Shown piece by piece: positions 1-64,000 of a DNA stretch of 64,000 nt. The position numbers and the translations under genes are program-made. Under the pieces are notes generated by a model that was not told where the DNA came from, did no database searches, and saw only the letters and a program-made list of their open reading frames with translations. How positions within the stretch are numbered: the first letter of the stretch is position 1; every line of letters starts with the position of its first letter. Origin of the DNA: a virus (lineage: Duplodnaviria > Caudoviricetes); the IMG/VR virus record IMGVR_UViG_3300029705_000009. The stretch is one strand, 5' to 3'.

Positions 1-543
1 TCCAGCCTCATAGTCTTTACGGATTGCTTTTGCATATTCATTGCGTTGATATCTTAAGGCATAACACTCTTTATCATCTGTCCTTTCCAATATCATGCAG
101 TCTTTTCCTACTGTGGTAATAGCATTGCAATAATCGCAAGAATTAATTTCTAGTTGTTGTTCGATTTTACCGTCTTCATTATATCTACCACGCATAGCAC
201 AACAAACCGGAAATTCCTCTATTACTTTTAATCCAGATCTTTCACTACGAAGTGTTGGACATTCCTCATATAATCTCAGTTCACGATTTGCATACAAATC
301 ATCTAGTATATAAGCTTCTTTATCTTCATCTTTAACAACATATAAATATGAATTTCCACCCATATTTCCTACAGGTTGAGCATTTAATGCCATTGCAATA
401 TGGTCACTTGAATATACCCTGTTTCCTTGTCTGAATTGTTTGCCAAAATTTATTTCTCCAAAACCAGTAAGTAATTGTGGTTTAAAAGTGTCTTCTCCAG
501 AAGCAGATATTACTCCACTTCTGGTTTCGTAAAATTTACACAT
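1..543 (-). CDS. Partial ORF (runs off window) made of C5-methyltransferase target-recognition-domain-like repeats; -1 frame relative to upstream MTase
   Basis: Manual translation MCKFYETRSG...QFRQGNRVYSSDHIAMALNAQ...ECPTLRS...CAMRGRY...NAITTVGKD...RNEYAKAIRKDYEAG, open from 543 to the window edge; segments resemble TRDs of multispecific phage MTases. Confidence 0.75.
   Translation of the reverse strand, partial: MCKFYETRSGVISASGEDTFKPQLLTGFGEINFGKQFRQGNRVYSSDHIAMALNAQPVGNMGGNSYLYVVKDEDKEAYILDDLYANRELRLYEECPTLRSERSGLKVIEEFPVCCAMRGRYNEDGKIEQQLEINSCDYCNAITTVGKDCMILERTDDKECYALRYQRNEYAKAIRKDYEAG
497..537 (-). promoter_or_regulatory. Putative -1 programmed ribosomal frameshift signal
   Basis: In-frame slippery heptamer A_AAT_TTT (537-531), 6-nt spacer, 11-bp hairpin CCAGAAGTGGA/TCTGCTTCTGG (524-497). 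Confidence 0.7.
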
Positions 544-2051
544 TTTTCGTCCGTACAAACATAAGATTCATCATACTGTGCTTTGTAAAGATGCTCAAAC
601 AGCAATTTAATGCAGTCCGTCACAATTGAATTTCCTGCCGCACGATAGCCTGCAGTATTAGAGCATCCTACTGCTACACATTTATCCCAATCTTCAAATT
701 CAAACCCCATCAATTTGAAGCATTCTCTCGGAGTCAATTTACGAATGCGATAAATAGTTTCATTGTATTCTACACCATTTTTTGTTTCCGAGAGTTCATC
801 GTAAATATTATTTTGATTACTTTCGTCTACAATACAAGGTTGTCTTAATCCGCCGGCCATTGTGTCTAAAGTTGGTGCTAAACCATTTGTGTTCCAAACA
901 GAACCAGCTTGATGTTTTGTATCGCCATCAAACATGCCTCCAATTCTTTCCGCGCTATCAAGCGTTTCAGACTCTACAACTGCAACCATATCTTGATTGC
1001 CAAATCCTTTCCAATCTCTTGCCATTAATGTATTTGCGGTATCAATTGTTCTAGAATATTCTGTAGCTTGATTTTTTACCAATATAGATTGACGTTCTAG
1101 CTTTAATTGTCCTTTGTCAATTAATTGCTTAATAAGATTTGTAGCACGTTCGGTATTTATGTAGTATTTTTCGTCCACATTCTTTTCTAGGACATCTTTA
1201 AGGCGTATACCAGTATCGAATGGGATGGGAAATGTAAATTTTCCGGCATCAATATCTTTGCGAACACTAAAAGCGAAAACGCGTTCTCTATTTTGGGGTA
1301 CGCCACACGTCTTACTATTGAGTACAGACCAAGGAGTGTTATAACCCAAATACTCCAATCTCTTAATCCAAGCATCAAAATCTGGTTTAAACTGCTTTCC
1401 TACAAGATTCTTTACATTTTCTAAGCAAAGATATTTAGGTGCAGTATTTGTTTCAATTGCTTTGATAAGCAATCTTTCTACTTCAAGCAACAATCCCGAT
1501 CTTGTTCCTTTAATATCATCAGAACCACAATGAGGACAAATATATCTATGTTCTACATCATAATCCATAGGATTGTATTTCTGTCCACAAGCATTACATG
1601 TTGCTGCCAAGCCATCTTGTTTACCGGCCAAACTGAAGCATTGACATGGCGAGCTATAAAACCAACAATCTGCTTCCGGCAACTGCTCAATTCTACTAAT
1701 GTCTCCAAGATTATTCTGAAGAGTCATTGCAAGCCAATACTTCTCAATATCTTTAGTCTTCTTTTTTAAAAGCTTATCCCAATCATACATTTTATCTTTG
1801 TCGAAATCCATACCAATATTGCGAGCTTTTAACTCTTCTACCATCTCTTCTCTATTGGGATAGTTTTCATAATTTTCAACCATCTCATTTGTTAATCCAT
1901 GATGAATTGCCGCGTATTCTACTACAGCTTCTTTATCAATGTCTGATGTTGCAACTACTTCTAAATCATATAATTCAGTATTATCTATTCCTCTTTTTTG
2001 AGCACCAATACCTGAAAATAGCTCAATCATTGTTAGTTTATGTTTAGTCAT
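510..2051 (-). CDS. dcm: DNA (cytosine-5)-methyltransferase, multispecific-phage type, with Zn-ribbon insert
   Basis: Motifs ELFSGIG, SPCQ, ENV, PQNRER, RKLTPRECFKLMGF, AGNS; CxxC...CxxC insert. Confidence 0.95.
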   Translation of the reverse strand: MTKHKLTMIELFSGIGAQKRGIDNTELYDLEVVATSDIDKEAVVEYAAIHHGLTNEMVENYENYPNREEMVEELKARNIGMDFDKDKMYDWDKLLKKKTKDIEKYWLAMTLQNNLGDISRIEQLPEADCWFYSSPCQCFSLAGKQDGLAATCNACGQKYNPMDYDVEHRYICPHCGSDDIKGTRSGLLLEVERLLIKAIETNTAPKYLCLENVKNLVGKQFKPDFDAWIKRLEYLGYNTPWSVLNSKTCGVPQNRERVFAFSVRKDIDAGKFTFPIPFDTGIRLKDVLEKNVDEKYYINTERATNLIKQLIDKGQLKLERQSILVKNQATEYSRTIDTANTLMARDWKGFGNQDMVAVVESETLDSAERIGGMFDGDTKHQAGSVWNTNGLAPTLDTMAGGLRQPCIVDESNQNNIYDELSETKNGVEYNETIYRIRKLTPRECFKLMGFEFEDWDKCVAVGCSNTAGYRAAGNSIVTDCIKLLFEHLYKAQYDESYVCTDEKCVNFTKPEVE

Positions 2052-2102
2052 TTATATCTCTCCATTTAATTTTATTTACTTATCATCAAAAAAAATAACT
2101 AA

Positions 2103-2261
2103 TTACATATACGTACACGCATAGTAGATTACATAGATCCATCCAAGTAATCCATGTAAAATTGCCCAACCGATACTCTCCCACGCTGTCCACGACATAC
2201 ATATAGCCAATGCAGAACCAATCCCAATGCCAGAAGTTACATAAGTCTTTTCTCTACTCAT
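2103..2261 (-). CDS. Small membrane protein (52 aa)
   Basis: Manual translation MSREKTYVTSGIGIGSALAICMSWTAWESIGWAILHGLLGWIYVIYYACTYM; AGGAG RBS. Confidence 0.75.
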   Translation of the reverse strand: MSREKTYVTSGIGIGSALAICMSWTAWESIGWAILHGLLGWIYVIYYACTYM

Positions 2262-3035
2262 TTATGCTTCTCCTCTTAAAATCTGTCCTACGAATGTTTT
2301 TAATGGCTCTTTGAGATTCTGTTTGGCCAACCATAAAATATAATCATTTGGCACATTCTTCAGTAAAGTACCAGCATGTTTTCCGAAAGGCATTTCGTAT
2401 GTATTAATATCAGGCAATGCTACATTTACTGGGAAGTTGACTTGGAGTAATTCTTTTAACTCATCAGAAATAATCATATCAATATTATTTCTTGAACTAA
2501 GAATGTCGCATTCGTGAATAAATAGTTCCATATCATTCTTAGGCTCAGGAAGTACCACTTTACTTCTTTTACTGGTAGTCCACTCACCAGAATGAGCTGC
2601 ACACATCTCGGCAATAACTTTTTTTAATTTTGAATCAATATCATGTTCTACTACTGTATTTAAAACCCAATCGTGAGCTAACATTGGATGCTCGTGCACT
2701 GTATGTTGAGATCCATTCGGTCCGCACTTTATGGCATCGTGAAAAATCGGTATACATCTCATACAATCACGAAGAATTGGATCGTTATACTTCTCCTTAT
2801 TGCCTTTAAGGTTTAATCTATAATTCAAAATTTCAGAAAACATATATGCATGATATACTTGCCCATAAACTTCACACTGAGTCTTATTGTGATATTTCCC
2901 AGAAGTGCTACTTGGCATGGTGAATATAATGTCCGGAATTTCTTGTACCATATCTGCGAAGTAATCTCTAACTAAGTCAGTTTCAAAATTTGCCAACATA
3001 GGCTCAAATACATTAAATTTATTTTTGTTCTTCAT
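2262..3035 (-). CDS. HD-domain phosphohydrolase-like protein with C-terminal MPFGKH (DUF3820-like) module
   Basis: SSTSGKYH...H...HD...H...D pattern; MPFGKHAG C-terminus. Confidence 0.7.
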   Translation of the reverse strand: MKNKNKFNVFEPMLANFETDLVRDYFADMVQEIPDIIFTMPSSTSGKYHNKTQCEVYGQVYHAYMFSEILNYRLNLKGNKEKYNDPILRDCMRCIPIFHDAIKCGPNGSQHTVHEHPMLAHDWVLNTVVEHDIDSKLKKVIAEMCAAHSGEWTTSKRSKVVLPEPKNDMELFIHECDILSSRNNIDMIISDELKELLQVNFPVNVALPDINTYEMPFGKHAGTLLKNVPNDYILWLAKQNLKEPLKTFVGQILRGEA

Positions 3036-3068
3036 TTTTATTCCTCTTGTAATTTTATTTAGTTACGT

Positions 3069-3461
3069 CTATGCTTTATAATTAATTACATGCACTTCTA
3101 ATCCATGCTTCTTTGCTAAATTAATCATATGATTGGTTCCTCTTGATTCCCCATCCCAAAACGCAATTAACATGCCTTCATTGCCATCTTGCACAGAGAA
3201 CTTTGCCATTTCTTCATTTCTTACATATCCAGCACGTTTACCAAGGTTATCCCAATCCGGAATAAATCTTACTATTTCTAGTCCCATATCATCGGCAAAA
3301 CGTTCGCCCAATTTGTCAGCTCCTCTAGCACCACCACTAACAATTGTTGTTAAATCCGGAAAGATAGTTTTATTCGTAATAATTTCAATGGCAGATTTCT
3401 TTAACAACTCATAATCATTAAAATCTCGACTTCCTGCTATAATTACTCTTAACTCTCTCAT
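3069..3461 (-). CDS. DUF2493 / YspA-like SLOG-family protein
   Basis: IIAGSRDF, SGGARGAD, AGYVRN, FWDGESRGT motifs. Confidence 0.85.
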   Translation of the reverse strand: MRELRVIIAGSRDFNDYELLKKSAIEIITNKTIFPDLTTIVSGGARGADKLGERFADDMGLEIVRFIPDWDNLGKRAGYVRNEEMAKFSVQDGNEGMLIAFWDGESRGTNHMINLAKKHGLEVHVINYKA

Positions 3462-3475
3462 ATTTCTCCTTTAAT

Positions 3476-4006
3476 TTACCTTAAATAATTCTTCAAATAA
3501 TATTCAAAATATTTCTTTATGAATAAAGCTGAATACTTATTGTCTGGCATAAACATAATTGGAATGTCGTATTTGAACCAAAAACTATGCAATGATGCTA
3601 GGAATGACTTTTTATTATATTGTGTTTGGTAATTTCCAGTCACAACATCAGAGTAATTAGCATTCTCAATCAACAACACTTTTGTCTTTGGAGCAAGACA
3701 AAGTTCTTTTTCAAATCGATCTCGCTCCGAAGTCAAATTACCACTAACTTCTTCTAGACTAGCTTTTCTTTCAATGCAAATTTTCTGATCAAAATACATA
3801 TCTCTTGGAATAGACAAAGCATCATTTTGGGGCAATGCAAAACTGTAGTCTCCGTAATCAAGAGCTTTCTTTTTATACGCAATACCATTCTTGTCAAAAC
3901 TTTCAGTAATGTGATCTGCTTTACGTTCTCTCGTATCTATAAGTATTATCATGCTATTTACTAATTCGTCGAGTTCCCGTTCTGTATACTTAAAACTCTG
4001 TATCAA
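3476..4006 (-). CDS. ERCC4-domain nuclease
   Basis: IDTRE, GDYS, IERKAS motifs; start moved to TTG after GGAGG. Confidence 0.85.
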   Translation of the reverse strand: MIQSFKYTERELDELVNSMIILIDTRERKADHITESFDKNGIAYKKKALDYGDYSFALPQNDALSIPRDMYFDQKICIERKASLEEVSGNLTSERDRFEKELCLAPKTKVLLIENANYSDVVTGNYQTQYNKKSFLASLHSFWFKYDIPIMFMPDNKYSALFIKKYFEYYLKNYLR

Positions 4007-4685
4007 AATATTTCCTCCATTTATACCCACCAGCCGTATGAGATTCACCTCTAATGACTCTTGCTATATTACCTCTACAGATCCCTGTAATTATTTCGGC
4101 TTCCCATATGCTTTCAAAAGTTTCAACAAATTCATCGTCTAATGTAAATTGTTGTATTTTTATTTTTTTGTTTCTGTTTTCCAATTCAATATTCTTTTCC
4201 TTTTTCATAATGCATATAGTAGTTTTCGAATATATTTTTTCTTGACTAGATTTATAATCTTTATCTATATCCCAAATGTCTGGATTTTCAACTAAATAAT
4301 TATAGTTAGGTAATTGCTCTATTATTTCGACATAGCTTTTAAAATTTAACAATTCTTTAGAAACTGTAACTCCCTTAGCTCCATAAAACTTATATCCAGC
4401 ATGTTTTGGGTTATAGCATCTACCAATCATATTAATCCATCGACTAAAAAGAAAATGTTTAGTTGCATCTTTCATACCTGCGCAAGCAATTCCATAATAC
4501 GTTGGCTTACCCAAGTCTTGAACTTTTCCATTATTTAATTGTTTAATTATGGCACAACACTCATAGCCACTATCAAATTTTATATTTCTTCGCCTATTAC
4601 TATCTGCGTAAGAAATTATAGTGTACCAACTGCCTTGATTATTCTGATATCTTTCTCCAATTAAATATTTTGTTTTTAACGCTAT
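3990..4685 (-). CDS. HNH-type homing-endonuclease-like protein with C-terminal NUMOD1 domain
   Basis: WINMIGRCY..YGAKGVTV..DIDKD; NUMOD1 end (FESIWEAE..GNI..TAGGYKW); frame open upstream to an ATA after GAGGTGA. Confidence 0.75.
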   Translation of the reverse strand: MALKTKYLIGERYQNNQGSWYTIISYADSNRRRNIKFDSGYECCAIIKQLNNGKVQDLGKPTYYGIACAGMKDATKHFLFSRWINMIGRCYNPKHAGYKFYGAKGVTVSKELLNFKSYVEIIEQLPNYNYLVENPDIWDIDKDYKSSQEKIYSKTTICIMKKEKNIELENRNKKIKIQQFTLDDEFVETFESIWEAEIITGICRGNIARVIRGESHTAGGYKWRKYFDTEF

Positions 4686-4686
4686 T

Positions 4687-7600
4687 TTATATCACCTCTC
4701 GACATATCCTATAATCAGAGAGCCACCATTCTTTTTCATCAGATTGTACCCACTGACCATTTTCTTTTTTCATTTTGTTCTTTTTGTATTGACGTTCAAC
4801 TTTTATAATGTCTCCACGTTTTACCTGGTTGGCAGCAAATGTCTTTTTATCAATTTTTACAGGGATGGTATTGCCATTTGCCAATGCATACAGTTTGAGC
4901 TTTGGTGAAAAATCAACATTCAAGTCTGTCACTATACAATAACCGGCGTATTTCTTGTCTACTATATCTACATATCCAAGGTTTTCTATTTGATATGCAA
5001 TAATCGTTCTTAAACTTGTCTTTTCATTTGGAATTGCAGATGTTAGTTCGTTTAACAAACCTACACTATCTAAACCAGAAAACATCTTTGGAGTTTCTTT
5101 GGCTGCGTACTTTCTTACAACATCAAAATCCAATCCATCTTCAAACAATTTTTCTTTTTTCATCTGCTTTTTGCCGTAATACTTGTTAAACACATCATTA
5201 CATTTTAATAAATAATTAATGCCTCCAAATTCAGAGAAGAAATTTAGCTTAATAAGGATTTCTAGCTTTCTACTATCAACTCTAAGATTCTGAATTTTTG
5301 CCAATAAATCAATGAATGTATCAAACTTTTCATCTTTAATGGAATACAAATCATTCGCAGCATCATCATTAAGAAACTTTACAGATGCAATACCTTTATA
5401 AATGCCGTTTTCATCGCAAGAATATTTCGCCGTAGAATGCCTAAATTTGATACTATGTATAGGGATTTGTAACTGTTTGGCAAGTTCGGTGCCGGATTTA
5501 ATATCATCCTCATTGTTTGCATTATTCAGATATGCAGTGATAAATTCTCTTGGATAATAATATCTAAGATATCCACATATATAACCAATCATTGAATACC
5601 CAGTAGAATGATTATATCCGAACTGATAGTTTGAACTGTCTTCGATAATTCTTAGGAATTCGTTGGCTTCTTGTACTGCTATTTCTCTCGGTCTGTCTGA
5701 TTTACTGCAATATCCCTCTAGGATACTTGGCAAAGCAGCTTCTAATCTGTCTCTTTGCTTACGACCAATTGCTCGTCTGATATTGTCTGCAGCAGATCCA
5801 CTTAATCCGCAAATATTTGTTAAGAACTTAATGGTATCCTCCTGAAATACAAGGAACCCATTATTAGCACTAAGTAAATCATCAATGATTTCAGATGGAT
5901 TCTTATTAGGTTTATGGTCAAGAAGTTTATCTCTGTAACTTTCTCCAGAAGGACGAATCGATGCATTTACAAGAGACAAGTCGTTTACTCTTCTACAGCC
6001 AAATCTCTTGAGTGAATCATATGCAAATTTACTTTCGAACTGGAAGATTCCAACAGGACTATCAACAATATGATTCCACGCTTCCTTATCTTCCCAATTT
6101 ACTGTGTGAGATTTGGGATATGGAATACGCGCCAACTCACAACAATCCTTTATAATATCTATATTTTTTAATCCAAGAAGGTCATATTTAACTAAAGAAA
6201 CTTCATGAACTTCTTCCATGTTAACACTGATAATCCTCTTGCCATCTTTTGACCAAAACGTACCATAGTTATCTGGAAGTGTAACTGGACTTACAATGAT
6301 TCCTGCTGGATGCATTGATTGAGAAATTGCAGTTCCTACCAAGCCATCAAAGTAATAAAACAACTCTTTATATTGATTTTCCTTTAAATACTTTAAGGAT
6401 TTTTCGGCTTGTGTCTTTTTATTTTCGCACTCTGCTTTTTCTTGAAGTAACTTATCATTCTTTTCAAAATCTCTAGTTGATTCTATCTTCTTAATTTTGT
6501 CTATATTATTTTGAATTGTATCTGTGTACAAAGAATATAATTCTTTAATCTGCTTAACTTCATCTAACGGAATATTTAATGCTCTTCCTATTTCATCAAT
6601 AGTTCCTTTGTCTGAAATAGTGCCAATAGCCAAAATATAAGCTGTCTTATCTTCTCCGAATTTTTCAATAATATGTTCGTATACCAGATGTCGCTGCGAA
6701 GGAGCTATGTCCAAATCAATATCACCAATCTCTTTTCGATCCTCATTGGCGAATCGAGAGAATACTGTGTTCCAAACGATTGGATCAACATCGATTATAT
6801 CTGTCAAATATGCAATAGTAGATCCTCCTACAGATCCTCTACAAAATCCTATAGGAATATTATTCTCCCAACACCAGCACACCAACTCAGACATAAACAA
6901 CATAAAGCCAACCATACCGATTTTTTTGAATACTCTAAGTTCTTCCTGAATATTCTCTTCATATCTTGGATCTGGTTTTATAATTCCCTTATCTAGCTTA
7001 TCCTGGTACATCTTATAAATACGTTGAACAAACACTTCTTCTTCATTATCATATAAAACCGGATACTTGAAGTCTGTATCTAATTCATAATCTGTAACAG
7101 AATCTGCCATTCTATTTGTATTTTCGATGGCTTCTAAAATCACATTTCTGGGAAGTGCACCTTGCTGCCAAAACATATCTACAAGTTCGTCATACGATTT
7201 ATATGTAAGATCAAATTCATCTTCGTTAGAAAATTCTATACGTTTCGCTTTCTGCAAAATACTTCTACACTCGGCCTTATATGTATTAATGCTATGTGTA
7301 TCTGTACCGGCGATAAGTGGTTTACCATATTTCTTAGAAGCTTCATAAAGCATTTGATTATACTTAATCTGGTCTGACGATTTGTGATACTGAATCTCAT
7401 AATAGTCATAAGATTTCAGGAGTTTTTCATAGTTTTCCTTTGCAACATCAATTTCTTTATTTAATAAACTAATTTGTTCGTCACATCGTTTATTAACATT
7501 TTTAATTTCATTTTCAATATACTCACACCATGCCTCATGTGGAGTACACCTCCATGCCCAAGGAACTGAATGGTCATAGTCTGCATTGTCATAAGAATGA

Positions 7601-8145
7601 ATCCACCTATCTTCTTCATTCTTATCTGCCATTCTATTCGATATTAAAACTATTTCATCTTCTCTATCCTTGTTAATTTTATCTATTCTAGAAGCAATAT
7701 CTCCAACACTACTTGGATATTTACTTAAAGGAGAAGCCAAACATGCAGATATTTTTATAACGTTGTCAGATATATTAAAAAACTCTTCAAAAGAGATTCT
7801 GGGCTTATAATACATGTGATCTTCTCTGGTAGAAGCGTCAATTAACAGGTTAATCTCTTTAATACCCTCTTTATTCTTTGCAATAAGAATTGTATGGTAA
7901 TTATCTCTAACCTTGTTTTCGTGTGAATGTGTTAAATAAATCTCAACACCATGCATGTACTTAAGACCTTTTTTATTTGCATACATCTTTTTTTCGATGT
8001 TATTATAAGTATTTCCGTGCTCTGTAAAGCAAATTGCAGTCTGCCCTAACTCGGCGGCTCTATCACAATACAACTTAAAATTAGTACAACTATCTAAAAG
8101 AGAATCTTCTGTATGGAGGTGGTATACAGTATAATTTTTACTCAC
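4687..8145 (-). CDS. dnaE: DNA polymerase III alpha subunit (PHP + polymerase + OB)
   Basis: HLHTEDSLLD, TEHG, GRG-like CRGSVGGS, DIDLD, HPAG, KYDLLGL, FQE, YQFGYNHS. Confidence 0.95.
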   Translation of the reverse strand: MSKNYTVYHLHTEDSLLDSCTNFKLYCDRAAELGQTAICFTEHGNTYNNIEKKMYANKKGLKYMHGVEIYLTHSHENKVRDNYHTILIAKNKEGIKEINLLIDASTREDHMYYKPRISFEEFFNISDNVIKISACLASPLSKYPSSVGDIASRIDKINKDREDEIVLISNRMADKNEEDRWIHSYDNADYDHSVPWAWRCTPHEAWCEYIENEIKNVNKRCDEQISLLNKEIDVAKENYEKLLKSYDYYEIQYHKSSDQIKYNQMLYEASKKYGKPLIAGTDTHSINTYKAECRSILQKAKRIEFSNEDEFDLTYKSYDELVDMFWQQGALPRNVILEAIENTNRMADSVTDYELDTDFKYPVLYDNEEEVFVQRIYKMYQDKLDKGIIKPDPRYEENIQEELRVFKKIGMVGFMLFMSELVCWCWENNIPIGFCRGSVGGSTIAYLTDIIDVDPIVWNTVFSRFANEDRKEIGDIDLDIAPSQRHLVYEHIIEKFGEDKTAYILAIGTISDKGTIDEIGRALNIPLDEVKQIKELYSLYTDTIQNNIDKIKKIESTRDFEKNDKLLQEKAECENKKTQAEKSLKYLKENQYKELFYYFDGLVGTAISQSMHPAGIIVSPVTLPDNYGTFWSKDGKRIISVNMEEVHEVSLVKYDLLGLKNIDIIKDCCELARIPYPKSHTVNWEDKEAWNHIVDSPVGIFQFESKFAYDSLKRFGCRRVNDLSLVNASIRPSGESYRDKLLDHKPNKNPSEIIDDLLSANNGFLVFQEDTIKFLTNICGLSGSAADNIRRAIGRKQRDRLEAALPSILEGYCSKSDRPREIAVQEANEFLRIIEDSSNYQFGYNHSTGYSMIGYICGYLRYYYPREFITAYLNNANNEDDIKSGTELAKQLQIPIHSIKFRHSTAKYSCDENGIYKGIASVKFLNDDAANDLYSIKDEKFDTFIDLLAKIQNLRVDSRKLEILIKLNFFSEFGGINYLLKCNDVFNKYYGKKQMKKEKLFEDGLDFDVVRKYAAKETPKMFSGLDSVGLLNELTSAIPNEKTSLRTIIAYQIENLGYVDIVDKKYAGYCIVTDLNVDFSPKLKLYALANGNTIPVKIDKKTFAANQVKRGDIIKVERQYKKNKMKKENGQWVQSDEKEWWLSDYRICREVI

Positions 8146-8156
8146 ATAACCACCTC

Positions 8157-9011
8157 CTAAACGTATGATTCTGTTTCGGGATTGTAGTAACCAGAATTTG
8201 AATCTGTAGCTTTCTTTGTAGGTTGTGGCTTATATTCACAGGCATTTTCACGTTGACCACACAAATAATTGCAGTAATAGTAGTCTGGATTAGGAAACCA
8301 GTTCTCTTCATTCTCAATTAAATGAATAGTGTCTTCTGCCCACTTTATAGCTTCATCATATCCTTCTTGAGTCCAGTCAATCTTTATATGGTTTCTGTCC
8401 TTAAACATATTCCATTCCAGATAATCAACATGACCGTACTCTTCAATCACAGCCTTAGAATATAAGTAAAGCTGTCTCTGAAATTCTAGAAAATGCTTCT
8501 GATCAGATTTGCTAATCTTTCCGCTCTTCAGAATCTTAATAGATGCACTCTTGTGGTCTAAGATAATAATTTTGCCACTTTCTTTCTCCTTTAAAAGCAA
8601 ATCGATATAGCCAATCATTTCGTAATTACCTATCTTGAACTTTACTTCTTTTTCTACGCCAAGAATTTCATAGTTGTCCAAAATCAAATCTATATTGTCG
8701 AGATATTCAAGTCCTTTGTTGTAATAAGATTCTTTGATGTCAACATAATTGTTTGGAGGTGCATCACAAGTAACTTCTAAATGAAAATTGTCCTCATAAT
8801 ATTGAGACAGTTCAAACAGAGTGATCTCCTCTTTTGCATACATCTCCAAAATCTTATGTACAAATGAACCGAACTGTCCGAAAAATCCTTCTAATGATTT
8901 ATTGCATTCTATGTAGTGCAATTTCCATTCATATGCACATTGATAAAAAGAATTTAATCTGCTGAACGACCATTTCATCGTATCTAATAAAAACAATGTT
9001 TCTTCTGTCAT
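8157..9011 (-). CDS. PD-(D/E)XK RecB/Cas4-like exonuclease
   Basis: SFSRL..C, G..H, GYIDL, DHKS, QLYLY, C-terminal CxxxC..C. Confidence 0.85.
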   Translation of the reverse strand: MTEETLFLLDTMKWSFSRLNSFYQCAYEWKLHYIECNKSLEGFFGQFGSFVHKILEMYAKEEITLFELSQYYEDNFHLEVTCDAPPNNYVDIKESYYNKGLEYLDNIDLILDNYEILGVEKEVKFKIGNYEMIGYIDLLLKEKESGKIIILDHKSASIKILKSGKISKSDQKHFLEFQRQLYLYSKAVIEEYGHVDYLEWNMFKDRNHIKIDWTQEGYDEAIKWAEDTIHLIENEENWFPNPDYYYCNYLCGQRENACEYKPQPTKKATDSNSGYYNPETESYV

Positions 9012-9026
9012 ATAACACCTCCTGGT

Positions 9027-10925
9027 TTATCTATCCGGAAACTCTTCTTTTATTATTGGATAAGGAAGTCTTTCCATATATCTCTTATTATCCCAACCGT
9101 AAATCCTGTCAAACTCTTCGTAATTAGAATAAAATCTTCTATCTATCTGATCGTAATAAACTGGTATCTCTTTTGTTGAACCAAATATACGATCCTTTAT
9201 GACTGAAATAATTACGTCATATCCATAATATTTGTTAGAAGGATTACTCTTTTCGTCTGGTTTAACACGCTTCAAACCGATTGTTCTTGTGGCCAAGTTT
9301 ACAATGTTCTGGCTACCAGCCACATCAAACAATCCGATATCTGTGCCGCCTTGAATCTTACGTGGATGCGCGATGCAGACCACAACCACATCATACTTCA
9401 TAGAAAACTTAATCAGTCTGTTCATAAAATCTGTCTGTGCCTTATTGGTATCTGCACCGTCTGCACGAAGCTGCACAGTCATAAGGTTGTCAATAATGAA
9501 AAGTCTTAATCCTTTTTTAGTGGCACATAACTCCATGCTTTCAAATAGCTTGTCCTCACTATTTTCTTCTTCATCCTTATAAATGAAGAACATGTCATCA
9601 TAATGTTTGGTAATCTCTCCCTTTGCATCTTCGTTTACAATGTAAAAGTCGTTACCATTGCCTAACTTAATGGGATGCATATTTCTTCTTCCGGCAGCTA
9701 CCTGTGTAAACCACCCTTTACTCATTCCGTTCAACAATTCTCTAGAAAACAGAAATGTTTTATATCCACTATCCATAGCTTTTAAAACAACCTGGTTTAA
9801 AAATGTTGTTTTACCAGCACTAGGCAAACCAGTGAGTAGTGTTACTCCACCAGTAAAAATCTTCATTAGTTCTTTATCTAACTCTTCAATACCAACTTCA
9901 AACCCATCCATTTCTGTAGGGTTTAACTCTTTGATTTCAGACAACTTTGCAACAGATGTAATTGGTATATCTTTTGCAGTATTGATAAGTTCTAATAAAA
10001 ATTCTTTGCCTTTAGCCTGAAGAATTTCGTTCGCATCTTTTACCGGAACTACTTTCCCGGTATCCTTAAATTCCAATTCTTTCGGAACTTCTACATATTT
10101 GCATTTCATCGCTCCAAGCCGGTTAATTACTTCATTTCTCATCTTTAACCCAGCTTTATCGCCATCGCTAAAAACAATAATCGAATCAAACTGTTGTAAC
10201 CAATCCCAACAATTCTCAATCCACCCCATTCCCTGGGAGCCTTTTAAAATACTTACAGTGTTTAAATAACCAGCTTCAATAACACTCGCTGCGTCTATCT
10301 GCCCTTCAGTGATAACCAAAGGTTTTGTAGTGTTAATTCTGTTCATGTTCCAAAGAATATCTGCAACATCTGCATCTTTTTGGAACCAGCATTTATTTTC
10401 ATTTGTTTTATATGATTTTCTATAATTAACAACTGTTAACGTATCGTATTGATCATATGTATGAAATGCAATGTTTCCATGTTCATCTGCACGAATATCC
10501 AGATAATCAGCCGTTGCCTTGCTAATGCCGCGAGAACCAAGATACTCATAAACTTTTGTCATGTCATTTTCTCTTGGTTCTTCATGTGGATATTTATATC
10601 TAGGTAATGTTTTTACGTGCTGCTCCGGACAGTTAAAATCCATATCAGCTTTTTTACAGAATATTTTCACGGCATCTACAAATGTGTTGCCTTTTTCCAT
10701 TAAAACATCAATAGCGTCAACAGTTTTGGAGCACCCGAAGCAATGCCACGTAAAATTCTTTTTATTATATATAAAACTTGGTGTGTCCTCTCTGTGATAT
10801 GGACAACATGCTTTAAGATTCTTTTCGTCAAAATTTTCTAAATCAAGCAACTCAGCAATAATAAAAGCATTTTCGTCACCCAATTTTTCCTTGGCTTTTT
10901 CAATCAATTCCTTTTCAACTAGCAA
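9027..10925 (-). CDS. Primase-helicase (CHC2 Zn finger, TOPRIM, DnaB/Twinkle-like helicase)
   Basis: CPYH..CFGC, EGQID, DGDKAG, KDANE, Walker A GLPSAGKT, IIDNL, AHPRK. Confidence 0.92.
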   Translation of the reverse strand: MLVEKELIEKAKEKLGDENAFIIAELLDLENFDEKNLKACCPYHREDTPSFIYNKKNFTWHCFGCSKTVDAIDVLMEKGNTFVDAVKIFCKKADMDFNCPEQHVKTLPRYKYPHEEPRENDMTKVYEYLGSRGISKATADYLDIRADEHGNIAFHTYDQYDTLTVVNYRKSYKTNENKCWFQKDADVADILWNMNRINTTKPLVITEGQIDAASVIEAGYLNTVSILKGSQGMGWIENCWDWLQQFDSIIVFSDGDKAGLKMRNEVINRLGAMKCKYVEVPKELEFKDTGKVVPVKDANEILQAKGKEFLLELINTAKDIPITSVAKLSEIKELNPTEMDGFEVGIEELDKELMKIFTGGVTLLTGLPSAGKTTFLNQVVLKAMDSGYKTFLFSRELLNGMSKGWFTQVAAGRRNMHPIKLGNGNDFYIVNEDAKGEITKHYDDMFFIYKDEEENSEDKLFESMELCATKKGLRLFIIDNLMTVQLRADGADTNKAQTDFMNRLIKFSMKYDVVVVCIAHPRKIQGGTDIGLFDVAGSQNIVNLATRTIGLKRVKPDEKSNPSNKYYGYDVIISVIKDRIFGSTKEIPVYYDQIDRRFYSNYEEFDRIYGWDNKRYMERLPYPIIKEEFPDR

Positions 10926-10936
10926 TTTTTCACCGC

Positions 10937-11284
10937 CTATGCCTTAAATTCTTTCTCCCAGAACAACTTTCTAAGTCCATATAAAACGTATACTGGTTTA
11001 TTAGAATAATATCTTCCTGAAGACATTATGTTTTTTAATATAAAATCAACTGGTACTTTGTTCTTAAAAATCAAAGTGTTGATTGTTCTTACTACTGTAG
11101 GATATTGTGTTTTGTCTTCTATATGCTCCATATACAAGTCAACACACTCTTTAATTTTTTGCTTTGTTTCTGCACAATCCCAATGATAATGCTTTTTGTT
11201 AATCACCACGGATTCCGAGGCTTTAACCTTTTCTCCGTGGTGTAAACAATGGTTATATGCGCAGACATATTCTTTATCTGCCAT
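10937..11284 (-). CDS. Hypothetical protein with Cys/His N-terminus
   Basis: ORF in replication operon, RBS present. Confidence 0.7.
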   Translation of the reverse strand: MADKEYVCAYNHCLHHGEKVKASESVVINKKHYHWDCAETKQKIKECVDLYMEHIEDKTQYPTVVRTINTLIFKNKVPVDFILKNIMSSGRYYSNKPVYVLYGLRKLFWEKEFKA

Positions 11285-11302
11285 ATGCTAACGTCCTTTC
11301 AT

Positions 11303-11914
11303 TTATTCAACCAACTTATTATAAAATTCATTATAAATTTCAAATATTCTCCAATTATCTTTATACTTGTCCCATTTGCTTCTACCAAATGCAGATATAC
11401 CTATTTGTTTTTGCCCATATACATGACAAGACGGAATAATATATGTTTTATGAATTTTGTTTTCATCATTTATGCAATACAGTATATAAATATCACAAGT
11501 TGGCTCTTTCTTTTCTAGGTTGAACGAATGGTACTTATATCCATTATTATTTTCAATAATTGTTGAACTTTTTACATCTACTTTGATATGTTTATTAGTC
11601 GTTATGTCATATGGATATCCAACTTTATTTTTGTAACTTTCCAAATAGGTATGTGTTAATATGTCTTGTATTGAATACCTTTCAAAATAATCGCCAAATT
11701 CACTCTCGCAGTCTTTTACGGTGTATCCTAATAAGTTTGCCCAATATTTTGTTCCACCGCTCTTAGATATTTTGTTTGTTAGAGCTTCATTTCCATAGTA
11801 TTCAATCATCTCACTATGAGTTGGAAATCTATCCAACTCCAGTGATTTGATTACCCTTTCAATCTCAGATATTACCAATTCGTTCGTCCAGTTTGTTCCA
11901 TACGAATGTCCTAT
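11303..11914 (-). CDS. Putative freestanding PD-(D/E)XK endonuclease with homing-endonuclease-associated N-terminal repeat
   Basis: YDI...DVKSS motif; N-terminal WT..L..FPTHSE; frame open to ATA after GAGGTGA. Confidence 0.6.
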   Translation of the reverse strand: MGHSYGTNWTNELVISEIERVIKSLELDRFPTHSEMIEYYGNEALTNKISKSGGTKYWANLLGYTVKDCESEFGDYFERYSIQDILTHTYLESYKNKVGYPYDITTNKHIKVDVKSSTIIENNNGYKYHSFNLEKKEPTCDIYILYCINDENKIHKTYIIPSCHVYGQKQIGISAFGRSKWDKYKDNWRIFEIYNEFYNKLVE

Positions 11915-11927
11915 GCCAAATCACCTC

Positions 11928-12353
11928 TTAATTAAATGGAAGTTCAGAATCTTCAATTTCATCAGGCACATTCATAAAGTCTGTGTTCTTTCCGGACTTG
12001 GCATTTGCAGTTGTATTATCGGAAGAATTTCCACCCTTGCTCTCTGCAAACTCCTGATCTTCTACAACCACATCGGTTGTATAAACGGTCTGTCCGTCTT
12101 TGTTGGTATAGCTACCAGTCTGAATACGACCAGTTACAGCAATCTTTGTACCCTTGGTCAGATACTTCTCTGTAAACTCGGCAGCCTTACCGAAAACAGT
12201 ACAGTTAATAAAATCTGCGGTAGGTTCTCCCTCTCTCTTCATTCTTCTGTCTACTGCAAGGGTGTATCTCGCAATAGCCATAGGTGTAGCACCCTGGGAA
12301 TATCTAACCTCAGGATCTTTTGTCAGACGTCCGATTAAAATTACTTTATTCAT
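11928..12353 (-). CDS. ssb: Single-stranded DNA-binding protein
   Basis: MNKVILIGRLTKDPE...ELPFN. Confidence 0.97.
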   Translation of the reverse strand: MNKVILIGRLTKDPEVRYSQGATPMAIARYTLAVDRRMKREGEPTADFINCTVFGKAAEFTEKYLTKGTKIAVTGRIQTGSYTNKDGQTVYTTDVVVEDQEFAESKGGNSSDNTTANAKSGKNTDFMNVPDEIEDSELPFN

Positions 12354-12387
12354 ACTTTATGTTTCCTCCATATATTATTTTATTTAC

Positions 12388-13329
12388 TTATTCTACTGGT
12401 TTAATTGTCTTAAGTTGCTCAAGACACTGCTTTGCTTTCTCAATGTCTTTCAGTGCGTTAGGATTTCCACTAGGGACATATGCTTTCAAAGCATCCATAA
12501 GTTCTGTGTTCTTGGTGCCACCAAGAGACGTGCAGAATGCAATAATTTCTTTCTTGATAGATGTAAGATCGTCAACGTCCATTGTTAATTCTGCGCTTTT
12601 CTGAATGGTGGGTGCTTTGGGAGTAGGAACTTCTCCTCTTTCACACCAGTCATATAATGCCATTCCGTCCTTTGCATTAATAACAGAATATCTATTTTCG
12701 TCCCAAAGACCGGTGTTGTCTTTGTCTGCGTGAGCAATGTGAGTGTCCTGATCAATCTGTAAAGACAACATCATCTCGTAAGAAATGTCTTTGTCAGTCT
12801 GAGAACCTAAACCTACTTTTTTAGGAATCTGCTTTCCGTTTTTCTCTTCAAGCAACCACTCATCCTTACCTCTTGCACAACATAACATATGTGCAGGAGC
12901 AGTTAAAATCTTGTCGATCAGTTGGCGGTGTTTGGGCTTGAGTTTTCCCCAATTAGTGAAGCTATTTCCAGGCATCTTATCATGTGTATCGTTCAACCAT
13001 TTCCACTCTGCAGAAAGACCATCAATAATAATAACCTTATAGCCAGCATCAATCGCTTCTTCAATAGCTGCAATATACTTATCAGTAGTGTATGGATCTT
13101 CTAACTGAAGTAAATCGTACTCAAAAACATAATCTCCATGCTTAGACTTGCACTGTGCATAAAGCTTATCTCTGTCACCTTCAGTACCAATATAAGCAAT
13201 ATCACTACCACACTTTCTGGAAATGCCAGTTGCTAATTCTAATGCGGACTGTGATTTGCCACTACCACTTGCTCCTGTTAATAAAACTTTTAAATAAACT
13301 TTTTCTCTGACCGCTTTTACAAATGCCAT
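12388..13329 (-). CDS. AAA_24 / Sak4-like ATPase (single-strand annealing)
   Basis: GASGSGKS, IIIDGLS; adjacent to ssb. Confidence 0.8.
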   Translation of the reverse strand: MAFVKAVREKVYLKVLLTGASGSGKSQSALELATGISRKCGSDIAYIGTEGDRDKLYAQCKSKHGDYVFEYDLLQLEDPYTTDKYIAAIEEAIDAGYKVIIIDGLSAEWKWLNDTHDKMPGNSFTNWGKLKPKHRQLIDKILTAPAHMLCCARGKDEWLLEEKNGKQIPKKVGLGSQTDKDISYEMMLSLQIDQDTHIAHADKDNTGLWDENRYSVINAKDGMALYDWCERGEVPTPKAPTIQKSAELTMDVDDLTSIKKEIIAFCTSLGGTKNTELMDALKAYVPSGNPNALKDIEKAKQCLEQLKTIKPVE

Positions 13330-13385
13330 TTTGAATATCTCCTTTTGTTATTTATATATTATTTTTTTATTTTATTTACTTACAA

Positions 13386-13604
13386 TTACTTTTTACTATA
13401 CTCATAAAAACGTAAGTCTCGATTCACATCTGCACCATAATCTTCAACATACCTAACTACGTTAATGCAACCACATTCGTTACACTTAACTAATTGTGTA
13501 GAATATCCACTGCCATGATCATCCCACCAAGTATCTTCAGATGTGAATGAGAAGATTGTTTTACATTTTTTGCACTCCTGGTGCATTTTTGATACTAATT
13601 CCAC
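13386..13604 (-). CDS. Small Zn-ribbon protein
   Basis: CxxC...CxxC. Confidence 0.6.
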   Translation of the reverse strand: MELVSKMHQECKKCKTIFSFTSEDTWWDDHGSGYSTQLVKCNECGCINVVRYVEDYGADVNRDLRFYEYSKK

Positions 13605-13654
13605 TCATTCATTGCCTCCTTTCACTAATATTGACTGACTCGCTGCATATTATC

Positions 13655-14968
13655 TTAGTTTAAAGAATCTTGAATAAGCTCTTGTTCTTCTTCTATATCC
13701 GGTGCGTCAGATGTATCTTTTATAATTCCTTCTAATACTTTAAAAGTAAAAGATTTTCTCTTAAAAGCAGTAAACTTACTTCTATTATCAATTCTGGCAA
13801 CAACACCTTCTGCCACATGTCTTGAATCTATCTCGTCCGGAATGTCAAGCCATTTATTTACTCTTTCGTTGAGATCATCTACTGTTGTAAATAAGAATTT
13901 GTCTAGAACAGGAACGAATTTACATCCCATTCTTTCACACCACATCTTGGTTTCTTCTGTAGGCAATTCAATAACAACACCATCTTCATTGGTCATCGTC
14001 ATTCTATAAACGTACATGTCGCTTTCGCCAGGTTCGCAACCATATGTAAATACAGTTTCCTTGCCATATATTTTTTCAAACTCTTTATCTTTTACTAGCT
14101 TATTGCTACATCTTCCCATAATAGGAGTCGTTTCATTTACCCAGCCTACAATTTCATAAAAAACGGTCATTCCTTTTGGTAGTTTGTCAGCAAAGAAATC
14201 ATGATATTTCTTTCTGAATTCATCATTACCGTAATAACCACCATCAAATTTCTTAAGAACAGTTCTTCTAGTACCGGATACCAGTTTGTATTCTTTTTTC
14301 TTCTTATCCTTTAAATTAAAAATCTTTTTCAATATAGGATTTCTGTGTTTTGTTGTTACCTGGATTGCTGCTTGTGTTCTACCGCTAGTTCCGTGCAGCT
14401 TTCTAGTTAAATAAACAATATCTCCATCTTTAAAGGCATGCAAATTATAATCAAGCTGTGATGTATCAATGTGCTCATCAAAATATGGATAAGACACCTC
14501 TTCTTTTTCAAATTTCTTTTTATGTTTTCCTTGACTGCCATCATGGATTCTCTGAGAATATGTTCTAGCTGGTATATATTTCTTACAAATCTCGTGACCA
14601 CCTAAAACAGTAATCTGATCACCATCTTTTAATTTTGAAATATCTGTATATTTTTCTAATACTCTTACTGGCAAAACCAAACCTTCAGACTTTTCGCCAC
14701 GTAATCTTATTGCAGTGATGTTACGTTTAGACGGATCCATATACCCACCTATGTTATTACCATTCTCATCCTTTTTACGAACAAGATTGTTATCGTTTGC
14801 AAACTCTTCAGATAATTGACCATCTGAAGGAAAGAACACAACCTGTTGACCTTCTTGATAAGATAAATCTACTATTACATTCTGACCAAATACTTCTACA
14901 CACTGCAAACGATCTGCATTACTATGTTTCCTTAGATTGTGTAATGTTGTAATGTAACCACAATACAT
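13655..14968 (-). CDS. ATP-dependent RNA ligase (Rnl2/DRB0094-like) with N-terminal OB-like domain
   Basis: N-terminal HSNADRLQ..RLRGEKSEG; motif I RKLHGTS; YEIVG; EGVV; FKRK. Confidence 0.82.
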   Translation of the reverse strand: MYCGYITTLHNLRKHSNADRLQCVEVFGQNVIVDLSYQEGQQVVFFPSDGQLSEEFANDNNLVRKKDENGNNIGGYMDPSKRNITAIRLRGEKSEGLVLPVRVLEKYTDISKLKDGDQITVLGGHEICKKYIPARTYSQRIHDGSQGKHKKKFEKEEVSYPYFDEHIDTSQLDYNLHAFKDGDIVYLTRKLHGTSGRTQAAIQVTTKHRNPILKKIFNLKDKKKKEYKLVSGTRRTVLKKFDGGYYGNDEFRKKYHDFFADKLPKGMTVFYEIVGWVNETTPIMGRCSNKLVKDKEFEKIYGKETVFTYGCEPGESDMYVYRMTMTNEDGVVIELPTEETKMWCERMGCKFVPVLDKFLFTTVDDLNERVNKWLDIPDEIDSRHVAEGVVARIDNRSKFTAFKRKSFTFKVLEGIIKDTSDAPDIEEEQELIQDSLN

Positions 14969-15081
14969 TATTGCTCCACCTCACTTTCGAGATGGATGTT
15001 CTTTGACCCCCGGTCCACTTTTTCGCTAATAATGAAGAACTTCACTACTAGCTATTTTCCTTTTCTATCTTCTTCATAATT

Positions 15082-15375
15082 TTATTCACCTTTATTCATA
15101 TACAATCTACACTTTTCGCATGTCGTATACTTTCCATTCGGATTTAAAAAACCATATCCTTCACATTTGCCATTGACAATTTGTGGCTCTCTTACATTTA
15201 ATTTCTGATAATTTTTCTTTAGTATGCAATTCTCTACTGTGCGTGCTATTTTTATCACTCCTTTAAACAACAAAAAAAGGTGCACCGAACCCAACCATAC
15301 AACCAAATTTCTTTGATCATATAATTGAATCCAGCGCACCCTCGCTCTTCTCCTAGCCAACCTACCAGGAGGCAC
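15082..15375 (-). CDS. Hypothetical Cys-rich protein (start uncertain)
   Basis: ORF track; only the 3' half looks coding. Confidence 0.4.
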   Translation of the reverse strand: MPPGRLARRRARVRWIQLYDQRNLVVWLGSVHLFLLFKGVIKIARTVENCILKKNYQKLNVREPQIVNGKCEGYGFLNPNGKYTTCEKCRLYMNKGE

Positions 15376-15545
15376 ATTATTAATTTTACTTTTTTACTAT
15401 TTTCTTTTTAACTTCAAACAATTGTATGTTACAATTTCTGTCTCTACGTATTTCAAGTGTTTTATCATCTATAATTGCTTTTACTATTTCGTCCACCATG
15501 GACAATAATTGATTTTTTAAATCATCACTATTCAAGTAATATCAC

Positions 15546-15647
15546 CTAGTATTCTCTGTTAGATTTCTTTCTTCTCCCTATTAGCCATCCTGTAGCAAAG
15601 GCTACAGCGATGACCAATACAAAAACTCCTAAATTTAAAACAATCAT
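15546..15647 (-). CDS. Small single-TM protein (33 aa), last gene of envelope operon
   Basis: MIVLNLGVFVLVIAVAFATGWLIGRRKKSNREY. Confidence 0.6.
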   Translation of the reverse strand: MIVLNLGVFVLVIAVAFATGWLIGRRKKSNREY

Positions 15648-15657
15648 ATTATTTTAC

Positions 15658-17271
15658 CTACTGTTCAATAATCTTGAAAGATACGTCAGTACGTCTATTC
15701 ATTGCTCTATGTTCTTCTGTGTCATTATCAACCACAGGATTGCTAGATCCTCTACCAACAGTAACGATTCTGTCAGGAGAAATACCATTCATTACAAAGT
15801 ACTGCTTAACAGCCTCTGCTCTCTGTCCGGAAAGCTTAATGTTATATTCGTCTGTAGGATCAGATACTGGATTAGGATCAGTGTTACCAGCAATTTCAAT
15901 AATAGATCCATCCAGAACCTTAGCCACTTCAATAAATTCGTCAAGTTCCTGAGATGCAGAAGCAGAATCAGAGAACTTAGCAGTATTTACTACAAATGTT
16001 ACAGAAGCAGACTTAGTAAGAAGGGATGTAGCATCTAATACTTCCTGTTTGTTATCTTCTGTTACAACAACCTTATTTGTATCAACGGATGTTTCAGTAG
16101 AACTAAAATCACTTGCAATATTATTAATATAAGTATCATCAAAAAGTGTATCTACAACACTAGCATTTACAGTTTCACCAAGAGATGTCCAGATTTCACA
16201 CATATCAGTAAAAATGGTTTTTGCAGTACCATTTAATAAATTGCTGTTATCTTTCCAGGTAGTCAACTTAGCGGAAGCACAGTTTGCAACAATGTCTTCA
16301 TTGGATGCAGTTGAAAACATAGGCATTACACTTCTAATGGCATCAAAGTCGGTGTCATACAGTTCAGAAGCCATTAACGCACCTTTAATAAACTTTTCTA
16401 CTACCTCAGCATTATTCTTTACAAACTCTTCGTTGAATAAGATACCATCCATTACAAGGCTAGAAGAACTTGCAGTACTAAAGAAAATGTGTGCATCGGT
16501 CATGTTCTGAGCCTGGGTTAAATAAGGTTCCCATGTAGCTGCTACATCAACCTCTCCTGCGAAGAAAGCCTTTGCTGCTTCATCAGGAGTCGCAAAGAAG
16601 ATCAGATTGTTCATAATTGCATCTTTCTCTTCCTGAGTTAAATCAGACTGCTGTACAAACCACGCTACAAGAGTGTGTGCTTCGGAGAACTGAGGAACAC
16701 CGATTTTTGCTCCAACTAAATCAGTTACAGTCTGGATGCTGGAGTGTGCAATAATTCCATCGCCACCGTTAGAATAATTAGTGATAAAAGGCATAACAAT
16801 GTCTACACCAGCCTCAGAAAACTTCTGAGATAAGAAAGCAGTTCTGTTAATTGTATAACCGGCAGCATCAAGATCTCCCTTAATAATAGCATTAGAACTC
16901 TGAGTTGCATCGTTGATTACACTAATATTCACATTGATACCAAGTTCGTCATAAATTCCATATTTCTCAGCATCAAGAATTGACTTCCAACCAATCCATT
17001 CATCAAGGGACAAATTAATGGTATTAGCTTCTGTTTTCTCAATGTTCATTACATTACCATTCTCATCATACTCCGGCAAATTGTCTGTATTTTGAGTAGT
17101 GTTATTAATAACCTCTTCTGTCTTGTTATTAACAACACCTGTGTTCTTCTTGTCATCAGAAGTCTTGATAATGCCAGTCTTTACACCGGCAAACACTCCT
17201 CCTCCAACAAGAGCTAAGATTACAACTAAAATTAATACTTTTGCTGCTTTTGTTAATCTAAATCTTCTCAT
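15658..17271 (-). CDS. Membrane-anchored NMT1/SsuA-like substrate-binding protein with C-terminal OmpA-like domain
   Basis: N-terminal TM; W.GW, SNGGDGI, GEVDVAATWEP; C-terminal GNTD..N..LS..RAEAV..G.G.SNP..NRR. Confidence 0.88.
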   Translation of the reverse strand: MRRFRLTKAAKVLILVVILALVGGGVFAGVKTGIIKTSDDKKNTGVVNNKTEEVINNTTQNTDNLPEYDENGNVMNIEKTEANTINLSLDEWIGWKSILDAEKYGIYDELGINVNISVINDATQSSNAIIKGDLDAAGYTINRTAFLSQKFSEAGVDIVMPFITNYSNGGDGIIAHSSIQTVTDLVGAKIGVPQFSEAHTLVAWFVQQSDLTQEEKDAIMNNLIFFATPDEAAKAFFAGEVDVAATWEPYLTQAQNMTDAHIFFSTASSSSLVMDGILFNEEFVKNNAEVVEKFIKGALMASELYDTDFDAIRSVMPMFSTASNEDIVANCASAKLTTWKDNSNLLNGTAKTIFTDMCEIWTSLGETVNASVVDTLFDDTYINNIASDFSSTETSVDTNKVVVTEDNKQEVLDATSLLTKSASVTFVVNTAKFSDSASASQELDEFIEVAKVLDGSIIEIAGNTDPNPVSDPTDEYNIKLSGQRAEAVKQYFVMNGISPDRIVTVGRGSSNPVVDNDTEEHRAMNRRTDVSFKIIEQ

Positions 17272-17312
17272 TAAATTACATTCTCCCTTATTATTTTATT
17301 TACTCTCCGAAA

Positions 17313-18050
17313 CTATTTATTATATTTCTTCTTCAAAGAACTTAAATAGTCATCACTCTGAAGCTTTTTAGCAGCTTCATCTGCTCTCTGCACCTTAGTG
17401 GAGGTTCTATTCTCATGAATTACTCTAGCACCGGCAACAGAAGCATTCAAATTGTCATTCTTCTCTTTAATAGAATCCAGAAGTTTATCTGTAGCAGTAA
17501 CATTCTTGAGGTCATCCATACTGTCATAAACCTCATTAAGCTGTGCTTTTACTTTCATGTTCTCTACAACTTCTTTGGATTCTCTCTTCAGCTTACGAAG
17601 TGCAATGCCACAAGCCTTATGTACTTCTTCTGCATCTGCTCTAGCAACAGTATAAGCTTCAATCAGTTTGTTACTTCTTTCGATGTCAGAAATAATCTCT
17701 GCTCTCTCTTCTGCTTTTACCTGTGCCATTTCCATTTTGCCAGCTTGAACTAATGCTTCACACTTAGCTTCAACATCCTTTAACTGTTTCTGCAAGTTTT
17801 TGTTACGGCTAGTTTCAACTTCAAGTTTACCAGCTGCAATTCTTAATGCATTATCTGCTTTGTTGTACTTATCCTGTGCTTCATTAATCTTCTCTGCATA
17901 GATAGCTTCTGCTCCTTCCGGAGTTGTTGCCATGTCTTTAATAAAAACACGAGTCCAACCAAGACAGAGCTTACGAAACTCAGGGAACAATACTAATAAT
18001 GCAACAAACAGTACAAGAGCGATAATTACTAACAAAGTTCCCAAATCCAT
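17313..18050 (-). CDS. PspA/IM30-like coiled-coil protein with N-terminal TM
   Basis: TPEGAEAIY..I, long coiled coil, C-terminal DDYLSSLK. Confidence 0.65.
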   Translation of the reverse strand: MDLGTLLVIIALVLFVALLVLFPEFRKLCLGWTRVFIKDMATTPEGAEAIYAEKINEAQDKYNKADNALRIAAGKLEVETSRNKNLQKQLKDVEAKCEALVQAGKMEMAQVKAEERAEIISDIERSNKLIEAYTVARADAEEVHKACGIALRKLKRESKEVVENMKVKAQLNEVYDSMDDLKNVTATDKLLDSIKEKNDNLNASVAGARVIHENRTSTKVQRADEAAKKLQSDDYLSSLKKKYNK

Positions 18051-18580
18051 TACTTCTCACCTCCAACAAAAGCAACAAGATCCGCAATTCTCTTCAGTTC
18101 AACCTCAACCTTGTCTTCTGTACTATCAATAATGGCTTCTCTATTTGCATTATCTTTTTCAAGTTCCTGGATTTCTCTCTTCTTCTGTTCAATAATGGCA
18201 TTATTATCAGCAATAGCATTCTTATTGTCTGCAACAATTGCATTCAGAGCAGAACGAACAACGGTTTCTCTGGAATATCCATCACTTAAAACCTCATCTA
18301 CTGTGAGTCCAAAACTAGACAGAATAGATAAAACGGTAGCCTTTTTGGTGTCTTTGGGCATCTCCTTGGGGAGAGAATTAACAAGCTCTTCTACCTTAAA
18401 GATTGATTTTGACAAATCAGATAATTCATTCTGACCATAAATATCTTCGATCAGATTATCCTGAGATACATCCTCCGTATTAACTTCTACTTCTGCGATT
18501 TCTTCTTCTGCATAAAGTTCTTCGTCAAAGAACTCTTCTTCCTTAATCTCTTCTACTAAAAATTTCTTTAAAAATCCCAT
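18050..18580 (-). CDS. Hypothetical acidic coiled-coil protein
   Basis: ORF coupled in operon, GGAGG RBS. Confidence 0.75.
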   Translation of the reverse strand: MGFLKKFLVEEIKEEEFFDEELYAEEEIAEVEVNTEDVSQDNLIEDIYGQNELSDLSKSIFKVEELVNSLPKEMPKDTKKATVLSILSSFGLTVDEVLSDGYSRETVVRSALNAIVADNKNAIADNNAIIEQKKREIQELEKDNANREAIIDSTEDKVEVELKRIADLVAFVGGEK

Positions 18581-18591
18581 TTGTTCCTCCT

Positions 18592-19209
18592 TTAAAAGTT
18601 TAAAATTTCGTCACACATTTTATTTGCTTCATCTTTGCTATGTGTGACCATAATAATTGTATTATGGGTTTGTTTGTGTATATCAAGGATTAATTGCTGC
18701 ATATCTGTTCTAGTCTTTTCATCTAAAGCAGAAAGAGGTTCATCCATTAATATTATTGATGGTTTCATATATAAAGTACGTGCCAAGGCCAATCTTTGCC
18801 TCATGCCACCGGAAAGTTGCTTTGGATATTTGTCTGCATAATCTTGTAATCCTACTCTTTCCAACCACTTCATGGCATTCTCACGAACTTCATTGGTGAT
18901 TCTTTTGTGATTTATCCTTTCAACAATTAATATATTGTCCAAACAAGTCAACCAGTCAAAAGAAGTGTAATTCTGATGCATCATATAGACATCATTCTTA
19001 CTTGCTCTTTGAAGGGTTTTATCGTCAATAAATATCTCTCCATTAAGTGGATAAATCAAACCGGCAATAGTTTTCAGTAAAGTGGATTTTCCACAACCGG
19101 ATTCTCCTAAAATTCCGTAAATCTTGTTGTCTTCGAATATGTAAGAGAGATTAGATTTTAAAGGCTTATCTCTACTATAACCTGTTGTGATGTCATTCAA
19201 TCGAATCAT
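18592..19209 (-). CDS. ABC transporter ATP-binding protein (SsuB/TauB-like)
   Basis: GESGCGKS, LSGGMRQR, LMDEP, VTH. Confidence 0.95.
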   Translation of the reverse strand: MIRLNDITTGYSRDKPLKSNLSYIFEDNKIYGILGESGCGKSTLLKTIAGLIYPLNGEIFIDDKTLQRASKNDVYMMHQNYTSFDWLTCLDNILIVERINHKRITNEVRENAMKWLERVGLQDYADKYPKQLSGGMRQRLALARTLYMKPSIILMDEPLSALDEKTRTDMQQLILDIHKQTHNTIIMVTHSKDEANKMCDEILNF

Positions 19210-19948
19210 TTATATACCTCCATTTAAAACACTTCCTAATCAACAATTTAGCAATGTTATCAAACAAAAAACTGATGATCATAATTGAAATAATTCCAAG
19301 AAATACCAAATCAGTCTTTCCTCTAGAAGATGATTGCTGAATCATGTAACCAAGTCCGTATTTTGCGTTAATACTTTCAACCACGGCACAATAGGTGAAG
19401 CCTATTCCGAAGCACATTACAAAGCTATTTAAAATACTTGGTAACATAGCCGGTAATTGTATTCTTACGATTGCTTGCAATCTACTCATTCCAATTGTAT
19501 ATCCGGTTTCGATTAGATCCTGGTTAATTTCCTCTAATGAATTTACTACTGAAGGCATCATATACACAAAACATGCAATGAAAAGAAACGCAATTTTCAT
19601 TTTCTCTTCAATACCTAACCACAAAATTAATAATGGATAAAATGCAGTTACTGGAACATATCGCATAAGACTGACAATAGGATTAACCGAATACTTTATA
19701 ATCTTAAAATTGTATACCAATAACCCTAACGGCAAAGCAACAAGACCAGATAATACTGAAGAAATCAATATTCTTCTAAATGTATATAGAATTGCGATTT
19801 GCAATTGTCCTGTAGATATAAGTGTTTTAGCATCTTCCAATACCACTAATGGATTTGGAATAAATAGCGAATTTGAATTTAAAGAAGCAAAATACCATAT
19901 TAATATAACAATTAAAAATGTTATTAAAGTAATCAGTTTATTTTTCAT
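19193..19948 (-). CDS. ABC transporter permease (SsuC/TauC-like)
   Basis: Multiple TM segments, EAA-like loop, VVES..A..GLGY. Confidence 0.92.
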   Translation of the reverse strand: MKNKLITLITFLIVILIWYFASLNSNSLFIPNPLVVLEDAKTLISTGQLQIAILYTFRRILISSVLSGLVALPLGLLVYNFKIIKYSVNPIVSLMRYVPVTAFYPLLILWLGIEEKMKIAFLFIACFVYMMPSVVNSLEEINQDLIETGYTIGMSRLQAIVRIQLPAMLPSILNSFVMCFGIGFTYCAVVESINAKYGLGYMIQQSSSRGKTDLVFLGIISIMIISFLFDNIAKLLIRKCFKWRYINDSIE

Positions 19949-19982
19949 TGTATGTTTCCCATTTAATTTTATTCACTTACCA

Positions 19983-20624
19983 CTATACCAAATCACGATA
20001 TTCTGCAAGCATCTTAGCCAACTCAGGATTTCGATCAGCATAAACAACGTATTTGTTCATCTCATCCATCTCTGCAATTTTCTGATCCATCTTCTTACGA
20101 AGTTCTGCAGCCTTAACACGATTTTCTACTCTCTGATTGTAAGCAGATAAATCTACTTTACACTTTACTTCTGCAGTAATATTCTTTGAGAATCTTGCCC
20201 TAGCTTCTTCCACTGAAATAACTTCATCTACAACAACAACTCTTTCACATGCCCCAGAAATCAAGACTGAATCTCCTGCTTCAATGCTTTCATCATAAAG
20301 AGCATAATGATAATCCACTCCGGACATTTTAACTACTGCCACCTTGTTATAACCAGTCAACTTTTCCATTTCTTTTACCTCACATTCATTTTGATTAGTT
20401 ATTAATTGAACACTTGTGTCTTTAAGTGTTAAATATTTATCTCTATATTTACCTTCGCTATTCTTATATACATTTGGTTGATATATTGTACCATCTAAAA
20501 ATAAAGAAACATTACCGCTATAATAATGATAAGCAAATACAGTACCCAAATACCCTTTGTATTTAGATTTATTGGAAACAACTCTAATTCTATCTCCTGG
20601 TTTGAATATATATCCTCTGCCCAT
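19983..20624 (-). CDS. Hypothetical protein
   Basis: ORF with RBS; KOW/SH3-like N-terminus. Confidence 0.7.
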   Translation of the reverse strand: MGRGYIFKPGDRIRVVSNKSKYKGYLGTVFAYHYYSGNVSLFLDGTIYQPNVYKNSEGKYRDKYLTLKDTSVQLITNQNECEVKEMEKLTGYNKVAVVKMSGVDYHYALYDESIEAGDSVLISGACERVVVVDEVISVEEARARFSKNITAEVKCKVDLSAYNQRVENRVKAAELRKKMDQKIAEMDEMNKYVVYADRNPELAKMLAEYRDLV

Positions 20625-20653
20625 TGTTGTGTCCTTTCTGAATGATTTACTAA

Positions 20654-20726
20654 TTCTGATGGTAGGACTCGAACCTACGACGCGAGGAATTTACCGGCTC
20701 TGCTCTCCCAGCTGAGCTACATCAGA
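20654..20726 (-). tRNA. tRNA-like gene with aberrant anticodon arm (identity unresolved)
   Basis: Acceptor TCTGATG/CATCAGA, D-arm GCTC/GAGC, T-arm GTAGG-TTCGAGT-CCTAC; only 3 bp (GAG/CTC) close CCGGTAAATTC. Confidence 0.7.
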
Positions 20727-20737
20727 ACTTTTAAATT

Positions 20738-21229
20738 ACATTTGACTACTCATGCAGTACTTCATGCCCGCACCCACCTATGTCTCCCACACACAACCTC
20801 GTCAAATGTTGTTTTTAAATGGTTTAATCGACCTCACCACAAACGGAGTTGTCCATCAACTCACATGGAACAGTTTTACCAGTTTTCTTTTTGGACGACT
20901 ATTACGTATGTCCTCCAACTGCCAAGTCGATTTTTTACATGCATGACCTACTAATCTGCAGCTAAGTAGGATTATGTTCAACACTTTATCGAAAGCCTGA
21001 ATCATTTTACTGAAAACGCTATTTTGACTCTGTTGCAAAATAGTAACGGTCAAGTGATAAGTCACTACCTCTGTTCTTTTCTCCACCAATTTACAGTAAG
21101 GAGTGTGTTTCCTTTTGAAACTTCTCAAAAGTCACTTCAGTGTCCGTTGCCGACCCTATTTTCTTTTTGAATTAAGGATAAGTCACTTCAGTAGAAAACC
21201 TTAGCTATCAGTTTTCTTATGCTGTTGCC
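20738..21229 (-). ncRNA. Candidate structured ncRNA(s) between tRNA-like genes
   Basis: Successive closed stems (ACATTTGAC/GTCAAATGT, AATCGAC/GTCGATT, CCTACT/AGTAGG, CTATTTTG/CAAAATAG), repeated CTGAAGTGACTT; no convincing ORF. Confidence 0.45.
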
Positions 21230-21232
21230 CAA

Positions 21233-21306
21233 GTTCGCAACCAGGGGATGAACCTAGATTTCTTTCTTTGATCAGGAGAAAGCGTTTTGTCTTAAACTAC
21301 TGCGAA
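21233..21306 (-). tRNA. tRNA-like gene with 6-bp stem and 9-nt anticodon loop (CCTGATCAA)
   Basis: Acceptor TTCGCAG/TTGCGAA, D-arm GTTT/AAAC, T-arm CTAGG-TTCATCC-CCTGG. Confidence 0.6.
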
Positions 21307-21348
21307 ACCGTTTTAACCCTATTAACCACTCCTCAAGGAAAGGAGAAA

Positions 21349-21428
21349 CGGCAGTCTCCGGAATCGAACCAGTAATTGTATCTGCTTTTTATTGTCCAGA
21401 TATTGCTTTGCCATTAAGCTAAACTGCC
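21349..21428 (-). tRNA. tRNA-like gene with 12-nt anticodon loop
   Basis: Acceptor GGCAGTT/GACTGCC, D-arm GCTT/AAGC, TATCTG-GACAATAAAAAG-CAGATA, T-loop TTCGATT. Confidence 0.6.
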
Positions 21429-21462
21429 TCGTATGCGTTATTTCCGGTATACGCATCCCACC

Positions 21463-21684
21463 CTTGTTACAAATATTTCATTTCGTATACGTGATTGGTT
21501 ATGTCTATGAGTCCATACAACCATATCTGCACTTATCTTTTTTACGATTCCCTTCAGTGTGCAGAGACAGGAATACGATCGAGCCACGTTTTTCGGTTGT
21601 ACAAATACTACTTTGAAACATTTGTAGATTATTCTTTGCTCTACTGGTAATCAACCAGGTTTGGTTCCACCCAAACGTAACAAG
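21463..21684 (-). ncRNA. Candidate multi-hairpin ncRNA (~220 nt)
   Basis: Closed by 8-bp CTTGTTAC/GTAACAAG, with several internal hairpins. Confidence 0.45.
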
Positions 21685-21698
21685 TGAGCTTTTAGTGA

Positions 21699-21771
21699 TG
21701 GAGCGCCTGGGATTCGAACCCAGAACCGTCCGGTTATGAGCCGGATGCACTAACCGTTGTGCTAACGCTCC
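21699..21771 (-). tRNA. tRNA-CAT (Ile2 or Met; arm resembles Firmicute Ile2)
   Basis: Canonical cloverleaf, TCCGG-CTCATAA-CCGGA. Confidence 0.93.
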
Positions 21772-21828
21772 GTGTTTGCCAGAATATACTGTCTGGCTCA
21801 GTTGAGACTTTAATTATGAAAGAAATTT

Positions 21829-21917
21829 TGGTGGAATTTTGAAATGCTGTCGAATCGAACGACAAGAAAAACTTTTGCAGAGTTTTGAATTTAAAATTGC
21901 TGTAAGAGATCTCCACC
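21829..21917 (-). ncRNA. Array unit: tRNA-Cys(GCA)-like RNA with D-arm replaced by CAGCAA motif
   Basis: GGTGGAG/TTCCACC, TTACAGCAATTTT, AAAACT-CTGCAAA-AGTTTT, TGTCG-TTCGATT-CGACA. Confidence 0.7.
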
Positions 21918-21962
21918 CTTATCTCCTATAATTCTGTCACCAGACGCCTTTCGTATTTATTC

Positions 21963-22022
21963 TAGGCACGTTTACATTATTGATTAACAGTCAATTGTAT
22001 TTATATTTGCTGCATGTGCCTA
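21963..22022 (-). ncRNA. Array unit: mini RNA with Asn(GTT) anticodon stem-loop
   Basis: TAGGCAC/GTGCCTA stem, ATGCAGCAAAT, ATTGA-CTGTTAA-TCAAT. Confidence 0.75.
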
Positions 22023-22028
22023 TATTGC

Positions 22029-22205
22029 TAGATACCATATATCAGAGTTTACTTAAATTTGCACCAAGCTACAGATTCGAACTGCCATCTTCTCCTTTAA
22101 AGGGAGACGTAATATTCTTGCGAATGCGCTTTGCCCTATTATACTATCTCGGTGGTTTCCTCATCATACTTTTTTACGCATTATTTATATCGCTGTTGGT
22201 ATCTA
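22029..22205 (-). ncRNA. Array unit enclosing a tRNA-like element with TTA (ochre) anticodon (22061-22154)
   Basis: TAGATACCA/TGGTATCTA stem, ACAGCGAT; inner CACCGAG/CTTGGTG, TCTCC-CTTTAAA-GGAGA, T-loop TTCGAAT, expanded D region. Confidence 0.65.
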
Positions 22206-22220
22206 TTTAATTTTATTTAG

Positions 22221-23771
22221 TTATACAATGTCTTTAACGGCATCCTCTACTACTTGGTATCTTTCGGAGTTAAGCTGTTCAACCAAACATTCAAACGGAT
22301 CGAGCTTTCCACTAAGTACCATCTTGCAGATAGCAGGGCTAAAACCAGACACTAACGCTACTGGGAAGTTTTCGTGCCGATTTACAGGCAAGGTACCGGT
22401 TCTACTACAAATGTTCCAGAATACAACACGAGGCATTTTGTAACCAGCATTAGTCCATTTCTGTTCAATTTCTCTGAATAAAGTATTTTTTACTCCCCAT
22501 CCACCACTATTATCTATTGCACATGAATCGAATTCCATATCTGATAAAATAAGAACATTTGTAGGAATATCTTCTTGGCTCATTTTCTTGCTAACGGCAG
22601 TCTTGAGTAATAAATCAAACACAGCTTCAATATTGGTATTGGCCACCTCATTATATCTAAGTGCAATCGCAATCTTTTCTCTTAAAGTCTTAGCTTGAGA
22701 AAAGTCTACTAATTGAGGTCTATGGCTAAAAGTAATGTAATTGTTCTTAAACTCTCCATTACTATGCTCTGCAAAATAAATTGCTAAAGCATTTGCAACA
22801 TCAAGACATGTCACATTGGTTCCACCAACTGTACTTTTCATACTTCCGGAGCCATCAGCAACACAAATCGTGTTTCCCTGACCCTTTACAAAGTCAGGAA
22901 GTGCTTTCCATAACTGCTCCAATGTAGTATCTACACCAGATTTTAAATATTGACCATAACCAGAACCAGTCATATAACTATGAACAATATCATGAGGGAA
23001 GTTAACAGAACTGTTAATCTTTACACCTTCATCTCCACGCTCTAAAGCTGCCAGATAAGCTCTACGTCTCTCTTCATCATTTCTTAAGAAAGCTCCATTG
23101 TAAATCAGATTCGCTCTTGAAGGTACTGTGTTATAGTCGATTTCACTCCACTCTTTCGCAGACATTTTAACTTCTACAACATTAAGATACTTACGAAGAG
23201 AAGAAAGTGTCTTTCGATAATTTCTCTCTGTCATATTAAGACCGGAATAAAGAATCCTTGCAAGTCTTCTGTTTCCCTTTGAGGAGCAATTAGTACTAGG
23301 CATCCATTTTGCCAAGAGTGAAATAGGCTTGTTTTCCATCTGATTAGCGCAGTCTTCCTCAAGCTGCATTGCAACCCAGGCTATAACATCTTCACGAAGT
23401 TTTGTATCAAGCAGACACCACATATCATCTACACGGCCATATTCCGGTGCTAAGCTAAACACTGCCTTTGCAATCTCAGGTTGTTCTGTTGCCAACCATT
23501 TCAGACACACTCTAAACAATCTTCTTTCGCCAATGCCTTCTCTTGCATCTCTGCAATAGAATAACCACTTTACGGCAAGCAGCTTGTCTTCATAGAAAGC
23601 CTTAGCAAAAGCATCTTCAATTGCTTTATCACTCTTATTTCTGAAAGATGTTACACCGAAATTAATATCTAACAGCTTTCTTCCGGATGTGCCAAATCCT
23701 AACGCTCCATTTTCTGTAATGGAAAAGCTATTCTGATCTAGTGTTGTTTTTAAATTATTCATAAAACTCAT
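22221..23771 (-). CDS. DUF2828-family TROVE/Ro60-like protein with C-terminal VWA (MIDAS) domain
   Basis: TENGA, RDAREGIGER, LAKWMPS, DGSGSM, ILSDMEFD, VFWNI, LVSGFS; start at MSFMNN after AAGGAGA. Confidence 0.88.
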   Translation of the reverse strand: MSFMNNLKTTLDQNSFSITENGALGFGTSGRKLLDINFGVTSFRNKSDKAIEDAFAKAFYEDKLLAVKWLFYCRDAREGIGERRLFRVCLKWLATEQPEIAKAVFSLAPEYGRVDDMWCLLDTKLREDVIAWVAMQLEEDCANQMENKPISLLAKWMPSTNCSSKGNRRLARILYSGLNMTERNYRKTLSSLRKYLNVVEVKMSAKEWSEIDYNTVPSRANLIYNGAFLRNDEERRRAYLAALERGDEGVKINSSVNFPHDIVHSYMTGSGYGQYLKSGVDTTLEQLWKALPDFVKGQGNTICVADGSGSMKSTVGGTNVTCLDVANALAIYFAEHSNGEFKNNYITFSHRPQLVDFSQAKTLREKIAIALRYNEVANTNIEAVFDLLLKTAVSKKMSQEDIPTNVLILSDMEFDSCAIDNSGGWGVKNTLFREIEQKWTNAGYKMPRVVFWNICSRTGTLPVNRHENFPVALVSGFSPAICKMVLSGKLDPFECLVEQLNSERYQVVEDAVKDIV

Positions 23772-23816
23772 TTCTTTTTCTCCTTTTTGAATAGTTTTAT
23801 TTGCTTTAACTATTCC

Positions 23817-23868
23817 AAGATACATTTGATAGATTTGCAGTCTAATTTTTATTTGCTGTTAGTATCTT
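23817..23868 (-). ncRNA. Array unit: mini RNA with Cys(GCA) anticodon stem-loop
   Basis: AAGATAC/GTATCTT stem, TAACAGCAAAT, TAGA-CTGCAAA-TCTA. Confidence 0.75.
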
Positions 23869-23880
23869 AGAAATTAATAA

Positions 23881-23998
23881 GCGGAGAGTGTGGGACTCGA
23901 ACCCACGACAACAGGCTCCCTAAGCAATATAAAATTGCAGTATAAGTCTTTCTCAAGACTCGTTTTTTTCTGTGCTCTACCAACTGAGCTAACCTCCG
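23881..23998 (-). tRNA. tRNA-Pro(AGG)-like with 44-nt insertion (23926-23969) in anticodon stem
   Basis: D-arm GCTC/GAGC, CAG[insert]GC-TTAGGGA-GCCTG, T-arm GTGGG-TTCGAGT-CCCAC; insert is hairpin + ATACTGCAATTTT. Confidence 0.8.
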
Positions 23999-24003
23999 CA
24001 TAT

Positions 24004-24121
24004 CAGAGAGGGTAAGATTCGAACTTACGACCTACGGGTTAACAGCCATTGTAAAATTGCAGTTTAAGTCTTTGACAAGACCCGATTATTACGTTGCTCT
24101 ATCCAGCTGAGCTACCTCTCT
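24004..24121 (-). tRNA. tRNA-Asn(GTT) with 44-nt insertion (24048-24091) in anticodon stem
   Basis: AGAGAGG/CCTCTCT G73, ACG[insert]GG-CTGTTAA-CCCGT, canonical D and T arms. Confidence 0.85.
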
Positions 24122-24124
24122 GAG

Positions 24125-24251
24125 TGGGGAAAGAATGGATTCGAACCATCGAAGCATAATGCGAGAGATTTACAGTCTTCACAAATTGCAGTTAATGTCT
24201 AACTAGACATGTTCTCCGTTCTCTTGGGTTTGTCCACTTCCCTATTTCCCC
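24125..24251 (-). tRNA. tRNA-Tyr(GTA) with 44-nt insertion (24178-24221) in anticodon stem
   Basis: GGGGAAA/TTTCCCC A73, AGA[insert]GA-CTGTAAA-TCTCT, long variable arm GCA-TTA-TGC. Confidence 0.85.
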
Positions 24252-24264
24252 ATATTTAGTTTTC

Positions 24265-24327
24265 TAGTCGCCATAAAAACTTATCAGATCCCTAATCAGA
24301 TGTTTTTAATGTTGCTGTAAGCGACTA
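24265..24327 (-). ncRNA. Array unit: mini RNA with Pro(AGG) anticodon loop
   Basis: TAGTCGC/GCGACTA stem, TTACAGCAAC, ATCTGA-TTAGGGA-TCTGAT. Confidence 0.72.
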
Positions 24328-24330
24328 ACT

Positions 24331-24387
24331 AGATGCTTTTGAATTACAATTTAAAAGATTGTTCCAATAAAATTGCTGTATGCATCT
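24331..24387 (-). ncRNA. Array unit: mini RNA with Lys(TTT) anticodon stem-loop
   Basis: AGATGC/GCATCT stem, ATACAGCAATTTT, ACAAT-CTTTTAA-ATTGT. Confidence 0.75.
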
Positions 24388-24389
24388 GA

Positions 24390-24502
24390 AGACGTGAGAC
24401 GGAGTTGAACCATCATCTGTGCCTTGGCTTCCTTTAATTTGCTGTTTGAGTTAAACTAAACTCTTTATTCGGAGCACCGTGCTACCATTGCACCATCACG
24501 CC
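24390..24502 (-). tRNA. tRNA-Gly(GCC)-like with ~42-nt insertion (24431-24472) in anticodon arm
   Basis: GGCGTGA/TCACGTC U73, D-arm GTGC/GCAC, GTGCT[insert]AAGCCAA-GGCAC; insert is hairpin + AAACAGCAAAT. Confidence 0.72.
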
Positions 24503-24507
24503 ATATC

Positions 24508-24582
24508 AAAGCGGTTTGAGGTATTGTCGTTTTCCTCTCATTAATGTTTTCTGGAGACAAAATATCTTGCTGTAACCGCTTT
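24508..24582 (-). ncRNA. Array unit (stem + ACAGCAA; possible Trp-like CTCCAGA loop, weak)
   Basis: AAAGCGGTT/AACCGCTTT stem, ACAGCAAG. Confidence 0.6.
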
Positions 24583-24589
24583 TAATTAC

Positions 24590-24655
24590 TAGACAGATTA
24601 AAATATATAATATGTATTCTGGCATATATTCTTTAAATGTTGCTACTTCTGTCTA
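24590..24655 (-). ncRNA. Array unit (divergent motif TAGCAA, internal hairpin)
   Basis: TAGACAGA/TCTGTCTA stem, AGTAGCAAC, ATATG-CCAGAATA-CATAT. Confidence 0.55.
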
Positions 24656-24657
24656 AA

Positions 24658-24729
24658 CAGGGCTAGCTGGATTCGAACCAGCGACTGCAGCAGTCAAAGT
24701 GCTGTGCCTTACCGCTTGGCGATAGCCCT
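24658..24729 (-). tRNA. tRNA-Gln(TTG)
   Basis: Canonical cloverleaf, CAGCA-CTTTGAC-TGCTG. Confidence 0.95.
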
Positions 24730-24927
24730 ATAAATTCTGGTGGTTCTTTTACATCTACCACCAAAGATGTATCATAAGAAAGGAGGTACGTTTGCAAGAA
24801 GCAAACCAAACTTTAGGAATATGTCGTAATAATAGGCTTTTATTGCACACTTTCGTTTTTGTGTGTAATTTTATTTACCTACGATTGTTTTTTTGAGGAC
24901 TTAATGTCCTCAATCTCAACTGTACTT

Positions 24928-24956
24928 AGTCTACCATACTATGCAATAATTGTCAA
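24928..24956 (-). promoter_or_regulatory. Sigma-A-type promoter facing the RNA array
   Basis: TTGACA-17 nt-TAGACT with TG extension. Confidence 0.7.
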
Positions 24957-25020
24957 TACACTTTTTGATATTTAATTTTATTTACCTATTACCAAAAAAA
25001 AATAATTTCCTGATGAAACT

Positions 25021-25049
25021 ATACTACCACGGCTAACACATATTGTCAA
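25021..25049 (-). promoter_or_regulatory. Second tandem sigma-A-type promoter
   Basis: TTGACA-17 nt-TAGTAT with TG extension. Confidence 0.7.
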
Positions 25050-25065
25050 CACCTTTTGCATTATT

Positions 25066-25482
25066 TTATTCACCTATTTTTTCTTTATATGGCACCGGTA
25101 TGTCATATTCTTTCCAGGCAATAATGTTTATCTTGTCAGACACAGGTTTTCCACAATCCTCTTCCCAACGTTTATCATATTGATTCCATGTCACTTTTCT
25201 TACGTAATAGAAATCCTTTTTTCTACTATCTTTGGTAAGGATGGTAACCCAGTAAGGGTTATAGTATTCTTCAATTTCAGGCAGCCGATCAGAAACCGGA
25301 ATCCAATCTTTGTTATATTCCTCTTCTACTTCATTAACGATTTTGATAGCCGTATTAAATGCATGGTTTTCTATGTCGCTCACTTCATTATCGGATAATG
25401 CAATACACATATTCTTCATGGATTTTAATTTTAGATTATGTGCTGCCAATCGCTCTTTTATCTTCTCAAACGCCGTTTTCAT
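25066..25482 (-). CDS. DUF551-like protein with MxxAFEKI N-terminus
   Basis: WIPVSDRLPE...IIAW. Confidence 0.7.
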   Translation of the reverse strand: MKTAFEKIKERLAAHNLKLKSMKNMCIALSDNEVSDIENHAFNTAIKIVNEVEEEYNKDWIPVSDRLPEIEEYYNPYWVTILTKDSRKKDFYYVRKVTWNQYDKRWEEDCGKPVSDKINIIAWKEYDIPVPYKEKIGE

Positions 25483-25895
25483 TGCTCCACCACCTCTATT
25501 CTTTTCCCACAAGTATTACAGTAAACATTCTGCATACTTGGCTCATTACTAAACAGTCTTCCGGTATGAGGATTTCTAATAAACCCATTTACGTGTTTCC
25601 ATTCGCAAATATCATCCACAAACCTCACATTTTCCTCAACATCCTTAATAGCTTCTGCAATAAACTTGTCCCTTGCTAGGTTGGGTTCTAAAAGCTGTTT
25701 CAGAGTGAGTGTAGGCTCTTTGTGTTTCTCTGCTATTCCGTTAACGATTTCAAGTGAAACGACAATTCCGTTCGCATACCCTTTTGCAGAATCGAATTGC
25801 AACTGATTTTCTCTTGCACATCTTTCTTTTTCTCTATCAGCAAGAAATAATTCTTCTTCCAATCGCTCTTTTATCTTTTCGAACGCACTTTCCAT
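25479..25895 (-). CDS. Hypothetical protein, MxxAFEKI paralog with C-terminal Zn ribbon
   Basis: Overlapping stop/start, CEWK...CxxCG. Confidence 0.7.
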   Translation of the reverse strand: MESAFEKIKERLEEELFLADREKERCARENQLQFDSAKGYANGIVVSLEIVNGIAEKHKEPTLTLKQLLEPNLARDKFIAEAIKDVEENVRFVDDICEWKHVNGFIRNPHTGRLFSNEPSMQNVYCNTCGKRIEVVEQ

Positions 25896-26209
25896 CACTC
25901 CACCACCTTTATTTTCTTGCCACACACAGGACAATACTTATATCTGTATTTTTCTTCTTCAAGGCAAGATATAACTAATTCTGTATTATGTTGACAATGT
26001 AAATATACTCCGTCAATTTTCCACTCGCAAAAATCATTAATGCATTTATCTGCTACTTCGTTTACGATTTCGCTTGCTTTATAAAAGCCATAATCTACCC
26101 CATGATAATAATTCTTATCAATTTCGGAGTTACTTTCATATTTATCTCTAGCGGCTATTCCTCGCCTTTGCTTAAACTGTTCTAAAATCTTTTCAAACGC
26201 TTCTTTCAT
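25895..26209 (-). CDS. Hypothetical protein, MxxAFEKI paralog with C-terminal Zn ribbon
   Basis: CEWK...YCPVCGKKIKVVE. Confidence 0.7.
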   Translation of the reverse strand: MKEAFEKILEQFKQRRGIAARDKYESNSEIDKNYYHGVDYGFYKASEIVNEVADKCINDFCEWKIDGVYLHCQHNTELVISCLEEEKYRYKYCPVCGKKIKVVE

Positions 26210-26324
26210 TTCTGCTCCTTTCTACTCTGTTTTCTCCAAAAGTTATCGCATTTAAAAAATATGTTTTTGGGCACTCTGAACTATATACCTAAAATACATA
26301 TGTAATATTTCATTTCTGCTCCTT

Positions 26325-26645
26325 TCACTCCAAAATGCTTACCGCTTTATTAGGATTTTCATTTGCCCATTTCACCCAATTTTCTGCAAATGGTCTGGTT
26401 TTTTCATTCAGGCCAAACACTTCTCTAGTAATTATGTAGCCTTTGCCAATACACTCTTCCATCATTTCAGTATTAGAATCTACATCGTCGGCATCTAATG
26501 GAATGAATTTTGATTTTGTAAAATATCTTCTACCATATTTCTTCGTAATGGTAATTTTTTTGATTTTGTCCTCTATCAATACCCATACTTCTTTTCCGTC
26601 ACGTTCTCTCTTGTAGATGCCACCTATTGAATCTCCTATATTCAT
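26325..26645 (-). CDS. Hypothetical protein
   Basis: ORF with RBS. Confidence 0.65.
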   Translation of the reverse strand: MNIGDSIGGIYKRERDGKEVWVLIEDKIKKITITKKYGRRYFTKSKFIPLDADDVDSNTEMMEECIGKGYIITREVFGLNEKTRPFAENWVKWANENPNKAVSILE

Positions 26646-26647
26646 AC

Positions 26648-26968
26648 CTACTCCTCTACCAACTCTAATATTTCAATAGCAACAATCATTTGGTTCATAC
26701 CGTATCCATCTTCATGAATCTCCAGCGTGTCACCATTTTCATTTTTTAATGTAACTGAATATACTCCATAACCATCATCGAAATATTGCAAATTACAATC
26801 GTTTTCAGTATCATCAAAATCCCATGTGTCAAAATCCGAACAACCAATAATATCTAAGCCTCTACAATTGCCGCCCATTTCAAAGATTACATGTCCGACA
26901 TAATCCCATTGCTGCAATGTAATTTTTACCTTATGTCTTCCTATTAAATTAGGGTCATAATTCTTCAT
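26648..26968 (-). CDS. Hypothetical phage protein
   Basis: ORF after AAAGGAGCAGAC. Confidence 0.65.
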   Translation of the reverse strand: MKNYDPNLIGRHKVKITLQQWDYVGHVIFEMGGNCRGLDIIGCSDFDTWDFDDTENDCNLQYFDDGYGVYSVTLKNENGDTLEIHEDGYGMNQMIVAIEILELVEE

Positions 26969-26979
26969 GTCTGCTCCTT

Positions 26980-27168
26980 TCACAGTAATGCTTTCTGTAT
27001 TGCATCGTTAATTTGCCATCTATATGGTACATTTCGTATAAGCAGACATGTGTGGCCGTACTCGGCACCCTCCTCTGCCTCTCTTCCCATAGGACATTCG
27101 TTACAAATACAACTATGTGTTACGCATTCATTTTGAATAACGTGTAATGCTTCAATTAGCTTTTTCAT
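26980..27168 (-). CDS. Small Cys-rich protein (MKKLIEALHVIQ paralog)
   Basis: Shares both ends with 27679-27858. Confidence 0.65.
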   Translation of the reverse strand: MKKLIEALHVIQNECVTHSCICNECPMGREAEEGAEYGHTCLLIRNVPYRWQINDAIQKALL

Positions 27169-27296
27169 GTCTGCTCCTTTCTAAAACAGTCCAAATAATT
27201 TCAACAAACTCATAAAACACAATGTTATAAAACCACTTAAAAAAATGCAAAATATGCGTATCGTTGCATTAATCCATCCTTTCATGTATGCTCCTT

Positions 27297-27479
27297 TCAC
27301 TCCCAATGAAATCTCTCATGCCATTGTTCTTCTGGTGGCAATCTTTTGTACGCATTCAAGCATAACTGTCTATCTGACTTATCTCTCCATCTTGGGTCTG
27401 GCATTGCAACATGACAACTGCATTTGCCATCTTCATTTAGTTGTAAATTCGCACACGTACTGCATTGAAATGCTTTCAT
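27297..27479 (-). CDS. Small Cys-rich hypothetical protein
   Basis: ORF with RBS. Confidence 0.55.
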   Translation of the reverse strand: MKAFQCSTCANLQLNEDGKCSCHVAMPDPRWRDKSDRQLCLNAYKRLPPEEQWHERFHWE

Positions 27480-27678
27480 GTCTGCTCACCTACTTTTTAA
27501 TTCTTTGTATCAATGATTTAATATATCTGTTTCCTTTACCCATGAATCCTCCTATAGTTGCAATTATCCACATGCAAATAAGGTTTTCTGTCGCACGTTT
27601 CAAAGTGTTTGCAGTCGGCACATTCTTTGAAACCAAATTTAAATAAATATATGATTTTCTTTAACTTATCCTTCATGT

Positions 27679-27858
27679 CTACCCCTTTCGCAGTAATGCT
27701 TTCTGTACTTCCATATCATCAATTTCCCAAGTTTCTGGCTCATATTTAAGACCACAAAAGCCATTTATGGAAAAAGGACATTTAGGATCTTCTGCACACC
27801 TTCTGCGTTTCTTGCATTCTTTTTGAATAACATGTAATGCTTCAATCAGTTTTTTCAT
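27679..27858 (-). CDS. Small Cys-rich protein (MKKLIEALHVIQ paralog)
   Basis: Shares both ends with 26980-27168. Confidence 0.65.
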   Translation of the reverse strand: MKKLIEALHVIQKECKKRRRCAEDPKCPFSINGFCGLKYEPETWEIDDMEVQKALLRKG

Positions 27859-28181
27859 TTCGCACTGCCTTTCCGCATATCTGCTCCGCACTCATAACAG
27901 AATTTCATTTCCCTACCATAACCAACAACCTTTAATTTAAGTCCACAAACAGAGCATTCTTCCCACTTTGCAAAACCATGTTCATCTTCTTTTACAACCC
28001 ACTCCCCATGAACCACCGGTGCAGCTTCGATTGTAGGCTGGTCATCAACTATGCTAATTATCGAACAAATGCTATCGGCTACTTCTTCTGCATCTGAATA
28101 ACATCCTCGATTAGCAATCACTCCTGAACGCTCTTCCCACAATTCCTCTATCAACGCACTTCTGCTTATCAAATCACTCAT
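27855..28181 (-). CDS. Phage Zn-ribbon protein (DLISRSAL paralog)
   Basis: DLISRSAL...QPTIEA.PVV.GEW...CSVCG...C.ECGA.MRKG. Confidence 0.7.
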   Translation of the reverse strand: MSDLISRSALIEELWEERSGVIANRGCYSDAEEVADSICSIISIVDDQPTIEAAPVVHGEWVVKEDEHGFAKWEECSVCGLKLKVVGYGREMKFCYECGADMRKGSAK

Positions 28182-28210
28182 ACTCTTCTCCCTTCATCTG
28201 TTGCTAAATT

Positions 28211-28459
28211 TCAATTTGTCCACTTGCTGTTATATTTCTCTAGCCTATCTTCTACCGACTTAATACTTTCGTTGATTGTACTTAATGCGATTTCGTAGTT
28301 CTCAATTTTATTATCAAGAATTTCAAATCTTTGGTCTTTTAATTCTTCCAAAATAAGAGAACATACTGCTTGTGCTCCGTCTGCAAAACCACTTTTATAT
28401 TTATGCTCTAAATCCTCTTTGGTAACAGAATTACTACAGCCACTCTTGCTAAGTCCCAT
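28211..28459 (-). CDS. Hypothetical protein
   Basis: GGAGG RBS. Confidence 0.6.
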   Translation of the reverse strand: MGLSKSGCSNSVTKEDLEHKYKSGFADGAQAVCSLILEELKDQRFEILDNKIENYEIALSTINESIKSVEDRLEKYNSKWTN

Positions 28460-28520
28460 AAAAACACCTCCACAAATCTTTATTCTCCCTTCATCCATTG
28501 CTAAATTTCAATTAACTGCA

Positions 28521-28898
28521 TCAATCTTCATCTGGTAGGAATTGCGGACAATCATCTTCTGTTTCGATAAGCTTGTCACCTATGTTACAGTTGCAACTAC
28601 AATTTGCATAACCTTCTTCTAATTGAGAATTATAAGAATCATTGCAACTATTTCTTGCACATACTCTGCATAGACAATCGGCACAATCTTCATCTGATTC
28701 TACCAATCTTTCTTTTTTCGGATCAGTCTCCTTAAATTCCTTCTTCTCTGGCAACGGTTTCAAAGGGCACCAATCTTGCTTTGTCTCATATCTGTTAGAG
28801 CAAAACTTATTTGCTTTCATGCAAATTCCATCATTTGAACATATCTCACATTCTGCACAGTTTTCTGGCATGTCCATAATTAAAATTGCTTTGCTCAT
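28521..28898 (-). CDS. Cys-rich hypothetical protein
   Basis: MSKAILIMDMPENC...WCPLKPLP. Confidence 0.65.
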   Translation of the reverse strand: MSKAILIMDMPENCAECEICSNDGICMKANKFCSNRYETKQDWCPLKPLPEKKEFKETDPKKERLVESDEDCADCLCRVCARNSCNDSYNSQLEEGYANCSCNCNIGDKLIETEDDCPQFLPDED

Positions 28899-29212
28899 TT
28901 CGCACCGCCCTTTCGCATAATTGCACCACACTCAGGGCATGAATTACATTTCACATAGTCTGACCAATAAGCCATACGATACTTGCCGCACACAGAGCAT
29001 TTCGGTTTCCTATTCCCATGTTCATCTGGTTCTTCTTTGAGCCATTCACCATACACCACCGGTACAGCTTCGATTGTTGGTTGCTCATTGATAATATCTA
29101 CTATTGTCGTGTCATCATAGTTATCACCACACACACCATCGTCCAAGTAAAATGAGACCTCAACGCCCTCTATCGATTTCAACAACGCACTTCTGCTTAT
29201 CAGATCACCCAT
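28895..29212 (-). CDS. Phage Zn-ribbon protein (DLISRSAL paralog)
   Basis: Paralog of 27855-28181. Confidence 0.7.
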   Translation of the reverse strand: MGDLISRSALLKSIEGVEVSFYLDDGVCGDNYDDTTIVDIINEQPTIEAVPVVYGEWLKEEPDEHGNRKPKCSVCGKYRMAYWSDYVKCNSCPECGAIMRKGGAK

Positions 29213-29214
29213 CT

Positions 29215-29505
29215 TTATTTATCCTTTCCACTAAATAATTCCATAGTTTTCTTGTGCAAAAATTCCACATCGTCAACTCCCAAAGTAGGAAACACCTGTT
29301 GCCAGTGTCCGTATTTTGCAGAATGTTGAATCCATTCACTTTCCATAGGCTCTAGCATTGGCTCATTATTCCTCACAAACATCATAAGCCTAATATCAAC
29401 TGTCTTAGTATCTCTGTTAAACACCATTGACAAACTCATACTATCATCACGTTTTTGGTATACCACATATCTATCTGTTTCGCCGTATTTGTTACTTTCG
29501 TTCAT
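29215..29505 (-). CDS. Hypothetical protein
   Basis: Start at MNESNK after GGGAGAAG. Confidence 0.6.
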   Translation of the reverse strand: MNESNKYGETDRYVVYQKRDDSMSLSMVFNRDTKTVDIRLMMFVRNNEPMLEPMESEWIQHSAKYGHWQQVFPTLGVDDVEFLHKKTMELFSGKDK

Positions 29506-29716
29506 ACTCTTCTCCCTCTTGCTCAGAAATAAACCTATTAAAATCACTTGCAACAAACTTTGGGTCACCATAAAATCCACTTTGGTATCTATCATCTTTT
29601 TCCATGATAGCTTTAATTAAAAGTGCATTTCTTCTGCTACTGCATATCAGTTTCAGTTCTCCGTTCTCGTATAAGCCATAATCACAAACTATAGACCTTA
29701 CATCATATTTGCTCAT
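29492..29716 (-). CDS. Hypothetical protein
   Basis: ORF with RBS. Confidence 0.6.
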   Translation of the reverse strand: MSKYDVRSIVCDYGLYENGELKLICSSRRNALLIKAIMEKDDRYQSGFYGDPKFVASDFNRFISEQEGEEYERK

Positions 29717-29728
29717 GCTCTTCTCCCT

Positions 29729-29908
29729 TCATCCTCTACTAAGATCTATTTTGTTTACATCCCGGATTTCTGGCATACGAACCTGCGATGTTTCTATTAC
29801 TTCAAATATTCCTATAACCCAGCTGTCACCTTCTACTTTTTTGCTTTTGGTTGTAATGCTGATAACCTCCACATCATCATCACAAATTACTGTTATTTCC
29901 CTTGCCAT
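29729..29908 (-). CDS. Hypothetical protein (59 aa)
   Basis: Manual ORF MAREITVICDDD..., fills gap with RBS. Confidence 0.5.
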   Translation of the reverse strand: MAREITVICDDDVEVISITTKSKKVEGDSWVIGIFEVIETSQVRMPEIRDVNKIDLSRG

Positions 29909-29910
29909 AA

Positions 29911-30330
29911 TTATTCTCCCTTCATCTTCTCCAAGGCTACTTCGGCTTCTTCTCTGGTTCTAAAACATTGATTCTCAAATTCTTTAAAGTCCAACTTCCA
30001 ATAATCCCTTTGATTTTCAATAGAGTCTAACCAGGCATATCCGCAATTAATTTGGTTTACTTCGTCTACGTGAATTGTGTACCCTGTACATTTGACATGT
30101 GTCACTGTATCATCTTCATAAGCGAGCACCCAAAACTCATCACCCACCTTGCAAGGCAATACCAGAAGTCTCCCTTGTTCTTCTAAATCCTCATAATTTG
30201 CAAGCTTCTTCATTGCATCTGCAAAAGGATTGCAATGATGGCATTCATAATAACCATTTACACATTCTTTTTCGCAAACCTCATAACAGAGTGCTGTTTT
30301 ATTATTTAACCATTTAGTCAATCTCTCCAT
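29911..30330 (-). CDS. Phage hypothetical protein (MERLT...KLA.YEDLEEQGRL..LPCKVGD type)
   Basis: Recognisable recurrent phage motif. Confidence 0.7.
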   Translation of the reverse strand: MERLTKWLNNKTALCYEVCEKECVNGYYECHHCNPFADAMKKLANYEDLEEQGRLLVLPCKVGDEFWVLAYEDDTVTHVKCTGYTIHVDEVNQINCGYAWLDSIENQRDYWKLDFKEFENQCFRTREEAEVALEKMKGE

Positions 30331-30331
30331 G

Positions 30332-30607
30332 TTATTCACCCCAATTAAATACCTGATAGCAAAAGCTACAACAAACATCATCTTCATCCACGATACATCC
30401 GCAATTTGGACAGTTGCCTATAAATCCTACAAAAACCTTCTCATCAAGAACCATTGTTTTGTGCGTCGGATTCTTCGGTGTCATCCTTTCCAATGCTAAA
30501 ACTGCCATTTCCAACGCTTCTCCAAGTTCTCCCTTGGGATTTCTATCAGCTATATACCGCATCAATGGTGTTTGTTTAATCTTTTCGATTGCTTCTTTCT
30601 CTGTCAT
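30332..30607 (-). CDS. Phage Zn-ribbon protein
   Basis: ALE...PK.P...CPNCG...C..C.Q...W. Confidence 0.65.
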   Translation of the reverse strand: MTEKEAIEKIKQTPLMRYIADRNPKGELGEALEMAVLALERMTPKNPTHKTMVLDEKVFVGFIGNCPNCGCIVDEDDVCCSFCYQVFNWGE

Positions 30608-30631
30608 AATCACCACTCCTATCATTTTTCA

Positions 30632-30820
30632 TTATTCTTTTCGCTTAATACATATAATTCTGATATCATTCTCTTCCATCTTTTCATAACGTCGATATCC
30701 ACACCAACCATGTTCGGCACCACAATTTTCTTCACAAAATTCATAACTATCATTTACGTGATCACACAACATGCAATTAGGATCTTCGTCATCTGCTGTA
30801 TATTCTATGTATTTTGCCAT
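30632..30820 (-). CDS. Small Cys-rich hypothetical protein
   Basis: ORF with RBS. Confidence 0.55.
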   Translation of the reverse strand: MAKYIEYTADDEDPNCMLCDHVNDSYEFCEENCGAEHGWCGYRRYEKMEENDIRIICIKRKE

Positions 30821-30821
30821 A

Positions 30822-32783
30822 TTAATCTCCTATCATTTTCAAAAAGTCCTGCTCAGATATGATTTTAACACCTAGGCCTTTTGCCTTAGAATTTTTTGAT
30901 GAATTACTATTAACATCGTTATTCACCAGGTATGAAGTTTTAGCACTTACAGATCCACTTACCTTACCTCCAAGGTTCAAAATCTTTTCTGTAAGTTCTT
31001 CTCGATTCTTAAAATGTTCCAAAGAACCTGTAATAACAAATGTTTTCCCAGCCAATATACTCGTTTGCATATTATTTTGCTTACTTATTCCGGTTTCAAA
31101 ATTAAATTCCCTTTTCAGTTCCAAGAACTCAATCCAATGAGCATCACGCCAACTTATTAACGACTTGTACATTGTTTCACCAAACCCCTCAATTTCTAAA
31201 AACTTTCTTGCAGCTCCGAAAGATATGATTTGACAGAATGTATCAATATTTCCCTTACAAAGTTTAGAAATATCCTTACTTGCTGTTCTTCCAATTAATG
31301 GAATGCTCTGGGCATACAAGAATCTCTCAAGATTAGTATTTTTACTCTTAGCAATGTTCTCAAGCAACTTTAATACGCTCTTCTCTCCGAAGCCAGGTTC
31401 CTTTGTCCATTCGTTTTTATATATATCTAAACTGTAAATATCCTTTAATGATTTAATCCAACCTTTTGATAATAAAAATTCTAATGTTGCAGATGACATA
31501 TCCTCAATATTCAAGGCCTGCTTGCTACAAGCGTGTTCTAACTTAGATAACAGCTTAGCTTGGCAATCAGGATTAATACAATGAAGTGTTTTGCTTCCGT
31601 TTTCGTTGTGGATTTCTGTTGGCTCACCACAGCAAGGACATTTATCTGGATATGTCCAGGTATTACTTCTGGTTAAATTGTCATGAACCTTGGGAATTAC
31701 CATATTGGCACGGTACACAGAAATAGTATCGCCAATACCCAATTCTAAATTTTCAATATAAGAAATATTATGTAACGTTGCTTTGGTTGTTAATGCTCCA
31801 TCCAAATCAACCGGCTCAAATATCGCTACTGGATTAATTAACCCAGTTCGAGTAGTATTCCACTCAATGTTTGTAAGAACAGTTTCGCTTGTATCGTCTT
31901 TCCATTTCCTCGCCAACATATTAAGAGGATGATGCTCCGTACTACCAAGAGATTTTCCATATTCATAGGAATTATATTTATATATAGTTCCATCCACAGG
32001 ATAATCGTAAGCTTCTGGATTAAAGAATTTTTCATCAATATCTAAGTAGTTTTGTGCAGTCACTTCCTTATGCTCAACCACATCAAATCCCAATCTCTGT
32101 AAATCAGCAAAAGAATCTAATACGTCTAAATTTGTAACACCGTCAATCGAAACAAGTTCAAACACTTTATATTCTAAGTATCTTTCCTTTGCCACATTTG
32201 TATCTAAGGTTCTAACAGATCCTGCTGCCAGATTTCGAGGATGCTTATATGGTTCTGCAAGCTTTTCATTGATCTTATTGAAGTTGCTCCAGGAAATCAC
32301 GCACTCTCCTCGCACCTCTAAATCAATGGGCATTGAAAGCTGCAGTGGTAAATTCATACAATGCTTAAAAGATTCCGTCACATCTTCACCTACTAAACCA
32401 TTCGTTCCTCTAGTAATGGCCTGTTTGTATTTTCCTTTCTCAAACCGACTTACAATCGTAAGCCCATCCAACTTCCAACTCTCTACGGTTGGGTTTTTAG
32501 AGACGAATCTTCCCACTTCACTCATATCTTTTGTTTTATTGGCAGAAAGCATTTGCTTTGTGTGTATTACCTTGGGTAAAAAATCTAAAACTTTTCCCTG
32601 TACTCTATGCAATGGTGAATTGCTCATGATAATACCGGTTTCCTTTTCCAAAGCTTCCAGCTGATCCATCAAATCATCATATTCTTTATCTGACATAATT
32701 GGATTGTCATTTAAATAATAAGCATCACTCGCTTTATTTAATTTGTCTATAAGTCGTTTCATTTCCAAATTCTTTTCCATCAT
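30822..32783 (-). CDS. ligA: NAD-dependent DNA ligase
   Basis: YY..D.P..SD.EYD, KLDG, RGE, PRNLAAGS, DG, TLHN, C4 Zn finger, BRCT (FVITG..GG..V). Confidence 0.96.
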   Translation of the reverse strand: MMEKNLEMKRLIDKLNKASDAYYLNDNPIMSDKEYDDLMDQLEALEKETGIIMSNSPLHRVQGKVLDFLPKVIHTKQMLSANKTKDMSEVGRFVSKNPTVESWKLDGLTIVSRFEKGKYKQAITRGTNGLVGEDVTESFKHCMNLPLQLSMPIDLEVRGECVISWSNFNKINEKLAEPYKHPRNLAAGSVRTLDTNVAKERYLEYKVFELVSIDGVTNLDVLDSFADLQRLGFDVVEHKEVTAQNYLDIDEKFFNPEAYDYPVDGTIYKYNSYEYGKSLGSTEHHPLNMLARKWKDDTSETVLTNIEWNTTRTGLINPVAIFEPVDLDGALTTKATLHNISYIENLELGIGDTISVYRANMVIPKVHDNLTRSNTWTYPDKCPCCGEPTEIHNENGSKTLHCINPDCQAKLLSKLEHACSKQALNIEDMSSATLEFLLSKGWIKSLKDIYSLDIYKNEWTKEPGFGEKSVLKLLENIAKSKNTNLERFLYAQSIPLIGRTASKDISKLCKGNIDTFCQIISFGAARKFLEIEGFGETMYKSLISWRDAHWIEFLELKREFNFETGISKQNNMQTSILAGKTFVITGSLEHFKNREELTEKILNLGGKVSGSVSAKTSYLVNNDVNSNSSKNSKAKGLGVKIISEQDFLKMIGD

Positions 32784-32835
32784 ATACCTCTTTACTTTTT
32801 AATTTACATCTGATATTATGTTTATGATGAACACC

Positions 32836-32849
32836 CGAACAGCTGTTCG
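32836..32849. promoter_or_regulatory. LexA/DinR (SOS, Cheo) box upstream of ligA
   Basis: Perfect palindrome CGAAC-AGCT-GTTCG. Confidence 0.65.
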
Positions 32850-32933
32850 CCTCGGTTGTTCACCATTTTACATAATACATCGGCAAACTTGCTTCTTTTA
32901 TGTTTTCCGATATTTTCCAATATTTAATTTTAT

Positions 32934-33236
32934 TTACTTAAAACCTAAAAAATCTATGTCAATTTCGATATTACCATCCTGTAGCACGATAGAATCCGAG
33001 TATTCATCATATGTAATATTATCATTAGTATTTTGAATATTTAATACAAACCTTCCTGCTTGAATACTCACAGAATCATCATAAACCTTACAATAGTCTG
33101 GAATTATGATATTATGCATGTCTCCAAGATTAGTATGTATGCCAACCGTAATTGTCTTATGATTTTCAATACATTCATTCACCTTCTTTCTTAAGATTTG
33201 GAATACCTCAACTACTGTCTCATTAACTAGTCCCAT
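32934..33236 (-). CDS. Hypothetical protein
   Basis: GGAGGTG RBS. Confidence 0.65.
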   Translation of the reverse strand: MGLVNETVVEVFQILRKKVNECIENHKTITVGIHTNLGDMHNIIIPDYCKVYDDSVSIQAGRFVLNIQNTNDNITYDEYSDSIVLQDGNIEIDIDFLGFK

Positions 33237-33378
33237 AATAAAGCACCTCCGTTGTTATATTATATGCTAGACCTACAGATACAATTAACGCTTTATATAT
33301 ATATTATATAAATAATATTAAAGCCGGTGTAAAATATTGTCAAGTGTTTATTTGGTATATTATTTTATTCCCCTAAAA

Positions 33379-33428
33379 CAAACTCGTGTTCGCCTTTATA
33401 TTATATACCACACATATTAATTTGTAAA
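33379..33428 (-). promoter_or_regulatory. Sigma-A promoter (TTTACA-17-TATAAT) with downstream SOS-like box
   Basis: -35 33423-33428, -10 33400-33405, CGAACACGAGTTTG at 33379-33392. Confidence 0.55.
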
Positions 33429-33456
33429 TACCAACAGAAAAAAAGACTACCCGGAT

Positions 33457-34365
33457 TTAATCCAGATAGTCCTTGTGATCTATTATATAGCGTGTTTTAG
33501 AAATTTGACAATTATATTTCTCTTCAACTTCTTTAAAATATGGAGAATGTATATATTCTGAATCTTTCATTCCTAATTCTTTTGCTCTTTTCTTGATCAT
33601 ATGTAACATACCTGAATCAGATATGCTATTGAGCGTGATGTAAGAAGGAAGACCAAGAAAATTAATAATTCTACCGAAAGCTTGATATATATTTCTTCCC
33701 ATTTGATAATCAGACACGTCTGTTTTTACGGTATAATGATGCTTCAACACATATCCTCTATCAACCAAAGGAATACTTCTAATCGGGCCATAATATCTAT
33801 CTTCTTCGATACAGTCATCAATAATATGACGCAATATATTCGATATTTCTATTTCCCTTCCGGTACAAAGACTTAATGTATTTCCATTAACATCAGACGG
33901 CTTCAGCTTTGCTAATTCACAATAATCCTTACCGCCTATACCCTCAAATGTTCCCAACAATACATACTTGTCTTTAGGATTCGCAAGCTGCATCACCCAG
34001 TCCAAAACCATACTTTCAGTTACTATTTTTTGATTGAATACTCCTTTGTTTATAAATCCATTAAAATCTTCGTATTTAATTTCAATATAATGATTTTGAT
34101 TGTCTGCTACTAAATGCTGACTTAAACACCATTGCGTATACATTGATAAATGGCTATTAATAACATCTAATGATTTTATCGTTGGAATATTCAACATTTT
34201 GTAAAATTCTATAATCTCATATACTGTAAAGTCGTGAACATCTTTGTTATATTCAAATTCCATTTCGGAGGTTTTTTCAAACAATCTTTCCAGATATCCG
34301 TTTGGCAGAGTGGTTTCTTGATTTTTTTCATAGATATATCTTGATTTTAACTCTTCATTATACAT
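33457..34365 (-). CDS. SPbeta YopR/MrpR(SroF)-like repressor (degenerate tyrosine-recombinase fold)
   Basis: MYNEELK.RY N-terminus, E....KD..DF, FEGI.G...EL..L; position after YopQ-like gene. Confidence 0.7.
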   Translation of the reverse strand: MYNEELKSRYIYEKNQETTLPNGYLERLFEKTSEMEFEYNKDVHDFTVYEIIEFYKMLNIPTIKSLDVINSHLSMYTQWCLSQHLVADNQNHYIEIKYEDFNGFINKGVFNQKIVTESMVLDWVMQLANPKDKYVLLGTFEGIGGKDYCELAKLKPSDVNGNTLSLCTGREIEISNILRHIIDDCIEEDRYYGPIRSIPLVDRGYVLKHHYTVKTDVSDYQMGRNIYQAFGRIINFLGLPSYITLNSISDSGMLHMIKKRAKELGMKDSEYIHSPYFKEVEEKYNCQISKTRYIIDHKDYLD

Positions 34366-35626
34366 ATGCTTCTACCTCCTGTATTATTTTTTCAATACCA
34401 TCCACAACAACCTTTTTAGGTGTTCTTGAACGGAATTTCTTGTTATCCAACTGTTCAACTTTCTCTATTACGGCATCAATAACTTGACACATGTGTCTTT
34501 TATCTTTATCTTTGTAATAATTAAATACACACATGATTGCAGTTAACTTCTTATATGAATATGACTGTGTAATATATTTTGTATCATATTCTGTCAGCAT
34601 ATTAAAATTATCAGTTAATTCTTTTATGGCAGATATTAATACAACCTTTTCTTTTTCTTTTGAGGTATATCCTTTAAAATAGAAATAATCAATCAATCCA
34701 GACAACTCTGCAAAATTAATTATTCCCTGGTTCATACTAATTAAACCTTGTAAATTAAACTGAGAACTTCCATTTAATCTCTTTACGACGGAATTTGATG
34801 CTTTATATGAATCCATCGCATCACTATCAGTCTTAGGCATTCTCGTCTTTTGAGCTTCCTGATAAACGAATTGTCTTGCCTTATCTTCCATGAAATTAAC
34901 AATTCTCAGTTCCATAGTGTAATTAAAATCCGGATTGTTGATATTTATCCTACATGCTGCTACGTATCTGTGATATCCATCTAAAATATCAAATCCTCCT
35001 AAGGATTTAATTACTAACTCTTTTGTTTCGTCATCATAATAAAAGTCTGAGTCTATTTCTTGTGGAATGTTTAATGTAAATGGAGTAGGAATATAAATTC
35101 CATCATTGTACATTTTTGTAATTGATTTGATCGCCGTTTCGTTTATGGTAATTTTATATATCTCTTTACCACCCCTTACAACTTTTTGCATAGTTCTCTG
35201 TGCATTTTCGTTGTAAGTTATTAACTGCGCATCTCTCAATTTCATTAACATTCTAAAATCTATCTTACCAGTCCATTGATCATCTGTTACTTGAATCATT
35301 TCGAATCTTAAAGGAAATTTTATTTTATCCACATTATACTTTGAATTTTTATATCCTCTAATTTCCTGATCAGTAAAATAATCCTCAAATCTTATCCTGG
35401 TATTTGGAATGTTATTTTTAATTGAATCTAATAAACAAAATAAAATAAATTCTGACGCTTCTTGGACGGGTTTTCTTAATGCTAGATAATCAGATGTAAT
35501 GCCTTTGGGGATCTCATATGTTTCTTTTGCATATATACAAATTTGCTTGCACAACTCTGTATTAGCAGTAATTTTAAGAATCTTTTCTTCTAGATATTTC
35601 TCCAAATTTTCATTTGCTGTTAACAT
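34358..35626 (-). CDS. SPbeta YopQ(SroE)-like DGQHR/DndB(ParB-like) protein
   Basis: YNENAQR, LDGYHR, A.QF..QE. Confidence 0.72.
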   Translation of the reverse strand: MLTANENLEKYLEEKILKITANTELCKQICIYAKETYEIPKGITSDYLALRKPVQEASEFILFCLLDSIKNNIPNTRIRFEDYFTDQEIRGYKNSKYNVDKIKFPLRFEMIQVTDDQWTGKIDFRMLMKLRDAQLITYNENAQRTMQKVVRGGKEIYKITINETAIKSITKMYNDGIYIPTPFTLNIPQEIDSDFYYDDETKELVIKSLGGFDILDGYHRYVAACRININNPDFNYTMELRIVNFMEDKARQFVYQEAQKTRMPKTDSDAMDSYKASNSVVKRLNGSSQFNLQGLISMNQGIINFAELSGLIDYFYFKGYTSKEKEKVVLISAIKELTDNFNMLTEYDTKYITQSYSYKKLTAIMCVFNYYKDKDKRHMCQVIDAVIEKVEQLDNKKFRSRTPKKVVVDGIEKIIQEVEAYV

Positions 35627-35722
35627 CTTATGTCCCTTCCTTTCTGAAATGATTATAGTCTTTTTTTATTATTTTGTCTAGTCTTTTTTGTCAAAATGGT
35701 GCTAAAATATTATTTCATTTAC

Positions 35723-36733
35723 TTAATCATATAATGAAGCAATTGTCGTAATAGCATCTCTTTTGTCCTGGTTAAAAATCTTCGTATACCTTTTAGTTGG
35801 TGCTGTCGTTTTATGTCCTAAAACATCTGCAACTAAATAAATATCTTTTTTTGCCTGGTACAAATTTGTGCCACATGTACTTCTTAATTTGTGTGGAGTG
35901 ATATGCTTATTTACAACAGGTTCTGTATGTTTTTTGATGATATACTCAATGGATCTAACAGTCATTCGTTTTTTCTGATTTGAAATAAATAAAGCCCTGC
36001 ATGATTCTCCGTTTAAGATTTTTTCTCTTTGCTCTAACCATAAACTAAGAAACATACAAGTCTTTTCATCAATAAAAACTTTTTTACTAATATTTCCTTT
36101 TTCAATTACTTTTATAGATTTTTCTTTTAAATTGATATCTTCTAAATTTATTTCACTTAACGCAGTAACTCTCAATCCATTAACAACAGGTATTCTAAAC
36201 AATAAATAATCTCTAAATTTCCAATTTTGTTGTTTTGCAACGGCCAAGCTATTTCCAGAACCTTTAATTATCTGATTTTCTACTAACTTTACCTCCTCCG
36301 GTGTTAGAAAGATAACATCTGTCTCTTGGATTTTAGGACGTTCTATCTTCTTATTAGAAAAAGGACTGGATTTTACATAGTCGTTTTTTACTAAAAATGA
36401 GAAAAAAGCACTTAATGAAGAATAAATACATGCTTTAGTTGCATTTGATAATTCTTTTACCTCATCTCCTTTGTTATATATATTTATTTTAGTCATATAA
36501 CGTTCAACATCAAAAGAATCAATTTTGTCAATATCAGAAATATCTAACGAATTTATATCGTTATTAGAGTAGTCCTCTAAAAATCTAATAACGTTAGTAA
36601 CATAACGAAATTTTGTCGTGTGGGATTTCTGACTTAATGAATAGTAAAATTTAATCATGTAATCCGGCATACTTGCTATTTTTTGCTGTATTTTCTTTTC
36701 CGTATCAATTTTATGCTCTAATCTTCCTTGCAT
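35723..36733 (-). CDS. Tyrosine recombinase (XerC-like; YopP/SroD position)
   Basis: GLR, KG, HKLR, LGH, Y catalytic residues intact. Confidence 0.92.
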   Translation of the reverse strand: MQGRLEHKIDTEKKIQQKIASMPDYMIKFYYSLSQKSHTTKFRYVTNVIRFLEDYSNNDINSLDISDIDKIDSFDVERYMTKINIYNKGDEVKELSNATKACIYSSLSAFFSFLVKNDYVKSSPFSNKKIERPKIQETDVIFLTPEEVKLVENQIIKGSGNSLAVAKQQNWKFRDYLLFRIPVVNGLRVTALSEINLEDINLKEKSIKVIEKGNISKKVFIDEKTCMFLSLWLEQREKILNGESCRALFISNQKKRMTVRSIEYIIKKHTEPVVNKHITPHKLRSTCGTNLYQAKKDIYLVADVLGHKTTAPTKRYTKIFNQDKRDAITTIASLYD

Positions 36734-36746
36734 ATCAATATCTCCT

Positions 36747-37145
36747 TTACCATTTTAATGTTAATTCTTCTCTACTAGGCACTGATTTTGCTTTTAATTT
36801 TATTGCAGTATCCCTCCATTTCCATATATATTCTTGGAATACATTTTTTCTTTTGTCTGATATTTCATATTTATATTTTTTCATTTCTGCTATTGCCCAT
36901 TGTGTTGCATAAAACTCTTCTTCACAACGCTTCATACCTGGTTTATTTGTCATAATATGACCAATTTCATGTAATAAATCAAATAAGGAAGTAGGCGTTG
37001 GATTTAAAAAATTATCACAAGATATACATATAATTCTTTCTGGCACATAACAATATGCTCCTTTTTCATTAGTAGGTCTAAAATTAATTGTGTTACAATA
37101 TTTAACTATAAGATCGTTTTGAATTTGTAATACCGATTTCTTCAT
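36747..37145 (-). CDS. HExxH metallopeptidase-like protein (ImmA/IrrE-like)
   Basis: LLHEIGH...EEEFYA. Confidence 0.55.
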   Translation of the reverse strand: MKKSVLQIQNDLIVKYCNTINFRPTNEKGAYCYVPERIICISCDNFLNPTPTSLFDLLHEIGHIMTNKPGMKRCEEEFYATQWAIAEMKKYKYEISDKRKNVFQEYIWKWRDTAIKLKAKSVPSREELTLKW

Positions 37146-37157
37146 TTTTATCCGTCC

Positions 37158-37604
37158 TTAATTATACTTTTTTATTTCGCTTGCTCTCCATAAAAGAAAG
37201 ACAATCGTTACAACTATCCATCCAAGTACTCTTTCATGAAAAATTGACAATACTAACATAACTAATATATATATATACCACCCATCTATTAATGTAGGGG
37301 CTGTTTTCTTAGAAACCATAGGTTTTTCTTTATATTCATGCATATCATTATGTGAATCTAAAACCTTTGATACAGTTATGTTATATTCTTTAAATAAATA
37401 ATATATAATATAAGTATTTCTAATTATTTCAGCTTTATCTTGACACCAACTCCCTTCTTCATTGTAGAAAAGATCTGCATATTTATCACAAATAGCTTTA
37501 GCCTCCTTTTCACTAATTGTTTTACCTTGTATACTTTTTAAATATGCAACGCATTGTTCTCCAGCTTTACTTTCATGAAATGATTTTTTTGCATAATAAA
37601 ACAT
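37158..37604 (-). CDS. Hypothetical membrane protein
   Basis: Two C-terminal TM segments. Confidence 0.65.
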   Translation of the reverse strand: MFYYAKKSFHESKAGEQCVAYLKSIQGKTISEKEAKAICDKYADLFYNEEGSWCQDKAEIIRNTYIIYYLFKEYNITVSKVLDSHNDMHEYKEKPMVSKKTAPTLIDGWYIYILVMLVLSIFHERVLGWIVVTIVFLLWRASEIKKYN

Positions 37605-37652
37605 ATTTTTTACACTCCTTTGTTTTTTAGCTACAAGCTGTCATTTATTACA

Positions 37653-38231
37653 TTATCCTACAAAACCAATCTTTTCTAAATCAATATTACCACCTAATCT
37701 TGGCAACGGTTCAAATCCATAGGAATTACAAACTTCTTTTACCTCCTCATCACTCATAATTCTATTAACTTTAATGGCTCCGGCAATAATCCATTCACCG
37801 AACATGTTTGGATTGGTCTTATATTTGTAAAATCCATTCTCCGGAACATAAGTAAGATATGCATTCTTAGGAATTACAATTCCTTTCTTATTAATACCAT
37901 TCATATTTGCTGCTTCCTGGTAATTTATTTCAGTTGAATATTCAACTTCACACCAAACATGATCAGGATTAAGAAATTCAATTTCTCCACTGTTTCCCTT
38001 AACACCGATATGAGTTACATACGGCATATCAGAACTTAAGTGCCACCCAGGCCGATAGCAGAGCGGACCTAATTTTGACTTTACTTTACCATTTTCTGTA
38101 CGTTCTCCACATTTAGCAGCAATCCATTCTCCCATTGGTGTTTCGTTATCTGCATCTACAAATAAAGGGAAGATTTTACCTGGTTCTGATTTTTTAACTC
38201 TAAATAATTTATAAGCTATATTTTTATCCAT
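37653..38231 (-). CDS. Hypothetical protein
   Basis: AYKLFR...PLFV...YRPGWH. Confidence 0.7.
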   Translation of the reverse strand: MDKNIAYKLFRVKKSEPGKIFPLFVDADNETPMGEWIAAKCGERTENGKVKSKLGPLCYRPGWHLSSDMPYVTHIGVKGNSGEIEFLNPDHVWCEVEYSTEINYQEAANMNGINKKGIVIPKNAYLTYVPENGFYKYKTNPNMFGEWIIAGAIKVNRIMSDEEVKEVCNSYGFEPLPRLGGNIDLEKIGFVG

Positions 38232-38290
38232 ATTATACCATATCTCCTTTTTTAAGTCAAATTTGATTGTTGTTGTATTATTTTATTTAC

Positions 38291-39010
38291 TTAATGCGCT
38301 GGAAAAATAACAGATTCTCCTTTGTTTAACTTGAAACATCCTTCTTCGTTATAATGGCAGTGTGCACAATTCCCCTGACAAAAGTAACTTCCGTATTCTG
38401 GAGCCGTTGTGCTACCGTCAATATACAAAACATGACTAACCGGAAGATTATGTCTGTTATCCATTTCGGTATCTTTCCAAGCACTAAAGATGCAATGAAC
38501 ATTTCGTTCAAACTCATTGTTGTCCAGAAACTCATTTACTTCTTCATAACTTTTGGTAAAAAATAAGATGTCACATTTCGGATTTTCCTTTGCCACTTTA
38601 TTAATCAAAGGAAGATCCTCTTTGCAAACATCCCCACCGACGTTCAACCTCAAAGCTTGAACGCAATTGTATTTAATTCCATAACTTACTTCTTCCCAGA
38701 ACCGGTTAATATCTAACCTATGAACTGCAGAGTTTCTTGCTCTATCAACCTGAACTTTAGGCTGAAAACAAACATTAATTACATCATAACATTCTTTTTT
38801 GCATTCCTTACAGTTGTGACCACAATCAGCAATTGGAATTAAACTAACTGTATATACATTCTTTCCAGTCTTAGAATTACCTTGCTGCAATCGTACATGA
38901 ACATTATCAATATCCTTTTCAAATTCATTTCTTAACTCAACCATTCTCTGTACTCTTCCCATAATTACCTCTGTTTTAACATTTTTAATTTTCTTAGGCT
39001 GTGCTCCCAT
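38291..39010 (-). CDS. Phage gp88-like protein
   Basis: GNSKTG, Cys cluster, RLNVGGD, FTK, C.G.C..C. Confidence 0.7.
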   Translation of the reverse strand: MGAQPKKIKNVKTEVIMGRVQRMVELRNEFEKDIDNVHVRLQQGNSKTGKNVYTVSLIPIADCGHNCKECKKECYDVINVCFQPKVQVDRARNSAVHRLDINRFWEEVSYGIKYNCVQALRLNVGGDVCKEDLPLINKVAKENPKCDILFFTKSYEEVNEFLDNNEFERNVHCIFSAWKDTEMDNRHNLPVSHVLYIDGSTTAPEYGSYFCQGNCAHCHYNEEGCFKLNKGESVIFPAH

Positions 39011-39041
39011 TTTTAATTTCTCTCCTTTTCTTTGTAACAAA

Positions 39042-39070
39042 AAAGACACCAGAAAAATTCTGATGTCTTT
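39042..39070 (-). terminator. Intrinsic terminator
   Basis: AAAGACATCAGAA/TTCTGGTGTCTTT hairpin + T-tract. Confidence 0.65.
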
Positions 39071-39120
39071 AATGTTTAAATTATTTGGTTTCGTTTTAAA
39101 TATGTATAATGTAGTTAATT

Positions 39121-39363
39121 CTATTCAACTACTTCTACTTCATTTGTTTCATTTTCCTCTAAAGGATAAATTCCATATGCACATTCATATGCTCTGCCAA
39201 TTTCAATCCATTTAGGATTGGTTGCATCTGTTCCAAGATTGTCCTGATCAGTAAGATATACCTTTTTAATACTACCGTCTTCGTACTTTATCTTACATCC
39301 ATTTGTAATTTCTTTTCCGTTTTTATCAAAGTATCTGGGTTTTCCATTTTCGTATTTAATCAT
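39121..39363 (-). CDS. Hypothetical protein
   Basis: ORF with RBS. Confidence 0.6.
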   Translation of the reverse strand: MIKYENGKPRYFDKNGKEITNGCKIKYEDGSIKKVYLTDQDNLGTDATNPKWIEIGRAYECAYGIYPLEENETNEVEVVE

Positions 39364-39378
39364 AGTTTTATTCCTTTC

Positions 39379-39612
39379 TTATTTATTATTTGCTAACTGA
39401 TATATCGTAATTACTTCATTTACAATGTCAAGCATATCTTGTCTAGACATATAAATCAATTCTCCGTTTACCAAAGTTATCAAATATCTATTTTTAGATT
39501 TTGAGTTTGTTCCAACTTTCGTAACACTTTTTACTTTTTCTTGTCCGAACTTATAACAAGCAAGAGCATGCAAATCTTTTTTAGTTAAATAACGACTAAC
39601 TATTTTTGTCAA
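39379..39612 (-). CDS. Hypothetical protein
   Basis: TTG start after AGGAG. Confidence 0.55.
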   Translation of the reverse strand: MTKIVSRYLTKKDLHALACYKFGQEKVKSVTKVGTNSKSKNRYLITLVNGELIYMSRQDMLDIVNEVITIYQLANNK

Positions 39613-39653
39613 GTTATCATCTCCTTGTTGGTTTTATTTATCAATATACAACA

Positions 39654-39676
39654 AAAGCAACCTCACAGGTTGCTTT
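39654..39676 (-). terminator. Intrinsic terminator
   Basis: AAAGCAACCT-GTG-AGGTTGCTTT + T-rich tail. Confidence 0.65.
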
Positions 39677-39679
39677 ATG

Positions 39680-39862
39680 TTATTTTTTCAGTTCTTGTAA
39701 TGCTTTTAAAATTTCATTTGCTTCGCTTTCCGACATTACACCAGCATTAACTGCATCTTCCAGTGCTTCTTTGTGACCACACAAAGGACAGATAGGACTC
39801 TGATCTCTTCGAGATGTTGCTGGTTTTTCAGAAAACTCTTTTCCACATTTAGGACAAATCAT
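39680..39862 (-). CDS. Small Zn-finger protein
   Basis: CPKCG...SR.D...ICP.CG..EAL. Confidence 0.65.
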   Translation of the reverse strand: MICPKCGKEFSEKPATSRRDQSPICPLCGHKEALEDAVNAGVMSESEANEILKALQELKK

Positions 39863-39864
39863 AA

Positions 39865-40071
39865 TTATTCACCCTCCTTAACAATTTTTTCTCCACAATT
39901 AGGGCAATAATTTATTGGAATATCATATCCAGAATCATGTCCTCCATTTTCCCAATATAATTCTGATATATTTACTCCAGACGTTCCTTTAATTTCCATA
40001 GCTTCTAAATATCTTTTTGTATTATACTTTTCTAAAGTTTTCCGAATATCATCACAATAATTACATCCCAT
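39865..40071 (-). CDS. Small Zn-ribbon protein
   Basis: C.YC...INYCPNCG. Confidence 0.65.
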   Translation of the reverse strand: MGCNYCDDIRKTLEKYNTKRYLEAMEIKGTSGVNISELYWENGGHDSGYDIPINYCPNCGEKIVKEGE

Positions 40072-40076
40072 ATTTA

Positions 40077-40259
40077 TTACCTCTTCTTTCTCTTATAATA
40101 CTCTTCATACCAACGTTCTTTCCGGACATAAGCATTTGGCTTATTAACCTCTTTCTGCTCCTGGAAAGAACACTTTTCATTTTTCTTACATTCTTCCGTT
40201 TCCAAAACAAAAAACGGACAGTTGTTAATATCGTGTGGTAATGTACATTTCTTACTCAT
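40077..40259 (-). CDS. Hypothetical protein
   Basis: ORF track. Confidence 0.55.
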   Translation of the reverse strand: MSKKCTLPHDINNCPFFVLETEECKKNEKCSFQEQKEVNKPNAYVRKERWYEEYYKRKKR

Positions 40260-40461
40260 CTACAAGATTAGCCTTTCCAAGCAAGATATATAATCTATTG
40301 ATTGTTACATCTATAGCTTTCATTTCAGCCATTAACGATACTTTTTTATCAAATTCTTTTTCATTATCATAGCCACGAATTTTATCTAATTTCTTTTTTA
40401 ATTTTTCTTTATCGCTTACTAAGATATTTATTTCTTCGTTTACTAAATCAGTCCACTTCAT
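40252..40461 (-). CDS. Hypothetical protein
   Basis: AAGGAG RBS. Confidence 0.6.
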   Translation of the reverse strand: MKWTDLVNEEINILVSDKEKLKKKLDKIRGYDNEKEFDKKVSLMAEMKAIDVTINRLYILLGKANLVDE

Positions 40462-40475
40462 AAATACTTACTCCT

Positions 40476-40667
40476 TTATATCAAACGCAGACAGTCTAAG
40501 AAACTATACGTAATTCCACAAACTTCAATTTTGTTTCCCTCTATATAGTAATCAGACAACCATTCTCTAAAGGAATCATGGCTACCCATATCTGATTTAC
40601 GATCCTCAAGCCATTCAATCAACCGTGATTCATTTGCAAATGTTCTGACTACTCCTAAACTGTTCAT
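40476..40667 (-). CDS. Hypothetical protein
   Basis: GAGGTG RBS. Confidence 0.6.
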   Translation of the reverse strand: MNSLGVVRTFANESRLIEWLEDRKSDMGSHDSFREWLSDYYIEGNKIEVCGITYSFLDCLRLI

Positions 40668-40738
40668 GTTAAGCCACCTCTTTTCTGTTATATTTTATCC
40701 TGAAACTATGATATTTTCAACAATTATGCATAAAATAT

Positions 40739-41092
40739 TTACAATCCAATCAAGTCTTCAGCTACACTCACATCAAAGGTTTCTTCAAACCAATGCCAGA
40801 TTTCTTCTCTATGAGTTCCTGCAGAAAAATCGTTCCAATCTTCTTCGATACATTCAGTTTCCGGATCCATCGGAACATCACCAAATTCAAGCCAAAGATC
40901 TTTCACATGAAGTTCTTTGCAGTTAAGAAAACTATCATCTAATCCTCTAGAAATGATTGTTTTCATATCTTCATCACTTATGTTAAAATTCCTTTCTCTG
41001 CAATATTCCATTGCAGCATCATATTCGTTCTCCATAAACTGCTGATCATCTTTAATTTTATCAATTTCTTTTAAACGTTCTTTAAGTGACAT
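40739..41092 (-). CDS. Hypothetical acidic protein
   Basis: LW..FGDVP...F.AGT.REEIWHWFE.F. Confidence 0.7.
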   Translation of the reverse strand: MSLKERLKEIDKIKDDQQFMENEYDAAMEYCRERNFNISDEDMKTIISRGLDDSFLNCKELHVKDLWLEFGDVPMDPETECIEEDWNDFSAGTHREEIWHWFEETFDVSVAEDLIGL

Positions 41093-41110
41093 ATTATTTT
41101 ATCTCCTTAA

Positions 41111-41305
41111 TCAAAATTTTAAATTATATGTTTTTAACATTCTACGAACCATCATTTTGTTAGGTCTTTTAGTAGCAACTACAATATCATTTCCTCTTTT
41201 ATAAATGAAATGGTCTCCATTTTGTCTTACGAATTCAAATCCATTATTAACTAATAGTCTACGGAACTCCTTTTCGTTGTAATTTTTAGTCTTGCCAATT
41301 GCCAT
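41111..41305 (-). CDS. HicA-like toxin (dsRBD-fold RNase)
   Basis: L..NGF..VRQNGDHFIY. Confidence 0.7.
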   Translation of the reverse strand: MAIGKTKNYNEKEFRRLLVNNGFEFVRQNGDHFIYKRGNDIVVATKRPNKMMVRRMLKTYNLKF

Positions 41306-42357
41306 TAATTCTCCTCCACTTTCTTTCTCATATAATCAATCTGATCCTGTAAATCTTTATTATGTACCTCACTCAAAACTTCCTTGTTTGTCATCTGATA
41401 AGCAAGCAGCGTTTCCAGGATCTGTTCATCAATAGTTTTCACACGAGGAACAATTTCCTCTAAACCACAATCTTCTGTCATTTCAATTCTGTAATACTTA
41501 ACAGTTTTGTAATTCATAAAACAATCTTCTAACTGTTCACCATATTTAACATCGGCATCTTTTAACATATCAACTTCACTGCTATCATACAGTGCAAAGA
41601 AGATTTCCTTTGAACAGTCTTCAGTTTCATTTAATTCTTGAAAATCCATAGCAACTTTATGTAACCAAGCTAAGAAATCCATTGCATTCCAACCATCAAT
41701 ATTGTTATCTACTAACAACTGAAATAAACTCTGAAACACTTCCGGATAACAACTATTAACAATCACATTCTTTACAATATAATTTTGTTTAGTTAAATTC
41801 ATGTTTTCAACCTCTTTCTTTTCTGTTTTAACTTCAACAGTATTTTCACGACAGTCAAGAATAAAATCATTTAACCTTATATAGTTATCATCTGTATAAG
41901 GAATTTTTACATTATGATTACCTACTTGAATATTAATATCAAGATTATCCTGATTAATCCAACCTCCGTTTTGAGTTTTAGAGAACTCTGCTAGTCCGTC
42001 ATCTACAATATTTCCATAGAAAAAATCTAAATCTTTAAAGGTAAAATCATAATCAACTTGGCTTTCATACTCATCAACAAACTCCTTGATAGTCTTAACA
42101 TATTCATCTCTATAATTATCATCTTCTAAGAAAGTCGCACCATAAAACCAGCCAACTATTTTTTCTTTGATTTCTAGATTTTTATCTCCCTTTTGCCAAC
42201 TCTCATATTCCTCTTCTGTTAAACCGGTTGAAAGAATAAAACATCTGTCACTTGTTTTAGCCGGACATAAACCAATCGTGCCGCCCATATCTAAACTATA
42301 CATTTTTCCAGTATTTTCACTTACAAAATAGTAACCATCGTTATTTTTCTTCAACAT
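41305..42357 (-). CDS. Hypothetical protein
   Basis: Long ORF; start moved to MLKK after GGAGG. Confidence 0.7.
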   Translation of the reverse strand: MLKKNNDGYYFVSENTGKMYSLDMGGTIGLCPAKTSDRCFILSTGLTEEEYESWQKGDKNLEIKEKIVGWFYGATFLEDDNYRDEYVKTIKEFVDEYESQVDYDFTFKDLDFFYGNIVDDGLAEFSKTQNGGWINQDNLDINIQVGNHNVKIPYTDDNYIRLNDFILDCRENTVEVKTEKKEVENMNLTKQNYIVKNVIVNSCYPEVFQSLFQLLVDNNIDGWNAMDFLAWLHKVAMDFQELNETEDCSKEIFFALYDSSEVDMLKDADVKYGEQLEDCFMNYKTVKYYRIEMTEDCGLEEIVPRVKTIDEQILETLLAYQMTNKEVLSEVHNKDLQDQIDYMRKKVEEN

Positions 42358-42358
42358 A

Positions 42359-42562
42359 TTATTCAACATCCTCCACTTCATTAAAATCTTCATCCCAAAT
42401 TTGTCTGTACTTGTCAGAAGAATCAAATCCTAACGTTGCATAATCTATTTCAAAATCATCATGATTAAGTTCTTTTGCTTTTCTTATTGCCTCTTTGTCG
42501 TTTGCTGCTTCAATTTCTGCAATTGCAAATCCTAAAACTGCTACTCCAACGGTATATTTCAT
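42359..42562 (-). CDS. Small acidic protein (DpnD/PcfM-like)
   Basis: KYTV.V...EIEA...EA...A. Confidence 0.55.
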   Translation of the reverse strand: MKYTVGVAVLGFAIAEIEAANDKEAIRKAKELNHDDFEIDYATLGFDSSDKYRQIWDEDFNEVEDVE

Positions 42563-42563
42563 A

Positions 42564-42965
42564 TTATTCAACCTCCCCACTATTAACTAATATATTCAAT
42601 GCATCGATTATTCTATTATACGATTCCGCACCCCATGAAATCCTTGTAGTTAATCCACACATTGTTATGTCGATTGTGGTTTCATACAATTCGTCCATGT
42701 CTTCACCTGACAACTTAGAAATATATCTTTCACATTCCTGTATAAAGAGTTTCGCCGGCATATTATCTGATTTCCATTCGAGATATTTAACATAATGCAT
42801 ATTATAATTATCTGCATCCTCTTGAATTTCTCTTATTCGTACTCCTTCATTTGTATCTTCTACAATATAAATAGCTTTTGTGTTTTTATCATAAAACTCC
42901 TGGCGATCATAATACTCATGAAACATTTCCATATTCGGTTGACAAAACCAATTCTGCATCAACAT
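42564..42965 (-). CDS. Hypothetical protein
   Basis: GAGGAGG RBS. Confidence 0.65.
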   Translation of the reverse strand: MLMQNWFCQPNMEMFHEYYDRQEFYDKNTKAIYIVEDTNEGVRIREIQEDADNYNMHYVKYLEWKSDNMPAKLFIQECERYISKLSGEDMDELYETTIDITMCGLTTRISWGAESYNRIIDALNILVNSGEVE

Positions 42966-42967
42966 AA

Positions 42968-43324
42968 TTAATCCTCCTCACACAATTCTTTTGCTAATTT
43001 CAACATCAGTTCCTCGGCATTTTCAAAAGTAATAACTTGTCCATTTCCAATGCCGGTATAAATTTCATTAGAAGCATCATAATCTTCCAAATCTTTTACC
43101 TCATAAGCATCTAACCAAGGTAAATGCTTTTCTCCATCTTCAAACATTTCAGATGTTGGTACTTGTAACTCAACCATTACAACATACCCTTTTTCATCAT
43201 CGTAAAACAACCGTGCAGCTTGTTCATAATTAGTTCCCATAAAATCGTTTTTCATATCATCAATAAATCTTTTAAAACATTTCTCAGTTTTAATTCCATA
43301 ATTCCATTCAAATCTATACATCAC
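42968..43324 (-). CDS. Hypothetical acidic protein
   Basis: AGGAGG RBS. Confidence 0.65.
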   Translation of the reverse strand: MMYRFEWNYGIKTEKCFKRFIDDMKNDFMGTNYEQAARLFYDDEKGYVVMVELQVPTSEMFEDGEKHLPWLDAYEVKDLEDYDASNEIYTGIGNGQVITFENAEELMLKLAKELCEED

Positions 43325-43677
43325 TAATCCTCCTTATCGCTAAACCACTTAGCATTGATATACTTTCTGTTCTGCCAAATGTAATCAACAACGGTTTTCT
43401 CATAACAATTATTATTTGTTCTAGCTACTTCCAATAAAGGATTAAATATGTCTCTCAAATCTCCATTTCTATTGAGCACGGAAACATTCCCTTCTTTATC
43501 TTTTCGGAAGACAAACTGAAAACCATCGTCAGTTACTATGTAGTACTCATTATCTTTCAACATGCACTGGTTAATAAATACATCTACATCAGATTTCTTT
43601 TTGATTTTAAATTCATTCGGAATTACCATTACTATCACTGTTCTCATAATATTTTTCCTTTCTTTATAGGCTGCCAT
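43324..43677 (-). CDS. Hypothetical protein
   Basis: ORF track. Confidence 0.6.
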   Translation of the reverse strand: MAAYKERKNIMRTVIVMVIPNEFKIKKKSDVDVFINQCMLKDNEYYIVTDDGFQFVFRKDKEGNVSVLNRNGDLRDIFNPLLEVARTNNNCYEKTVVDYIWQNRKYINAKWFSDKED

Positions 43678-43696
43678 ATTTCAGACAGCCTATTTT

Positions 43697-43933
43697 TTAC
43701 TCTTCTACTTTCTTACAACTGTCTTCCCCGTATGCAACACCAAGCTGATGGCCGGTATCCCAATGGACATGAATTGTACCAATGTCATCTACCGCAACTA
43801 CAGTTCCTTTGGTACCAACAGGAATATGTGTGTAAGGATCTTCCATGTTAACTAATTCAACTCTAGTTCCTTTTGGATATGTTTCTTTTAATAACTTAAC
43901 AATGTGTTCTGGTGCTCCAATGTTCATTTTCAT
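43697..43933 (-). CDS. DUF4314-like protein
   Basis: YP.GTRVEL..M.DPY...GT.GTV..VDDIG.IHV.WD.G..L. Confidence 0.8.
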   Translation of the reverse strand: MKMNIGAPEHIVKLLKETYPKGTRVELVNMEDPYTHIPVGTKGTVVAVDDIGTIHVHWDTGHQLGVAYGEDSCKKVEE

Positions 43934-43955
43934 TCCTCCATATTATTTTATTTAG

Positions 43956-44273
43956 TTAAATCATTTTGTTAACAGCCTTCATAATATCATTAATAATTGA
44001 AATTCCACTGTCTCCTTCTACACTCTGATATCTGGCAAACAAATCACTTTGATTTCCCCAACTAATTCTAACTTCTTCAGTAGGATCATCAATTTTGTTA
44101 AGTTCTATATCAGATTCGTGGAACTTAATATCAATCAAATATCTCTTTCCATCTTCATCTGGTTCAGAATACTTTCTTTCTACATAACCATATTTAATTT
44201 GAATTCCCTCAGCTGCTCTTGTAGTGTTAAGTAATGTTTCTAAATCCTTAATAACCTGTAATCTGTTTTCCAT
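43956..44273 (-). CDS. Hypothetical protein
   Basis: RBS, coupled ORF. Confidence 0.65.
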   Translation of the reverse strand: MENRLQVIKDLETLLNTTRAAEGIQIKYGYVERKYSEPDEDGKRYLIDIKFHESDIELNKIDDPTEEVRISWGNQSDLFARYQSVEGDSGISIINDIMKAVNKMI

Positions 44274-44614
44274 TATTCTTCCTCCTCTAAATCTTCAAAT
44301 AATACATCTTCACTTCCAGATTCAATAACTTCTACATCTAATCCAAAATGTTCTTTGATTACATCTTCATATCCATATGAATCGTAGATAAAGAGCAACG
44401 TTTCATCATCAATAAATGAATCTGCTCCACTTTCACCATCTCCAATATCTATCCATTCATACTCTACATTGTAGTAATCAGAATAAGTTTCCTCAGTACC
44501 ATCAAAACCATAATCTACACAGATTTTACACATCTCATCGTAATCAGGTACAGAATGAAACACTTCTTGAATTAAATTTCCATCAACTCTAACAAGAACT
44601 GCTTTCTGACTCAT
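44273..44614 (-). CDS. Hypothetical highly acidic protein
   Basis: AGGAGG RBS. Confidence 0.65.
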   Translation of the reverse strand: MSQKAVLVRVDGNLIQEVFHSVPDYDEMCKICVDYGFDGTEETYSDYYNVEYEWIDIGDGESGADSFIDDETLLFIYDSYGYEDVIKEHFGLDVEVIESGSEDVLFEDLEEEE

Positions 44615-44616
44615 AA

Positions 44617-44850
44617 TTATTCCTCCTTAATCCATTCTTCAATTAAATCTTCGATATCTTCATCATCATTTCCACCATAAACATAAATTAAAAAATCCGA
44701 TAAATTTTCACCACATTCTCCAATATCATCATCTGTTGCTTCTTCTTCATACCATCTCATTTCTTCTTCAAGATCATCTAACATAAATGGTACCTTTTCT
44801 TTTAGCTTTTCAAAACAATCAAGTGTTTCTAAATATGTATATTTCTTCAA
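44617..44850 (-). CDS. Hypothetical highly acidic protein
   Basis: AGGAGG RBS. Confidence 0.6.
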   Translation of the reverse strand: MKKYTYLETLDCFEKLKEKVPFMLDDLEEEMRWYEEEATDDDIGECGENLSDFLIYVYGGNDDEDIEDLIEEWIKEE

Positions 44851-44863
44851 TATGATACCCTCC

Positions 44864-45064
44864 TTATTCTTCTATAAATTCTCCACCATATACGCTAGGA
44901 AAATACTCCATCTTAAATCCACTTTCCAATTCAACATATACTCTACCGGAAGAACTTGCCTTGTGTGGTTCTCTCCAGGATATTAATTTTGCTTTCTCTC
45001 CTCTAAAAGATGTAAGTTCCATACCAACAGTTGCTTCTTTTCCTCTGATCATAAGTTTCATCAT
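44864..45064 (-). CDS. Hypothetical protein
   Basis: ORF with RBS. Confidence 0.6.
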   Translation of the reverse strand: MMKLMIRGKEATVGMELTSFRGEKAKLISWREPHKASSSGRVYVELESGFKMEYFPSVYGGEFIEE

Positions 45065-45266
45065 GTTTATACACTTTCCTTTCTTTACTCAAAACACTCT
45101 TCAATTTCTAACATTAGTTCATGTGTGGCAATTTTCATATTTTCACACATTCTTGCTTTTTTATAATCCTCATTTTCAAAATGATAATTATATTTTTTCG
45201 TATAATGTTTTTCTCGTGCTCTTAAAAAAGACATTATATTTTCTCTGGTAAATTCCTTTTTCATAG

Positions 45267-45488
45267 TTAATCTTCTTTCTCAACAATAATAGAAATTCCA
45301 TTACAACTTATTGCCGGATAACGCTCCGGATAAATTTCCTTTACAGTGTATTTTTCCAATGTGTCCAAAGTGTCCTTTGACATATATTGGACTTCTGCGA
45401 AATAGATACAATCTTCAGTTGATGTACTGGTGGAAATCCAAACCGTTGTATATCTATCAATCTTTGACAATAAATCTGTTAGTTTCAT
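45267..45488 (-). CDS. Hypothetical protein
   Basis: ORF with RBS. Confidence 0.6.
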   Translation of the reverse strand: MKLTDLLSKIDRYTTVWISTSTSTEDCIYFAEVQYMSKDTLDTLEKYTVKEIYPERYPAISCNGISIIVEKED

Positions 45489-45509
45489 CCCCCTAAAACC
45501 TCCATTTTC

Positions 45510-45806
45510 TTACTTTACATTTTTTAATATTTCTGACTTCAAATAATCACATAATTCGTCATCGTCATATAAACTAATCAACTCATAATCTTCTGCGCAA
45601 TATAAATCTTCATATGAATGTGCATATATTCTAATTTCACTTTCTTCATATGTTTCCGTGTCAAAATTAGACACATTGGCATATATGTATTTCTTCTCGT
45701 GACCAGATTCTGCTTGTGTTACATCTTCAAACTTTCCTTCATACATCTGAAAATGATACATGTCAATAAACTTAACCTCTTTTAATTTTAAATTTGTTCT
45801 TTCCAT
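45510..45806 (-). CDS. Hypothetical protein
   Basis: AGGAGG RBS. Confidence 0.65.
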   Translation of the reverse strand: MERTNLKLKEVKFIDMYHFQMYEGKFEDVTQAESGHEKKYIYANVSNFDTETYEESEIRIYAHSYEDLYCAEDYELISLYDDDELCDYLKSEILKNVK

Positions 45807-45834
45807 AATTCTTTCCTCCTATTAATTATTTTAG

Positions 45835-46110
45835 TTACTTATACTCTTCAACTTCTGCAATATAGAATTCTTTTATGTCTCCATCTTTCCAAGCAATTTG
45901 AGCCATTTCTTCTTCAAACCAGCACTCGTCTTCATCTAATGGATCATCATCATTGTATACTCTCTCTGCTAAAAGAGCATTGTACTGATCTTCCCAAATT
46001 CTTCGCAATGCTTCTTCTTCAGTTTCGTCTTCGTTTATTGAAAATACTTCCGGCATGATTTCGCTTATGTCAATGTCGTGAAATTTTCTATATGTTACTA
46101 TAACTTTCAT
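45835..46110 (-). CDS. Hypothetical acidic protein
   Basis: GGAGG RBS. Confidence 0.65.
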   Translation of the reverse strand: MKVIVTYRKFHDIDISEIMPEVFSINEDETEEEALRRIWEDQYNALLAERVYNDDDPLDEDECWFEEEMAQIAWKDGDIKEFYIAEVEEYK

Positions 46111-46155
46111 ATCGAACCTCCGTTTTAACATTTATATAAAACTTTCATTTCTTGA

Positions 46156-46548
46156 CTAATGAATTTGTACTGATTTTCCATTATGAACTATTAATTCGGA
46201 ATAATCACTATCTGGATATATCAGTAACCATGATTCATCTTCTAAATACGGCGCCAACGTATCAAACATTTCAATCATAACGCCTTCCCAACCATAGCTT
46301 GCATTAAATCCGTTTTTATATACCGTAAATCCATCCTTTTCACTGATATCTACTTCTTGATTCCTCCAACCAGCTAAAAAGATTCTCATTAAATCATCAA
46401 ACGTTTCCGTTGTGATCCCTTGTTCCGCATATTTTTCCAACGAATAATTGGTCCGCTTATCATTCTTGATGTGTTCATTTAACGCCAAAATAGCACCTTT
46501 CTCATCTTTTACCTTTACCTGTAATGTTACGTTATAACACGCTCCCAT
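46156..46548 (-). CDS. Hypothetical protein
   Basis: RBS. Confidence 0.65.
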   Translation of the reverse strand: MGACYNVTLQVKVKDEKGAILALNEHIKNDKRTNYSLEKYAEQGITTETFDDLMRIFLAGWRNQEVDISEKDGFTVYKNGFNASYGWEGVMIEMFDTLAPYLEDESWLLIYPDSDYSELIVHNGKSVQIH

Positions 46549-46708
46549 ATTCTCCTCCCTCTTTATTATCTAATTCAATGATTACTTTATTTGCCTTCAT
46601 CCTTCTTGCTACTTTTACAAAATCCTCTACGTTTCCGTTCAAATAATCTTTAATCTCACAAGTAATTTTTACTACTTTGTTTTTTGGATCGATTACTTTG
46701 TAATCCAT
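46532..46708 (-). CDS. Hypothetical protein
   Basis: GGAGG RBS. Confidence 0.55.
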   Translation of the reverse strand: MDYKVIDPKNKVVKITCEIKDYLNGNVEDFVKVARRMKANKVIIELDNKEGGEYGSVL

Positions 46709-46882
46709 GCTATTTCCTCCGTTTAAAATCACTCTTTTATGTGGTTATTGGTACTTATACAAGCACACAAGTTTAGTATGAATCCTCTTTCCAAAAAGAT
46801 AATATTCATTCCAACAACCAATAATATTTTTAACTTCTCGCTTTTCAAAAATCTTCATAGAAACCTCCTTAAAATCGTCATT

Positions 46883-47110
46883 TTATTGTTCAAAATCAAA
46901 CTTAACTGAAAATCCTTTAATCTTCCTACTAAAATCCTTTGCATGAATTACTACTGCTCCACAATCTTCACACCATAATGCAAACTGATTTACTCCACTT
47001 CCCATATAATTTGCACCACCACGATTCATCTTTCCACCACACCAAATACATTTACATTCATTTGGTATTGTCATTCCGTTATTTACTACTGTTTTAATTT
47101 TTCCACTCAT
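46883..47110 (-). CDS. Small Zn-ribbon protein
   Basis: C.WCG...C.DCG. Confidence 0.6.
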   Translation of the reverse strand: MSGKIKTVVNNGMTIPNECKCIWCGGKMNRGGANYMGSGVNQFALWCEDCGAVVIHAKDFSRKIKGFSVKFDFEQ

Positions 47111-47137
47111 AATAAATCTCCCTATGAAATTATCCTT

Positions 47138-47395
47138 TTAATAGTCAATTCCCAATCTGTCCATCAACACTCTGCCAATGGATAGGCGAATATCATCATC
47201 GTTGTAATATCCTTCTTCATCCCAAGCAGAAGCACACATCACATCGTCAATTACATCGTCCATAAACATACTTTCCGTTTCTTCATTTTCGTGTTCAAGA
47301 ATATATCTTGCGTATTCGCTACTTACTGCGTTCTGCATAATCATTCTAATTTCATTCTCAATGATTTTCTTCTCTTCTTTATTCATCTTTCTCAT
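47138..47395 (-). CDS. Hypothetical acidic protein
   Basis: GGAGG RBS. Confidence 0.65.
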   Translation of the reverse strand: MRKMNKEEKKIIENEIRMIMQNAVSSEYARYILEHENEETESMFMDDVIDDVMCASAWDEEGYYNDDDIRLSIGRVLMDRLGIDY

Positions 47396-47426
47396 GCTAA
47401 ATCCTCCCTTTAAAATCGTCATTTTA

Positions 47427-47732
47427 TTAGTTAAAGCCAACCATTACAACTTTGTTGTGTCTAACCGCTTCATCAAACCAATCAATGCTGTCATCACTTG
47501 TGTATTCGTTCTGTAAATATTCTAAAGGATTTTCCATATCCATATAGTTAAATAACCAATCCTTTTCTACAATGACAATAACCTCATTAAAATCTGCTTC
47601 AATTCCGTTATCCTCATCTTCCCAATCCATAAAGCACTCACTACAAATACAAAATGCAATCAAATCTTTATGTTCTGCAAACTCTATATACTGTGTCACT
47701 CCAAGCAAAATTCTTTCTCTTACTGCGTTCAT
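47427..47732 (-). CDS. Hypothetical acidic protein
   Basis: AGGAGG RBS. Confidence 0.65.
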   Translation of the reverse strand: MNAVRERILLGVTQYIEFAEHKDLIAFCICSECFMDWEDEDNGIEADFNEVIVIVEKDWLFNYMDMENPLEYLQNEYTSDDSIDWFDEAVRHNKVVMVGFN

Positions 47733-47762
47733 ATCAATACCTCCTATAAATTATCCTTTTAT

Positions 47763-48074
47763 TTACTCAACCATACGAGGGACTAACTCTCTGTGTTCTC
47801 TGATATACTGTTTGATTTCTGCTATTTCCTTTTTACTTAAATCGTGAGGGATATTATCATTTCCTTGTTCAGCATTTTCTATATTTCTCCAAAAAGACCA
47901 ATATGGGCATTCTTTTGTTGGAACATCAACTCCCGTCATATCCCATGTATCATCGAAGTTTCCTTTGCTGGTAGGCTCTTTATGGAAATATAACAATACT
48001 GCGTCTCCATACTCTCCGTATGGTTTATATAAAAATGTTCTTTTTTCTTTTTTCTTAAAAATATTCATACTCAA
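47763..48074 (-). CDS. Hypothetical protein
   Basis: RBS. Confidence 0.6.
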   Translation of the reverse strand: MSMNIFKKKEKRTFLYKPYGEYGDAVLLYFHKEPTSKGNFDDTWDMTGVDVPTKECPYWSFWRNIENAEQGNDNIPHDLSKKEIAEIKQYIREHRELVPRMVE

Positions 48075-48096
48075 AACCTCACTTAAAATTACATTT

Positions 48097-48264
48097 TTAA
48101 TCTACTAAATCAAATCCATTGTGACAAAATCCTTCTTGGTCTGATAGCCAATCTGAAATTTCATCTTCGTCAGTCATACCTTCTGGAATTTCCATTTCTT
48201 CTGGCAATTCATATAACCATTCTAAATCTCCGTCTGTATCCCATTTAATATTTATTGCTTTCAT
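48097..48264 (-). CDS. Small acidic phage protein (I.WDTDG...LP...I.DWLSD..GFC)
   Basis: Recurrent phage motif; GGAGG RBS. Confidence 0.65.
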   Translation of the reverse strand: MKAINIKWDTDGDLEWLYELPEEMEIPEGMTDEDEISDWLSDQEGFCHNGFDLVD

Positions 48265-48295
48265 ATTTTTCCTCCACTTAAAAATCATCATCTAC

Positions 48296-48616
48296 TTAAT
48301 TTTCTTCCGAACAAATATCCACAATTGTATCGATTAAATTCTGTAAAGAATCAATTCCATATCCATGCAAAGGAATCATCAGATCTTCGGTAACTTTATC
48401 TCTCAGTTCGCAATAATGAGTCCAACCTTTCATTTCTCCGTCTTCAAGATAATCAAACGAAATATCAAGCTCGTTTCCATTAATAGAATCAATATCATAT
48501 GTTACAATTCTCGTATTAAATGTTTTAGGCTTTCTTCCTTTGCCATTCCAATTGGTAGGATTCATCTTTTGCATAAAATCTTTTGCAATTCTTTCTGCTT
48601 TTTCAATACTAAACAT
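48296..48616 (-). CDS. Hypothetical protein
   Basis: RBS. Confidence 0.65.
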   Translation of the reverse strand: MFSIEKAERIAKDFMQKMNPTNWNGKGRKPKTFNTRIVTYDIDSINGNELDISFDYLEDGEMKGWTHYCELRDKVTEDLMIPLHGYGIDSLQNLIDTIVDICSEEN

Positions 48617-48617
48617 A

Positions 48618-48998
48618 TTAGATTCCCTCCTCGCTCATAACATACTCTACAGTTACATCATCTGTATCCATCCAGTCTTCTACTGAATAATTTCCCTCAC
48701 AGAAGTCAAGCGACGGCCACAGATACAAAGCTCTTTTCTTTTCATCTTCTACATAACGATATTCATCACAACTTGGGTTGTCCAGGACATAGCCACCACA
48801 ACCAAGGTGTGCTCCCCAATATTCTCCGGTCTCTTTACTTTTCTCTACAAGGTCCGCAACCTCTTCTGGCTGCAGATAGTAAGTACAAAGAGCATGAGCA
48901 TCATTGTACTCAAACACATAGACACCTTCACTTTTACTGTATAAATCCTTTCCACTACAAAGATAATCATACATTTGCTTTCCGTTTTCGAATTTCAT
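48618..48998 (-). CDS. Hypothetical protein
   Basis: GGAGG RBS. Confidence 0.65.
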   Translation of the reverse strand: MKFENGKQMYDYLCSGKDLYSKSEGVYVFEYNDAHALCTYYLQPEEVADLVEKSKETGEYWGAHLGCGGYVLDNPSCDEYRYVEDEKKRALYLWPSLDFCEGNYSVEDWMDTDDVTVEYVMSEEGI

Positions 48999-49026
48999 AT
49001 TTGTCCTCCGCTCTTGTTTTGATTTA

Positions 49027-49290
49027 TTAATACGCTACAAATTCTGGAATTCCATGCTCTGGATATCTTCCGCATGTTCTCAATGTTTCCAAAATATTTT
49101 CTAACTCTTCTTCTACAAGCCTATCAAATTCCTCATCAGAAACATCTTCTGGAATATCTTCACCAAGTCTCCCTTCTACATTTACTTCTGCCGCCACATA
49201 CAATTCGTTGTTGTATACTTTATAACTTGAATAACGATGATCATTCTTTCTGGGTTGACTACTTACTTCATATAATGCATAAACTCTCAT
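49027..49290 (-). CDS. Hypothetical protein
   Basis: AAGGAG RBS. Confidence 0.6.
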   Translation of the reverse strand: MRVYALYEVSSQPRKNDHRYSSYKVYNNELYVAAEVNVEGRLGEDIPEDVSDEEFDRLVEEELENILETLRTCGRYPEHGIPEFVAY

Positions 49291-49309
49291 ATTTGTTCTC
49301 CTTTCAGTA

Positions 49310-49663
49310 TTAACAATACGGTACGCGACCCTTTTCTTTGCTACCTTGTCTCCTTTCAATTACAAAACTCTCACCTTCTCCTATGTAATAACTTCCTCTG
49401 TAAATACGGTTCCTTTCTTTATTTAACTGCCATGGATACGAACGAGTTTCATGTCTAATTGCTGCCCATTCATTTTGGTTTTCTTCTCTAAAACCTAGTT
49501 CTTCATTTTCTTTCTTGCACTCTTCCCAAATTCGCAAGAGTTCTTTTTTACAAGCACGTTTTGATTTGTGTTCACTTTCAACTAATTGATTACCAGAATA
49601 ATAGTAACCACCCTCTGCCGGTTCATAAATTGGATACTCTGTATAATGACTTATGTATCTCAT
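49310..49663 (-). CDS. Hypothetical protein (YEPAEGGYY)
   Basis: GGAGG RBS. Confidence 0.65.
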   Translation of the reverse strand: MRYISHYTEYPIYEPAEGGYYYSGNQLVESEHKSKRACKKELLRIWEECKKENEELGFREENQNEWAAIRHETRSYPWQLNKERNRIYRGSYYIGEGESFVIERRQGSKEKGRVPYC

Positions 49664-49702
49664 GTTTGTCCTCCGATCAAATAAGATTTTATCATCTACA
49701 TC

Positions 49703-49921
49703 TTAATTCAAAATATTCATTGTTACCCATCTCTTAGCACTTGCTAAAGACTTACAATTTTTTAATATTGACGTAGCATCAAAACCAACCACGTCATATG
49801 TACCATCTCCTAACAGGTCAATCCAATAATATCTGCCGTCTTTTGTGCGGATTGCCCACTCAGTAGGTGTTCCATCATCTAAGTCACACTCATGAACTAT
49901 TTCCCATTTTTCTTTTGTCAT
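49703..49921 (-). CDS. Hypothetical protein
   Basis: AAGGAG RBS. Confidence 0.6.
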   Translation of the reverse strand: MTKEKWEIVHECDLDDGTPTEWAIRTKDGRYYWIDLLGDGTYDVVGFDATSILKNCKSLASAKRWVTMNILN

Positions 49922-49931
49922 AACTGTCTCC

Positions 49932-50936
49932 TTAAATTAATCCTAATTTTCTTAACTGGCCAAAAATTGCTTCTAACACCGGAATACATATACTGTTTCC
50001 AGCAAGGAAACTCACCTGCTGCTCAGTAATTCCATTTTTAATCATGTGATTGTAATCTTTATCCTTGAATCCCATTAATCGTAAATGTTCTCTGCCGGTA
50101 AGCATTCTCAATTTCCCATCATAATAAATAGCTTGTCTCGGCGCCGTTGTTAAAGTCTTACATACACCATGGCCAACTCTACCTCTTCTTGTTGTACTAC
50201 TAGGAAATTCAACATTGATCACATCATATTCGTTAACCTCTTTGTAACCAAGTTTAGTAGCTTCTCTTGCGCACAATTGTCCATCTTCCCTTACAAAGAA
50301 GATTTTCTGCTCTGCATCTCCAAGTTTGTATTTATCCCAATCAACACTCTTTTCAAGATAGTAACGAATATCTTTCTTTAAAGGCACAGGTTCAGGGAAT
50401 TCAAATTCCTTTCCATCAAGTACATCTTCAAGAATGCTGATAGTATATAAACGTTCTCTTGCTTGAGGTATTCCATAATCTGCAGCATTAAGAATTGCAT
50501 AATAATTTTTGTAACCCATCTTTTCCATTGACTCCAGATAATGATAATGATGAACACGATGATTTACTTTCTTTCCCTCTGACAGAAGATTAGGTACATT
50601 CTCCCAGAGAACAACTTTAGGTCTTGTAGGAAGTTTATGATCGATGATAGCAAGTGTTTCTTCGTAAAGAATAGATCTTCCAGTATTTACATTGTTTTTT
50701 CCATTCTTACTGAAATCGACGCAAGGACTTCCATGTATCAAAATATCTGGATTCAAGTTCCATTCTCTTACATCTTGTGGCTTATAATTAATATCAAAAA
50801 TTGAGTTATAAGCTTGTACTGCAAATGGAAGAATTTCCACATAATCAATACTCTTAATATCGTATCCCATATTTTCTAGTGCTTTTCTAGGTGCACCAAT
50901 GCCTCCAAACAACTCAACTGTTTTCAACTGTTCCAT
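49932..50936 (-). CDS. dcm: DNA (cytosine-5)-methyltransferase (second, compact)
   Basis: ELFGGIG, GSPC, ENV, PQARER, RMLTGRE.LRLMGF, AGNS. Confidence 0.95.
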
Positions 50937-51179
50937 TTACTCTTCCTCCGCTAATTCAACACAAATTGCTCCAATCCATACCTTTCCAATATTTACGACG
51001 TATGGATAAACATAATCAATTTCTCGGTCTAAATACTCTTCAAATTCACTTGTTGGATCTTCATCAATGTTTCCTTCGTAGTAAACAGTTGGATAACTAT
51101 CACATTCCCAACGCTGCAGTTTAACGCGACCCTGAAGTGTAATTCCGTTATTTATCATATCTCTTAGTGTCATTTGCAT
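50937..51179 (-). CDS. Hypothetical protein
   Basis: ORF with RBS. Confidence 0.6.
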   Translation of the reverse strand: MQMTLRDMINNGITLQGRVKLQRWECDSYPTVYYEGNIDEDPTSEFEEYLDREIDYVYPYVVNIGKVWIGAICVELAEEE

Positions 51180-51218
51180 TTCCTCCTATTATTTTATTTA
51201 CTTATTGTCATATTGTTA

Positions 51219-51713
51219 TTAATATAACTCTTCATCGTCCTCCTCTTCATCTTCATAATATTCTTCATCATATCCTTCGTCTATAAATACAATCGTAAAT
51301 GCATTTCTATCTTTATTTGCATATACATCATATCCACCATCTCCAAATCCAGATGAAGAAAATATTCCGTTGTATAAGTTCCATGCATTTCCGTCTTCAA
51401 TTTTGTCACAAAATTCATACCATTCTTCGTCATTAAAGTCTGGTTTATTATTGAAAAAACCAGCAAGTCCTGCATCTACACCAATATTTCCGATGTATTC
51501 CATTTCTTCAATTTCCCAAATCTTATCTCCTTTGAAGATTGAAACAGAAGCAACTCTCATTCCCCAATCACCCTGGTCGCTCATTTCAATATATCCTTTG
51601 TATTCACCTGGTTCACAATTAGTTGTCATTCTACACCATGTGTCTTTGTCATAACAAGGATCCGTTATATCTACCTTTGTTCCTAATTCAATTGTTCCCA
51701 CATATTCCATCAT
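51219..51713 (-). CDS. DUF4241-like protein
   Basis: TDPCY, GVDAGLAGF, SSGFGDGGY. Confidence 0.7.
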   Translation of the reverse strand: MMEYVGTIELGTKVDITDPCYDKDTWCRMTTNCEPGEYKGYIEMSDQGDWGMRVASVSIFKGDKIWEIEEMEYIGNIGVDAGLAGFFNNKPDFNDEEWYEFCDKIEDGNAWNLYNGIFSSSGFGDGGYDVYANKDRNAFTIVFIDEGYDEEYYEDEEEDDEELY

Positions 51714-51746
51714 AATATTTCCCTCCATTAAATATGTTTTTATTTG

Positions 51747-52238
51747 CTATTCTTCCTCTTCATCTTCATCTTCTTCATCATCAATTTCAAAGCTACAATC
51801 TTCCATTGCTACTTCTCTTGCCTGTTCAATGGCATCATCTTCGTTTTCTGCCCACACTACATATTCTCTATCACAACCAATGAAACCACCAAAATTAACT
51901 CTTACTGTGTAATCTTTTGCCATATTTTTCTTCTCCTTAATCATTCTTTCTTCAAGCTCATCTGCTTGATAATTTCCTTCTGGTGCATTATGAATAATCC
52001 ACAACAACATTTCATTCCAAAAGATTTCGTATTCTTCTTTTGCTAATGTTTCAATACTATGTTCTTCATAGAACTCGTAATAATCTGCTTCGTCTACGCT
52101 TGTATCTGCATTGCATATTTCAATACCATCCCATTCATCACATGCTCGGAAGTAATTTCCATCTGTCAATTGACCATAATAGATATAAATTCCTCCACCG
52201 GTATAGATTGCTGTTGCGTTCGCAATTTCTTTTTTCAT
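51747..52238 (-). CDS. Hypothetical acidic protein (possible internal start at MAKDY, DpnD/PcfM-like C-terminus)
   Basis: YTGGGIY; internal AAGGAG before MAKDY. Confidence 0.6.
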   Translation of the reverse strand: MKKEIANATAIYTGGGIYIYYGQLTDGNYFRACDEWDGIEICNADTSVDEADYYEFYEEHSIETLAKEEYEIFWNEMLLWIIHNAPEGNYQADELEERMIKEKKNMAKDYTVRVNFGGFIGCDREYVVWAENEDDAIEQAREVAMEDCSFEIDDEEDEDEEEE

Positions 52239-52443
52239 ATAGGTTTCTCCTTTATATTTCGTTTCCACACTCATCAAACTCAACTCTACTAGGGTGCAAT
52301 CTGTGTAATTCCTTCTCAAAAAGTTCCCTAGCAAATTCATTTCCGGTTAAGTCATTTTTGCCTTGTTTCCTTTTAATGGCAAATAATCTGTTTAAATCTT
52401 CAAAGCTAATATAAAATTCAACCTTTGGCATGTTATTCCTCCT

Positions 52444-53025
52444 TTACACTCTAGGAATCTCAGTTCCTTTTTCACAAGTTCCACCTAAGCAGTTTCCTTT
52501 ATACTGCCAAACCTCTCCACCGTAATTATCATCTTTGTAGAGATAAATGAATGTTGCATATCTGGCACCTTCTTTTGCATGACTATGAGGTTCACCACAC
52601 TGAATCATTCCTCTATTGAATGTCCGTGGTGGTACACAATCTGCAAAATGCATTACAAAAGCGTAATCAACTTTATCATTTTCCTTTACATAGTCTGCAA
52701 AATCTTCTACGTCACTATCCATCCACCCTTCAAAAGTCTTCACATCTATGTCAACAACCTTTTCTCTTGGTGCAGTAATCTTAATCAAATCCTCTGCATA
52801 CTCTTCAAGCGTTTCCATTGCACATCTGACAGAATCCATTAATTCTTTTTGTGCAATTTCTAGAAGTCTAATTTTACGCAAAATCATCTTCTCATTTTCT
52901 GAGATACAATTTCCTGGATACATAAACTCTCTGTCGTTCTGAAGAATCATCTGAATATCCTCAAATGTTTTTCCATAAAGTACAGTGTCTTCTAAATGCG
53001 TATGATCACTTTCTCTTAACCACAT
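52444..53025 (-). CDS. Hypothetical protein
   Basis: AGGAGG RBS; C.PP...IQ.GEP.SH...Y.TF. Confidence 0.7.
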   Translation of the reverse strand: MWLRESDHTHLEDTVLYGKTFEDIQMILQNDREFMYPGNCISENEKMILRKIRLLEIAQKELMDSVRCAMETLEEYAEDLIKITAPREKVVDIDVKTFEGWMDSDVEDFADYVKENDKVDYAFVMHFADCVPPRTFNRGMIQCGEPHSHAKEGARYATFIYLYKDDNYGGEVWQYKGNCLGGTCEKGTEIPRV

Positions 53026-53037
53026 AATTAATCCTCC

Positions 53038-53220
53038 TTATTGACAGATATACATTTCGCTTAAATCTTTCTCTTCTTCACACCAGTCACAAACAACTAA
53101 CTCAGTTTCATTTTCTTCTTCTGTACAATCTTCCCAGTCCATTCTCCGTGAAAAAATTTTTTCTCCACGACTTCTGATTGCTTCTAAACAATGTCCACAT
53201 AAACACCAACGGTCTTCCAT
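53038..53220 (-). CDS. Small Zn-finger protein
   Basis: C..C..AI.SRGE...CDWC. Confidence 0.65.
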   Translation of the reverse strand: MEDRWCLCGHCLEAIRSRGEKIFSRRMDWEDCTEEENETELVVCDWCEEEKDLSEMYICQ

Positions 53221-53232
53221 TGTTAATCCTCC

Positions 53233-53730
53233 TTAATTGTTCCATAAATCGAAATCTTCAATACACTTCTTAGCTGCCTTACTCCAAGCTCTTGCAAATC
53301 TTTCATCGTTATCAAAATCCTCGTATGTTCTTCCCAATGCCATTAAAGTATCATCAGGATCTTGTGTGTATCCAAATTCATGATTACACATCTCAGAGAG
53401 AATTCTTTCAACAAGATTCTCCTCTTTCTCTTCAAAATGTTCTCGTTCTACCTTATGATGCTCAAACATTTCATTCATTCTCTGAACATCTTCTTTAAAT
53501 ACATATCCACCGGCACCAATACTTGTAACATGTTTTGCAATTTCTTCCATTGTAGTAATCTCAGCGAACTGAGGTTTCCGTTTTACAATTTCTTCAGTCA
53601 TCTTCTTAATAAAATCACTTTCACTAAAGGCAAACACCCAAATAAAAGGAAATTCATTTACCTCTTTCTGATGTTCTGCATTCATTTCTGCATAGTTTTC
53701 GAACTCTCTTATTTCTCTCATCTTATTCAC
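53233..53730 (-). CDS. Hypothetical protein
   Basis: FAFS..F, GAGGY, EM.NHE.GYT. Confidence 0.7.
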   Translation of the reverse strand: MNKMREIREFENYAEMNAEHQKEVNEFPFIWVFAFSESDFIKKMTEEIVKRKPQFAEITTMEEIAKHVTSIGAGGYVFKEDVQRMNEMFEHHKVEREHFEEKEENLVERILSEMCNHEFGYTQDPDDTLMALGRTYEDFDNDERFARAWSKAAKKCIEDFDLWNN

Positions 53731-53899
53731 TAATCCTTTCTCTCTTTTTTACAATCTTCACTGGATAACCCACGTTCTCTCTATATGTCTTCAATTGAAA
53801 CTTTGCATCTGCATAATCTTCACAACAGCACTCAATGTCCCAACCATAACCACAGTTTCCATAAATATAATACACATCTTGCGTTTTTCTCTTATACAT
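53723..53899 (-). CDS. Hypothetical protein
   Basis: MY.RKT.D...GYGW..E...L..YREN. Confidence 0.6.
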   Translation of the reverse strand: MYKRKTQDVYYIYGNCGYGWDIECCCEDYADAKFQLKTYRENVGYPVKIVKKRERISE

Positions 53900-54093
53900 T
53901 ACGCACACTCTCCAATCCCACAAATTTCTTCCAATGCAGCTTTTGCATGTAGATAACTATATTTGTCTAAGCTCTTCAACCAATTCTCTTCGTGCTCAAG
54001 ATACGAATAATATTTTCTCTTGAGGCTTTCTAAAGTTGCTAACCCACTATTTAAAAGAAATAAGTAATACTCTTTCCAATCATCTTTCTTCAT
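53899..54093 (-). CDS. Hypothetical protein
   Basis: GAGGAG RBS. Confidence 0.55.
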   Translation of the reverse strand: MKKDDWKEYYLFLLNSGLATLESLKRKYYSYLEHEENWLKSLDKYSYLHAKAALEEICGIGECA

Positions 54094-54098
54094 AGCGA

Positions 54099-54542
54099 TT
54101 ACTCCTCTCTCCATCCAGGGTTAAATATGTCTTTGAATCTATCCGAATAATGATATACCTCATCAAGTTTATGCCACAAAGAAGCATATACAAACTTGCC
54201 TAATTCATCATCCGGTGTAGTACTTTTCCATTCTCCATTTACAAGTTCCTGTTCATCTTCAAAGTGCATATTCATATCTTTGCTATTTACAAAGATACTT
54301 ATGTTTCCTTGTGTTGTACTTCTCTTAGTACGTCTTGCTTCAATAATCCATACACCATCTGCAATAGGAATTCTATTGCGAATATCTTCTACAACCTCCT
54401 TCGGAAAATTAAATGTTCTGTCACACCACTCAATCTCTCTTCGCCTCTCATTGATCACTGCAACCTCTTTATCTCCCCAGTACCAATGTGTTCCGTCTGC
54501 AAAGCTGTAACCTTTAATCTCTTTTCCTTGAATCATCTTCAT
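54099..54542 (-). CDS. Hypothetical protein
   Basis: RBS. Confidence 0.65.
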   Translation of the reverse strand: MKMIQGKEIKGYSFADGTHWYWGDKEVAVINERRREIEWCDRTFNFPKEVVEDIRNRIPIADGVWIIEARRTKRSTTQGNISIFVNSKDMNMHFEDEQELVNGEWKSTTPDDELGKFVYASLWHKLDEVYHYSDRFKDIFNPGWREE

Positions 54543-54752
54543 AGTGCAATTTCCTCTCTATTATTTTATTTAGTTAATTAGGCAACCTAAAGCCTCTAAA
54601 ATACAATCTAAATGTAATTCCTTTGCAATGTTTAATTCTCTTTCAAGACTTTCAATATCTTCTTCTTTCGTGTCTACATAATCCAGATAATCCATGTCTT
54701 CACATCTTTCATAAATTCTCTCTGCTAATTTCTGCATTTTCGATTCTCCCTT

Positions 54753-55139
54753 TTAACACCTCATAAATTCCTTTAAATACCATCTGCGACCATTTCTTAC
54801 AAAATACTCATCTCCACTCATATTGTAGAAAATCTTATTCTTGGTGATGTTTTTATATCCATCTCCATAGTTATCAGTTACGTATACATAATCATTAATA
54901 CCGTAATCAATTTCCATTACGGCAAGTCCACCGTGGTTGCATAAACACAAGGTTCCAATAGGTTTGAAATCTTTCGGATATGTACCAAAATCCTCTTGGA
55001 ATTTCCTTATAGCTTCTCTTTTCGGATAGAAGATGTAGGTTTGCTTTACACGATGTCCGTCAAGCATAATGCTCAATGTCAAATTACCAACATCGTTACG
55101 GCTACAACAAATATCTTCCTTTGTAAATCTGTATCTCAT
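54753..55139 (-). CDS. Hypothetical protein
   Basis: GGAGG RBS. Confidence 0.65.
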   Translation of the reverse strand: MRYRFTKEDICCSRNDVGNLTLSIMLDGHRVKQTYIFYPKREAIRKFQEDFGTYPKDFKPIGTLCLCNHGGLAVMEIDYGINDYVYVTDNYGDGYKNITKNKIFYNMSGDEYFVRNGRRWYLKEFMRC

Positions 55140-55141
55140 AT

Positions 55142-55369
55142 TTACCTCCACAATTCATAATTCAACATATCAACAAGCTCATTACAATCAACCCATAATC
55201 CGTGATTTACTTTTTCCTTTCGGTAATCCTCTATTGTGTTTAATTGCTCTGGAATATCTAATCTGTTTGCATAATCCTTTAATAGCAACCACAATACAAA
55301 ATTCTTTTCATCGACAGACCACTTTTCAACTTCTGTATCAAGTTCACAAAATCTTGCTTCTCTATCCAT
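55142..55369 (-). CDS. Hypothetical protein
   Basis: GGAGG RBS. Confidence 0.6.
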   Translation of the reverse strand: MDREARFCELDTEVEKWSVDEKNFVLWLLLKDYANRLDIPEQLNTIEDYRKEKVNHGLWVDCNELVDMLNYELWR

Positions 55370-55521
55370 TCTTACGCCTCCCTTGCCAGGAACATCAATG
55401 TAAACTTGTCCATTCCTAATTTCCGGACTTCTTTTTCAATTCGTTCCTGTTCCTTAATATTTTTGTTTTCAATGGCTTTCTTATAAGCTTCGATGTAATC
55501 ACTTAACATTACGCTACCTCC

Positions 55522-55908
55522 TTAATTCATATACATATCAATGTTATTTCCATTGATTACAACTTCGATTGTTACGATTTTTCTGTAGTAGTAAGAGTTT
55601 TCATTATGATTCTTGATTACCCAATCAGTACTATCTACACCCATTTCTCTAAACCCTAAGAGGAACTTTTCACCTTCGTAATTTCTGTCCCTAAATTTCT
55701 TAACCAGTGCGGACCAATGAATAAACAAATCACTTGCATAGCTTTCACAATATCTACCGGCAAGAAAGATAAGATGTGTAAGAATGTCGGAATAGTTTAT
55801 ACTGTACTGTTCTTCAACATCAAAGATTGGAATACTCCATGTTCCATGTGCATGGTATTTGCATTTCGCTTTATCAATCTTAAAATCATCAATTGTGTAT
55901 TCTCTCAT
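55522..55908 (-). CDS. Hypothetical protein
   Basis: AG.YCE.YASDL...GFRE.GVD. Confidence 0.7.
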   Translation of the reverse strand: MREYTIDDFKIDKAKCKYHAHGTWSIPIFDVEEQYSINYSDILTHLIFLAGRYCESYASDLFIHWSALVKKFRDRNYEGEKFLLGFREMGVDSTDWVIKNHNENSYYYRKIVTIEVVINGNNIDMYMN

Positions 55909-56835
55909 TTACGCCACCTCCTTCAAATCATCACAAAGTTTCTCAAAATTCGCAACTTCTTTTGCGATTTCTTCAATTAAATCATCACCCCACTTTTCAG
56001 AGAAGAATCCCCAACAAGAATCTACGTTTTCGTTCCATTCCATATCATCTTCATCAAGAAGATTCATTTTGCTTTCTAATGCTGCTTGGTAGTCCATATC
56101 AAGTTCATCAATGATGTATCCATAACAATCTCCCTGGATATACTGATCATACAGTTTAACTTCTCCTTCCATCCATACTTGCGCTGCCTTTCTCCAGTTC
56201 TTCTCTGTTACTTTGATGTAGTTTCCTTTTTCATTACGAATGCTTCCACCACATTTCATAATTTCTTCTTTAGTGGTATAAATCCAACCAGCTTGACCAC
56301 TATCCCATGGACAAGAAAAACCACCTGTAGAAATCGTTATTCCACTATGCTCATAAATATACAGAGGAAGATAAGCAATTCCATTTCTCTCAAGCAGTTT
56401 CCATTTATCTTCAAAGGACATAGCTTCAACAATGTCATCAATAAGGAAATCCAGTTCATTGTTACTCTCAATAACTCCGTGGTGAACTTTGTTTCCATTC
56501 CAATATACTTTCCAATATCCCCAGAGTTCCCAGAGTTTTTCTTTTCTGTCATAGACAAGTTCCAGACCGTTTGATGTTTTCTTTGCCTTTACAAAGTTGA
56601 TTATTACATTGTCTGATACATGATTCCGTACCATGTCATTCACAAATGCTTCTGGATCAGCATATGTATTTTCCTTTGTATCTCCAAGACTATATCTGTT
56701 CCACCAAACCATCATGTGACCAATGTTTCCGTCCATATCCTCTCTTGGATTCCATGGTGTTTCATCTTGTTCAAGATGTATACGACAAATCTTTCCAGAG
56801 TTTTGATCTTTGAAATATCTGTAATTCTTTTCCAT
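55909..56835 (-). CDS. Conserved-looking phage hypothetical protein
   Basis: NPRED, LPLY.YEHSG..IST..F.CPWDSGQ.G, DSCWGF. Confidence 0.75.
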   Translation of the reverse strand: MEKNYRYFKDQNSGKICRIHLEQDETPWNPREDMDGNIGHMMVWWNRYSLGDTKENTYADPEAFVNDMVRNHVSDNVIINFVKAKKTSNGLELVYDRKEKLWELWGYWKVYWNGNKVHHGVIESNNELDFLIDDIVEAMSFEDKWKLLERNGIAYLPLYIYEHSGITISTGGFSCPWDSGQAGWIYTTKEEIMKCGGSIRNEKGNYIKVTEKNWRKAAQVWMEGEVKLYDQYIQGDCYGYIIDELDMDYQAALESKMNLLDEDDMEWNENVDSCWGFFSEKWGDDLIEEIAKEVANFEKLCDDLKEVA

Positions 56836-56852
56836 ATTCGTTCTCCCTTCTA

Positions 56853-57260
56853 TTATGCATAAATCCATATTTCACCATATGTTTTAGATTCCCAATTAAA
56901 TGCTTTTTCGTTTCCATCTTCATCTACATCAAGTTTGTGCCATTTAGAAGGTCTCTTTCCGGTTCCATCTACGTCTTCCCAGATTTCACTTAGAAGAATT
57001 TTATTTTCTTCTCTGTTAATTTCTTCGACCGTGTAATATGTAACTCCACCAAAGATTCCTACATCTCTGTATGTTTCTCCAAGTATGAATTTCCTTGGTT
57101 CTTCAATTTCTCCACTTTCAACAAGTTCTTCATAAGTTGGTTCGTATCCCAAAGCTCTACTCCAATCAACAGGCTCTCCATAGAAACTAGGTGTCATATC
57201 AACACCATCAAATCCTTCTGGAAAACGCTCAGTTAAATCTGGTATATAATCGTATCTCAT
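56853..57260 (-). CDS. Hypothetical protein
   Basis: GGAGG RBS. Confidence 0.65.
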   Translation of the reverse strand: MRYDYIPDLTERFPEGFDGVDMTPSFYGEPVDWSRALGYEPTYEELVESGEIEEPRKFILGETYRDVGIFGGVTYYTVEEINREENKILLSEIWEDVDGTGKRPSKWHKLDVDEDGNEKAFNWESKTYGEIWIYA

Positions 57261-57262
57261 TT

Positions 57263-57673
57263 CTATTCCTCCACTTCTTCATACATACTTAAATCTTCAT
57301 TGGTTACTTCTTTTCCACCAGTTACTTCTCCGTCTGCATAATCATCTCCATTCATTATAATTTTCTTTTCTCTCCAAGCCTTATCTACCTTACTGCAAGC
57401 CTCATCAAAATCTTTAGCTTTTACTTTTAATCGCTTTGAGTAATGCTCCACAATGTCTACTAAGTAATAATTCTCTTCTTCATATTCAGTAACAAATTTT
57501 TTCATCATTATTTCTCCACCACGTTTCCAATCAACTAGTGTATTAAAATCATGACGCGTTCCTCTCTTCTCTTCCAAATACGCATCAAGCAAATCATTTA
57601 CAATTCCACACATGTTTTTTGCATCTTCTAATGTGATATTGTTTCTTTTTAGTACTTCTGGAACTTTACTCAT
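57263..57673 (-). CDS. Hypothetical protein with DpnD/PcfM-like C-terminus
   Basis: Y.VDI.E.....VKA....EA...V. Confidence 0.6.
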   Translation of the reverse strand: MSKVPEVLKRNNITLEDAKNMCGIVNDLLDAYLEEKRGTRHDFNTLVDWKRGGEIMMKKFVTEYEEENYYLVDIVEHYSKRLKVKAKDFDEACSKVDKAWREKKIIMNGDDYADGEVTGGKEVTNEDLSMYEEVEE

Positions 57674-57688
57674 ATAGTTCTCCTTTCT

Positions 57689-58072
57689 TTAAACTGGTCT
57701 GTAATAACAACTCATGCAATGCCCGGTACATTCATCTGGTGGACAATCTTTACAACCTCTGTCACTATCATCTTCCCATGCTGCAGATCCATCAAAGTAA
57801 TCATCGTCATCATGATATACTTTTTCATAATTCCTATCTTCGTAACTCCATTGCTCTTCTTCGTTGCTTATACAGTCTTCAAAGTAATCATCATCTTCGT
57901 CCTCTGTTGGAATTCCAAAGAACTCTCTTTCATAATCTGTGAGTTCCATTACTTCTCTGAAATATCCCATCGCCAAACTATCATCGTTTACTCTTAAAGC
58001 ATTGATTGCTAATGATGCAATTTCTACAAGTCTTTCTGTTGTAAAATCAATTTCCATGTTTGCGTATTTCAT
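57689..58072 (-). CDS. Hypothetical acidic, Cys-tipped protein
   Basis: GAGGAGG RBS. Confidence 0.65.
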   Translation of the reverse strand: MKYANMEIDFTTERLVEIASLAINALRVNDDSLAMGYFREVMELTDYEREFFGIPTEDEDDDYFEDCISNEEEQWSYEDRNYEKVYHDDDDYFDGSAAWEDDSDRGCKDCPPDECTGHCMSCYYRPV

Positions 58073-58099
58073 ATGTAATTCCTCCTCGTATAATTTAGT

Positions 58100-58300
58100 T
58101 TAGTTAAGACCATCAAGAAATTCGTTTGCAGATTTCTCTTCCTCTTCGTCAACTAACACTTCAAAATGTATGTATCCATATCCAGCTTCGCTTGTCTCAA
58201 AGTTTATATGCATGTCTTTGAGGTATCCTTTAAATCGGACAACTGCATCTCCCTTGAGTTCTGTACTTCTCCATCTTCTTCCATTGCTTAATCTTGCCAT
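58100..58300 (-). CDS. Hypothetical protein
   Basis: RBS. Confidence 0.6.
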   Translation of the reverse strand: MARLSNGRRWRSTELKGDAVVRFKGYLKDMHINFETSEAGYGYIHFEVLVDEEEEKSANEFLDGLN

Positions 58301-58302
58301 GT

Positions 58303-58548
58303 TTATTCCTCCTCTTCTCCGTTAATCTCATCAATAATCTCACTCAAATCAAGGTCTTCATCATATTGTGGGCAATTACTGATTTCCAACTCTTTGTCTT
58401 CAATGTTAAAGTTAAAGTAAATTCCGTAATCAATTCCACATGCGTTTATGCTAATTCTCCAATCCCAGATATCATTGATTCCGTTTTTTACTTTCTGAAT
58501 ACAATGTGCAAATGACTCTATACTTCTTTCAATTTCTACTGAATACAT
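58303..58548 (-). CDS. Hypothetical acidic protein
   Basis: AGGAGG RBS. Confidence 0.6.
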   Translation of the reverse strand: MYSVEIERSIESFAHCIQKVKNGINDIWDWRISINACGIDYGIYFNFNIEDKELEISNCPQYDEDLDLSEIIDEINGEEEE

Positions 58549-58562
58549 GATTAAATCCTCCT

Positions 58563-58778
58563 TTAAAATCCTGTTTTAAGTCCCCCTAAACAGTCTAAAG
58601 CTAATCCACTCTTTTCACCTATTCTTTCATTACATTGTGGACAATAAATAACATCAGTTCCATGGTTTAAGCATGTCATTCCCGGAATATGTTTAATATC
58701 AGAAACTTCATATTCAAATACACATTTACAAGTAGGACAAGTTTTCTGTCTTGATTTACCTCTTTCTATAATTTTCAT
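58563..58778 (-). CDS. Small Zn-ribbon protein
   Basis: C..C.C.FEY...D...CP.C. Confidence 0.65.
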   Translation of the reverse strand: MKIIERGKSRQKTCPTCKCVFEYEVSDIKHIPGMTCLNHGTDVIYCPQCNERIGEKSGLALDCLGGLKTGF

Positions 58779-58964
58779 ATTGCCACCTCATAAAATTATC
58801 CTTTTATTTCCTCTACTTCCCACACGTTTTTATACTGTGGGTTTAACCAAATTTCTGTTGCTACATCATTACAAGCAACATTGATAGAATAAAATTTTGG
58901 TTCTTTATTAATTAATTCAAACATTGTTACTTTGTAGTTTTTCATAACAAACCTCCCTATAAAA

Positions 58965-59315
58965 TTATCCGTTCATCTTATTCATTTTTGCACCAAGTTT
59001 TACCGTTTCCATTGATGCCACATGAGCAATTGTTCTGTGTGCAATGAATTCAATATCGTATGGAAGAACATCATTATATTCCTCAAAAATATTTTCCATT
59101 GCATTTTCGATTGCAGCTTCAATACACTTGGCACGAACATCAGAAATCTGACCAATTTCATTTCTTTCTAATGGTGTAACATTATTTTTCATTTTATCAC
59201 CCTTTTCATACAACCATTCTTCATAATCATCTCCGGTAACACAACCTTCCGGAACACCAATCTGTCCTCTGCTTTCAATTTCTTTAACAATATCCTCTGC
59301 AAATTTAATTTTCAT
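58965..59315 (-). CDS. Hypothetical protein
   Basis: ORF track. Confidence 0.6.
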   Translation of the reverse strand: MKIKFAEDIVKEIESRGQIGVPEGCVTGDDYEEWLYEKGDKMKNNVTPLERNEIGQISDVRAKCIEAAIENAMENIFEEYNDVLPYDIEFIAHRTIAHVASMETVKLGAKMNKMNG

Positions 59316-59321
59316 CTGAAA

Positions 59322-59603
59322 TCATAATCTCTCTTTGTATTTCTTTCCTAATCCCTTGTTCTGTCTTAACTCGTTTATTTCTTTCTTCAACTTTTCATTA
59401 TCATAAACAAGCATCTTCATAGGTTCAAGAAGTCTTTCTTCGTACATAAACACATCATACAATGCTGTCTTTTTCATATGTTCTATCATTACAAAATGCT
59501 CTTTGATAAGTGATTCAATCAGGCTAAATGCTTCTGGATCTTCATGTACTTTTTCTAATGCTTCTAAACATTCTTTTCGGTTTGCTTTTATCATACTATC
59601 CAC
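59322..59603 (-). CDS. Hypothetical protein
   Basis: GAGGTGG RBS. Confidence 0.6.
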   Translation of the reverse strand: MDSMIKANRKECLEALEKVHEDPEAFSLIESLIKEHFVMIEHMKKTALYDVFMYEERLLEPMKMLVYDNEKLKKEINELRQNKGLGKKYKERL

Positions 59604-59613
59604 CTCATTGTTT

Positions 59614-60189
59614 TTATTGTGCAGTGACCTTATCTACATATTTATAAAACTCCGTTTCGAATTCATCAAAATCATCAACAAATGCTTTTAATACATATTC
59701 AACATTGCCACTAACATTAATTGTTTCTCCGTCTGTTATTAAGTTGAAGTTACAAGCACCACCTCCAGCCTTTCCTACCTTTGTAAGTAGGTTTTGTTTA
59801 CCATTTTTAAATTCTGCAACAAAACCAACAAGATGTGACCAACTATTAGTAAAGAATTGGTGTGTGTCATATCCCTCATGACCACCCCAAGCTTTTCCTG
59901 TGAGAGGAATACCATATTCTAAACAAGCGTTTCCAACCTTTAACAGTTCATCAATTCTAGGCTTTAGTTCTCTAATTCGCTGCTTATATTGTTCGATTCG
60001 TTCTAAAGAAGCATTTTCCTTTGCAATCTGATCCTCTTCTCTCTTTTTTGCATATTTTGAGATGTTGTCAATTCTATTTGCTACCTTACTAGGTGCAAGC
60101 TTTGGATTATGTAAACAGTAGTCACAGTTTGTACACATACACTCAACTCCACGGTTAACCTCAAAATCACATTCTCTCTTTTCTGACAT
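59614..60189 (-). CDS. Hypothetical protein
   Basis: GGAGGAGG RBS. Confidence 0.7.
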   Translation of the reverse strand: MSEKRECDFEVNRGVECMCTNCDYCLHNPKLAPSKVANRIDNISKYAKKREEDQIAKENASLERIEQYKQRIRELKPRIDELLKVGNACLEYGIPLTGKAWGGHEGYDTHQFFTNSWSHLVGFVAEFKNGKQNLLTKVGKAGGGACNFNLITDGETINVSGNVEYVLKAFVDDFDEFETEFYKYVDKVTAQ

Positions 60190-60190
60190 G

Positions 60191-60553
60191 TTATTCCTCC
60201 TCCATTGTGAATGTTTTGATTGGTGTGCTAATAGAAATTTCCAATCTCTCGTTATTCTTTAGATACTTCTCTTCCCTCCTTAATACAACGCTTTCATATT
60301 CGTTTCTCAGTAATTTCTTGCAACTTCTCATAGCACCGGATCTTGTTTTATATTCTTTGTGGAAAGTTGCCATTTTCGTTTTGTCTGCAAATCCCACAAG
60401 AAGATACGAGATACTGTATTTTGCTCTCCAGAATCCGTCCTTAATTTCTTCAAGAACGTATCTTTCTTTCATTCGCTTGAACTCTTTTTCAGTTTTACAG
60501 ATGTAAGGATTACTTCCATCTATAAATTCAATGTGTTGCCATGCTTCACTCAT
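60191..60553 (-). CDS. Hypothetical protein
   Basis: RBS. Confidence 0.65.
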   Translation of the reverse strand: MSEAWQHIEFIDGSNPYICKTEKEFKRMKERYVLEEIKDGFWRAKYSISYLLVGFADKTKMATFHKEYKTRSGAMRSCKKLLRNEYESVVLRREEKYLKNNERLEISISTPIKTFTMEEE

Positions 60554-60556
60554 AAC

Positions 60557-60781
60557 TCACTCTCCTATCTCTATTCCATTTTCATCTTCTACTGCACATG
60601 CATCTGTTATAAACAGTTTCCCTTCATGTACAATTGCAAATGTATCTTCATCTTCCCAAGGTGCTTTCTCTTCGAAATTATAATTTGAATAACCTTGGCA
60701 TCCTACAAACACTGGCATATCATCTGGGAGATTCTTTATGACTTCCTTTAAAAGACCTACATTCATTTCCATTTTACTCAT
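60557..60781 (-). CDS. Hypothetical protein
   Basis: M.V..L..L..LP.DM.V. Confidence 0.6.
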   Translation of the reverse strand: MSKMEMNVGLLKEVIKNLPDDMPVFVGCQGYSNYNFEEKAPWEDEDTFAIVHEGKLFITDACAVEDENGIEIGE

Positions 60782-61010
60782 TATCTTCCTCACTTTCTTC
60801 AATCACCTCAAACTCAATTCCGCTTTCCTTTAAACAGTGCAAAATATATTCTTCGCAACACCAATCGGTCACTACAATATCTGGATCTGTACACCATGCA
60901 TCATATGCAGAGTCCATAATGTATTCTGCAAGTTCTTTGTTGGTTTCCTTTACCATGATTTCCAAATATCTGTCAAAGCAACCTACATCAAATGAAATTT
61001 GCGTTTTCAT
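60774..61010 (-). CDS. Hypothetical acidic protein
   Basis: AGGTGA RBS. Confidence 0.6.
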   Translation of the reverse strand: MKTQISFDVGCFDRYLEIMVKETNKELAEYIMDSAYDAWCTDPDIVVTDWCCEEYILHCLKESGIEFEVIEESEEDNE

Positions 61011-61015
61011 TATCA

Positions 61016-61498
61016 TCACCCTATCTCCTTTGCGATTTCTTCCATTTCTACTTCTTTAATATTTTTTGCTTTGTCTATGTACAAAACTCCTTTCAAATGG
61101 TCATATTCATGTTGGATAATCCTAGCATTCATACCATCATATTCTTTTGTAACAATTTGTTTTCCATTGAAATATTTAATTTTGATTGCTTTATGTCTTT
61201 CCACTTCTCCACATATTCCAGGCACACTAAGGCAACCTTCCGTGTCAATTTCCATTCCATCTGAATATTCCAAGATTGTAGGATTTACAAACAATTCAAT
61301 TCTTTCGTTGTCTAAAACTGCTACGAATAATCGCTTGTTTACTCCTACTTGTGGTGCTGCTATTCCACAACCTTTACCTTCAATCATTAAGCAAATCATT
61401 GAATTAATAAGGTTATTCATATAGTCTGCTTTCTCTTTTGTAATTGGTACACATTTTGTTCTTAATTTGCTTTCATTTTCTAAGGTTACAATATTCAT
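61016..61498 (-). CDS. def: Peptide deformylase
   Basis: G.GIAAPQVG, EGCLS, QHEYDHL.G. Confidence 0.95.
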   Translation of the reverse strand: MNIVTLENESKLRTKCVPITKEKADYMNNLINSMICLMIEGKGCGIAAPQVGVNKRLFVAVLDNERIELFVNPTILEYSDGMEIDTEGCLSVPGICGEVERHKAIKIKYFNGKQIVTKEYDGMNARIIQHEYDHLKGVLYIDKAKNIKEVEMEEIAKEIG

Positions 61499-61500
61499 AA

Positions 61501-62172
61501 TTACTCTTCCTCTTCTTCCTCATCACTTTCTACATCTACTTCGCTCCAAATCCAACCGGCATAACCGAAGTCGTATACCTTTAATACTCCATCTGGTGTA
61601 TTGATTTCCGTTGGTGGTGCAATCTCTTGTCTGCCATATTCAGTGTTATCATCTTCACAGTAGAATGTATCTGTTTCTTCATCATAGAAACATCTGCATT
61701 CTGTTTCTTCATCATATTTATAGGAAAACTCTTTACAGATGTCCAAAGCAGTTTCCTTTGTGAAGTATGGACAATCCCAACCGTTCCAATACTGATTAAA
61801 TGTATATCCAGGATAGATGTTTCCCTCTTCAATGGCAAACTTCGCAGCCCTTGCTTCCTCAAAGAAGACTTCCTTTCTGGAATACTTTCGTTCATCAACC
61901 TCAATTTTTTCCAGAACTCTTACTCTACCATCACCAAGAACTCTGTTCTTATCACGGAACTTAATTTCCTTTGTAACTTCCAGAAGATACTCTTCTTTTA
62001 TGCCGTTTATATCTTTTCCTAATGCTTCACTATATTCTGTATATTCTGACAATACAGACATAAATAATTTGCCTTTGTGTTTTCCTAATGTACACTTCTC
62101 AAAACTTACTAAGGTTCCTTCCTGTGTTCTGTATCTCCATGCTTCGTCCCTTGTTAATGTGATTGTTTTCAT
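61501..62172 (-). CDS. Hypothetical protein
   Basis: WNGW.CPYF...W.W; AAGGAG RBS. Confidence 0.7.
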   Translation of the reverse strand: MKTITLTRDEAWRYRTQEGTLVSFEKCTLGKHKGKLFMSVLSEYTEYSEALGKDINGIKEEYLLEVTKEIKFRDKNRVLGDGRVRVLEKIEVDERKYSRKEVFFEEARAAKFAIEEGNIYPGYTFNQYWNGWDCPYFTKETALDICKEFSYKYDEETECRCFYDEETDTFYCEDDNTEYGRQEIAPPTEINTPDGVLKVYDFGYAGWIWSEVDVESDEEEEEE

Positions 62173-62184
62173 ATTCTCTCTCCT

Positions 62185-62820
62185 TTAAATTCCATTCTCT
62201 TCTTCATACCTTGCACTTCTCTCAGTGATCTCCCTTGCATAACTACTTACCTTTCCGGATTTCATCATGTTGTTTGCATATCTAGCACCTCCGTTGTATT
62301 TCATGAGAACATAGTACACATCATCGTCTTCTTCGAAGTAGCTACTTAACAATGCAACACCTACCTTTACGTTATCTAATGGCACATACAAATCCGTTAC
62401 TCCAAGTTCGTCCATAAGTTCGTAGTGCCATTTCTTTTGAATCTGCATCAGACCTTTACTTTCGCAATTATCTCCAAGTGCACGTATGTTGAAACTGCTT
62501 TCTTGTTCAATAATTGCCATGATGAATTCAAACGAAATATTATAGCTTTCACAGATATCAAATATCCCTTGCTGCAGTTCTTTGCTTAAAGGACAATCTA
62601 TGTATCTGTATTCCTTTTCGTTTTCCACCTCCTTTACTTCTGTTATTTCTTGCACATCAGATTTCTCTTGCACTACTTCAATTTCCCTTGTTACTTGCAT
62701 TGGCTCTTTCAAATCTTTCAATGATACCAAATCTCCCGTTGCATGAGCATTGATGTTATGTGCTCCTAATGCCATTACTGTTGCCGTTACCATTAAATAT
62801 GTAGTCAAAATCCTTTTCAT
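62185..62820 (-). CDS. Secreted lytic transglycosylase (SLT domain)
   Basis: Signal peptide; AII.QESSF, GLMQI, N...G, YNGG. Confidence 0.88.
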   Translation of the reverse strand: MKRILTTYLMVTATVMALGAHNINAHATGDLVSLKDLKEPMQVTREIEVVQEKSDVQEITEVKEVENEKEYRYIDCPLSKELQQGIFDICESYNISFEFIMAIIEQESSFNIRALGDNCESKGLMQIQKKWHYELMDELGVTDLYVPLDNVKVGVALLSSYFEEDDDVYYVLMKYNGGARYANNMMKSGKVSSYAREITERSARYEEENGI

Positions 62821-62840
62821 TTCTTTTTCCCTTTCTTGTT

Positions 62841-62991
62841 TAATTTTATTTACCTATGTCGGAATTTTAACTCTGTGAGGAACTTGCACAATTCCCCACA
62901 GAGTAATTAGGTAAGTAAAATAATACGTTTGCTTTATTATAGAACTTTTGTTTGCCCATTGCAAGCGTTTGCATGTAATTTTACTCACTTA
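62841..62991. promoter_or_regulatory. Cluster of three 16-bp TARSTRAATAAAATWA-like elements (one inverted) around a hairpin
   Basis: Copies 62841-62856, 62908-62923 (opposite strand), 62976-62991; ACTCTGTG...CACAGAGT hairpin 62870-62904. Confidence 0.6.
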
Positions 62992-63012
62992 TATTTTCCT
63001 TTAAAGGACAAA

Positions 63013-63282
63013 TTATGCAGTTTTTACATTGTGACAATATCTGCGAATCTGATTAAGGTTTTCCATTTCACACAATTCCTTAATCATTTCCTTTGATAAC
63101 GGACAAACCAACTCTTCACAAATTATGATTTGTTCGCAAATCTCCAGATATAAGATGTGTTTCTTTTGCCACTCTGGTCTATCCTTTGGCTTGACATTTT
63201 CATACTTAGGAAGTCCAATGACTTCTCTTGCATACGCTTTCTTTTCTTTTACAACTTTATATAAATATTCGTACTTTTGCAT
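63013..63282 (-). CDS. Hypothetical protein
   Basis: RBS. Confidence 0.6.
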   Translation of the reverse strand: MQKYEYLYKVVKEKKAYAREVIGLPKYENVKPKDRPEWQKKHILYLEICEQIIICEELVCPLSKEMIKELCEMENLNQIRRYCHNVKTA

Positions 63283-63299
63283 TGTAGTTTCCTTTCTGC

Positions 63300-63500
63300 C
63301 TATGCGTTAACCATTTCCTCTGACAATGCAGACACAGTTAGCTTGTGTGCTGCTGCTATTAAACATCTGTCACATTCAATATGTAAACCTCTGTTGCAAC
63401 AAATCTCACAACTCCGTGCGAATTTGCTTTCTGCTTCCTTGATAGTTACACATTCATTCTGAATGTTTATGCCAACCTGTTCAAATTTAATCATTTTCAT
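63300..63500 (-). CDS. Small Cys-rich protein
   Basis: GGAGG RBS. Confidence 0.6.
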   Translation of the reverse strand: MKMIKFEQVGINIQNECVTIKEAESKFARSCEICCNRGLHIECDRCLIAAAHKLTVSALSEEMVNA

Positions 63501-63933
63501 TTCCCTCCATTACAGATATTCTTATCTGATTTCCATTCCGTGTTACTTTCCATTCTGCGACTTCACTCATTTCCTTTTCCAGTTCGTCGTATATGGCAGT
63601 TTCTTTGTCAAACACAAGTCCTTTGATAATGTCATCTTCAATTTCCATTGTGCCATTATCAGAGAACACAACTGCTACTGGAATTCCGTCATAAGGTTCT
63701 CTTGTGGAAATTTCCTTTGTTGAATAACCCCATTCGTTTCCGTCATTTGTGATGACAGTTCCATTGATGTAGTATCTGCCGTATTCAATCCGTACCGTTT
63801 CCTTTGTTTCAGGCACTTCATTTACATCTGCAATAGGAACAAGGTTTTCTTTACAGATTTCCTTTTCAAATTCTCCATTGCAGCCAGTTAATAATAAGCA
63901 CATCATGCTTACTAACATAATTAAACTTCTCAT
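63487..63933 (-). CDS. Putative lipoprotein
   Basis: Lipobox-like LLTGC after hydrophobic stretch. Confidence 0.65.
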   Translation of the reverse strand: MRSLIMLVSMMCLLLTGCNGEFEKEICKENLVPIADVNEVPETKETVRIEYGRYYINGTVITNDGNEWGYSTKEISTREPYDGIPVAVVFSDNGTMEIEDDIIKGLVFDKETAIYDELEKEMSEVAEWKVTRNGNQIRISVMEGNEND

Positions 63934-64000
63934 TTCCTTTTCCCTTTCTGTTGGTTATGCTCTAACCAATCCATAAAAGCCTTTCTCATACACACCATCT

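What the first reader, a model, noticed from the sequence alone, without database searches (positions are those of the whole stretch)
21829..24655. Ro60/TROVE-like (DUF2828) gene embedded in an array of 12 RNAs that share one motif and mostly display tRNA anticodon loops: candidate anticodon-decoy or tRNA-repair RNP system
Seen in sequence (minus strand): 12 units flank the DUF2828 gene, 3 downstream and 9 upstream. In each, a 5-9 bp helix strand, usually starting WAG, is followed by WWA-CWGCAA-WW. The core hexamer lies at + coordinates 21897, 22007, 22190 (CAGCGA), 23853, 23935, 24057, 24186, 24312, 24373, 24439, 24567 and 24640 (TAGCAA). Helix sequences differ but pairing is kept (TAGGCAC/GTGCCTA, AAGATAC/GTATCTT, TAGTCGC/GCGACTA, AGATGC/GCATCT, TAGACAGA/TCTGTCTA), which indicates covariation. 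In nine units a 7-nt anticodon loop follows 8-16 nt after the motif: Cys GCA x2, Asn GTT x2, Pro AGG x2, Lys TTT, Tyr GTA, Gly GCC. A tenth unit encloses a TTA-anticodon tRNA-like RNA. Two tandem sigma-A promoters (24928-25049) face the array. Established knowledge: TROVE/VWA Ro60 proteins bind Y RNAs through a conserved helix; bacterial Y RNAs (YrlA) are tRNA mimics; rsr-yrl-rtcB loci respond to tRNA cleavage; several antiphage or toxin effectors are anticodon nucleases (PrrC and PARIS AriB on Lys, colicin E5 on Tyr/Asn/His/Asp). Inference: the motif is the binding site of this Ro60-like protein, and the phage makes a panel of RNPs that present different anticodon loops as decoys or inhibitors of host anticodon nucleases, or as substrates for repair. 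I do not know of a description of this architecture.
Basis: partly seen in the sequence, partly recalled or inferred. Interest (0 to 1): 0.95.

Follow-up and report, generated by a model that had tools for sequence, protein, structure and literature searches.

The report
Phage Ro60-like protein with handle-tagged tRNA-mimic RNAs
A large gut phage encodes a ring protein that folds like the RNA-surveillance protein Ro60, surrounded by twelve small RNA genes that share one short "handle" joined to tRNA anticodon arms or whole tRNAs; the same protein-handle pairing recurs in very different phages and looks like an undescribed relative of the Ro60/Y-RNA particle.

Summary
All 12 core hexamers lie at the stated coordinates on the minus strand, each after a helix strand that has a partner. 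The motif and the helices exceed chance.

One correction: four units are real tRNA genes (Gly, Tyr, Asn and a Pro-like one) with a 42-44 nt handle insert in the anticodon arm. A fifth unit nests a tRNA-like RNA inside the handle helix.

The protein (22221-23771, DUF2828+DUF7788) is predicted to have the full Ro60 fold (Z 19.9 to 1yvr) and an invariant MIDAS site.

The handle is a 7-9 bp helix, AAGRC.../...GYCTT-G, followed by WWACAGCAA.
- It is about 100-fold enriched just upstream of homologous genes in 170 loci.
- A covariance model finds it beside DUF2828 genes in Listeria, Staphylococcus, Bacillus, Enterococcus, Campylobacter, Ralstonia, E. coli (Felixounavirus), Fusobacterium and Mycobacterium phages. 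Nearly all hits are on the gene's strand.
- No Rfam family matches it, and I found no paper describing it.

Best reading: a Y-RNA-like particle whose RNAs display tRNA anticodon arms. Protein-RNA binding and the decoy or repair role are inferred, not shown.

This scan has noted the same system on other DNA (at least 147 genomes). I rate it a new variant of a known kind, of high interest.

The parts
25021..25049 (-). promoter-like site 1 (TTGACA-17-TAGTAT with TG) facing the array
   Evidence: a consensus match only
24928..24956 (-). promoter-like site 2 (TTGACA-17-TAGACT with TG)
   Evidence: a consensus match only
24657..24730 (-). ordinary tRNA-Gln(UUG), the first gene of the array
   Evidence: 65.8 bits
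24589..24656 (-). unit 1: free-standing handle RNA. Helix TTAGACAGA/TCTGTCTAG, variant core AGTAGCAA, no clean anticodon arm.
   Evidence: (R1 34.3 bits; this unit was in R1's training set). The L091 orthologue has the canonical AACAGCAA.
24508..24582 (-). unit 2: free-standing handle RNA. Helix AAAGCGGTT/AACCGCTTT, TACAGCAA, cargo without an anticodon arm.
   Evidence: R1 E=0.0025 although the unit was not in the training set.
24390..24502 (-). unit 3: tRNA-Gly(GCC)-like gene with a 42-nt handle insert (hairpin GAGTT/AACTC + AAACAGCAA). Its loop AAGCCAA lacks U33.
   Evidence: (44.5 bits)
24331..24388 (-). unit 4: free-standing handle RNA with a Lys-type arm ACAAT-CUUUUAA-AUUGU
   Evidence: 48.8 bits. 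The stem changes compensatorily in L091.
24264..24328 (-). unit 5: free-standing handle RNA. Helix TTAGTCGC/GCGACTAG, loop UUAGGGA on an imperfect stem.
   Evidence: (54.8 bits)
24127..24252 (-). unit 6: tRNA-Tyr(GUA) gene, class II, with a 44-nt handle insert (hairpin ATGTCT/AGACAT + TAACTGCAA)
24004..24121 (-). unit 7: tRNA-Asn(GUU) gene with a 44-nt handle insert between positions 29 and 30 (hairpin GTCTT/AAGAC + AAACTGCAA)
   Evidence: (46.8 bits)
23882..23997 (-). unit 8: tRNA gene with loop UUAGGGA (Pro-like, AGG) and a 44-nt handle insert (hairpin AGTCTT/AAGACT + ATACTGCAA)
   Evidence: 35.4 bits. ARAGORN reads it differently.
23813..23872 (-). unit 9: free-standing handle RNA in the gene's leader, with arm UAGA-CUGCAAA-UCUA (Cys-type)
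   Evidence: 50.4 bits
22221..23771 (-). gene for the Ro60-like protein (516 aa; DUF2828 + DUF7788/vWA; MIDAS D306-S308-S310...T379...D411)
   Evidence: pLDDT 92.8; Z 19.9 to Ro60 1yvr
22029..22205 (-). unit 10: handle helix TAGATACCA/TGGTATCTA with variant core AACAGCGA. It encloses a tRNA-like RNA (22062-22153) with anticodon UUA and an enlarged D loop.
   Evidence: (35.6 bits)
21963..22022 (-). unit 11: free-standing handle RNA with an Asn-type arm AUUGA-CUGUUAA-UCAAU
   Evidence: 59.6 bits
21829..21917 (-). unit 12: hybrid with an acceptor-like stem GGUGGAG/UUCCACC, TTACAGCAA in place of the D arm, a Cys-type arm and a T arm
   Evidence: (partial R1 hit, E=0.014)

Best explanation
**What it is.** The locus encodes a Ro60/Y-RNA-like ribonucleoprotein system of a large phage of gut Clostridia.

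**Protein.** The DUF2828/DUF7788 protein is a TROVE-type helical ring with a vWA/MIDAS domain.

**RNAs.** Twelve small RNA genes lie on the same strand, probably transcribed with the tRNAs from the promoter-like sites at 24.93-25.05 kb. They share a 'handle': a 7-9 bp helix (base AAGRC/GYCTT-G) followed directly by single-stranded WWACAGCAA.

**Role of the handle (inferred).** By analogy with the conserved stem of Y RNAs, the handle is the docking site of the ring protein.

**Cargo.** Attached to the handle is a tRNA anticodon arm, a whole tRNA body, or a tRNA-like fold. All layouts give the same junction:
- Free-standing units have their ends at the handle helix.
- In insert-bearing tRNAs the handle helix is closed by a loop and the ends are at the acceptor stem.
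- In relatives, permuted tRNA-like units have the acceptor closed by a loop.

**What the particle does (inferred).** It would hold tRNA look-alikes by the anticodon-arm side and present their anticodon loops or tRNA bodies. The most likely use is in the phage-host contest over tRNA, in one of two ways:
- as decoys or competitive inhibitors of enzymes that read anticodon loops, such as anticodon nucleases;
- as adaptors that bring tRNA-processing, repair or decay enzymes to the ring, as YrlA does for Rsr and PNPase.

**Shown versus inferred.** Shown: the fold prediction, the RNA family, its covariation, and its linkage to the gene. Inferred: binding, expression and processing, and the biological role.

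**My odds.** Cognate RNP, about 0.75. tRNA-centred conflict role, about 0.5. Decoy specifically, about 0.25.
For: **Protein.**
- AF2 model: pLDDT 92.8.
- Foldseek's top hits are all Ro60/TROVE over the full length, E 1e-6 to 1e-7.
- VIA Z 19.9, 418 residues aligned at 3.9 A to 1yvr, against Z about 10 for matches to the vWA domain alone.
- The MIDAS residues are invariant across 104 homologues.

**RNA family.**
- Motif density is 3.29 per kb in the 500 nt upstream of homologous genes, against about 0.03 per kb for background and antisense, over 170 loci.
- A helix of at least 7 bp abuts the motif in 315 of 516 sites, against 52 of 516 after shuffling.
- All 13 tested pairs covary. The anticodon-arm helix was not used to select the units; it is 70.9% paired, against 35-47% in slid controls.
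- 41 of 122 distinct units carry a 5-bp stem with a Y-U-NNN-R loop, against 6.4 expected. Lys UUU, Pro UGG and Ser UGA dominate.

**Linkage to the gene.**
- In the window, model R1 hits only this cluster.
- R1 finds units beside DUF2828 genes in Mycobacterium, Listeria, E. coli, Staphylococcus, Campylobacter, Bacillus, Ralstonia, Enterococcus and Fusobacterium phages: 42 of 42 and 12 of 14 hits are on the gene strand.
- In ten whole phage records, 19 of 22 hits lie within 3 kb of the gene.
- In an independent set of 80 genome or MAG loci there are 72 hits, 70 on the gene strand.

**Y-RNA analogy.** Relatives have handle units that enclose a T arm, a closed acceptor and a D arm: L010 3505-3675, Whirlwind L172 about 4030-4160, momo L173 4855-4985. 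The Whirlwind unit matches the tRNA-like part of Rfam YrlA.

**Selection.** Between the window and L091 (80% protein identity) the arrays are syntenic. Handles are conserved while cargo and anticodons change.

**Context.** DUF2828 genes sit beside tRNA arrays in many phages. This window also holds an RNA ligase gene at 13655-14968.
Against:
- The handle bears no resemblance to the known Ro60-binding sequences. It lacks GNCGAAN0-1G (Chen 2014, PMC4201824), and in the window Rfam YrlA scores 24.9 bits against a threshold of 69.
- The anticodon arms are weak in energy terms, and only about a third of free-standing units in relatives have one.
- Bas63 gp130, a probable homologue, countered the ppl defence without its phage RNAs. 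The protein may therefore act alone, and ppl is not a known anticodon nuclease.
- Some DUF2828 phages show no handle near the gene, for example Vibrio PVA8.
- The related loci are not independent samples.
Confidence: 0.72

Rival explanations
1. The handle is a protein-assisted tRNA intron or maturation signal. Insert-bearing tRNAs would be precursors, and the 42-44 nt module would be cut out and the halves re-joined (for example by the phage RNA ligase) to give working tRNAs. Free-standing units would be decayed or regulatory derivatives.
For: - Removing exactly 44 nt from the Asn, Tyr and Pro-like genes restores a perfect 5-bp anticodon stem and 7-nt loop.
- 160 distinct module-bearing tRNA genes occur in relatives, some with an encoded CCA end.
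- An RNA ligase is encoded in the window, and an RtcB 'tRNA-splicing ligase' lies near the gene in Listeria phage LMTA-57.
Against: - The same handle closes many RNAs that hold no tRNA, and it closes permuted tRNA-like units that could never become tRNAs.
- The insert site varies, with ARAGORN-assigned positions 30-41.
- Removing the Gly insert leaves a loop without U33.
- The split stem stays paired in the unspliced form, so a restorable stem does not require splicing.
- No splicing endonuclease, group I intron or bulge-helix-bulge signature was seen.
Confidence: 0.1
2. The units are cis-acting processing or regulatory elements of the tRNA/DUF2828 transcript, such as RNase entry sites, attenuators, or an autoregulatory leader bound by the protein. 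They would not be stable partner RNAs.
For: - One unit always sits about 60-100 nt upstream of the start codon, in the leader (unit 9 here).
- Units are interleaved with tRNAs, which are cut out of polycistronic transcripts.
Against: - There are up to 12 copies per locus, and they also lie downstream of the gene.
- The closed helix-plus-cargo architecture matches Y RNAs.
- The cargo carries tRNA-like modules with covariation.
- Some units have their own promoter-like sites, in Fnu1 and L007.
Confidence: 0.08
3. The repeats are a small mobile or repetitive DNA element (MITE-like) that targets tRNA genes and has no RNA-level function.
For: There are many copies in one region, some inserted into tRNA genes.
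Against: - Strand bias is strict: 42 of 42 and 70 of 72 hits lie on the gene strand.
- The helix sequences differ between copies but keep pairing.
- The family is conserved next to one protein family across phyla.
- There are no terminal inverted repeats or target duplications.
Confidence: 0.02

Closest known systems
Ro60/Rsr with YrlA-type Y RNAs of bacteria and phages (Rfam RF02553; Chen et al. 2014, PMC4201824; Thermus phage phiLo Ro60 with Yrl1/Yrl2, PMC12135203)
   Same: - A ring protein with the TROVE + vWA/MIDAS fold.
- Small RNAs encoded next to the gene on the same strand.
- The RNAs are closed by a stem made of their 5' and 3' ends.
- The cargo mimics tRNA; relatives even have the YrlA layout of T arm, closed acceptor and D arm.
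   Different: - The protein belongs to Pfam DUF2828/DUF7788, not TROVE; it is 11-15% identical to Ro60 in structural alignments.
- The handle is AAGRC helix + ACAGCAA rather than the GNCGAA bulged stem.
- There are many paralogous RNAs per locus: 12 here, against one or two.
- Cargo includes bare anticodon arms and complete tRNAs with the handle grafted into the anticodon arm. YrlA lacks an anticodon arm.
Bas63 gp130 (Felixounavirus), a Ro60-like counter of the 'ppl' defence (bioRxiv 10.1101/2024.10.10.617714)
   Same: - A Ro60-like phage protein directly beside a tRNA array.
- In Felixounavirus momo, the DUF2828 gene is followed by tRNAs interleaved with four handle units.
- The authors guessed that some of the 'tRNAs' might be Y RNAs.
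   Different: - Homology of gp130 to this protein is inferred from fold, position and genus. I did not check it against the Bas63 sequence.
- No RNA partner was identified in that work.
- gp130 alone sufficed against ppl.
Phage tRNAs and tRNA mimics that counter anticodon nucleases (for example the T5 tRNA-Lys against PARIS, or T4 repair after PrrC); named from my own knowledge, not checked here
   Same: The phage encodes anticodon-loop-bearing RNAs within tRNA arrays. Lys UUU is the commonest displayed loop.
   Different: Here many RNAs are not chargeable tRNAs, all carry a protein handle, and no nuclease target is known.
tRNA introns (group I in bacteria; bulge-helix-bulge in archaea)
   Same: Insertions in the anticodon arm whose exact removal restores a canonical arm.
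   Different: - Only 42-44 nt long.
- No group I or bulge-helix-bulge features.
- The same module occurs outside tRNAs.

Membership tests
Ro60 / TROVE proteins | Helical-repeat ring followed by a vWA domain (Ro60 fold) | tested here: met
   AF2 model pLDDT 92.8. Foldseek's top 12 hits are Ro60/TROVE. VIA Z 19.9, 418 residues aligned at 3.9 A to 1yvr, over residues 13-491.
Ro60 / TROVE proteins | Sequence match to the Pfam TROVE or Ro60 models | tested here: not met
   Pfam gives DUF7788 (1e-43) and DUF2828 (3e-32). vWA_Ro60 scores only 18.5 bits against a cut-off of 27.7. A profile of the family finds no PDB sequence at E<=1.
Ro60 / TROVE proteins | MIDAS motif (DxSxS...T...D) in the vWA domain | tested here: met
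   D306, S308, S310, T379 and D411 are invariant in 104 homologues.
Ro60 / TROVE proteins | Binds Y RNA on the outer surface and misfolded RNA in the cavity | not testable with these tools
   Needs EMSA, CLIP or a structure.
Y RNA / YrlA (Rfam RF02553) | Encoded beside the Ro60-type gene on the same strand | tested here: met
Y RNA / YrlA (Rfam RF02553) | Stem formed by the RNA's 5' and 3' ends that carries the protein-binding site | tested here: inconclusive
   A covarying closing stem is present in 7 of 12 units. The RNA ends and the binding are unknown.
Y RNA / YrlA (Rfam RF02553) | Conserved Ro-binding sequence (GNCGAAN0-1G bulged stem), or a score above the Rfam threshold | tested here: not met
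   The best YrlA score in the window is 24.9 bits against a gathering score of 69. The handle motif is ACAGCAA. Only the tRNA-like core of a Whirlwind unit aligns, to model positions 24-84 at 38.3 bits.
Y RNA / YrlA (Rfam RF02553) | tRNA-like domain (T arm, closed acceptor, D arm) | tested here: inconclusive
   Present in relatives. In this window the tRNA bodies are unpermuted (units 3, 6, 7, 8, 10) or absent.
tRNA (Rfam RF00005) | Cloverleaf that scores above the gathering threshold | tested here: met
   24004-24121 scores 46.8 bits, 24390-24502 scores 44.5, 22062-22153 scores 35.6 and 23882-23997 scores 35.4, against a threshold of 29. ARAGORN with introns allowed finds the Tyr gene at 24127-24252.
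tRNA (Rfam RF00005) | Continuous 5-bp anticodon stem with a 7-nt loop in the gene | tested here: not met
   A 42-44 nt insert interrupts the arm.
Group I tRNA introns | Group I catalytic core | tested here: not met
   The inserts are 42-44 nt, and no group I intron hit appears in Rfam at E<=1.
Archaeal-type tRNA introns | Bulge-helix-bulge at the splice sites, plus a splicing endonuclease | tested here: inconclusive
   No such motif appears in the folds, and no EndA-like hit was found among the window ORFs scanned. Many small ORFs were not scanned.

The most novel reading that the evidence does not exclude
The phage loads a Ro60-like ring with an evolving panel of handle-tagged anticodon arms and tRNAs. 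These would act as decoys or traps for host enzymes that recognise anticodon loops, such as anticodon nucleases of the PrrC/RloC/AriB type, Cas13-like collateral RNases, and toxins. The anticodon displayed by each unit would change under arms-race pressure while the handle stays fixed. This would be a new principle of anti-defence and a new function for the Ro60 fold.
Probability: 0.25. Interest if true: 0.92.

Novelty: new variant of a known kind. Interest (0 to 1): 0.8.

Why it matters
- Ro60/Y-RNA particles are known from animals and about 5% of bacteria, and their function is still debated.
- DUF2828 proteins are far more common in phages: 705 phage records hold a homologue. These include workhorse phages such as the Felix O1 group, Listeria P100-like phages, Staphylococcus, Campylobacter and Bacillus phages, and mycobacteriophages annotated 'Ro-like RNA binding protein' such as Whirlwind. 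No RNA partner has been assigned to any of them.
- A defined handle gives a search key for the RNAs and a mutational target for binding studies.
- It also explains many 'gaps', pseudo-tRNAs and missed tRNAs in phage tRNA arrays.
- If the cargo anticodon arms are decoys or adaptors, this is a new layer of the phage-host conflict over tRNA. It would also be a natural scaffold for displaying RNA hairpins on a protein ring.

Tried and rejected
I collected relatives with the search for related loci instead.
- No whole genome is held for the window.
Expression, RNA ends and splicing therefore could not be examined, and read laying was not used.
- Rfam at E<=1 gave only tRNA hits plus sub-threshold YrlA and plastid models.
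- A profile search of PDB sequences found nothing; only fold comparison revealed Ro60.
- The motif matches at 597, 5702, 8267, 9972, 16239, 35612, 36681 and 36801 are isolated. R1 gives nothing significant at any of them (best E 0.087 at 590-667). I inspected the last three, and they lie in coding sequence.
- Thermodynamic folding does not by itself support the anticodon arms.
- A guessed accession for Bas63 turned out to be another BASEL phage. The identity of gp130 with the DUF2828 family therefore remains inferred.
- I considered a test of whether exact excision restores a stem. I dropped it because both the intron reading and the stable-chimera reading predict a restorable stem.
- Pfam scans of further window ORFs found no RtcB, polynucleotide kinase, PNPase or splicing endonuclease.
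- No paper in the searched library mentions DUF2828 in phages or this RNA motif.

Full report
**Setting.** The window has 34% G+C, and nearly all its genes lie on the minus strand. They include a DnaE-type polymerase, a primase-helicase, an NAD-dependent DNA ligase, methyltransferases, recombinases and an RNA ligase. The polymerase is closest (46% identity) to those of the 130-kb Clostridioides phages LIBA6276 and LIBA2945. The DUF2828 protein occurs on a contig of 275 kb. Its closest relatives in genome collections sit mostly in Lachnospiraceae, Oscillospiraceae and other Clostridia assemblies from guts. So this is a large phage, or phage-plasmid, of gut Clostridia.

**Observation.** Reading the minus strand and scanning by script put all twelve core hexamers at the stated coordinates. 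Each follows a helix strand that has a partner. The strict pattern WWACWGCAAWW occurs 15 times in the window against 3.5 expected; no shuffle of 100 reaches 15. Seven of these lie in the 2.8-kb cluster, all on the minus strand. The copies at 35.6-36.8 kb are inside coding sequence.

- Rfam's tRNA model scores 24004-24121 (46.8 bits), 24390-24502 (44.5), 23882-23997 (35.4) and 22062-22153 (35.6) above its threshold of 29. It places 42-44 extra nt in the anticodon arm of the first three and about 20 in the D loop of the fourth.
- ARAGORN finds none of these by default.
- With introns allowed it reports Asn(GUU), Tyr(GUA) and Gly(GCC) genes with inserts of 44, 44 and 42 nt.
- In these genes the helix is a local hairpin just upstream of the motif. 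Removing exactly 44 nt from Asn, Tyr and the Pro-like gene restores a canonical arm.

**Four layouts of one module.**
1. Free-standing units of 58-75 nt, closed by the helix: units 1, 2, 4, 5, 9 and 11.
2. tRNA genes with the module grafted into the 5' side of the anticodon arm: units 3, 6, 7 and 8.
3. A tRNA-like RNA nested inside the helix: unit 10.
4. A hybrid: unit 12.

These layouts are topologically equivalent. In every case a helix is followed by ACAGCAA, a linker of about 10 nt and the anticodon arm. What differs is whether the RNA's ends lie at the handle helix or at the acceptor stem.

**Protein.**
- The gene most likely spans 22221-23771 (516 aa), the form present in databases.
- Pfam gives DUF7788 (1e-43) and DUF2828 (3e-32), with only sub-threshold vWA_Ro60.
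- The family is large: 6642 cluster representatives at E<=0.001 and 705 phage records.
- An AlphaFold model built from 104 homologues has pLDDT 92.8.
- Foldseek's best matches are all Ro60/TROVE structures over the full length.
- VIA-align gives Z 19.9 (418 residues, 3.9 A) to Xenopus Ro60. Matches to the vWA domain alone reach about Z 10.
- The MIDAS residues are invariant.
- Sequence searches alone do not reach Ro60.

**The RNA family in relatives.** I collected 170 loci encoding homologues of 35-80% identity.
- On the gene's strand, the motif density is 3.29 per kb in the 500 nt upstream of the gene and falls off over 2 kb. Background and antisense are about 0.03 per kb.
- A helix of at least 7 bp abuts the motif at 315 of 516 sites, against 52 of 516 after shuffling the flanks.
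- 122 distinct free-standing units give the consensus (W)AAGRC-NNN-WWA-CAGCAA-cargo-NNN-GYCTT-G.
- 119 of 137 loci with enough upstream sequence have at least one helix-backed unit. The maximum by the strict motif is 8, so this window's 12 is at the top of the range.
- In a MAFFT alignment of 61 units, all seven pairs of the outer helix covary, but the helix was a selection criterion.
- The inner 5-bp helix was not a criterion. It is 70.9% paired, against 35-47% in slid controls, and every pair shows changes on both sides.
- 41 of 122 units have a 5-bp stem (33 of the 41 exactly 5 bp) with a 7-nt Y-U-NNN-R loop starting 9-12 nt after the motif. Shuffling gives 6.4. The anticodons are UUU (15), UGG (8) and UGA (8), and positions 37 and 38 fit the matching tRNAs.
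- ARAGORN finds 160 distinct module-bearing tRNA genes in these loci, all on the gene strand.

**Linkage across distant phages.** I built covariance model R1 from the 61 units.
- In the window it finds only this cluster, including unit 2, which was not in the training set.
- It finds units directly beside DUF2828 genes in the phages below.
- Hits are almost always on the gene's strand: 42 of 42 and 12 of 14.
- In ten complete phage records (about 1.45 Mb), 19 of 22 hits at E<=0.05 lie within 3 kb of the gene. Vibrio phage PVA8 has none.
- In an independent set of 80 bacterial-genome or MAG loci there are 72 hits at E<=0.01, 70 on the gene's strand, mostly within 2 kb upstream.

| Phage | Handle units found |
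|---|---|
| Mycobacterium phage Whirlwind (gene annotated 'Ro-like RNA binding protein') | three, downstream of the gene |
| Listeria phage LMTA-57 | three, upstream |
| Felixounavirus momo | four, among the tRNAs |
| Staphylococcus phage S-CoN_Ph16 | three, downstream |
| Campylobacter phage F371 | two, upstream |
| Bacillus phage Tsamsa | present |
| Ralstonia phage RSP15 | present |
| Enterococcus phage phiSHEF13 | present |
| Fusobacterium phage Fnu1 | present |

**Relation to Y RNAs.** Several relatives have handle units that enclose a T arm, an acceptor stem closed by a loop, and a D arm. This is the architecture of bacterial YrlA. The Whirlwind unit matches Rfam YrlA only over that tRNA-like core (model positions 24-84, 38.3 bits, below the threshold of 69). 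It does not match over the Ro-binding stem. In the window, YrlA reaches only 24.9 bits, on a stretch that spans two adjacent tRNA genes. The handle is therefore a different docking element from the GNCGAAN0-1G stem of YrlA (PMC4201824) and the CGAA bulge of the phiLo Yrl RNAs (PMC12135203).

**Evolution.** The window's upstream array is syntenic with L091, whose protein is 80% identical. Handles are nearly identical while cargo diverges.
- Unit 4 keeps CUUUUAA, with compensatory changes in the stem.
- Unit 5 changes from UUAGGGA to CUUAAAA.
- Unit 9 changes from CUGCAAA to CUAAAAA.
- The probable orthologue of unit 11 changes from CUGUUAA to CUUUUAA.

This pattern of a conserved handle and fast-changing anticodons fits a fixed protein contact combined with a cargo under diversifying pressure.

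**Mechanism.** The best-supported reading is a Ro60/Y-RNA-like particle in which the handle docks on the DUF2828 ring and the cargo presents tRNA anticodon arms or tRNA bodies.

Shown here:
- the predicted Ro60 fold;
- the existence of the RNA family, its covariation and its strand bias;
- its linkage to the gene across phyla.

Inferred:
- protein-RNA binding;
- co-transcription from the two promoter-like sites;
- processing of the transcript;
- the biological role.

The genomic company points to tRNA-centred conflict: tRNA arrays, the RNA ligase here, and RtcB in the Listeria phage.

The one genetic datum is from PhageMaP. Bas63 gp130, a Ro60-like protein directly upstream of the tRNAs of a Felixounavirus, counters the ppl defence, and does so even alone in T7 or from a plasmid. 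Its authors guessed that some tRNAs might be Y RNAs. The handle units between the tRNAs of the related phage momo are concrete candidates. That gp130 belongs to the DUF2828 family is my inference, not a check.

**Rivals.**
- An intron or maturation role for the inserts remains possible (about 0.1). It cannot explain the free-standing and permuted units.
- A purely cis-regulatory role (about 0.08) fits the leader unit. It does not fit the copy number or the downstream copies.
- A mobile DNA repeat is excluded by the strand bias and covariation.

**Novelty.** I found no Rfam family and no paper that describes the handle or assigns RNAs to DUF2828 proteins. The scan's own index shows that the same system was noted on other DNA in at least 147 genomes, with similar follow-up verdicts. 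I consulted that index only after reaching my reading. I file this as a new variant of a known kind (the Ro60/Y-RNA RNP), of high interest.

Noticed in passing
window 20654-21771 (minus strand): The array continues beyond the finding. It holds tRNA-Met (21699-21771), a 'tRNA-Ser(GGA)' with an over-long anticodon region (21349-21428), a tRNA-like sequence at about 21233-21306, and a 'tRNA-Tyr' (20654-20726) whose anticodon arm aligns poorly. Between them is a 13-nt direct repeat, ACTGAAGTGACTT. None of these carries the ACAGCAA handle.
   Followed up: partly
window 13655-14968 (minus strand): RNA ligase gene: PHROG 968, Pfam RNA_ligase plus a PHA02142 OB-fold N-terminal domain. It lies 7 kb from the array and is a possible tRNA-repair partner.
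   Followed up: partly
window 15658-19948 (minus strand): The phage carries ABC-transporter-like genes (an ATPase at 18592-19209 and a permease at 19193-19948) and a 537-aa protein (15658-17271) that joins an NMT1/substrate-binding domain to an OmpA domain. This is unusual cargo for a phage.
   Followed up: no
window 33457-36733 (minus strand): Two tyrosine-recombinase or integrase-like genes (33457-34365 and 35723-36733) flank a 422-aa protein of unknown function. This fits a temperate or phage-plasmid lifestyle.
   Followed up: no
L172 4030-4160 (Mycobacterium phage Whirlwind): This handle unit encloses a permuted tRNA-like domain. It also contains GTCGAAG, which matches the YrlA Ro-binding consensus GNCGAAN0-1G, just before its 3' helix strand. 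It is possibly a link between the two handle types.
   Followed up: partly
L173 4205-4985 (Escherichia phage momo, Felixounavirus): Four unannotated handle units (AGAAGACC.../...GGTCTGG) lie between the annotated tRNA genes. One of them overlaps no annotated feature and encloses a permuted tRNA-like fold.
   Followed up: partly
L260 2619-2848: In one 'Prevotella' MAG contig, two strong handle hits lie on the strand opposite to a truncated DUF2828 match. This may be a rearrangement or a mis-assembly.
   Followed up: no

What the first reader, a model, noticed from the sequence alone, without database searches (positions are those of the whole stretch)
23881..24251. Three consecutive tRNA genes (Pro-AGG, Asn-GTT, Tyr-GTA) each interrupted by a 44-nt insert at the same anticodon-stem position
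Removing 23926-23969, 24048-24091 and 24178-24221 (each exactly 44 nt, between tRNA positions 29 and 30) restores perfect 5-bp stems and 7-nt loops: CAGGC-TTAGGGA-GCCTG, ACGGG-CTGTTAA-CCCGT, AGAGA-CTGTAAA-TCTCT. The Tyr boundary could slide 2 nt. Each insert consists of a purine/A-rich linker, a short hairpin (GAGTCTT-GAGA-AAGACTT, GGGTCTT-GTCA-AAGACTT, ATGTCT-AGTT-AGACAT) and WWACTGCAATTT. This is a circular permutation of the free-standing array unit. Identity elements still match the anticodons (Tyr long variable arm and A73, Asn G73, Pro C1:G72). Bacterial tRNA introns are normally large group I introns in the loop, so these do not fit. Inference: either a new class of tiny protein-spliced tRNA intron, or unspliced tRNA-shaped RNAs carrying a docking site for the DUF2828 protein.
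Basis: partly seen in the sequence, partly recalled or inferred. Interest (0 to 1): 0.9.

Follow-up and report, generated by a model that had tools for sequence, protein, structure and literature searches.

The report
Anticodon-displaying partner RNAs, not introns
The three 44-base inserts in this gut phage's tRNA-shaped genes are real, but they are most likely a protein-binding handle rather than introns: they turn tRNAs into look-alikes that show an anticodon loop while docked on the Ro60-like ring protein encoded next door, probably as part of the phage's defence against host enzymes that cut tRNAs.

Summary
Observation confirmed: removing the three 44-nt inserts gives Pro-AGG, Asn-GTT and Tyr-GTA cloverleafs. 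The intron reading is unlikely (~10%). The insert is a handle (7-bp helix, 2 nt, ACWGCAA) found on 206 distinct tRNA-shaped RNAs in phages and gut Clostridia, tied to a DUF2828 gene (40/50 contigs versus 3/48 controls) whose model has the Ro60 fold. The split anticodon arm is selected (93/206 give 5 bp + 7 nt; null about 15). But the site is 28/29 or 29/30, length 37-60 nt, with no BHB, ruler, EndA or insert-free allele, and aminoacylation identity is mostly lost (29/75 versus 123/140). Free-standing handle RNAs without acceptor, D or T arm display the same 7-nt loops (66/157; null 14) and cannot be spliced into tRNAs. Best reading: unspliced Y-RNA-like partners that display anticodon loops on a Ro60-like ring, in a counter-defence/tRNA-repair module (a 34% identical homolog counters the ppl defence; RNA ligases are linked). 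Binding, expression and the decoy role are inferred; no RNA runs were listed. This scan found the family before in at least 14 other genomes; I found no paper describing it.

The parts
24125..24251 (-). Tyr-derived tRNA-shaped RNA (long variable arm, A73) with handle in the 5' strand of the anticodon stem; loop shows GTA
   Evidence: relatives L002, L326, L328 keep it with 37-43 nt inserts
24178..24221 (-). 44-nt insert of the Tyr-like RNA: linker, 6-bp hairpin 24195-24210, motif 24186-24192, linker; boundaries can slide
24004..24121 (-). Asn-like tRNA-shaped RNA (G73) with handle at 29/30; loop 24039-24045 shows GTT. The same slot reads GGT or TTT in relatives
24048..24091 (-). 44-nt insert of the Asn-like RNA: 7-bp hairpin 24066-24083, motif 24057-24063
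23881..23998 (-). Pro-like tRNA-shaped RNA with handle at 29/30; loop 23917-23923 shows AGG with G37; bulged acceptor stem, C73
23926..23969 (-). 44-nt insert of the Pro-like RNA: 7-bp hairpin 23944-23961, motif 23935-23941
24390..24502 (-). Fourth tRNA-shaped handle RNA (Gly-GCC-like): full 5-bp stem, about 42 nt with the handle inside the loop, no U33
24589..24656 (-). Free-standing handle unit directly after tRNA-Gln (closing helix, variant motif)
24508..24582 (-). Free-standing handle unit (closing helix + ACAGCAA)
24331..24387 (-). Free-standing handle unit displaying a 5-bp Lys-TTT anticodon stem-loop; no acceptor, D or T arm
24265..24327 (-). Free-standing handle unit displaying the same 7-nt AGG loop as the Pro-like RNA (stem with one mismatch)
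   Evidence: read from the sequence
23817..23868 (-). Free-standing handle unit displaying a Cys-GCA stem-loop, 46 nt before the DUF2828 start codon
22221..23771 (-). DUF2828 + DUF7788 gene, 516 aa; Ro60-like helical ring + vWA with DxSxS; inferred binding partner
22029..22205 (-). Handle helix (ACAGCGA variant) enclosing a whole tRNA body with a TTA anticodon loop and a D-loop hairpin
21963..22022 (-). Free-standing handle unit displaying a 5-bp Asn-GTT stem-loop
21829..21917 (-). Handle unit with Cys-GCA stem-loop plus a T arm, no D arm
24657..24730 (-). Ordinary tRNA-Gln(TTG) at the head of the array
24928..25049 (-). Two sigma-70-like sites (10/12, extended -10) upstream of the array; consensus matches only, region total not above chance; no terminator-like site before the DUF2828 gene
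13655..14968 (-). ATP-dependent RNA ligase (PF09414 with PHA02142 OB fold), 7 kb downstream; adjacent to DUF2828 in close relatives

Best explanation
The three genes make unspliced ~120-nt RNAs. Each is a tRNA body (cut out of one long transcript by normal tRNA end-processing, inferred) whose anticodon stem carries a side branch: a 7-bp hairpin followed by ACWGCAA. That branch is the binding handle for the neighbouring Ro60-like DUF2828 ring, as the stem and motif of Y RNAs are for Ro60 (inferred). The anticodon stem still forms across the branch point (2-3 bp before, 3-2 bp after), so a normal-looking 7-nt anticodon loop is displayed 11-13 nt after the motif. The free-standing units do the same without a tRNA body. 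The RNAs are not kept for charging or decoding. The particle most likely works against host defences that attack tRNA: it presents anticodon loops as bait or competitive inhibitor for anticodon nucleases (my preferred function, about 0.4 overall), or gates and positions the ring in a tRNA-repair module with the linked RNA ligase (about 0.3). Shown: sequence, covariation, gene linkage, fold model, loss of identity elements. Inferred: transcription, binding, absence of splicing, function.
For: Family of 206 clusters with the handle in the anticodon arm; handle helix pairs 6-7/7 in 170/206 with many pair types; all six helices covary in 15 syntenic genes, 96% paired, 0/500 shuffles, slid registers 33-47%. 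Split arm with exactly 5 bp + 7 nt in 93/206, null 15, other loop sizes 7-19. Body-less units show 7-nt U33/R37 stem-loops in 66/157, null 14, max 28, including five units in this window. Identity rules met 29/75 versus 123/140 in ordinary tRNAs of the same loci, p 1e-13; only slightly above acceptor-shuffled values (29 versus 21.5 +/- 3.4). Syntenic slots swap anticodons (GTT/GGT/TTT; AGG/TGG/GTG) and acceptor stems; Tyr-type long-arm bodies carry GAA. DUF2828 in 40/50 contigs found by the RNA pattern (12/12 near-complete) versus 3/48 controls (1/22). Model pLDDT 84; the 13 best Foldseek hits are all Ro60/TROVE; Z 16.2 over 411 residues to 1yvp. Bas63 gp130, 34% identical over the full length with three handle RNAs downstream, counters the ppl defence (PMC11482910). 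An RNA ligase is present in 10/12 near-complete genomes (one weak), often within 1-6 kb of DUF2828. [quoted passage not shown]
Against: No expression or binding data. ViennaRNA gives the split anticodon arm about 0-1% pairing probability in the naked RNA, so it must be held by tertiary structure or protein; an intron would explain its conservation without that assumption. This window's Asn and Tyr products keep plausible identity elements, and Tyr keeps them in four of five relatives. Position 34 is G or T in 89%, as in real tRNAs. A ligase is at hand. Bas63 gp130 rescued T7 on ppl from a plasmid without its RNAs, so the RNAs are not needed for that activity. The anticodon bias may be a founder effect; clusters are not phylogenetically independent and the sample is biased by my search patterns.
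Confidence: 0.78

Rival explanations
1. New class of short protein-spliced tRNA intron, possibly conditional: DUF2828 binds the handle, an unknown nuclease cuts at both ends of the insert, and the phage RNA ligase joins the halves, giving working tRNAs for at least some genes (Tyr, Asn).
For: Exact restoration of a 5-bp/7-nt arm in 93/206 family members; loops obey U33, purine 37, T36-A37 (58/61) and G36-G37 (18/19); some junction bias, G before and T-A-A after the 5' boundary, T before and G after the 3' boundary; ligase in 10/12 genomes; the split arm is unstable unspliced; insert-free tRNAs with the same anticodon arm exist.
Against: Site 28/29 (38) or 29/30 (35), length 37-60 nt, motif-to-boundary distance 3-19 nt; BHB helix in 1/93; no EndA in 18 records; 113/206 do not restore a short-arm tRNA this way, and close relatives have 6-, 8- or 9-nt loops or none; products mostly lack identity elements; body-less units show the same loops and cannot yield tRNAs; no insert-free allele of the Tyr or Pro gene, best identity of any product to an insert-free tRNA 82%.
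Confidence: 0.1
2. Regulatory leader: the array is a stack of binding sites by which DUF2828 controls its own operon or senses tRNA-nuclease attack; cleavage of the displayed loops frees the protein or changes expression.
For: Nine units lie between the promoter-like sites and the start codon with no terminator-like site; the last unit ends 46 nt before the ATG.
Against: Units also lie downstream of the gene, here and in Bas63, and many kb away in other contigs. Intact acceptor stems, T arms and Levitt pairs (94%) suggest release as separate RNAs.
Confidence: 0.06
3. The unspliced RNAs are charged and decode on the ribosome with the branch sticking out, as nuclease-resistant tRNAs.
For: Elbow elements and 5-bp geometry conserved; real-looking anticodons.
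Against: Identity elements lost. A 44-nt branch at 29/30 should clash with the 30S P site, where pairs 29-41 and 30-40 contact 16S rRNA (own knowledge).
Confidence: 0.03
4. Decayed tRNA pseudogenes hit by a small mobile repeat.
For: Bulged acceptor in the Pro-like gene; some relatives have degenerate arms.
Against: Compensatory changes in every helix, strict 7-nt loop preference, tight link to an intact gene.
Confidence: 0.03

Closest known systems
Bacterial and phage Ro60 (Rsr) with YrlA-type Y RNAs (Rfam RF02553; Chen et al. 2014, PMC4201824); Thermus phage phiLo Ro60 with Yrl1/Yrl2 (PMC12135203)
   Same: Several small RNAs next to, and on the same strand as, a Ro60-fold gene; a short helix with an adjacent motif as likely protein site; a tRNA-like module; link to RNA ligases (as in Salmonella rsr-yrlBA-rtcBA).
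   Different: Protein is DUF2828/DUF7788, 12-14% identical to Ro60, no TROVE Pfam hit. Motif is ACWGCAA, not GNCGAA (4/206). The tRNA body is in normal order with free ends, not circularly permuted. An anticodon loop is kept and displayed, whereas in YrlA the Ro stem takes the place of the anticodon arm. Rfam score 25-32 against a cut-off of 69.
Bas63 (JohannRWettstein) gp130, PhageMaP preprint PMC11482910
   Same: Same protein family (34% identity, E 2e-85); authors note Ro60 likeness and suggest nearby tRNA genes may be Y RNAs; three handle RNAs lie downstream.
   Different: The preprint identifies no RNA, motif or anticodon display; anti-ppl activity was seen without cognate RNAs; Bas63 units are of the closing-helix type.
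'Enigmatic' tRNA introns of Lak megaphages (Devoto et al. 2019, PMC6784885)
   Same: Unexplained inserts in phage tRNA genes, too small for group I.
   Different: The Lak examples read here are in the anticodon loop (e.g. 93 nt in Tyr, with a T-arm), and insert-free alleles exist; here the insert is in the stem, carries a protein handle and no insert-free allele was found.
Archaeal BHB tRNA introns at noncanonical sites such as 29/30 (own knowledge)
   Same: Short insert in the anticodon stem whose removal restores the cloverleaf.
   Different: No bulge-helix-bulge (1/93), no EndA in the phage records, bacterial host.
Class I RNAs of dictyostelid amoebae (Kjellin et al. 2021, PMC7919456; Rfam RF01414)
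   Same: About 60-nt RNAs with a 6-bp closing stem, an unpaired motif right after its 5' strand (T, C, C, A, A at positions 3, 6, 9, 10, 11) and a variable interior: the layout of the free-standing units.
   Different: Eukaryotic, no tRNA bodies, reported partner is an RRM protein; no RF01414 match in my scans. A lead only.

Membership tests
YrlA Y RNA (RF02553) | Within 4 kb of a Ro60 ortholog, same strand | tested here: met
   0.1-0.5 kb upstream of a gene whose model has the Ro60 fold; orthology in the strict sense not shown
YrlA Y RNA (RF02553) | GNCGAA Ro-binding motif | tested here: not met
   4 of 206 family RNAs; motif here is ACWGCAA
YrlA Y RNA (RF02553) | Circularly permuted tRNA domain (T arm, acceptor stem, D arm) closed by the Ro stem | tested here: not met
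   Normal order with free ends in all three genes; weak Rfam hits span two adjacent genes
YrlA Y RNA (RF02553) | Rfam gathering score 69 bits | tested here: not met
   24-25 bits in the window, at most 32.5 in related loci
Y RNAs (functional definition) | Bound by the Ro60-type protein in vivo | not testable with these tools
   Inferred from co-occurrence only
Ro60/TROVE proteins | Helical-repeat ring closed by a vWA domain with MIDAS motif | tested here: met
   TM 0.52-0.59 to Ro60 entries, Z 16.2 over 411 residues, rmsd 4.5; D-x-S-x-S invariant
Ro60/TROVE proteins | Pfam TROVE domain match | tested here: not met
   Only PF11443 and PF25043 at E <= 0.001
Protein-spliced tRNA introns (archaea, eukaryotes) | Bulge-helix-bulge at the junctions | tested here: not met
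   Central 4-bp helix in 1 of 93 (Asn gene included); Pro and Tyr fail by inspection; relaxed BHB forms not tested
Protein-spliced tRNA introns (archaea, eukaryotes) | EndA/TSEN endonuclease available | tested here: not met
   PF01974 in 0 of 18 handle-bearing phage records; control rings only in archaea. This phage's full genome is not held
Protein-spliced tRNA introns (archaea, eukaryotes) | Fixed site or ruler geometry | tested here: not met
   28/29 and 29/30 about equally; 37-60 nt; 3-19 nt from motif to boundary
Any tRNA intron | Spliced RNA observed | not testable with these tools
   No RNA holder listed
Any tRNA intron | Excision gives a canonical cloverleaf | tested here: met
   All three genes; 93/206 of the family
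Any tRNA intron | Product carries identity elements of its anticodon | tested here: inconclusive
   Asn G73 and Tyr A73 + long arm present, Pro lacks A73; family 29/75 versus 123/140. Rules from textbook knowledge
Group I introns in bacterial tRNAs | Catalytic core of 200 nt or more in the anticodon loop | tested here: not met
   44 nt, in the stem; no Rfam intron match
Lak-type phage tRNA introns | Insert-free alleles of the same gene | tested here: inconclusive
   None found by exact joint patterns; 7 hits of a generic pattern are ordinary tRNAs 70-80% identical
Dictyostelid Class I RNA (RF01414) | Rfam model match | tested here: not met
   No match at E <= 5 in the window region or E <= 1 in five loci; layout similar by description

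The most novel reading that the evidence does not exclude
The handle is also a splicing signal: DUF2828 holds these RNAs as inactive reserve tRNAs and, with an unidentified nuclease and the phage ligase, excises the ~44-nt branch to release working tRNAs (at least Tyr and Asn) when host tRNAs are destroyed. That would be a protein-guided tRNA intron class in bacteria and their phages.
Probability: 0.08. Interest if true: 0.92.

Novelty: new variant of a known kind. Interest (0 to 1): 0.66.

Why it matters
DUF2828 is in 705 annotated phage records across Escherichia, Mycobacterium, Listeria, Staphylococcus, Vibrio and others, and one member is a tested counter-defence factor, yet I found no paper that names its RNA partners. 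The handle gives a concrete binding site to test. The new point here is that both RNA layouts select for a displayed 7-nt anticodon loop while dropping aminoacylation identity. That suggests phages keep a library of anticodon look-alikes on a Ro60-type ring, a direct and testable idea for what bacterial Y-type RNAs do with their tRNA mimicry, an open question since 2014. It also warns that tRNA finders with intron mode mis-annotate these genes as intron-containing tRNAs.

Tried and rejected
No whole genome is held. The look-up of sequencing runs listed no RNA holder, so no reads were laid; this is no evidence either way. Paper searches for DUF2828, phage tRNA introns, YrlA/Ro60 in phages and anticodon decoys found no description of this RNA family; Burroughs and Aravind 2016 (ROT/TROVE systems) was not held, so I cannot say whether it covers DUF2828. 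Rfam gave only tRNA and sub-threshold YrlA hits. Pairing between the two linkers of the insert is no better than shuffled partners (3.24 versus 3.22), so I dropped a four-way-junction model. A32 is enriched (32% versus 1%), but ordinary Thr-GGT and His tRNAs with A32 exist, so I do not use it against function. The Ser/Leu long-arm rule was removed from the identity test because my filter admitted only short arms. Exact-joint scans for insert-free Tyr and Pro alleles found none; exact patterns miss diverged alleles. Controls are smaller contigs on average; among contigs of 90 kb or more the counts are 16/19 versus 3/11. No complex prediction was run: the tool does not score RNA partners.

Full report
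Observation. The three elements are on the minus strand, head to tail with spacers of 3-5 nt. Removing 23926-23969, 24048-24091 and 24178-24221 gives ARAGORN calls for Pro(agg), Asn(gtt) and Tyr(gta) with perfect 5-bp stems and 7-nt loops. Each insert is linker, 6-7 bp hairpin, 2 nt, ACTGCAA, linker; the hairpin-plus-motif pattern is far above chance (3 versus 0.03). Pro and Asn are fixed at 29/30; Tyr slides. The Pro-like acceptor is bulged and ends in C73. A fourth gene (Gly-GCC-like, 24390-24502) carries the handle inside its loop.

Surroundings. The window is phage-like (DNA polymerase III alpha, primase-helicase, integrase); the neighbouring protein is on a contig of up to 275 kb and its closest genome matches are gut Clostridia, so a large phage of Clostridia is inferred. 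The genes sit in an array of twelve handle units around a 516-aa DUF2828/DUF7788 gene (22221-23771). In free-standing units the helix closes the RNA (5' strand, 2 nt, motif, interior, 3' strand). In both layouts an anticodon-like stem-loop follows the motif: Lys-TTT, Pro-AGG, Cys-GCA (twice) and Asn-GTT in units that have no acceptor or D arm. Two sigma-70-like sites precede the array and no terminator-like site interrupts it (weak evidence). An RNA ligase gene lies 7 kb downstream.

The protein. The AlphaFold model (pLDDT 84) matches Ro60 over its whole length: the 13 best Foldseek hits are Ro60/TROVE structures and an independent aligner gives Z 16.2 over 411 residues at 12% identity. It is 34% identical to Bas63 gp130, which the PhageMaP preprint shows to counter the ppl defence and likens to Ro60 (PMC11482910); Bas63 has three handle RNAs downstream. 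The family is in 705 annotated phage records.

The RNA family. From loci found by protein and by RNA pattern I extracted 347 tRNA bodies with the handle in the anticodon arm, 206 clusters at 85% identity. The handle helix pairs 6-7 of 7 in 170 of them with many pair types. Of 50 contigs found by the RNA pattern alone, 40 encode DUF2828 (12/12 near-complete); of 48 contigs with an ordinary tRNA-Asn, 3 do (1/22) (16/19 versus 3/11 for contigs of 90 kb or more). In 15 syntenic genes all six helices, including both halves of the split anticodon stem, show compensatory change. This is not decay.

The split arm is selected: 93/206 give exactly 5 bp and a 7-nt loop with the break after pair 1-3, against about 15 in shuffles and 7-19 for other loop sizes. 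Loops have U33 (86%), purine 37 (92%), T36-A37 (58/61) and G36-G37 (18/19). Ordinary tRNAs with the same arm exist, so the RNAs derive from real tRNAs. An RNA ligase (Rnl2-type or RtcB) is in 10 of 12 near-complete genomes, often next to DUF2828.

What argues against splicing. (a) Geometry is not fixed: 28/29 in 38, 29/30 in 35, inserts of 37-60 nt, 3-19 nt from motif to boundary. In the closest relatives the Pro slot has 42-48 nt, the Asn slot 44-45 nt at either site, the Tyr slot 37-43 nt. (b) No BHB (1/93) and no EndA (0/18). (c) 113/206 do not restore an arm this way; 49 hold the handle inside a closed 5-bp stem, mostly without U33, and close relatives differ by 6-, 8- or 9-nt loops. (d) Products would mostly be mischarged or uncharged: textbook identity rules are met in 29/75 against 123/140 for ordinary tRNAs in the same loci (p 1e-13), barely above acceptor-shuffled values. 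The Pro-AGG loop is kept in relatives whose acceptor stems all differ; the Asn slot reads GTT, GGT or TTT; Tyr-type bodies carry GAA. (e) Body-less units show the same preference for 7-nt U33/R37 loops (66/157; null 14; other sizes at null) and can never become tRNAs. (f) No insert-free allele was found. The constant feature is handle plus displayed anticodon loop; the tRNA body is optional and its acceptor needs only to pair.

Mechanism. Inferred: one transcript is cut into separate RNAs by RNase P and 3' processing at the intact acceptor stems; DUF2828 binds helix plus motif; the anticodon stem stacks across the branch point, helped by the tRNA elbow and the protein (unaided folding does not favour it); the loop is presented outward. 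The likeliest use is against tRNA-targeting defences. The commonest anticodons (Asn, Lys, Thr, Pro) overlap the AriB targets and U39 of the AriB site is under-represented, which fits a poorly cleaved competitor, but a founder effect could give the same bias. The alternative use is to gate or tether the ring in a repair module with the ligase and, in relatives, a KTI12/AAA_33 kinase, like the Salmonella rsr-yrlBA-rtcBA operon. That gp130 works without its RNAs in one assay favours a regulatory or accessory role for the RNAs.

Comparison. It works like Ro60 with Y RNAs but is not YrlA: other motif, normal tRNA order, anticodon loop kept, Rfam score far below cut-off. It is not a group I, BHB or (on present evidence) Lak-type intron. 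The free-standing layout resembles dictyostelid Class I RNAs by description, untested beyond a negative Rfam scan.

Verdict. Real and conserved; a new variant of the Ro60/Y-RNA kind, not described in the papers I could search. This scan has noted the family in at least 14 other genomes; those notes are not independent evidence. Unspliced partner RNA 0.78, spliced intron 0.10. Interest 0.66.

Noticed in passing
window:22029-22205 (-): Handle helix enclosing a tRNA body whose 5-bp arm shows a TTA (ochre-reading) loop and whose D loop has an extra hairpin; the arm is identical in L002:6557 and L325:4108.
   Followed up: partly
window:20654-20726, 21233-21306, 21349-21428 (-): Three tRNA bodies with altered anticodon arms and no handle; relatives (L324:5651, L001:3692, L327:5483) have similar bodies with 4-6 nt or odd loops.
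   Followed up: no
window:15658-19948 (-): Phage-encoded ABC-transporter-like cluster: NMT1-like binding protein fused to OmpA, ABC ATPase and permease, between the RNA island and the RNA ligase.
   Followed up: no
L321, L323, L324, L326, L327 upstream of DUF2828; L325:4439-5368: A ~303-aa KTI12/AAA_33 kinase (faint HD) is a regular neighbour of DUF2828 in close relatives, with the PHA02142 RNA ligase downstream: a possible end-healing and sealing pair. Not seen among the window proteins I scanned.
   Followed up: no
L322:570-1496, L325:1083-1766, L327:3964-4602, L328:1-886: HTH- or HNH-type ORFs inserted within or beside the RNA array in relatives, possibly homing endonucleases.
   Followed up: no
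L161-L240 (genome contigs): 59 of 80 DUF2828 loci in bacterial genome assemblies, mostly gut Clostridia, carry handle-bearing tRNA bodies; prophage versus host origin not checked.
   Followed up: partly
G001-G048: Rnl2-type ligase and RtcB are mutually exclusive in the 12 near-complete handle-bearing phage genomes (6 and 4), suggesting interchangeable repair partners.
   Followed up: partly
L455:276-350: Insert-free tRNA with an AGG anticodon and the same split-arm-type stem sequence; acceptor lacks Pro identity.
   Followed up: no
   Followed up: no

What the first reader, a model, noticed from the sequence alone, without database searches (positions are those of the whole stretch)
24265..24387. 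Minimal 50-65 nt anticodon-stem-loop RNAs with no acceptor, D or T arm
Units at 24265-24327 (Pro AGG), 24331-24387 (Lys TTT), 23817-23868 (Cys GCA) and 21963-22022 (Asn GTT) contain only a closing helix, the CAGCAA motif and a hairpin. The hairpin loop obeys anticodon-loop rules (Y32, U33, purine 37): TTAGGGA, CTTTTAA, CTGCAAA, CTGTTAA. They cannot be charged, so any function must come from presenting the loop. The same loops (TTAGGGA, CTGTTAA, CTGCAAA) recur in the full-length tRNA-like units, so each target is shown on two scaffolds. tRNA finders would miss these units.
Basis: partly seen in the sequence, partly recalled or inferred. Interest (0 to 1): 0.8.

Follow-up and report, generated by a model that had tools for sequence, protein, structure and literature searches.

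The report
Phage small RNAs displaying anticodon hairpins
A large gut-type phage encodes 54-65-base RNAs that carry only the anticodon hairpin of a tRNA on a conserved "handle"; they sit beside the gene for a Ro60-like ring protein and are probably its partner RNAs, possibly baits for bacterial enzymes that cut tRNAs.

Summary
The four units are real.

Each unit has four parts:
- a 6-7 bp terminal stem (6 bp in the Lys unit);
- a single-stranded NNA-CAGCAA-WWTWA motif;
- a short second helix;
- a 4-5 bp stem closed by a 7-nt loop. One stem has a U-U mismatch.

Both stems covary. Across about 100 related loci, units lie only on the strand of a DUF2828/DUF7788 gene, mostly within 500 nt upstream of it. 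The protein folds like Ro60.

Anticodon-like loops are enriched about six-fold over shuffles. Lys-UUU makes up about half of them. Base 37 follows tRNA rules: G after G36, otherwise A.

Only about a third of handle RNAs carry such a hairpin. The others carry different hairpins, T-arms or whole tRNA-like domains.

Best reading: Y-RNA-like partners of a Ro60-like protein that present anticodon arms. A polynucleotide kinase and an RNA ligase are neighbours, which points to conflict over tRNA cleavage. Binding, expression and target are untested.

I found no Rfam family or paper describing this family. This scan has noted the same family several times on other genomes.

The parts
24329..24389 (-). 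Mini unit with tRNA-Lys(UUU)-type arm: terminal stem AGATGC/GCATCT, CAGCAA at 24378-24373, second helix TTGG(A)/(T)TCAA, arm ACAAT-CTTTTAA-ATTGT (loop 24357-24351)
   Evidence: Sequence; R2 hit E 9.1e-14; alignments A2/A3
24264..24328 (-). Mini unit with TTAGGGA loop (anticodon AGG, G37): stem TAGTCGC/GCGACTA, TTA-CAGCAA, extended arm with one U-U mismatch
   Evidence: Sequence; fold; R2 hit E 3e-9
23816..23869 (-). Mini unit with Cys(GCA)-type loop CTGCAAA on a 4-bp stem; terminal stem AAGATAC/GTATCTT; CAGCAA at 23858-23853. It lies about 45 nt before the start codon of the Ro60-like gene
   Evidence: Sequence; R2 hit E 4.2e-11
21962..22023 (-). Mini unit with Asn(GUU)-type arm ATTGA-CTGTTAA-TCAAT; terminal stem TAGGCAC/GTGCCTA; motif variant G-CAGCAA; second helix TACA/TGTA
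   Evidence: Sequence; R2 best hit of the window, E 6.4e-14
24589..24656 (-). Further handle unit: stem TAGACAG/CTGTCTA, motif variant TAGCAA, cargo hairpin with a long loop that is not anticodon-like
   Evidence: R1 E 2.6e-5; R2 E 1.3e-5; row
24507..24583 (-). Further handle unit: stem AAAGCGG/CCGCTTT, TTA-CAGCAA, cargo not anticodon-like
   Evidence: E 3.3e-4
21829..21917 (-). Hybrid unit: terminal stem GGTGGA/TCCACC, TTACAGCAA where the D arm would be, Cys-type arm AAAACT-CTGCAAA-AGTTTT, then a T-arm-like hairpin GTCG-TTCGATT-CGAC
   Evidence: Sequence; fold; partial R2 hit 21860-21912, E 1.2e-3
22028..22205 (-). Handle (TAGATACC/GGTATCTA plus AA-CAGCGA) enclosing a whole tRNA-like domain with a TCTCC-CTTTAAA-GGAGA arm (anticodon UUA)
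   Evidence: Sequence; Rfam tRNA hit 22062-22153, 35.6 bits
23882..24252 (-). Three tRNA-like genes (24250-24130 Tyr-GTA loop, 24121-24004 Asn-GTT loop, 23997-23882 TTAGGGA loop). Each has a ~44-nt insert in the 5' strand of the anticodon stem. The insert is the same handle in circularly permuted form: hairpin GTCTT-loop-AAGAC followed by NN-ACTGCAATTT
   Evidence: Sequence; Rfam tRNA hits of 118 and 116 nt with a full-length model match
24390..24502 (-). Fourth tRNA-like gene with a handle insert (hairpin GAGTT/AACTC plus AAACAGCAAAT)
   Evidence: Rfam tRNA 44.5 bits over 113 nt; sequence
22221..23771 (-). 516-aa DUF2828 + DUF7788 protein with a MIDAS motif (DGSGSM): Ro60-like TROVE ring plus vWA domain; proposed protein partner
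   Evidence: Pfam E 1e-43 and 3e-32; PHROG 850 'RNA-binding protein' E 1.5e-130; AF2 model pLDDT 74.8; the 13 best Foldseek PDB hits are all Ro60/TROVE structures, E 6e-8 to 1.5e-4, TM 0.33-0.52
13655..14968 (-). RNA ligase (PHA02142 OB fold plus RNA_ligase domain), about 7 kb downstream of the island; flanks the island in several relatives
   Evidence: Pfam; PHROG 968 'RNA ligase' E 2.7e-64; neighbours
24928..25049 (-). Two promoter-like sites (TTGACA-17-TAGTAT and TTGACA-17-TAGACT, both with an upstream TG) before the island. The only terminator-like site on this strand downstream of them within the island is at 21359-21342, so the island may be co-transcribed with the protein gene (inference)
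   Evidence: The number of sites is not above the shuffle expectation; only the position is suggestive
24657..24730 (-). Canonical tRNA-Gln (TTG) that opens the island; canonical tRNA-Met lies at 21771-21699
   Evidence: ARAGORN and Rfam

Best explanation
The 54-65-nt units are genuine small structured RNAs. They are the minimal members of a phage family built as 'handle plus cargo'.

The handle is a terminal helix (5' W-A-G-R-Y..., 3' ...R-Y-C-T-W, then G) followed directly by single-stranded NNA-CAGCAA-WWTWA. I infer that it is the docking site for the Ro60-like ring protein (DUF2828/DUF7788) encoded in the middle of the island. This mirrors how Y RNAs dock on Ro60 through a terminal stem and a conserved 5'-strand motif.

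In these four units the cargo is a faithful copy of a tRNA anticodon arm: Lys-UUU, Asn-GUU, Cys-GCA and an AGG loop. It sits on a short extra helix, so the particle would hold out a bare anticodon loop.

The most likely use is to engage proteins that recognise anticodon loops. Host anticodon nucleases are the first candidates, with the RNA acting as bait or competitive substrate. Alternatively the RNA could tether the ring to the phage's tRNA-repair enzymes.

Shown here: the RNA architecture, covariation, the anticodon-type loops, the linkage to the gene and the Ro60 fold. Inferred: transcription and processing into discrete RNAs, binding to the protein, and the target.
For: 1. Independent model R2 recovers the four units as the top four hits of the window.

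2. Covariation in 53 units from other phages: terminal stem 100% paired with 7 of 7 pairs covarying; anticodon-type stem 96.6% paired with 5 of 5 covarying. No shuffle out of 500 reaches the observed covariation score, and pairing collapses to 26-46% when the partner columns are slid (training set).

3. Strand and place:
- 86 of 86 R1 hits and 188 of 188 are on the strand of the DUF2828 gene.
- In 67 loci with full flanks, 73 units lie in the 500 nt before the gene and 13 just after it. Opposite-strand pseudo-units number 4 or fewer per 500-nt bin.
- In a complete 170,934-bp phage, 5 of 6 hits lie within about 2.5 kb of the gene.
- Cultured Fusobacterium phage Fnu1 has one unit between a TTGACA/TATAAT promoter and the gene.

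4. CAGCAA is kept beside proteins only 36-50% identical to this one.

5. The protein folds like Ro60: the top 13 PDB hits are all Ro60/TROVE. Phage Ro60 is known to bind Y-like RNAs encoded just upstream of its gene (PMC12135203; PMC4201824).

6. Anticodon character: 47 of 149 clusters against 7.3 +/- 2.6 in shuffles; the best-hairpin loop length has its mode at 7 (54 of 149); Lys CTTTTAA occurs in 19 clusters. Base 37 follows tRNA rules.

7. The same handle occurs circularly permuted inside four tRNA-like genes and around a whole tRNA-like domain in this window. That fits a modular docking element.

8. Context: a polynucleotide kinase-like gene (PHROG 505, E 1.5e-18), an RNA ligase and a Thg1-like gene flank the island in relatives. 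This is the type of toolkit T4 uses to repair tRNA-Lys cut by PrrC (established knowledge).
Against: - There is no binding, expression or end-mapping data.
- The handle motif is not the GNCGAA/CGAA motif of known Ro60 partners. The protein belongs to a different Pfam family, and a sequence profile finds no solved structure.
- The fold model is moderate: pLDDT 74.8, TM about 0.45-0.5.
- Only about 27-32% of unit clusters carry an anticodon-type loop, so loop display cannot be the function of the whole family.
- 11 of 67 loci show no unit with my strict scanner. A few hits lie far from the gene.
- For the bait idea: the RNAs would have to compete with very abundant tRNAs. Nucleases such as PrrC depend on anticodon modifications that a bare hairpin may not receive (established knowledge).
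- The loop list from the model hits is biased by the model's training loops. Only the scanner figures are unbiased.
Confidence: 0.55

Rival explanations
1. The units are protein-independent baits or sponges. They act as free anticodon-arm mimics that soak up host anticodon nucleases or anticodon-loop modification enzymes. The handle serves only for processing or stability, or binds some other factor, and the link to the DUF2828 gene is shared regulation within an RNA-repair island.
For: Exact anticodon arms with Lys-UUU dominant. Polynucleotide kinase and RNA ligase neighbours. A few units lie far from the gene.
Against: The very tight and strand-specific placement next to the gene persists across proteins down to 36% identity. 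Two thirds of the units share the handle but have no anticodon arm. A conserved single-stranded motif next to a stem with conserved AG/CT ends looks like a protein site.
Confidence: 0.15
2. The units are cis-acting leader elements of the DUF2828 mRNA, for example autoregulatory operator sites or processing and stability signals, rather than trans-acting small RNAs.
For: Most units lie in the 500 nt before the start codon. In Fnu1 the single unit sits between the promoter and the gene. Window unit 23869-23816 ends about 45 nt before the start codon.
Against: There are up to 8-12 units per phage. They occur on both sides of the gene, inside tRNA-like genes and around a tRNA-like domain. Cargo that copies specific anticodon arms and covaries has no obvious role in cis regulation.
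Confidence: 0.1
3. The units are pieces of a tRNA supply route. They would be split or permuted tRNA parts, or intron-like modules, that the phage RNA ligase joins into working tRNAs.
For: An RNA ligase and a kinase are in the genome. The same loops occur in the insert-bearing tRNA-like genes.
Against: The mini units hold a complete, closed anticodon arm and nothing that could pair with a separate acceptor/T half. None of 149 has CCA nearby. The handle is conserved as a structure in its own right. One insert-bearing tRNA would not regain a normal loop on excision (sequence).
Confidence: 0.05
4. The units are decayed tRNA genes or a selfish repeat with no RNA function.
For: They lie in a tRNA array, and the arms are clearly tRNA-derived.
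Against: There is compensatory change in every pair of both stems across dozens of phages. The motif is invariant. All hits are on one strand and cluster at one gene.
Confidence: 0.03

Closest known systems
Ro60 (Rsr/TROVE) with Y RNAs: bacterial and phage YrlA/YrlB (Rfam RF02553; Chen et al. 2014, PMC4201824) and Thermus phage phiLo Ro60 with Yrl1/Yrl2 (PMC12135203)
   Same: The protein is a ring plus a vWA domain. Small RNAs are encoded next to the gene on the same strand. The RNA is built as a 5'/3' terminal stem, an asymmetric internal loop with a conserved 5'-strand motif, and a variable module. The module is tRNA-derived. There is an association with RNA-repair genes.
   Different: The protein family is DUF2828/DUF7788, not Pfam TROVE, and the likeness is at fold level only. 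The motif is CAGCAA, not GNCGAA/CGAA. YrlA mimics the acceptor/T/D part and lacks an anticodon arm, whereas these units are the reverse, with only the anticodon arm. There are many copies per genome with different anticodons. RF02553 does not match the mini units. Its weak hits (24-25 bits, cut-off 69) fall on the T and D arms of neighbouring tRNA-like genes.
Class I RNAs of dictyostelid social amoebae (Aspegren 2004; Kjellin 2021, PMC7919456; search pattern GTTGRCCTTACAGCAA...GTCAACTG in PMC5054030)
   Same: Length is about 60 nt. A 6-bp covarying stem joins the 5' and 3' ends. An unpaired conserved motif ending in TTACAGCAA follows the 5' strand directly; window units 24328-24264 and 24583-24507 read TTA-CAGCAA. 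The interior is variable, the ends are conserved (AAG... / ...CUGU against WAG... / ...CTWG), and the genes occur in clusters.
   Different: They are eukaryotic, have their own DUSE promoter, and their known direct binder is an RRM protein (Rnp1A). No anticodon-type cargo has been reported, and they were reported as unique to Dictyostelia. I compared only the published pattern and description, not the sequences. I did not check whether dictyostelids have a DUF2828 protein.
Phage answers to anticodon nucleases: T4 Pnkp plus Rnl1 repair of PrrC-cut tRNA-Lys, and phage tRNA variants that escape cleavage such as T5 tRNA-Lys against PARIS (commentary PMC11455837; otherwise my own knowledge)
   Same: The conflict centres on the tRNA-Lys(UUU) anticodon loop. 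The phage carries tRNA arrays, a polynucleotide kinase-like gene (in relatives) and an RNA ligase.
   Different: Those systems replace or mend whole tRNAs. Here the element is a non-chargeable anticodon arm on a protein-docking handle. I found no published RNA bait for an anticodon nuclease.
Armless mitochondrial tRNAs of nematodes and mites (my own knowledge)
   Same: They are tRNA-derived molecules of 45-60 nt lacking D and/or T arms.
   Different: Those keep an acceptor stem with CCA addition and are aminoacylated. These units have a handle in place of an acceptor stem, no CCA, and a foreign conserved motif.

Membership tests
tRNA (Rfam RF00005) | Cloverleaf with acceptor stem, D arm, anticodon arm and T arm; detected by tRNA finders | tested here: not met
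   ARAGORN and Rfam at gathering and at E<=5 give no hit at the four units. Only the anticodon arm is present.
tRNA (Rfam RF00005) | Anticodon arm: 5-bp stem, 7-nt loop with Y32, U33, R37 | tested here: met
   The loops are CTTTTAA, CTGTTAA, CTGCAAA and TTAGGGA. Stems are 5 bp in two units, 4 bp in one, and 5 bp with a U-U mismatch in one. Stem pairs covary in relatives.
tRNA (Rfam RF00005) | 3' CCA end or discriminator context allowing aminoacylation | tested here: not met
   None of 149 unit clusters has CCA within 7 nt downstream. The mature ends were not mapped.
Y RNA / YrlA (Rfam RF02553) | Terminal stem formed by the 5' and 3' ends, with a conserved motif in or next to its 5' strand | tested here: met
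   Terminal stem is 100% paired with 7 of 7 pairs covarying. The motif is invariant at C-A-G-C-A-A.
Y RNA / YrlA (Rfam RF02553) | Ro60-binding motif GNCGAA(N0-1)G / CGAA | tested here: not met
   The motif here is CAGCAA.
Y RNA / YrlA (Rfam RF02553) | Match to the YrlA covariance model (T arm, acceptor-like stem-loop, D arm) | tested here: not met
   There is no hit on the mini units. Hits of 24-25 bits (cut-off 69) fall on neighbouring tRNA-like genes only.
Y RNA / YrlA (Rfam RF02553) | Encoded within a few kb of a Ro60 gene, on the same strand | tested here: met
   The gene is Ro60-like by fold, not by Pfam TROVE.
Y RNA / YrlA (Rfam RF02553) | Physical binding to the Ro60 protein | not testable with these tools
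   No tool for RNA-protein complexes was available and no sequencing runs were obtainable.
Ro60/TROVE protein (for the partner gene) | HEAT-repeat ring followed by a vWA domain with a MIDAS motif | tested here: met
   The AF2 model and Foldseek give 13 top hits that are all Ro60/TROVE over the full length. D306, S308 and S310 are invariant.
Ro60/TROVE protein (for the partner gene) | Sequence membership in Pfam TROVE or detectable sequence likeness to solved Ro60 | tested here: not met
   Pfam gives DUF2828 plus DUF7788 only. A profile search against PDB sequences finds nothing at E<=1.
Dictyostelid Class I RNA | About 60 nt; 6-bp terminal stem; 11-nt motif CCTTACAGCAA directly after the 5' strand; variable interior; conserved ends | tested here: inconclusive
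   The grammar and the 9-mer TTACAGCAA match the published pattern and description. No amoeba sequences were compared, and the taxon, promoter and known binder differ.

The most novel reading that the evidence does not exclude
A new kind of viral ribonucleoprotein: a Ro60-like ring loaded with interchangeable RNAs that hold out bare anticodon arms, above all tRNA-Lys(UUU). It would neutralise or sense host anticodon nucleases, working with the phage's kinase/ligase tRNA-repair set. The same handle grammar in the unexplained Class I RNAs of social amoebae would then mark one RNP family shared by phages and eukaryotes.
Probability: 0.25. Interest if true: 0.85.

Novelty: new variant of a known kind. 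Interest (0 to 1): 0.72.

Why it matters
Phages and bacteria fight over tRNA. Hosts cut anticodon loops, and phages reply with spare tRNAs and repair enzymes. An RNA that shows only the anticodon arm, mounted on a Ro60-like ring, would be a third kind of reply: a bait or an adaptor.

It would also give Y-RNA-like particles a concrete, testable target, since the function of the tRNA-like part of bacterial Y RNAs is still open.

The family is large. More than 540 IMG/VR stretches encode the protein, with hundreds of units in about 100 loci. It has a simple searchable grammar, it is absent from Rfam, and it exists in a cultured phage-host pair (Fusobacterium phage Fnu1). Experiments are therefore within reach.

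The likeness to dictyostelid Class I RNAs, if real, would give a 20-year-old orphan RNA class a candidate protein partner.

Tried and rejected
Steps that led nowhere:
- No whole genome is held for the window.
- A sequence profile of the protein against PDB sequences gave no hit. Only the fold search worked.
- The protein atlas returned only DUF2828 virus clusters and no help on eukaryotic relatives.
- The paper on Class I RNA-binding proteins (Avesson 2011) is not held.
- Plain minimum-free-energy folding often misses the weak A/U-rich anticodon-type stems. I therefore used pattern counts with shuffles and covariance models.
- My first scanner has a sizeable background: 167 pseudo-units on the opposite strand in 960 kb. 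Requiring the AG/CT stem ends cut this to 27 against 263.

Readings considered and rejected:
- YrlA membership. The weak RF02553 hits are explained by the T and D arms of adjacent tRNA-like genes.
- Terminators or promoters. The units do not fit either pattern, and site counts are not above shuffles.
- Introns or tRNA halves, for the mini units.
- Decayed tRNA genes, which the covariation contradicts.

Seven of the 47 'anticodon-like' clusters are really T-loops (TTCAAAT and similar) from hybrid units and should not be counted as anticodon loops.

Full report
**What is in the window**

All genes of the window run on the minus strand. They include a DnaE-type polymerase, an NAD ligase, an integrase-like gene and an RNA ligase. 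The protein of interest has close relatives on contigs of 130-290 kb. This is therefore a large phage, probably from gut samples.

Between about 24730 and 20650 lies an RNA island. ARAGORN sees four ordinary tRNAs there. Rfam adds four tRNA matches of 92-118 nt that carry an insert.

In the middle of the island is a 516-aa gene, 23771-22221. It carries Pfam DUF2828 plus DUF7788 and belongs to PHROG 850 'RNA-binding protein'.

**Checking the observation**

Each has:
- a 6-7 bp helix joining the two ends (6 bp in the Lys unit);
- two or three bases and then CAGCAA;
- an A/U-rich linker;
- a hairpin whose 7-nt loop is CTTTTAA, TTAGGGA, CTGCAAA or CTGTTAA.

The hairpin stems are 5 bp in the Lys and Asn units, 4 bp in the Cys unit, and 5 bp with a U-U mismatch in the AGG unit.

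A short extra helix (TTGG/CCAA, TACA/TGTA and similar) sits between the linker and the hairpin. The hairpin arm is therefore about 9-10 bp long with a bulge.

To avoid circularity I built model R2 from 53 units of other phages only and searched the whole window on both strands with filters off. The four units are the four best hits, with E 6.4e-14, 9.1e-14, 4.2e-11 and 3e-9. Next come two further units with other cargo (24656-24589 and 24583-24507) and the hybrid at 21912-21860.

**The family**

The heptamer ACWGCAA occurs ten times on the minus strand between 21897 and 24573.

I fetched 9 loci by the protein from IMG/VR, 11 from assemblies, 80 more with a protein alignment, and the cultured Fusobacterium phage Fnu1.

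Placement results:
- Model R1, built from 16 units, gave 86 hits at E<=1 in the window and the first 17 loci searched. It gave 188 hits at E<=0.01 in the 80 new loci. Every hit is on the strand of the DUF2828 gene.
- In 67 loci with full flanks, 73 units lie in the 500 nt before the gene, 40 in the kilobase before that, and 13 just after the gene. Opposite-strand pseudo-units are scattered at no more than 4 per bin.
- In a complete 170,934-bp phage, five of six hits lie within about 2.5 kb of the gene.
- In Fnu1 a single unit lies between a TTGACA/TATAAT promoter and the gene.

The consensus handle is W-A-G-R-Y-N-S, two or three bases ending in A, an invariant C-A-G-C-A-A, then W-W-T-W-A. At the 3' end it is S-N-R-Y-C-T-W followed by G.

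**Structure support**

In the 53 independent units the terminal stem is 100% paired, and all seven pairs show changes on both sides. The hairpin stem is 96.6% paired, and all five pairs covary.

No shuffle out of 500 reaches the observed covariation score or percentage paired. Sliding the partner columns drops pairing to 26-46%. The training alignment behaves the same way.

These alignments were fitted to the model, so they lean towards it. The size of the effect and the slid controls still leave little doubt.

**Are the loops anticodon loops?**

I counted with a model-free scanner: terminal stem, motif and AG/CT ends, which gave 263 units on the gene strand against 27 on the other strand.
- 47 of 149 sequence clusters contain a stem of at least 4 bp closing a 7-nt loop of the form Y-U-NNN-R-N.
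- Shuffled interiors give 7.3 +/- 2.6, with a maximum of 15 in 300. An earlier, smaller count gave 27 of 68 against 3.1 +/- 1.6.
- Seven of the 47 are T-loops of hybrid units, leaving about 40.
- The best hairpin has a 7-nt loop in 54 of 149 clusters.

Lys CTTTTAA accounts for 19 clusters. The remainder are Cys, Ser (two kinds), Phe, Asn, Ile, Tyr, Glu, Met, Pro, Leu and Thr types.

Base 37 follows the tRNA rule. It is G after G36 (TTAGGGA, TTTGGGA, TTGAGGA) and A otherwise. Most Lys units keep the G30-C40 and A31-U39 pairs. Canonical tRNA-Lys genes in related phages have the same loop.

However, about two thirds of the units carry something else: long-loop hairpins, a T arm (hybrids), or a whole tRNA-like domain.

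**One handle, several topologies**

The window shows four arrangements:
- handle plus anticodon arm (the four units);
- handle plus anticodon arm plus T arm (21917-21829);
- handle around a full tRNA-like domain with a UUA anticodon (22205-22028);
- tRNA-like genes in which the handle is inserted in the 5' strand of the anticodon stem.

In the last case the helix is closed by a loop (GTCTT-loop-AAGAC) and is followed by NN-ACTGCAATTT. This is a circular permutation of the mini-unit handle. A module that keeps its helix-plus-motif geometry while its connections change is what one expects of a docking site.

**The protein**

An AlphaFold2 model (pLDDT 74.8) searched against the PDB gives 13 top hits that are all Ro60/TROVE structures over the full length. 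They include Thermus phage phiLo Ro60, Deinococcus Rsr, and Xenopus and human Ro60 (E 6e-8 to 1.5e-4, TM 0.33-0.52). After them come only vWA domains. The MIDAS residues are invariant. Sequence methods do not see the relation.

Published work gives the model:
- Ro60 binds Y RNAs through a terminal stem and a conserved 5'-strand motif.
- Bacterial and phage Y RNAs are encoded next to the gene on the same strand, and their variable module mimics tRNA (PMC4201824).
- Phage phiLo Ro60 binds two such RNAs encoded just upstream of its gene (PMC12135203).

**Mechanism**

I therefore read the mini units as minimal Y-like partner RNAs. The handle docks on the ring and the anticodon arm is held out.

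Several things point to the conflict over anticodon-loop cleavage:
- The cargo is an exact anticodon arm.
- Lys-UUU dominates. It is the classical target of PrrC-type nucleases and of PARIS (my own knowledge; PMC11455837).
- Relatives place a polynucleotide kinase-like gene directly before the island (PHROG 505, E 1.5e-18).
- An RNA ligase lies after the island, and once a Thg1-like gene. The window has the ligase at 14968-13655.

I cannot decide between a bait, a competitive inhibitor, a sensor or an adaptor for repair enzymes. Binding, transcription and processing are all inferred.

Two promoter-like sites lie before the island. Between them and the end of the island the only terminator-like site on this strand is at 21359-21342, well downstream of the protein gene. 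This suggests co-transcription with the protein gene, but the site counts are not above chance.

**Comparison and novelty**

Rfam has no family for the units. The word DUF2828 appears only in five unrelated plant and tardigrade papers. Searches on phage Ro60 and on anticodon-nuclease decoys found nothing like this.

The closest known system is Ro60 with YrlA-type Y RNAs. The differences are the protein family, the motif, the many copies per genome, and the cargo. YrlA mimics the acceptor/T/D part of tRNA, whereas these units mimic only the anticodon arm.

Dictyostelid Class I RNAs are about 60 nt, with a 6-bp covarying terminal stem followed directly by an unpaired motif. Their published search pattern is GTTGRCCTTACAGCAA...GTCAACTG, which is the same grammar and the same 9-mer as in window units 24328-24264 and 24583-24507. 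I did not compare amoeba sequences or check for a DUF2828 gene there.

This scan has already noted the same family on several other genomes and on this window. Those notes agree with what I found. I formed the Ro60 reading before opening them (records it).

**Verdict**

The thing is a new variant of a known kind, a Y-RNA-like partner of a Ro60-like protein, with an unusual and testable cargo.

Noticed in passing
window 22028-22205 (-): A handle (TAGATACC/GGTATCTA plus AA-CAGCGA) encloses a whole tRNA-like domain. Its clean anticodon arm reads UUA, which would pair with the ochre stop codon. ORFs of the window look normal under code 11.
   Followed up: partly
window 20738-21230 (-): About 490 nt without an ORF lies between tRNA-like genes. 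The word CTGAAGTGACTT occurs twice, a partial copy GTAGTGACTT a third time, and there are several closed stems. None was hit by the handle models.
   Followed up: no
L003:5511-5804, L007:5511-5804, L008:2538-2831: ARAGORN calls a permuted tmRNA (tag ANKIVAFSRQTALV*) about 200 nt before the DUF2828 gene in three distant relatives. Two handle units lie between it and the gene.
   Followed up: no
L003, L007, L008, L009: Related phages carry canonical tRNAs with A34 anticodons (Thr AGT, Leu AAG, Arg ACG). The odd AGG loop (TTAGGGA) of window unit 24328-24264 and tRNA-like 23997-23882 therefore fits a habit of the clade.
   Followed up: no
G001 (record behind L009) 133860-133923 (+); Fnu1 NC_055035 126247-126321 (+): Single model hits (E 3.8e-5 and 1.9e-3) lie far from the DUF2828 gene and on the other strand of the record. 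They could be stray family members or false positives.
   Followed up: no
L031, L040, L043, L046: Orthologous units differ only in the loop (CTTTTAC against CTTTGAC), so the displayed 'anticodon' can change by point mutation. A few units have lost U33 (CATTTAA, CAGTTAA, CCGTTAA).
   Followed up: no
window 24264-24328 compared with L020:4561-4624 and L011:4554-4640: The terminal stem TAGTCGC/GCGACTA is kept at the same place in close relatives, but the cargo differs: a TTAGGGA arm here and other hairpins there. This suggests cargo turnover on a stable handle.
   Followed up: partly
window 24860-25050 (-): There are three similar A/T-rich segments before the island. Two of them carry TTGACA-17-TAnnnT with an upstream TG.
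   Followed up: no
window 15658-17271 (-): A phage gene fuses an NMT1/SsuA-like substrate-binding domain to an OmpA-like peptidoglycan-binding domain.
   Followed up: no
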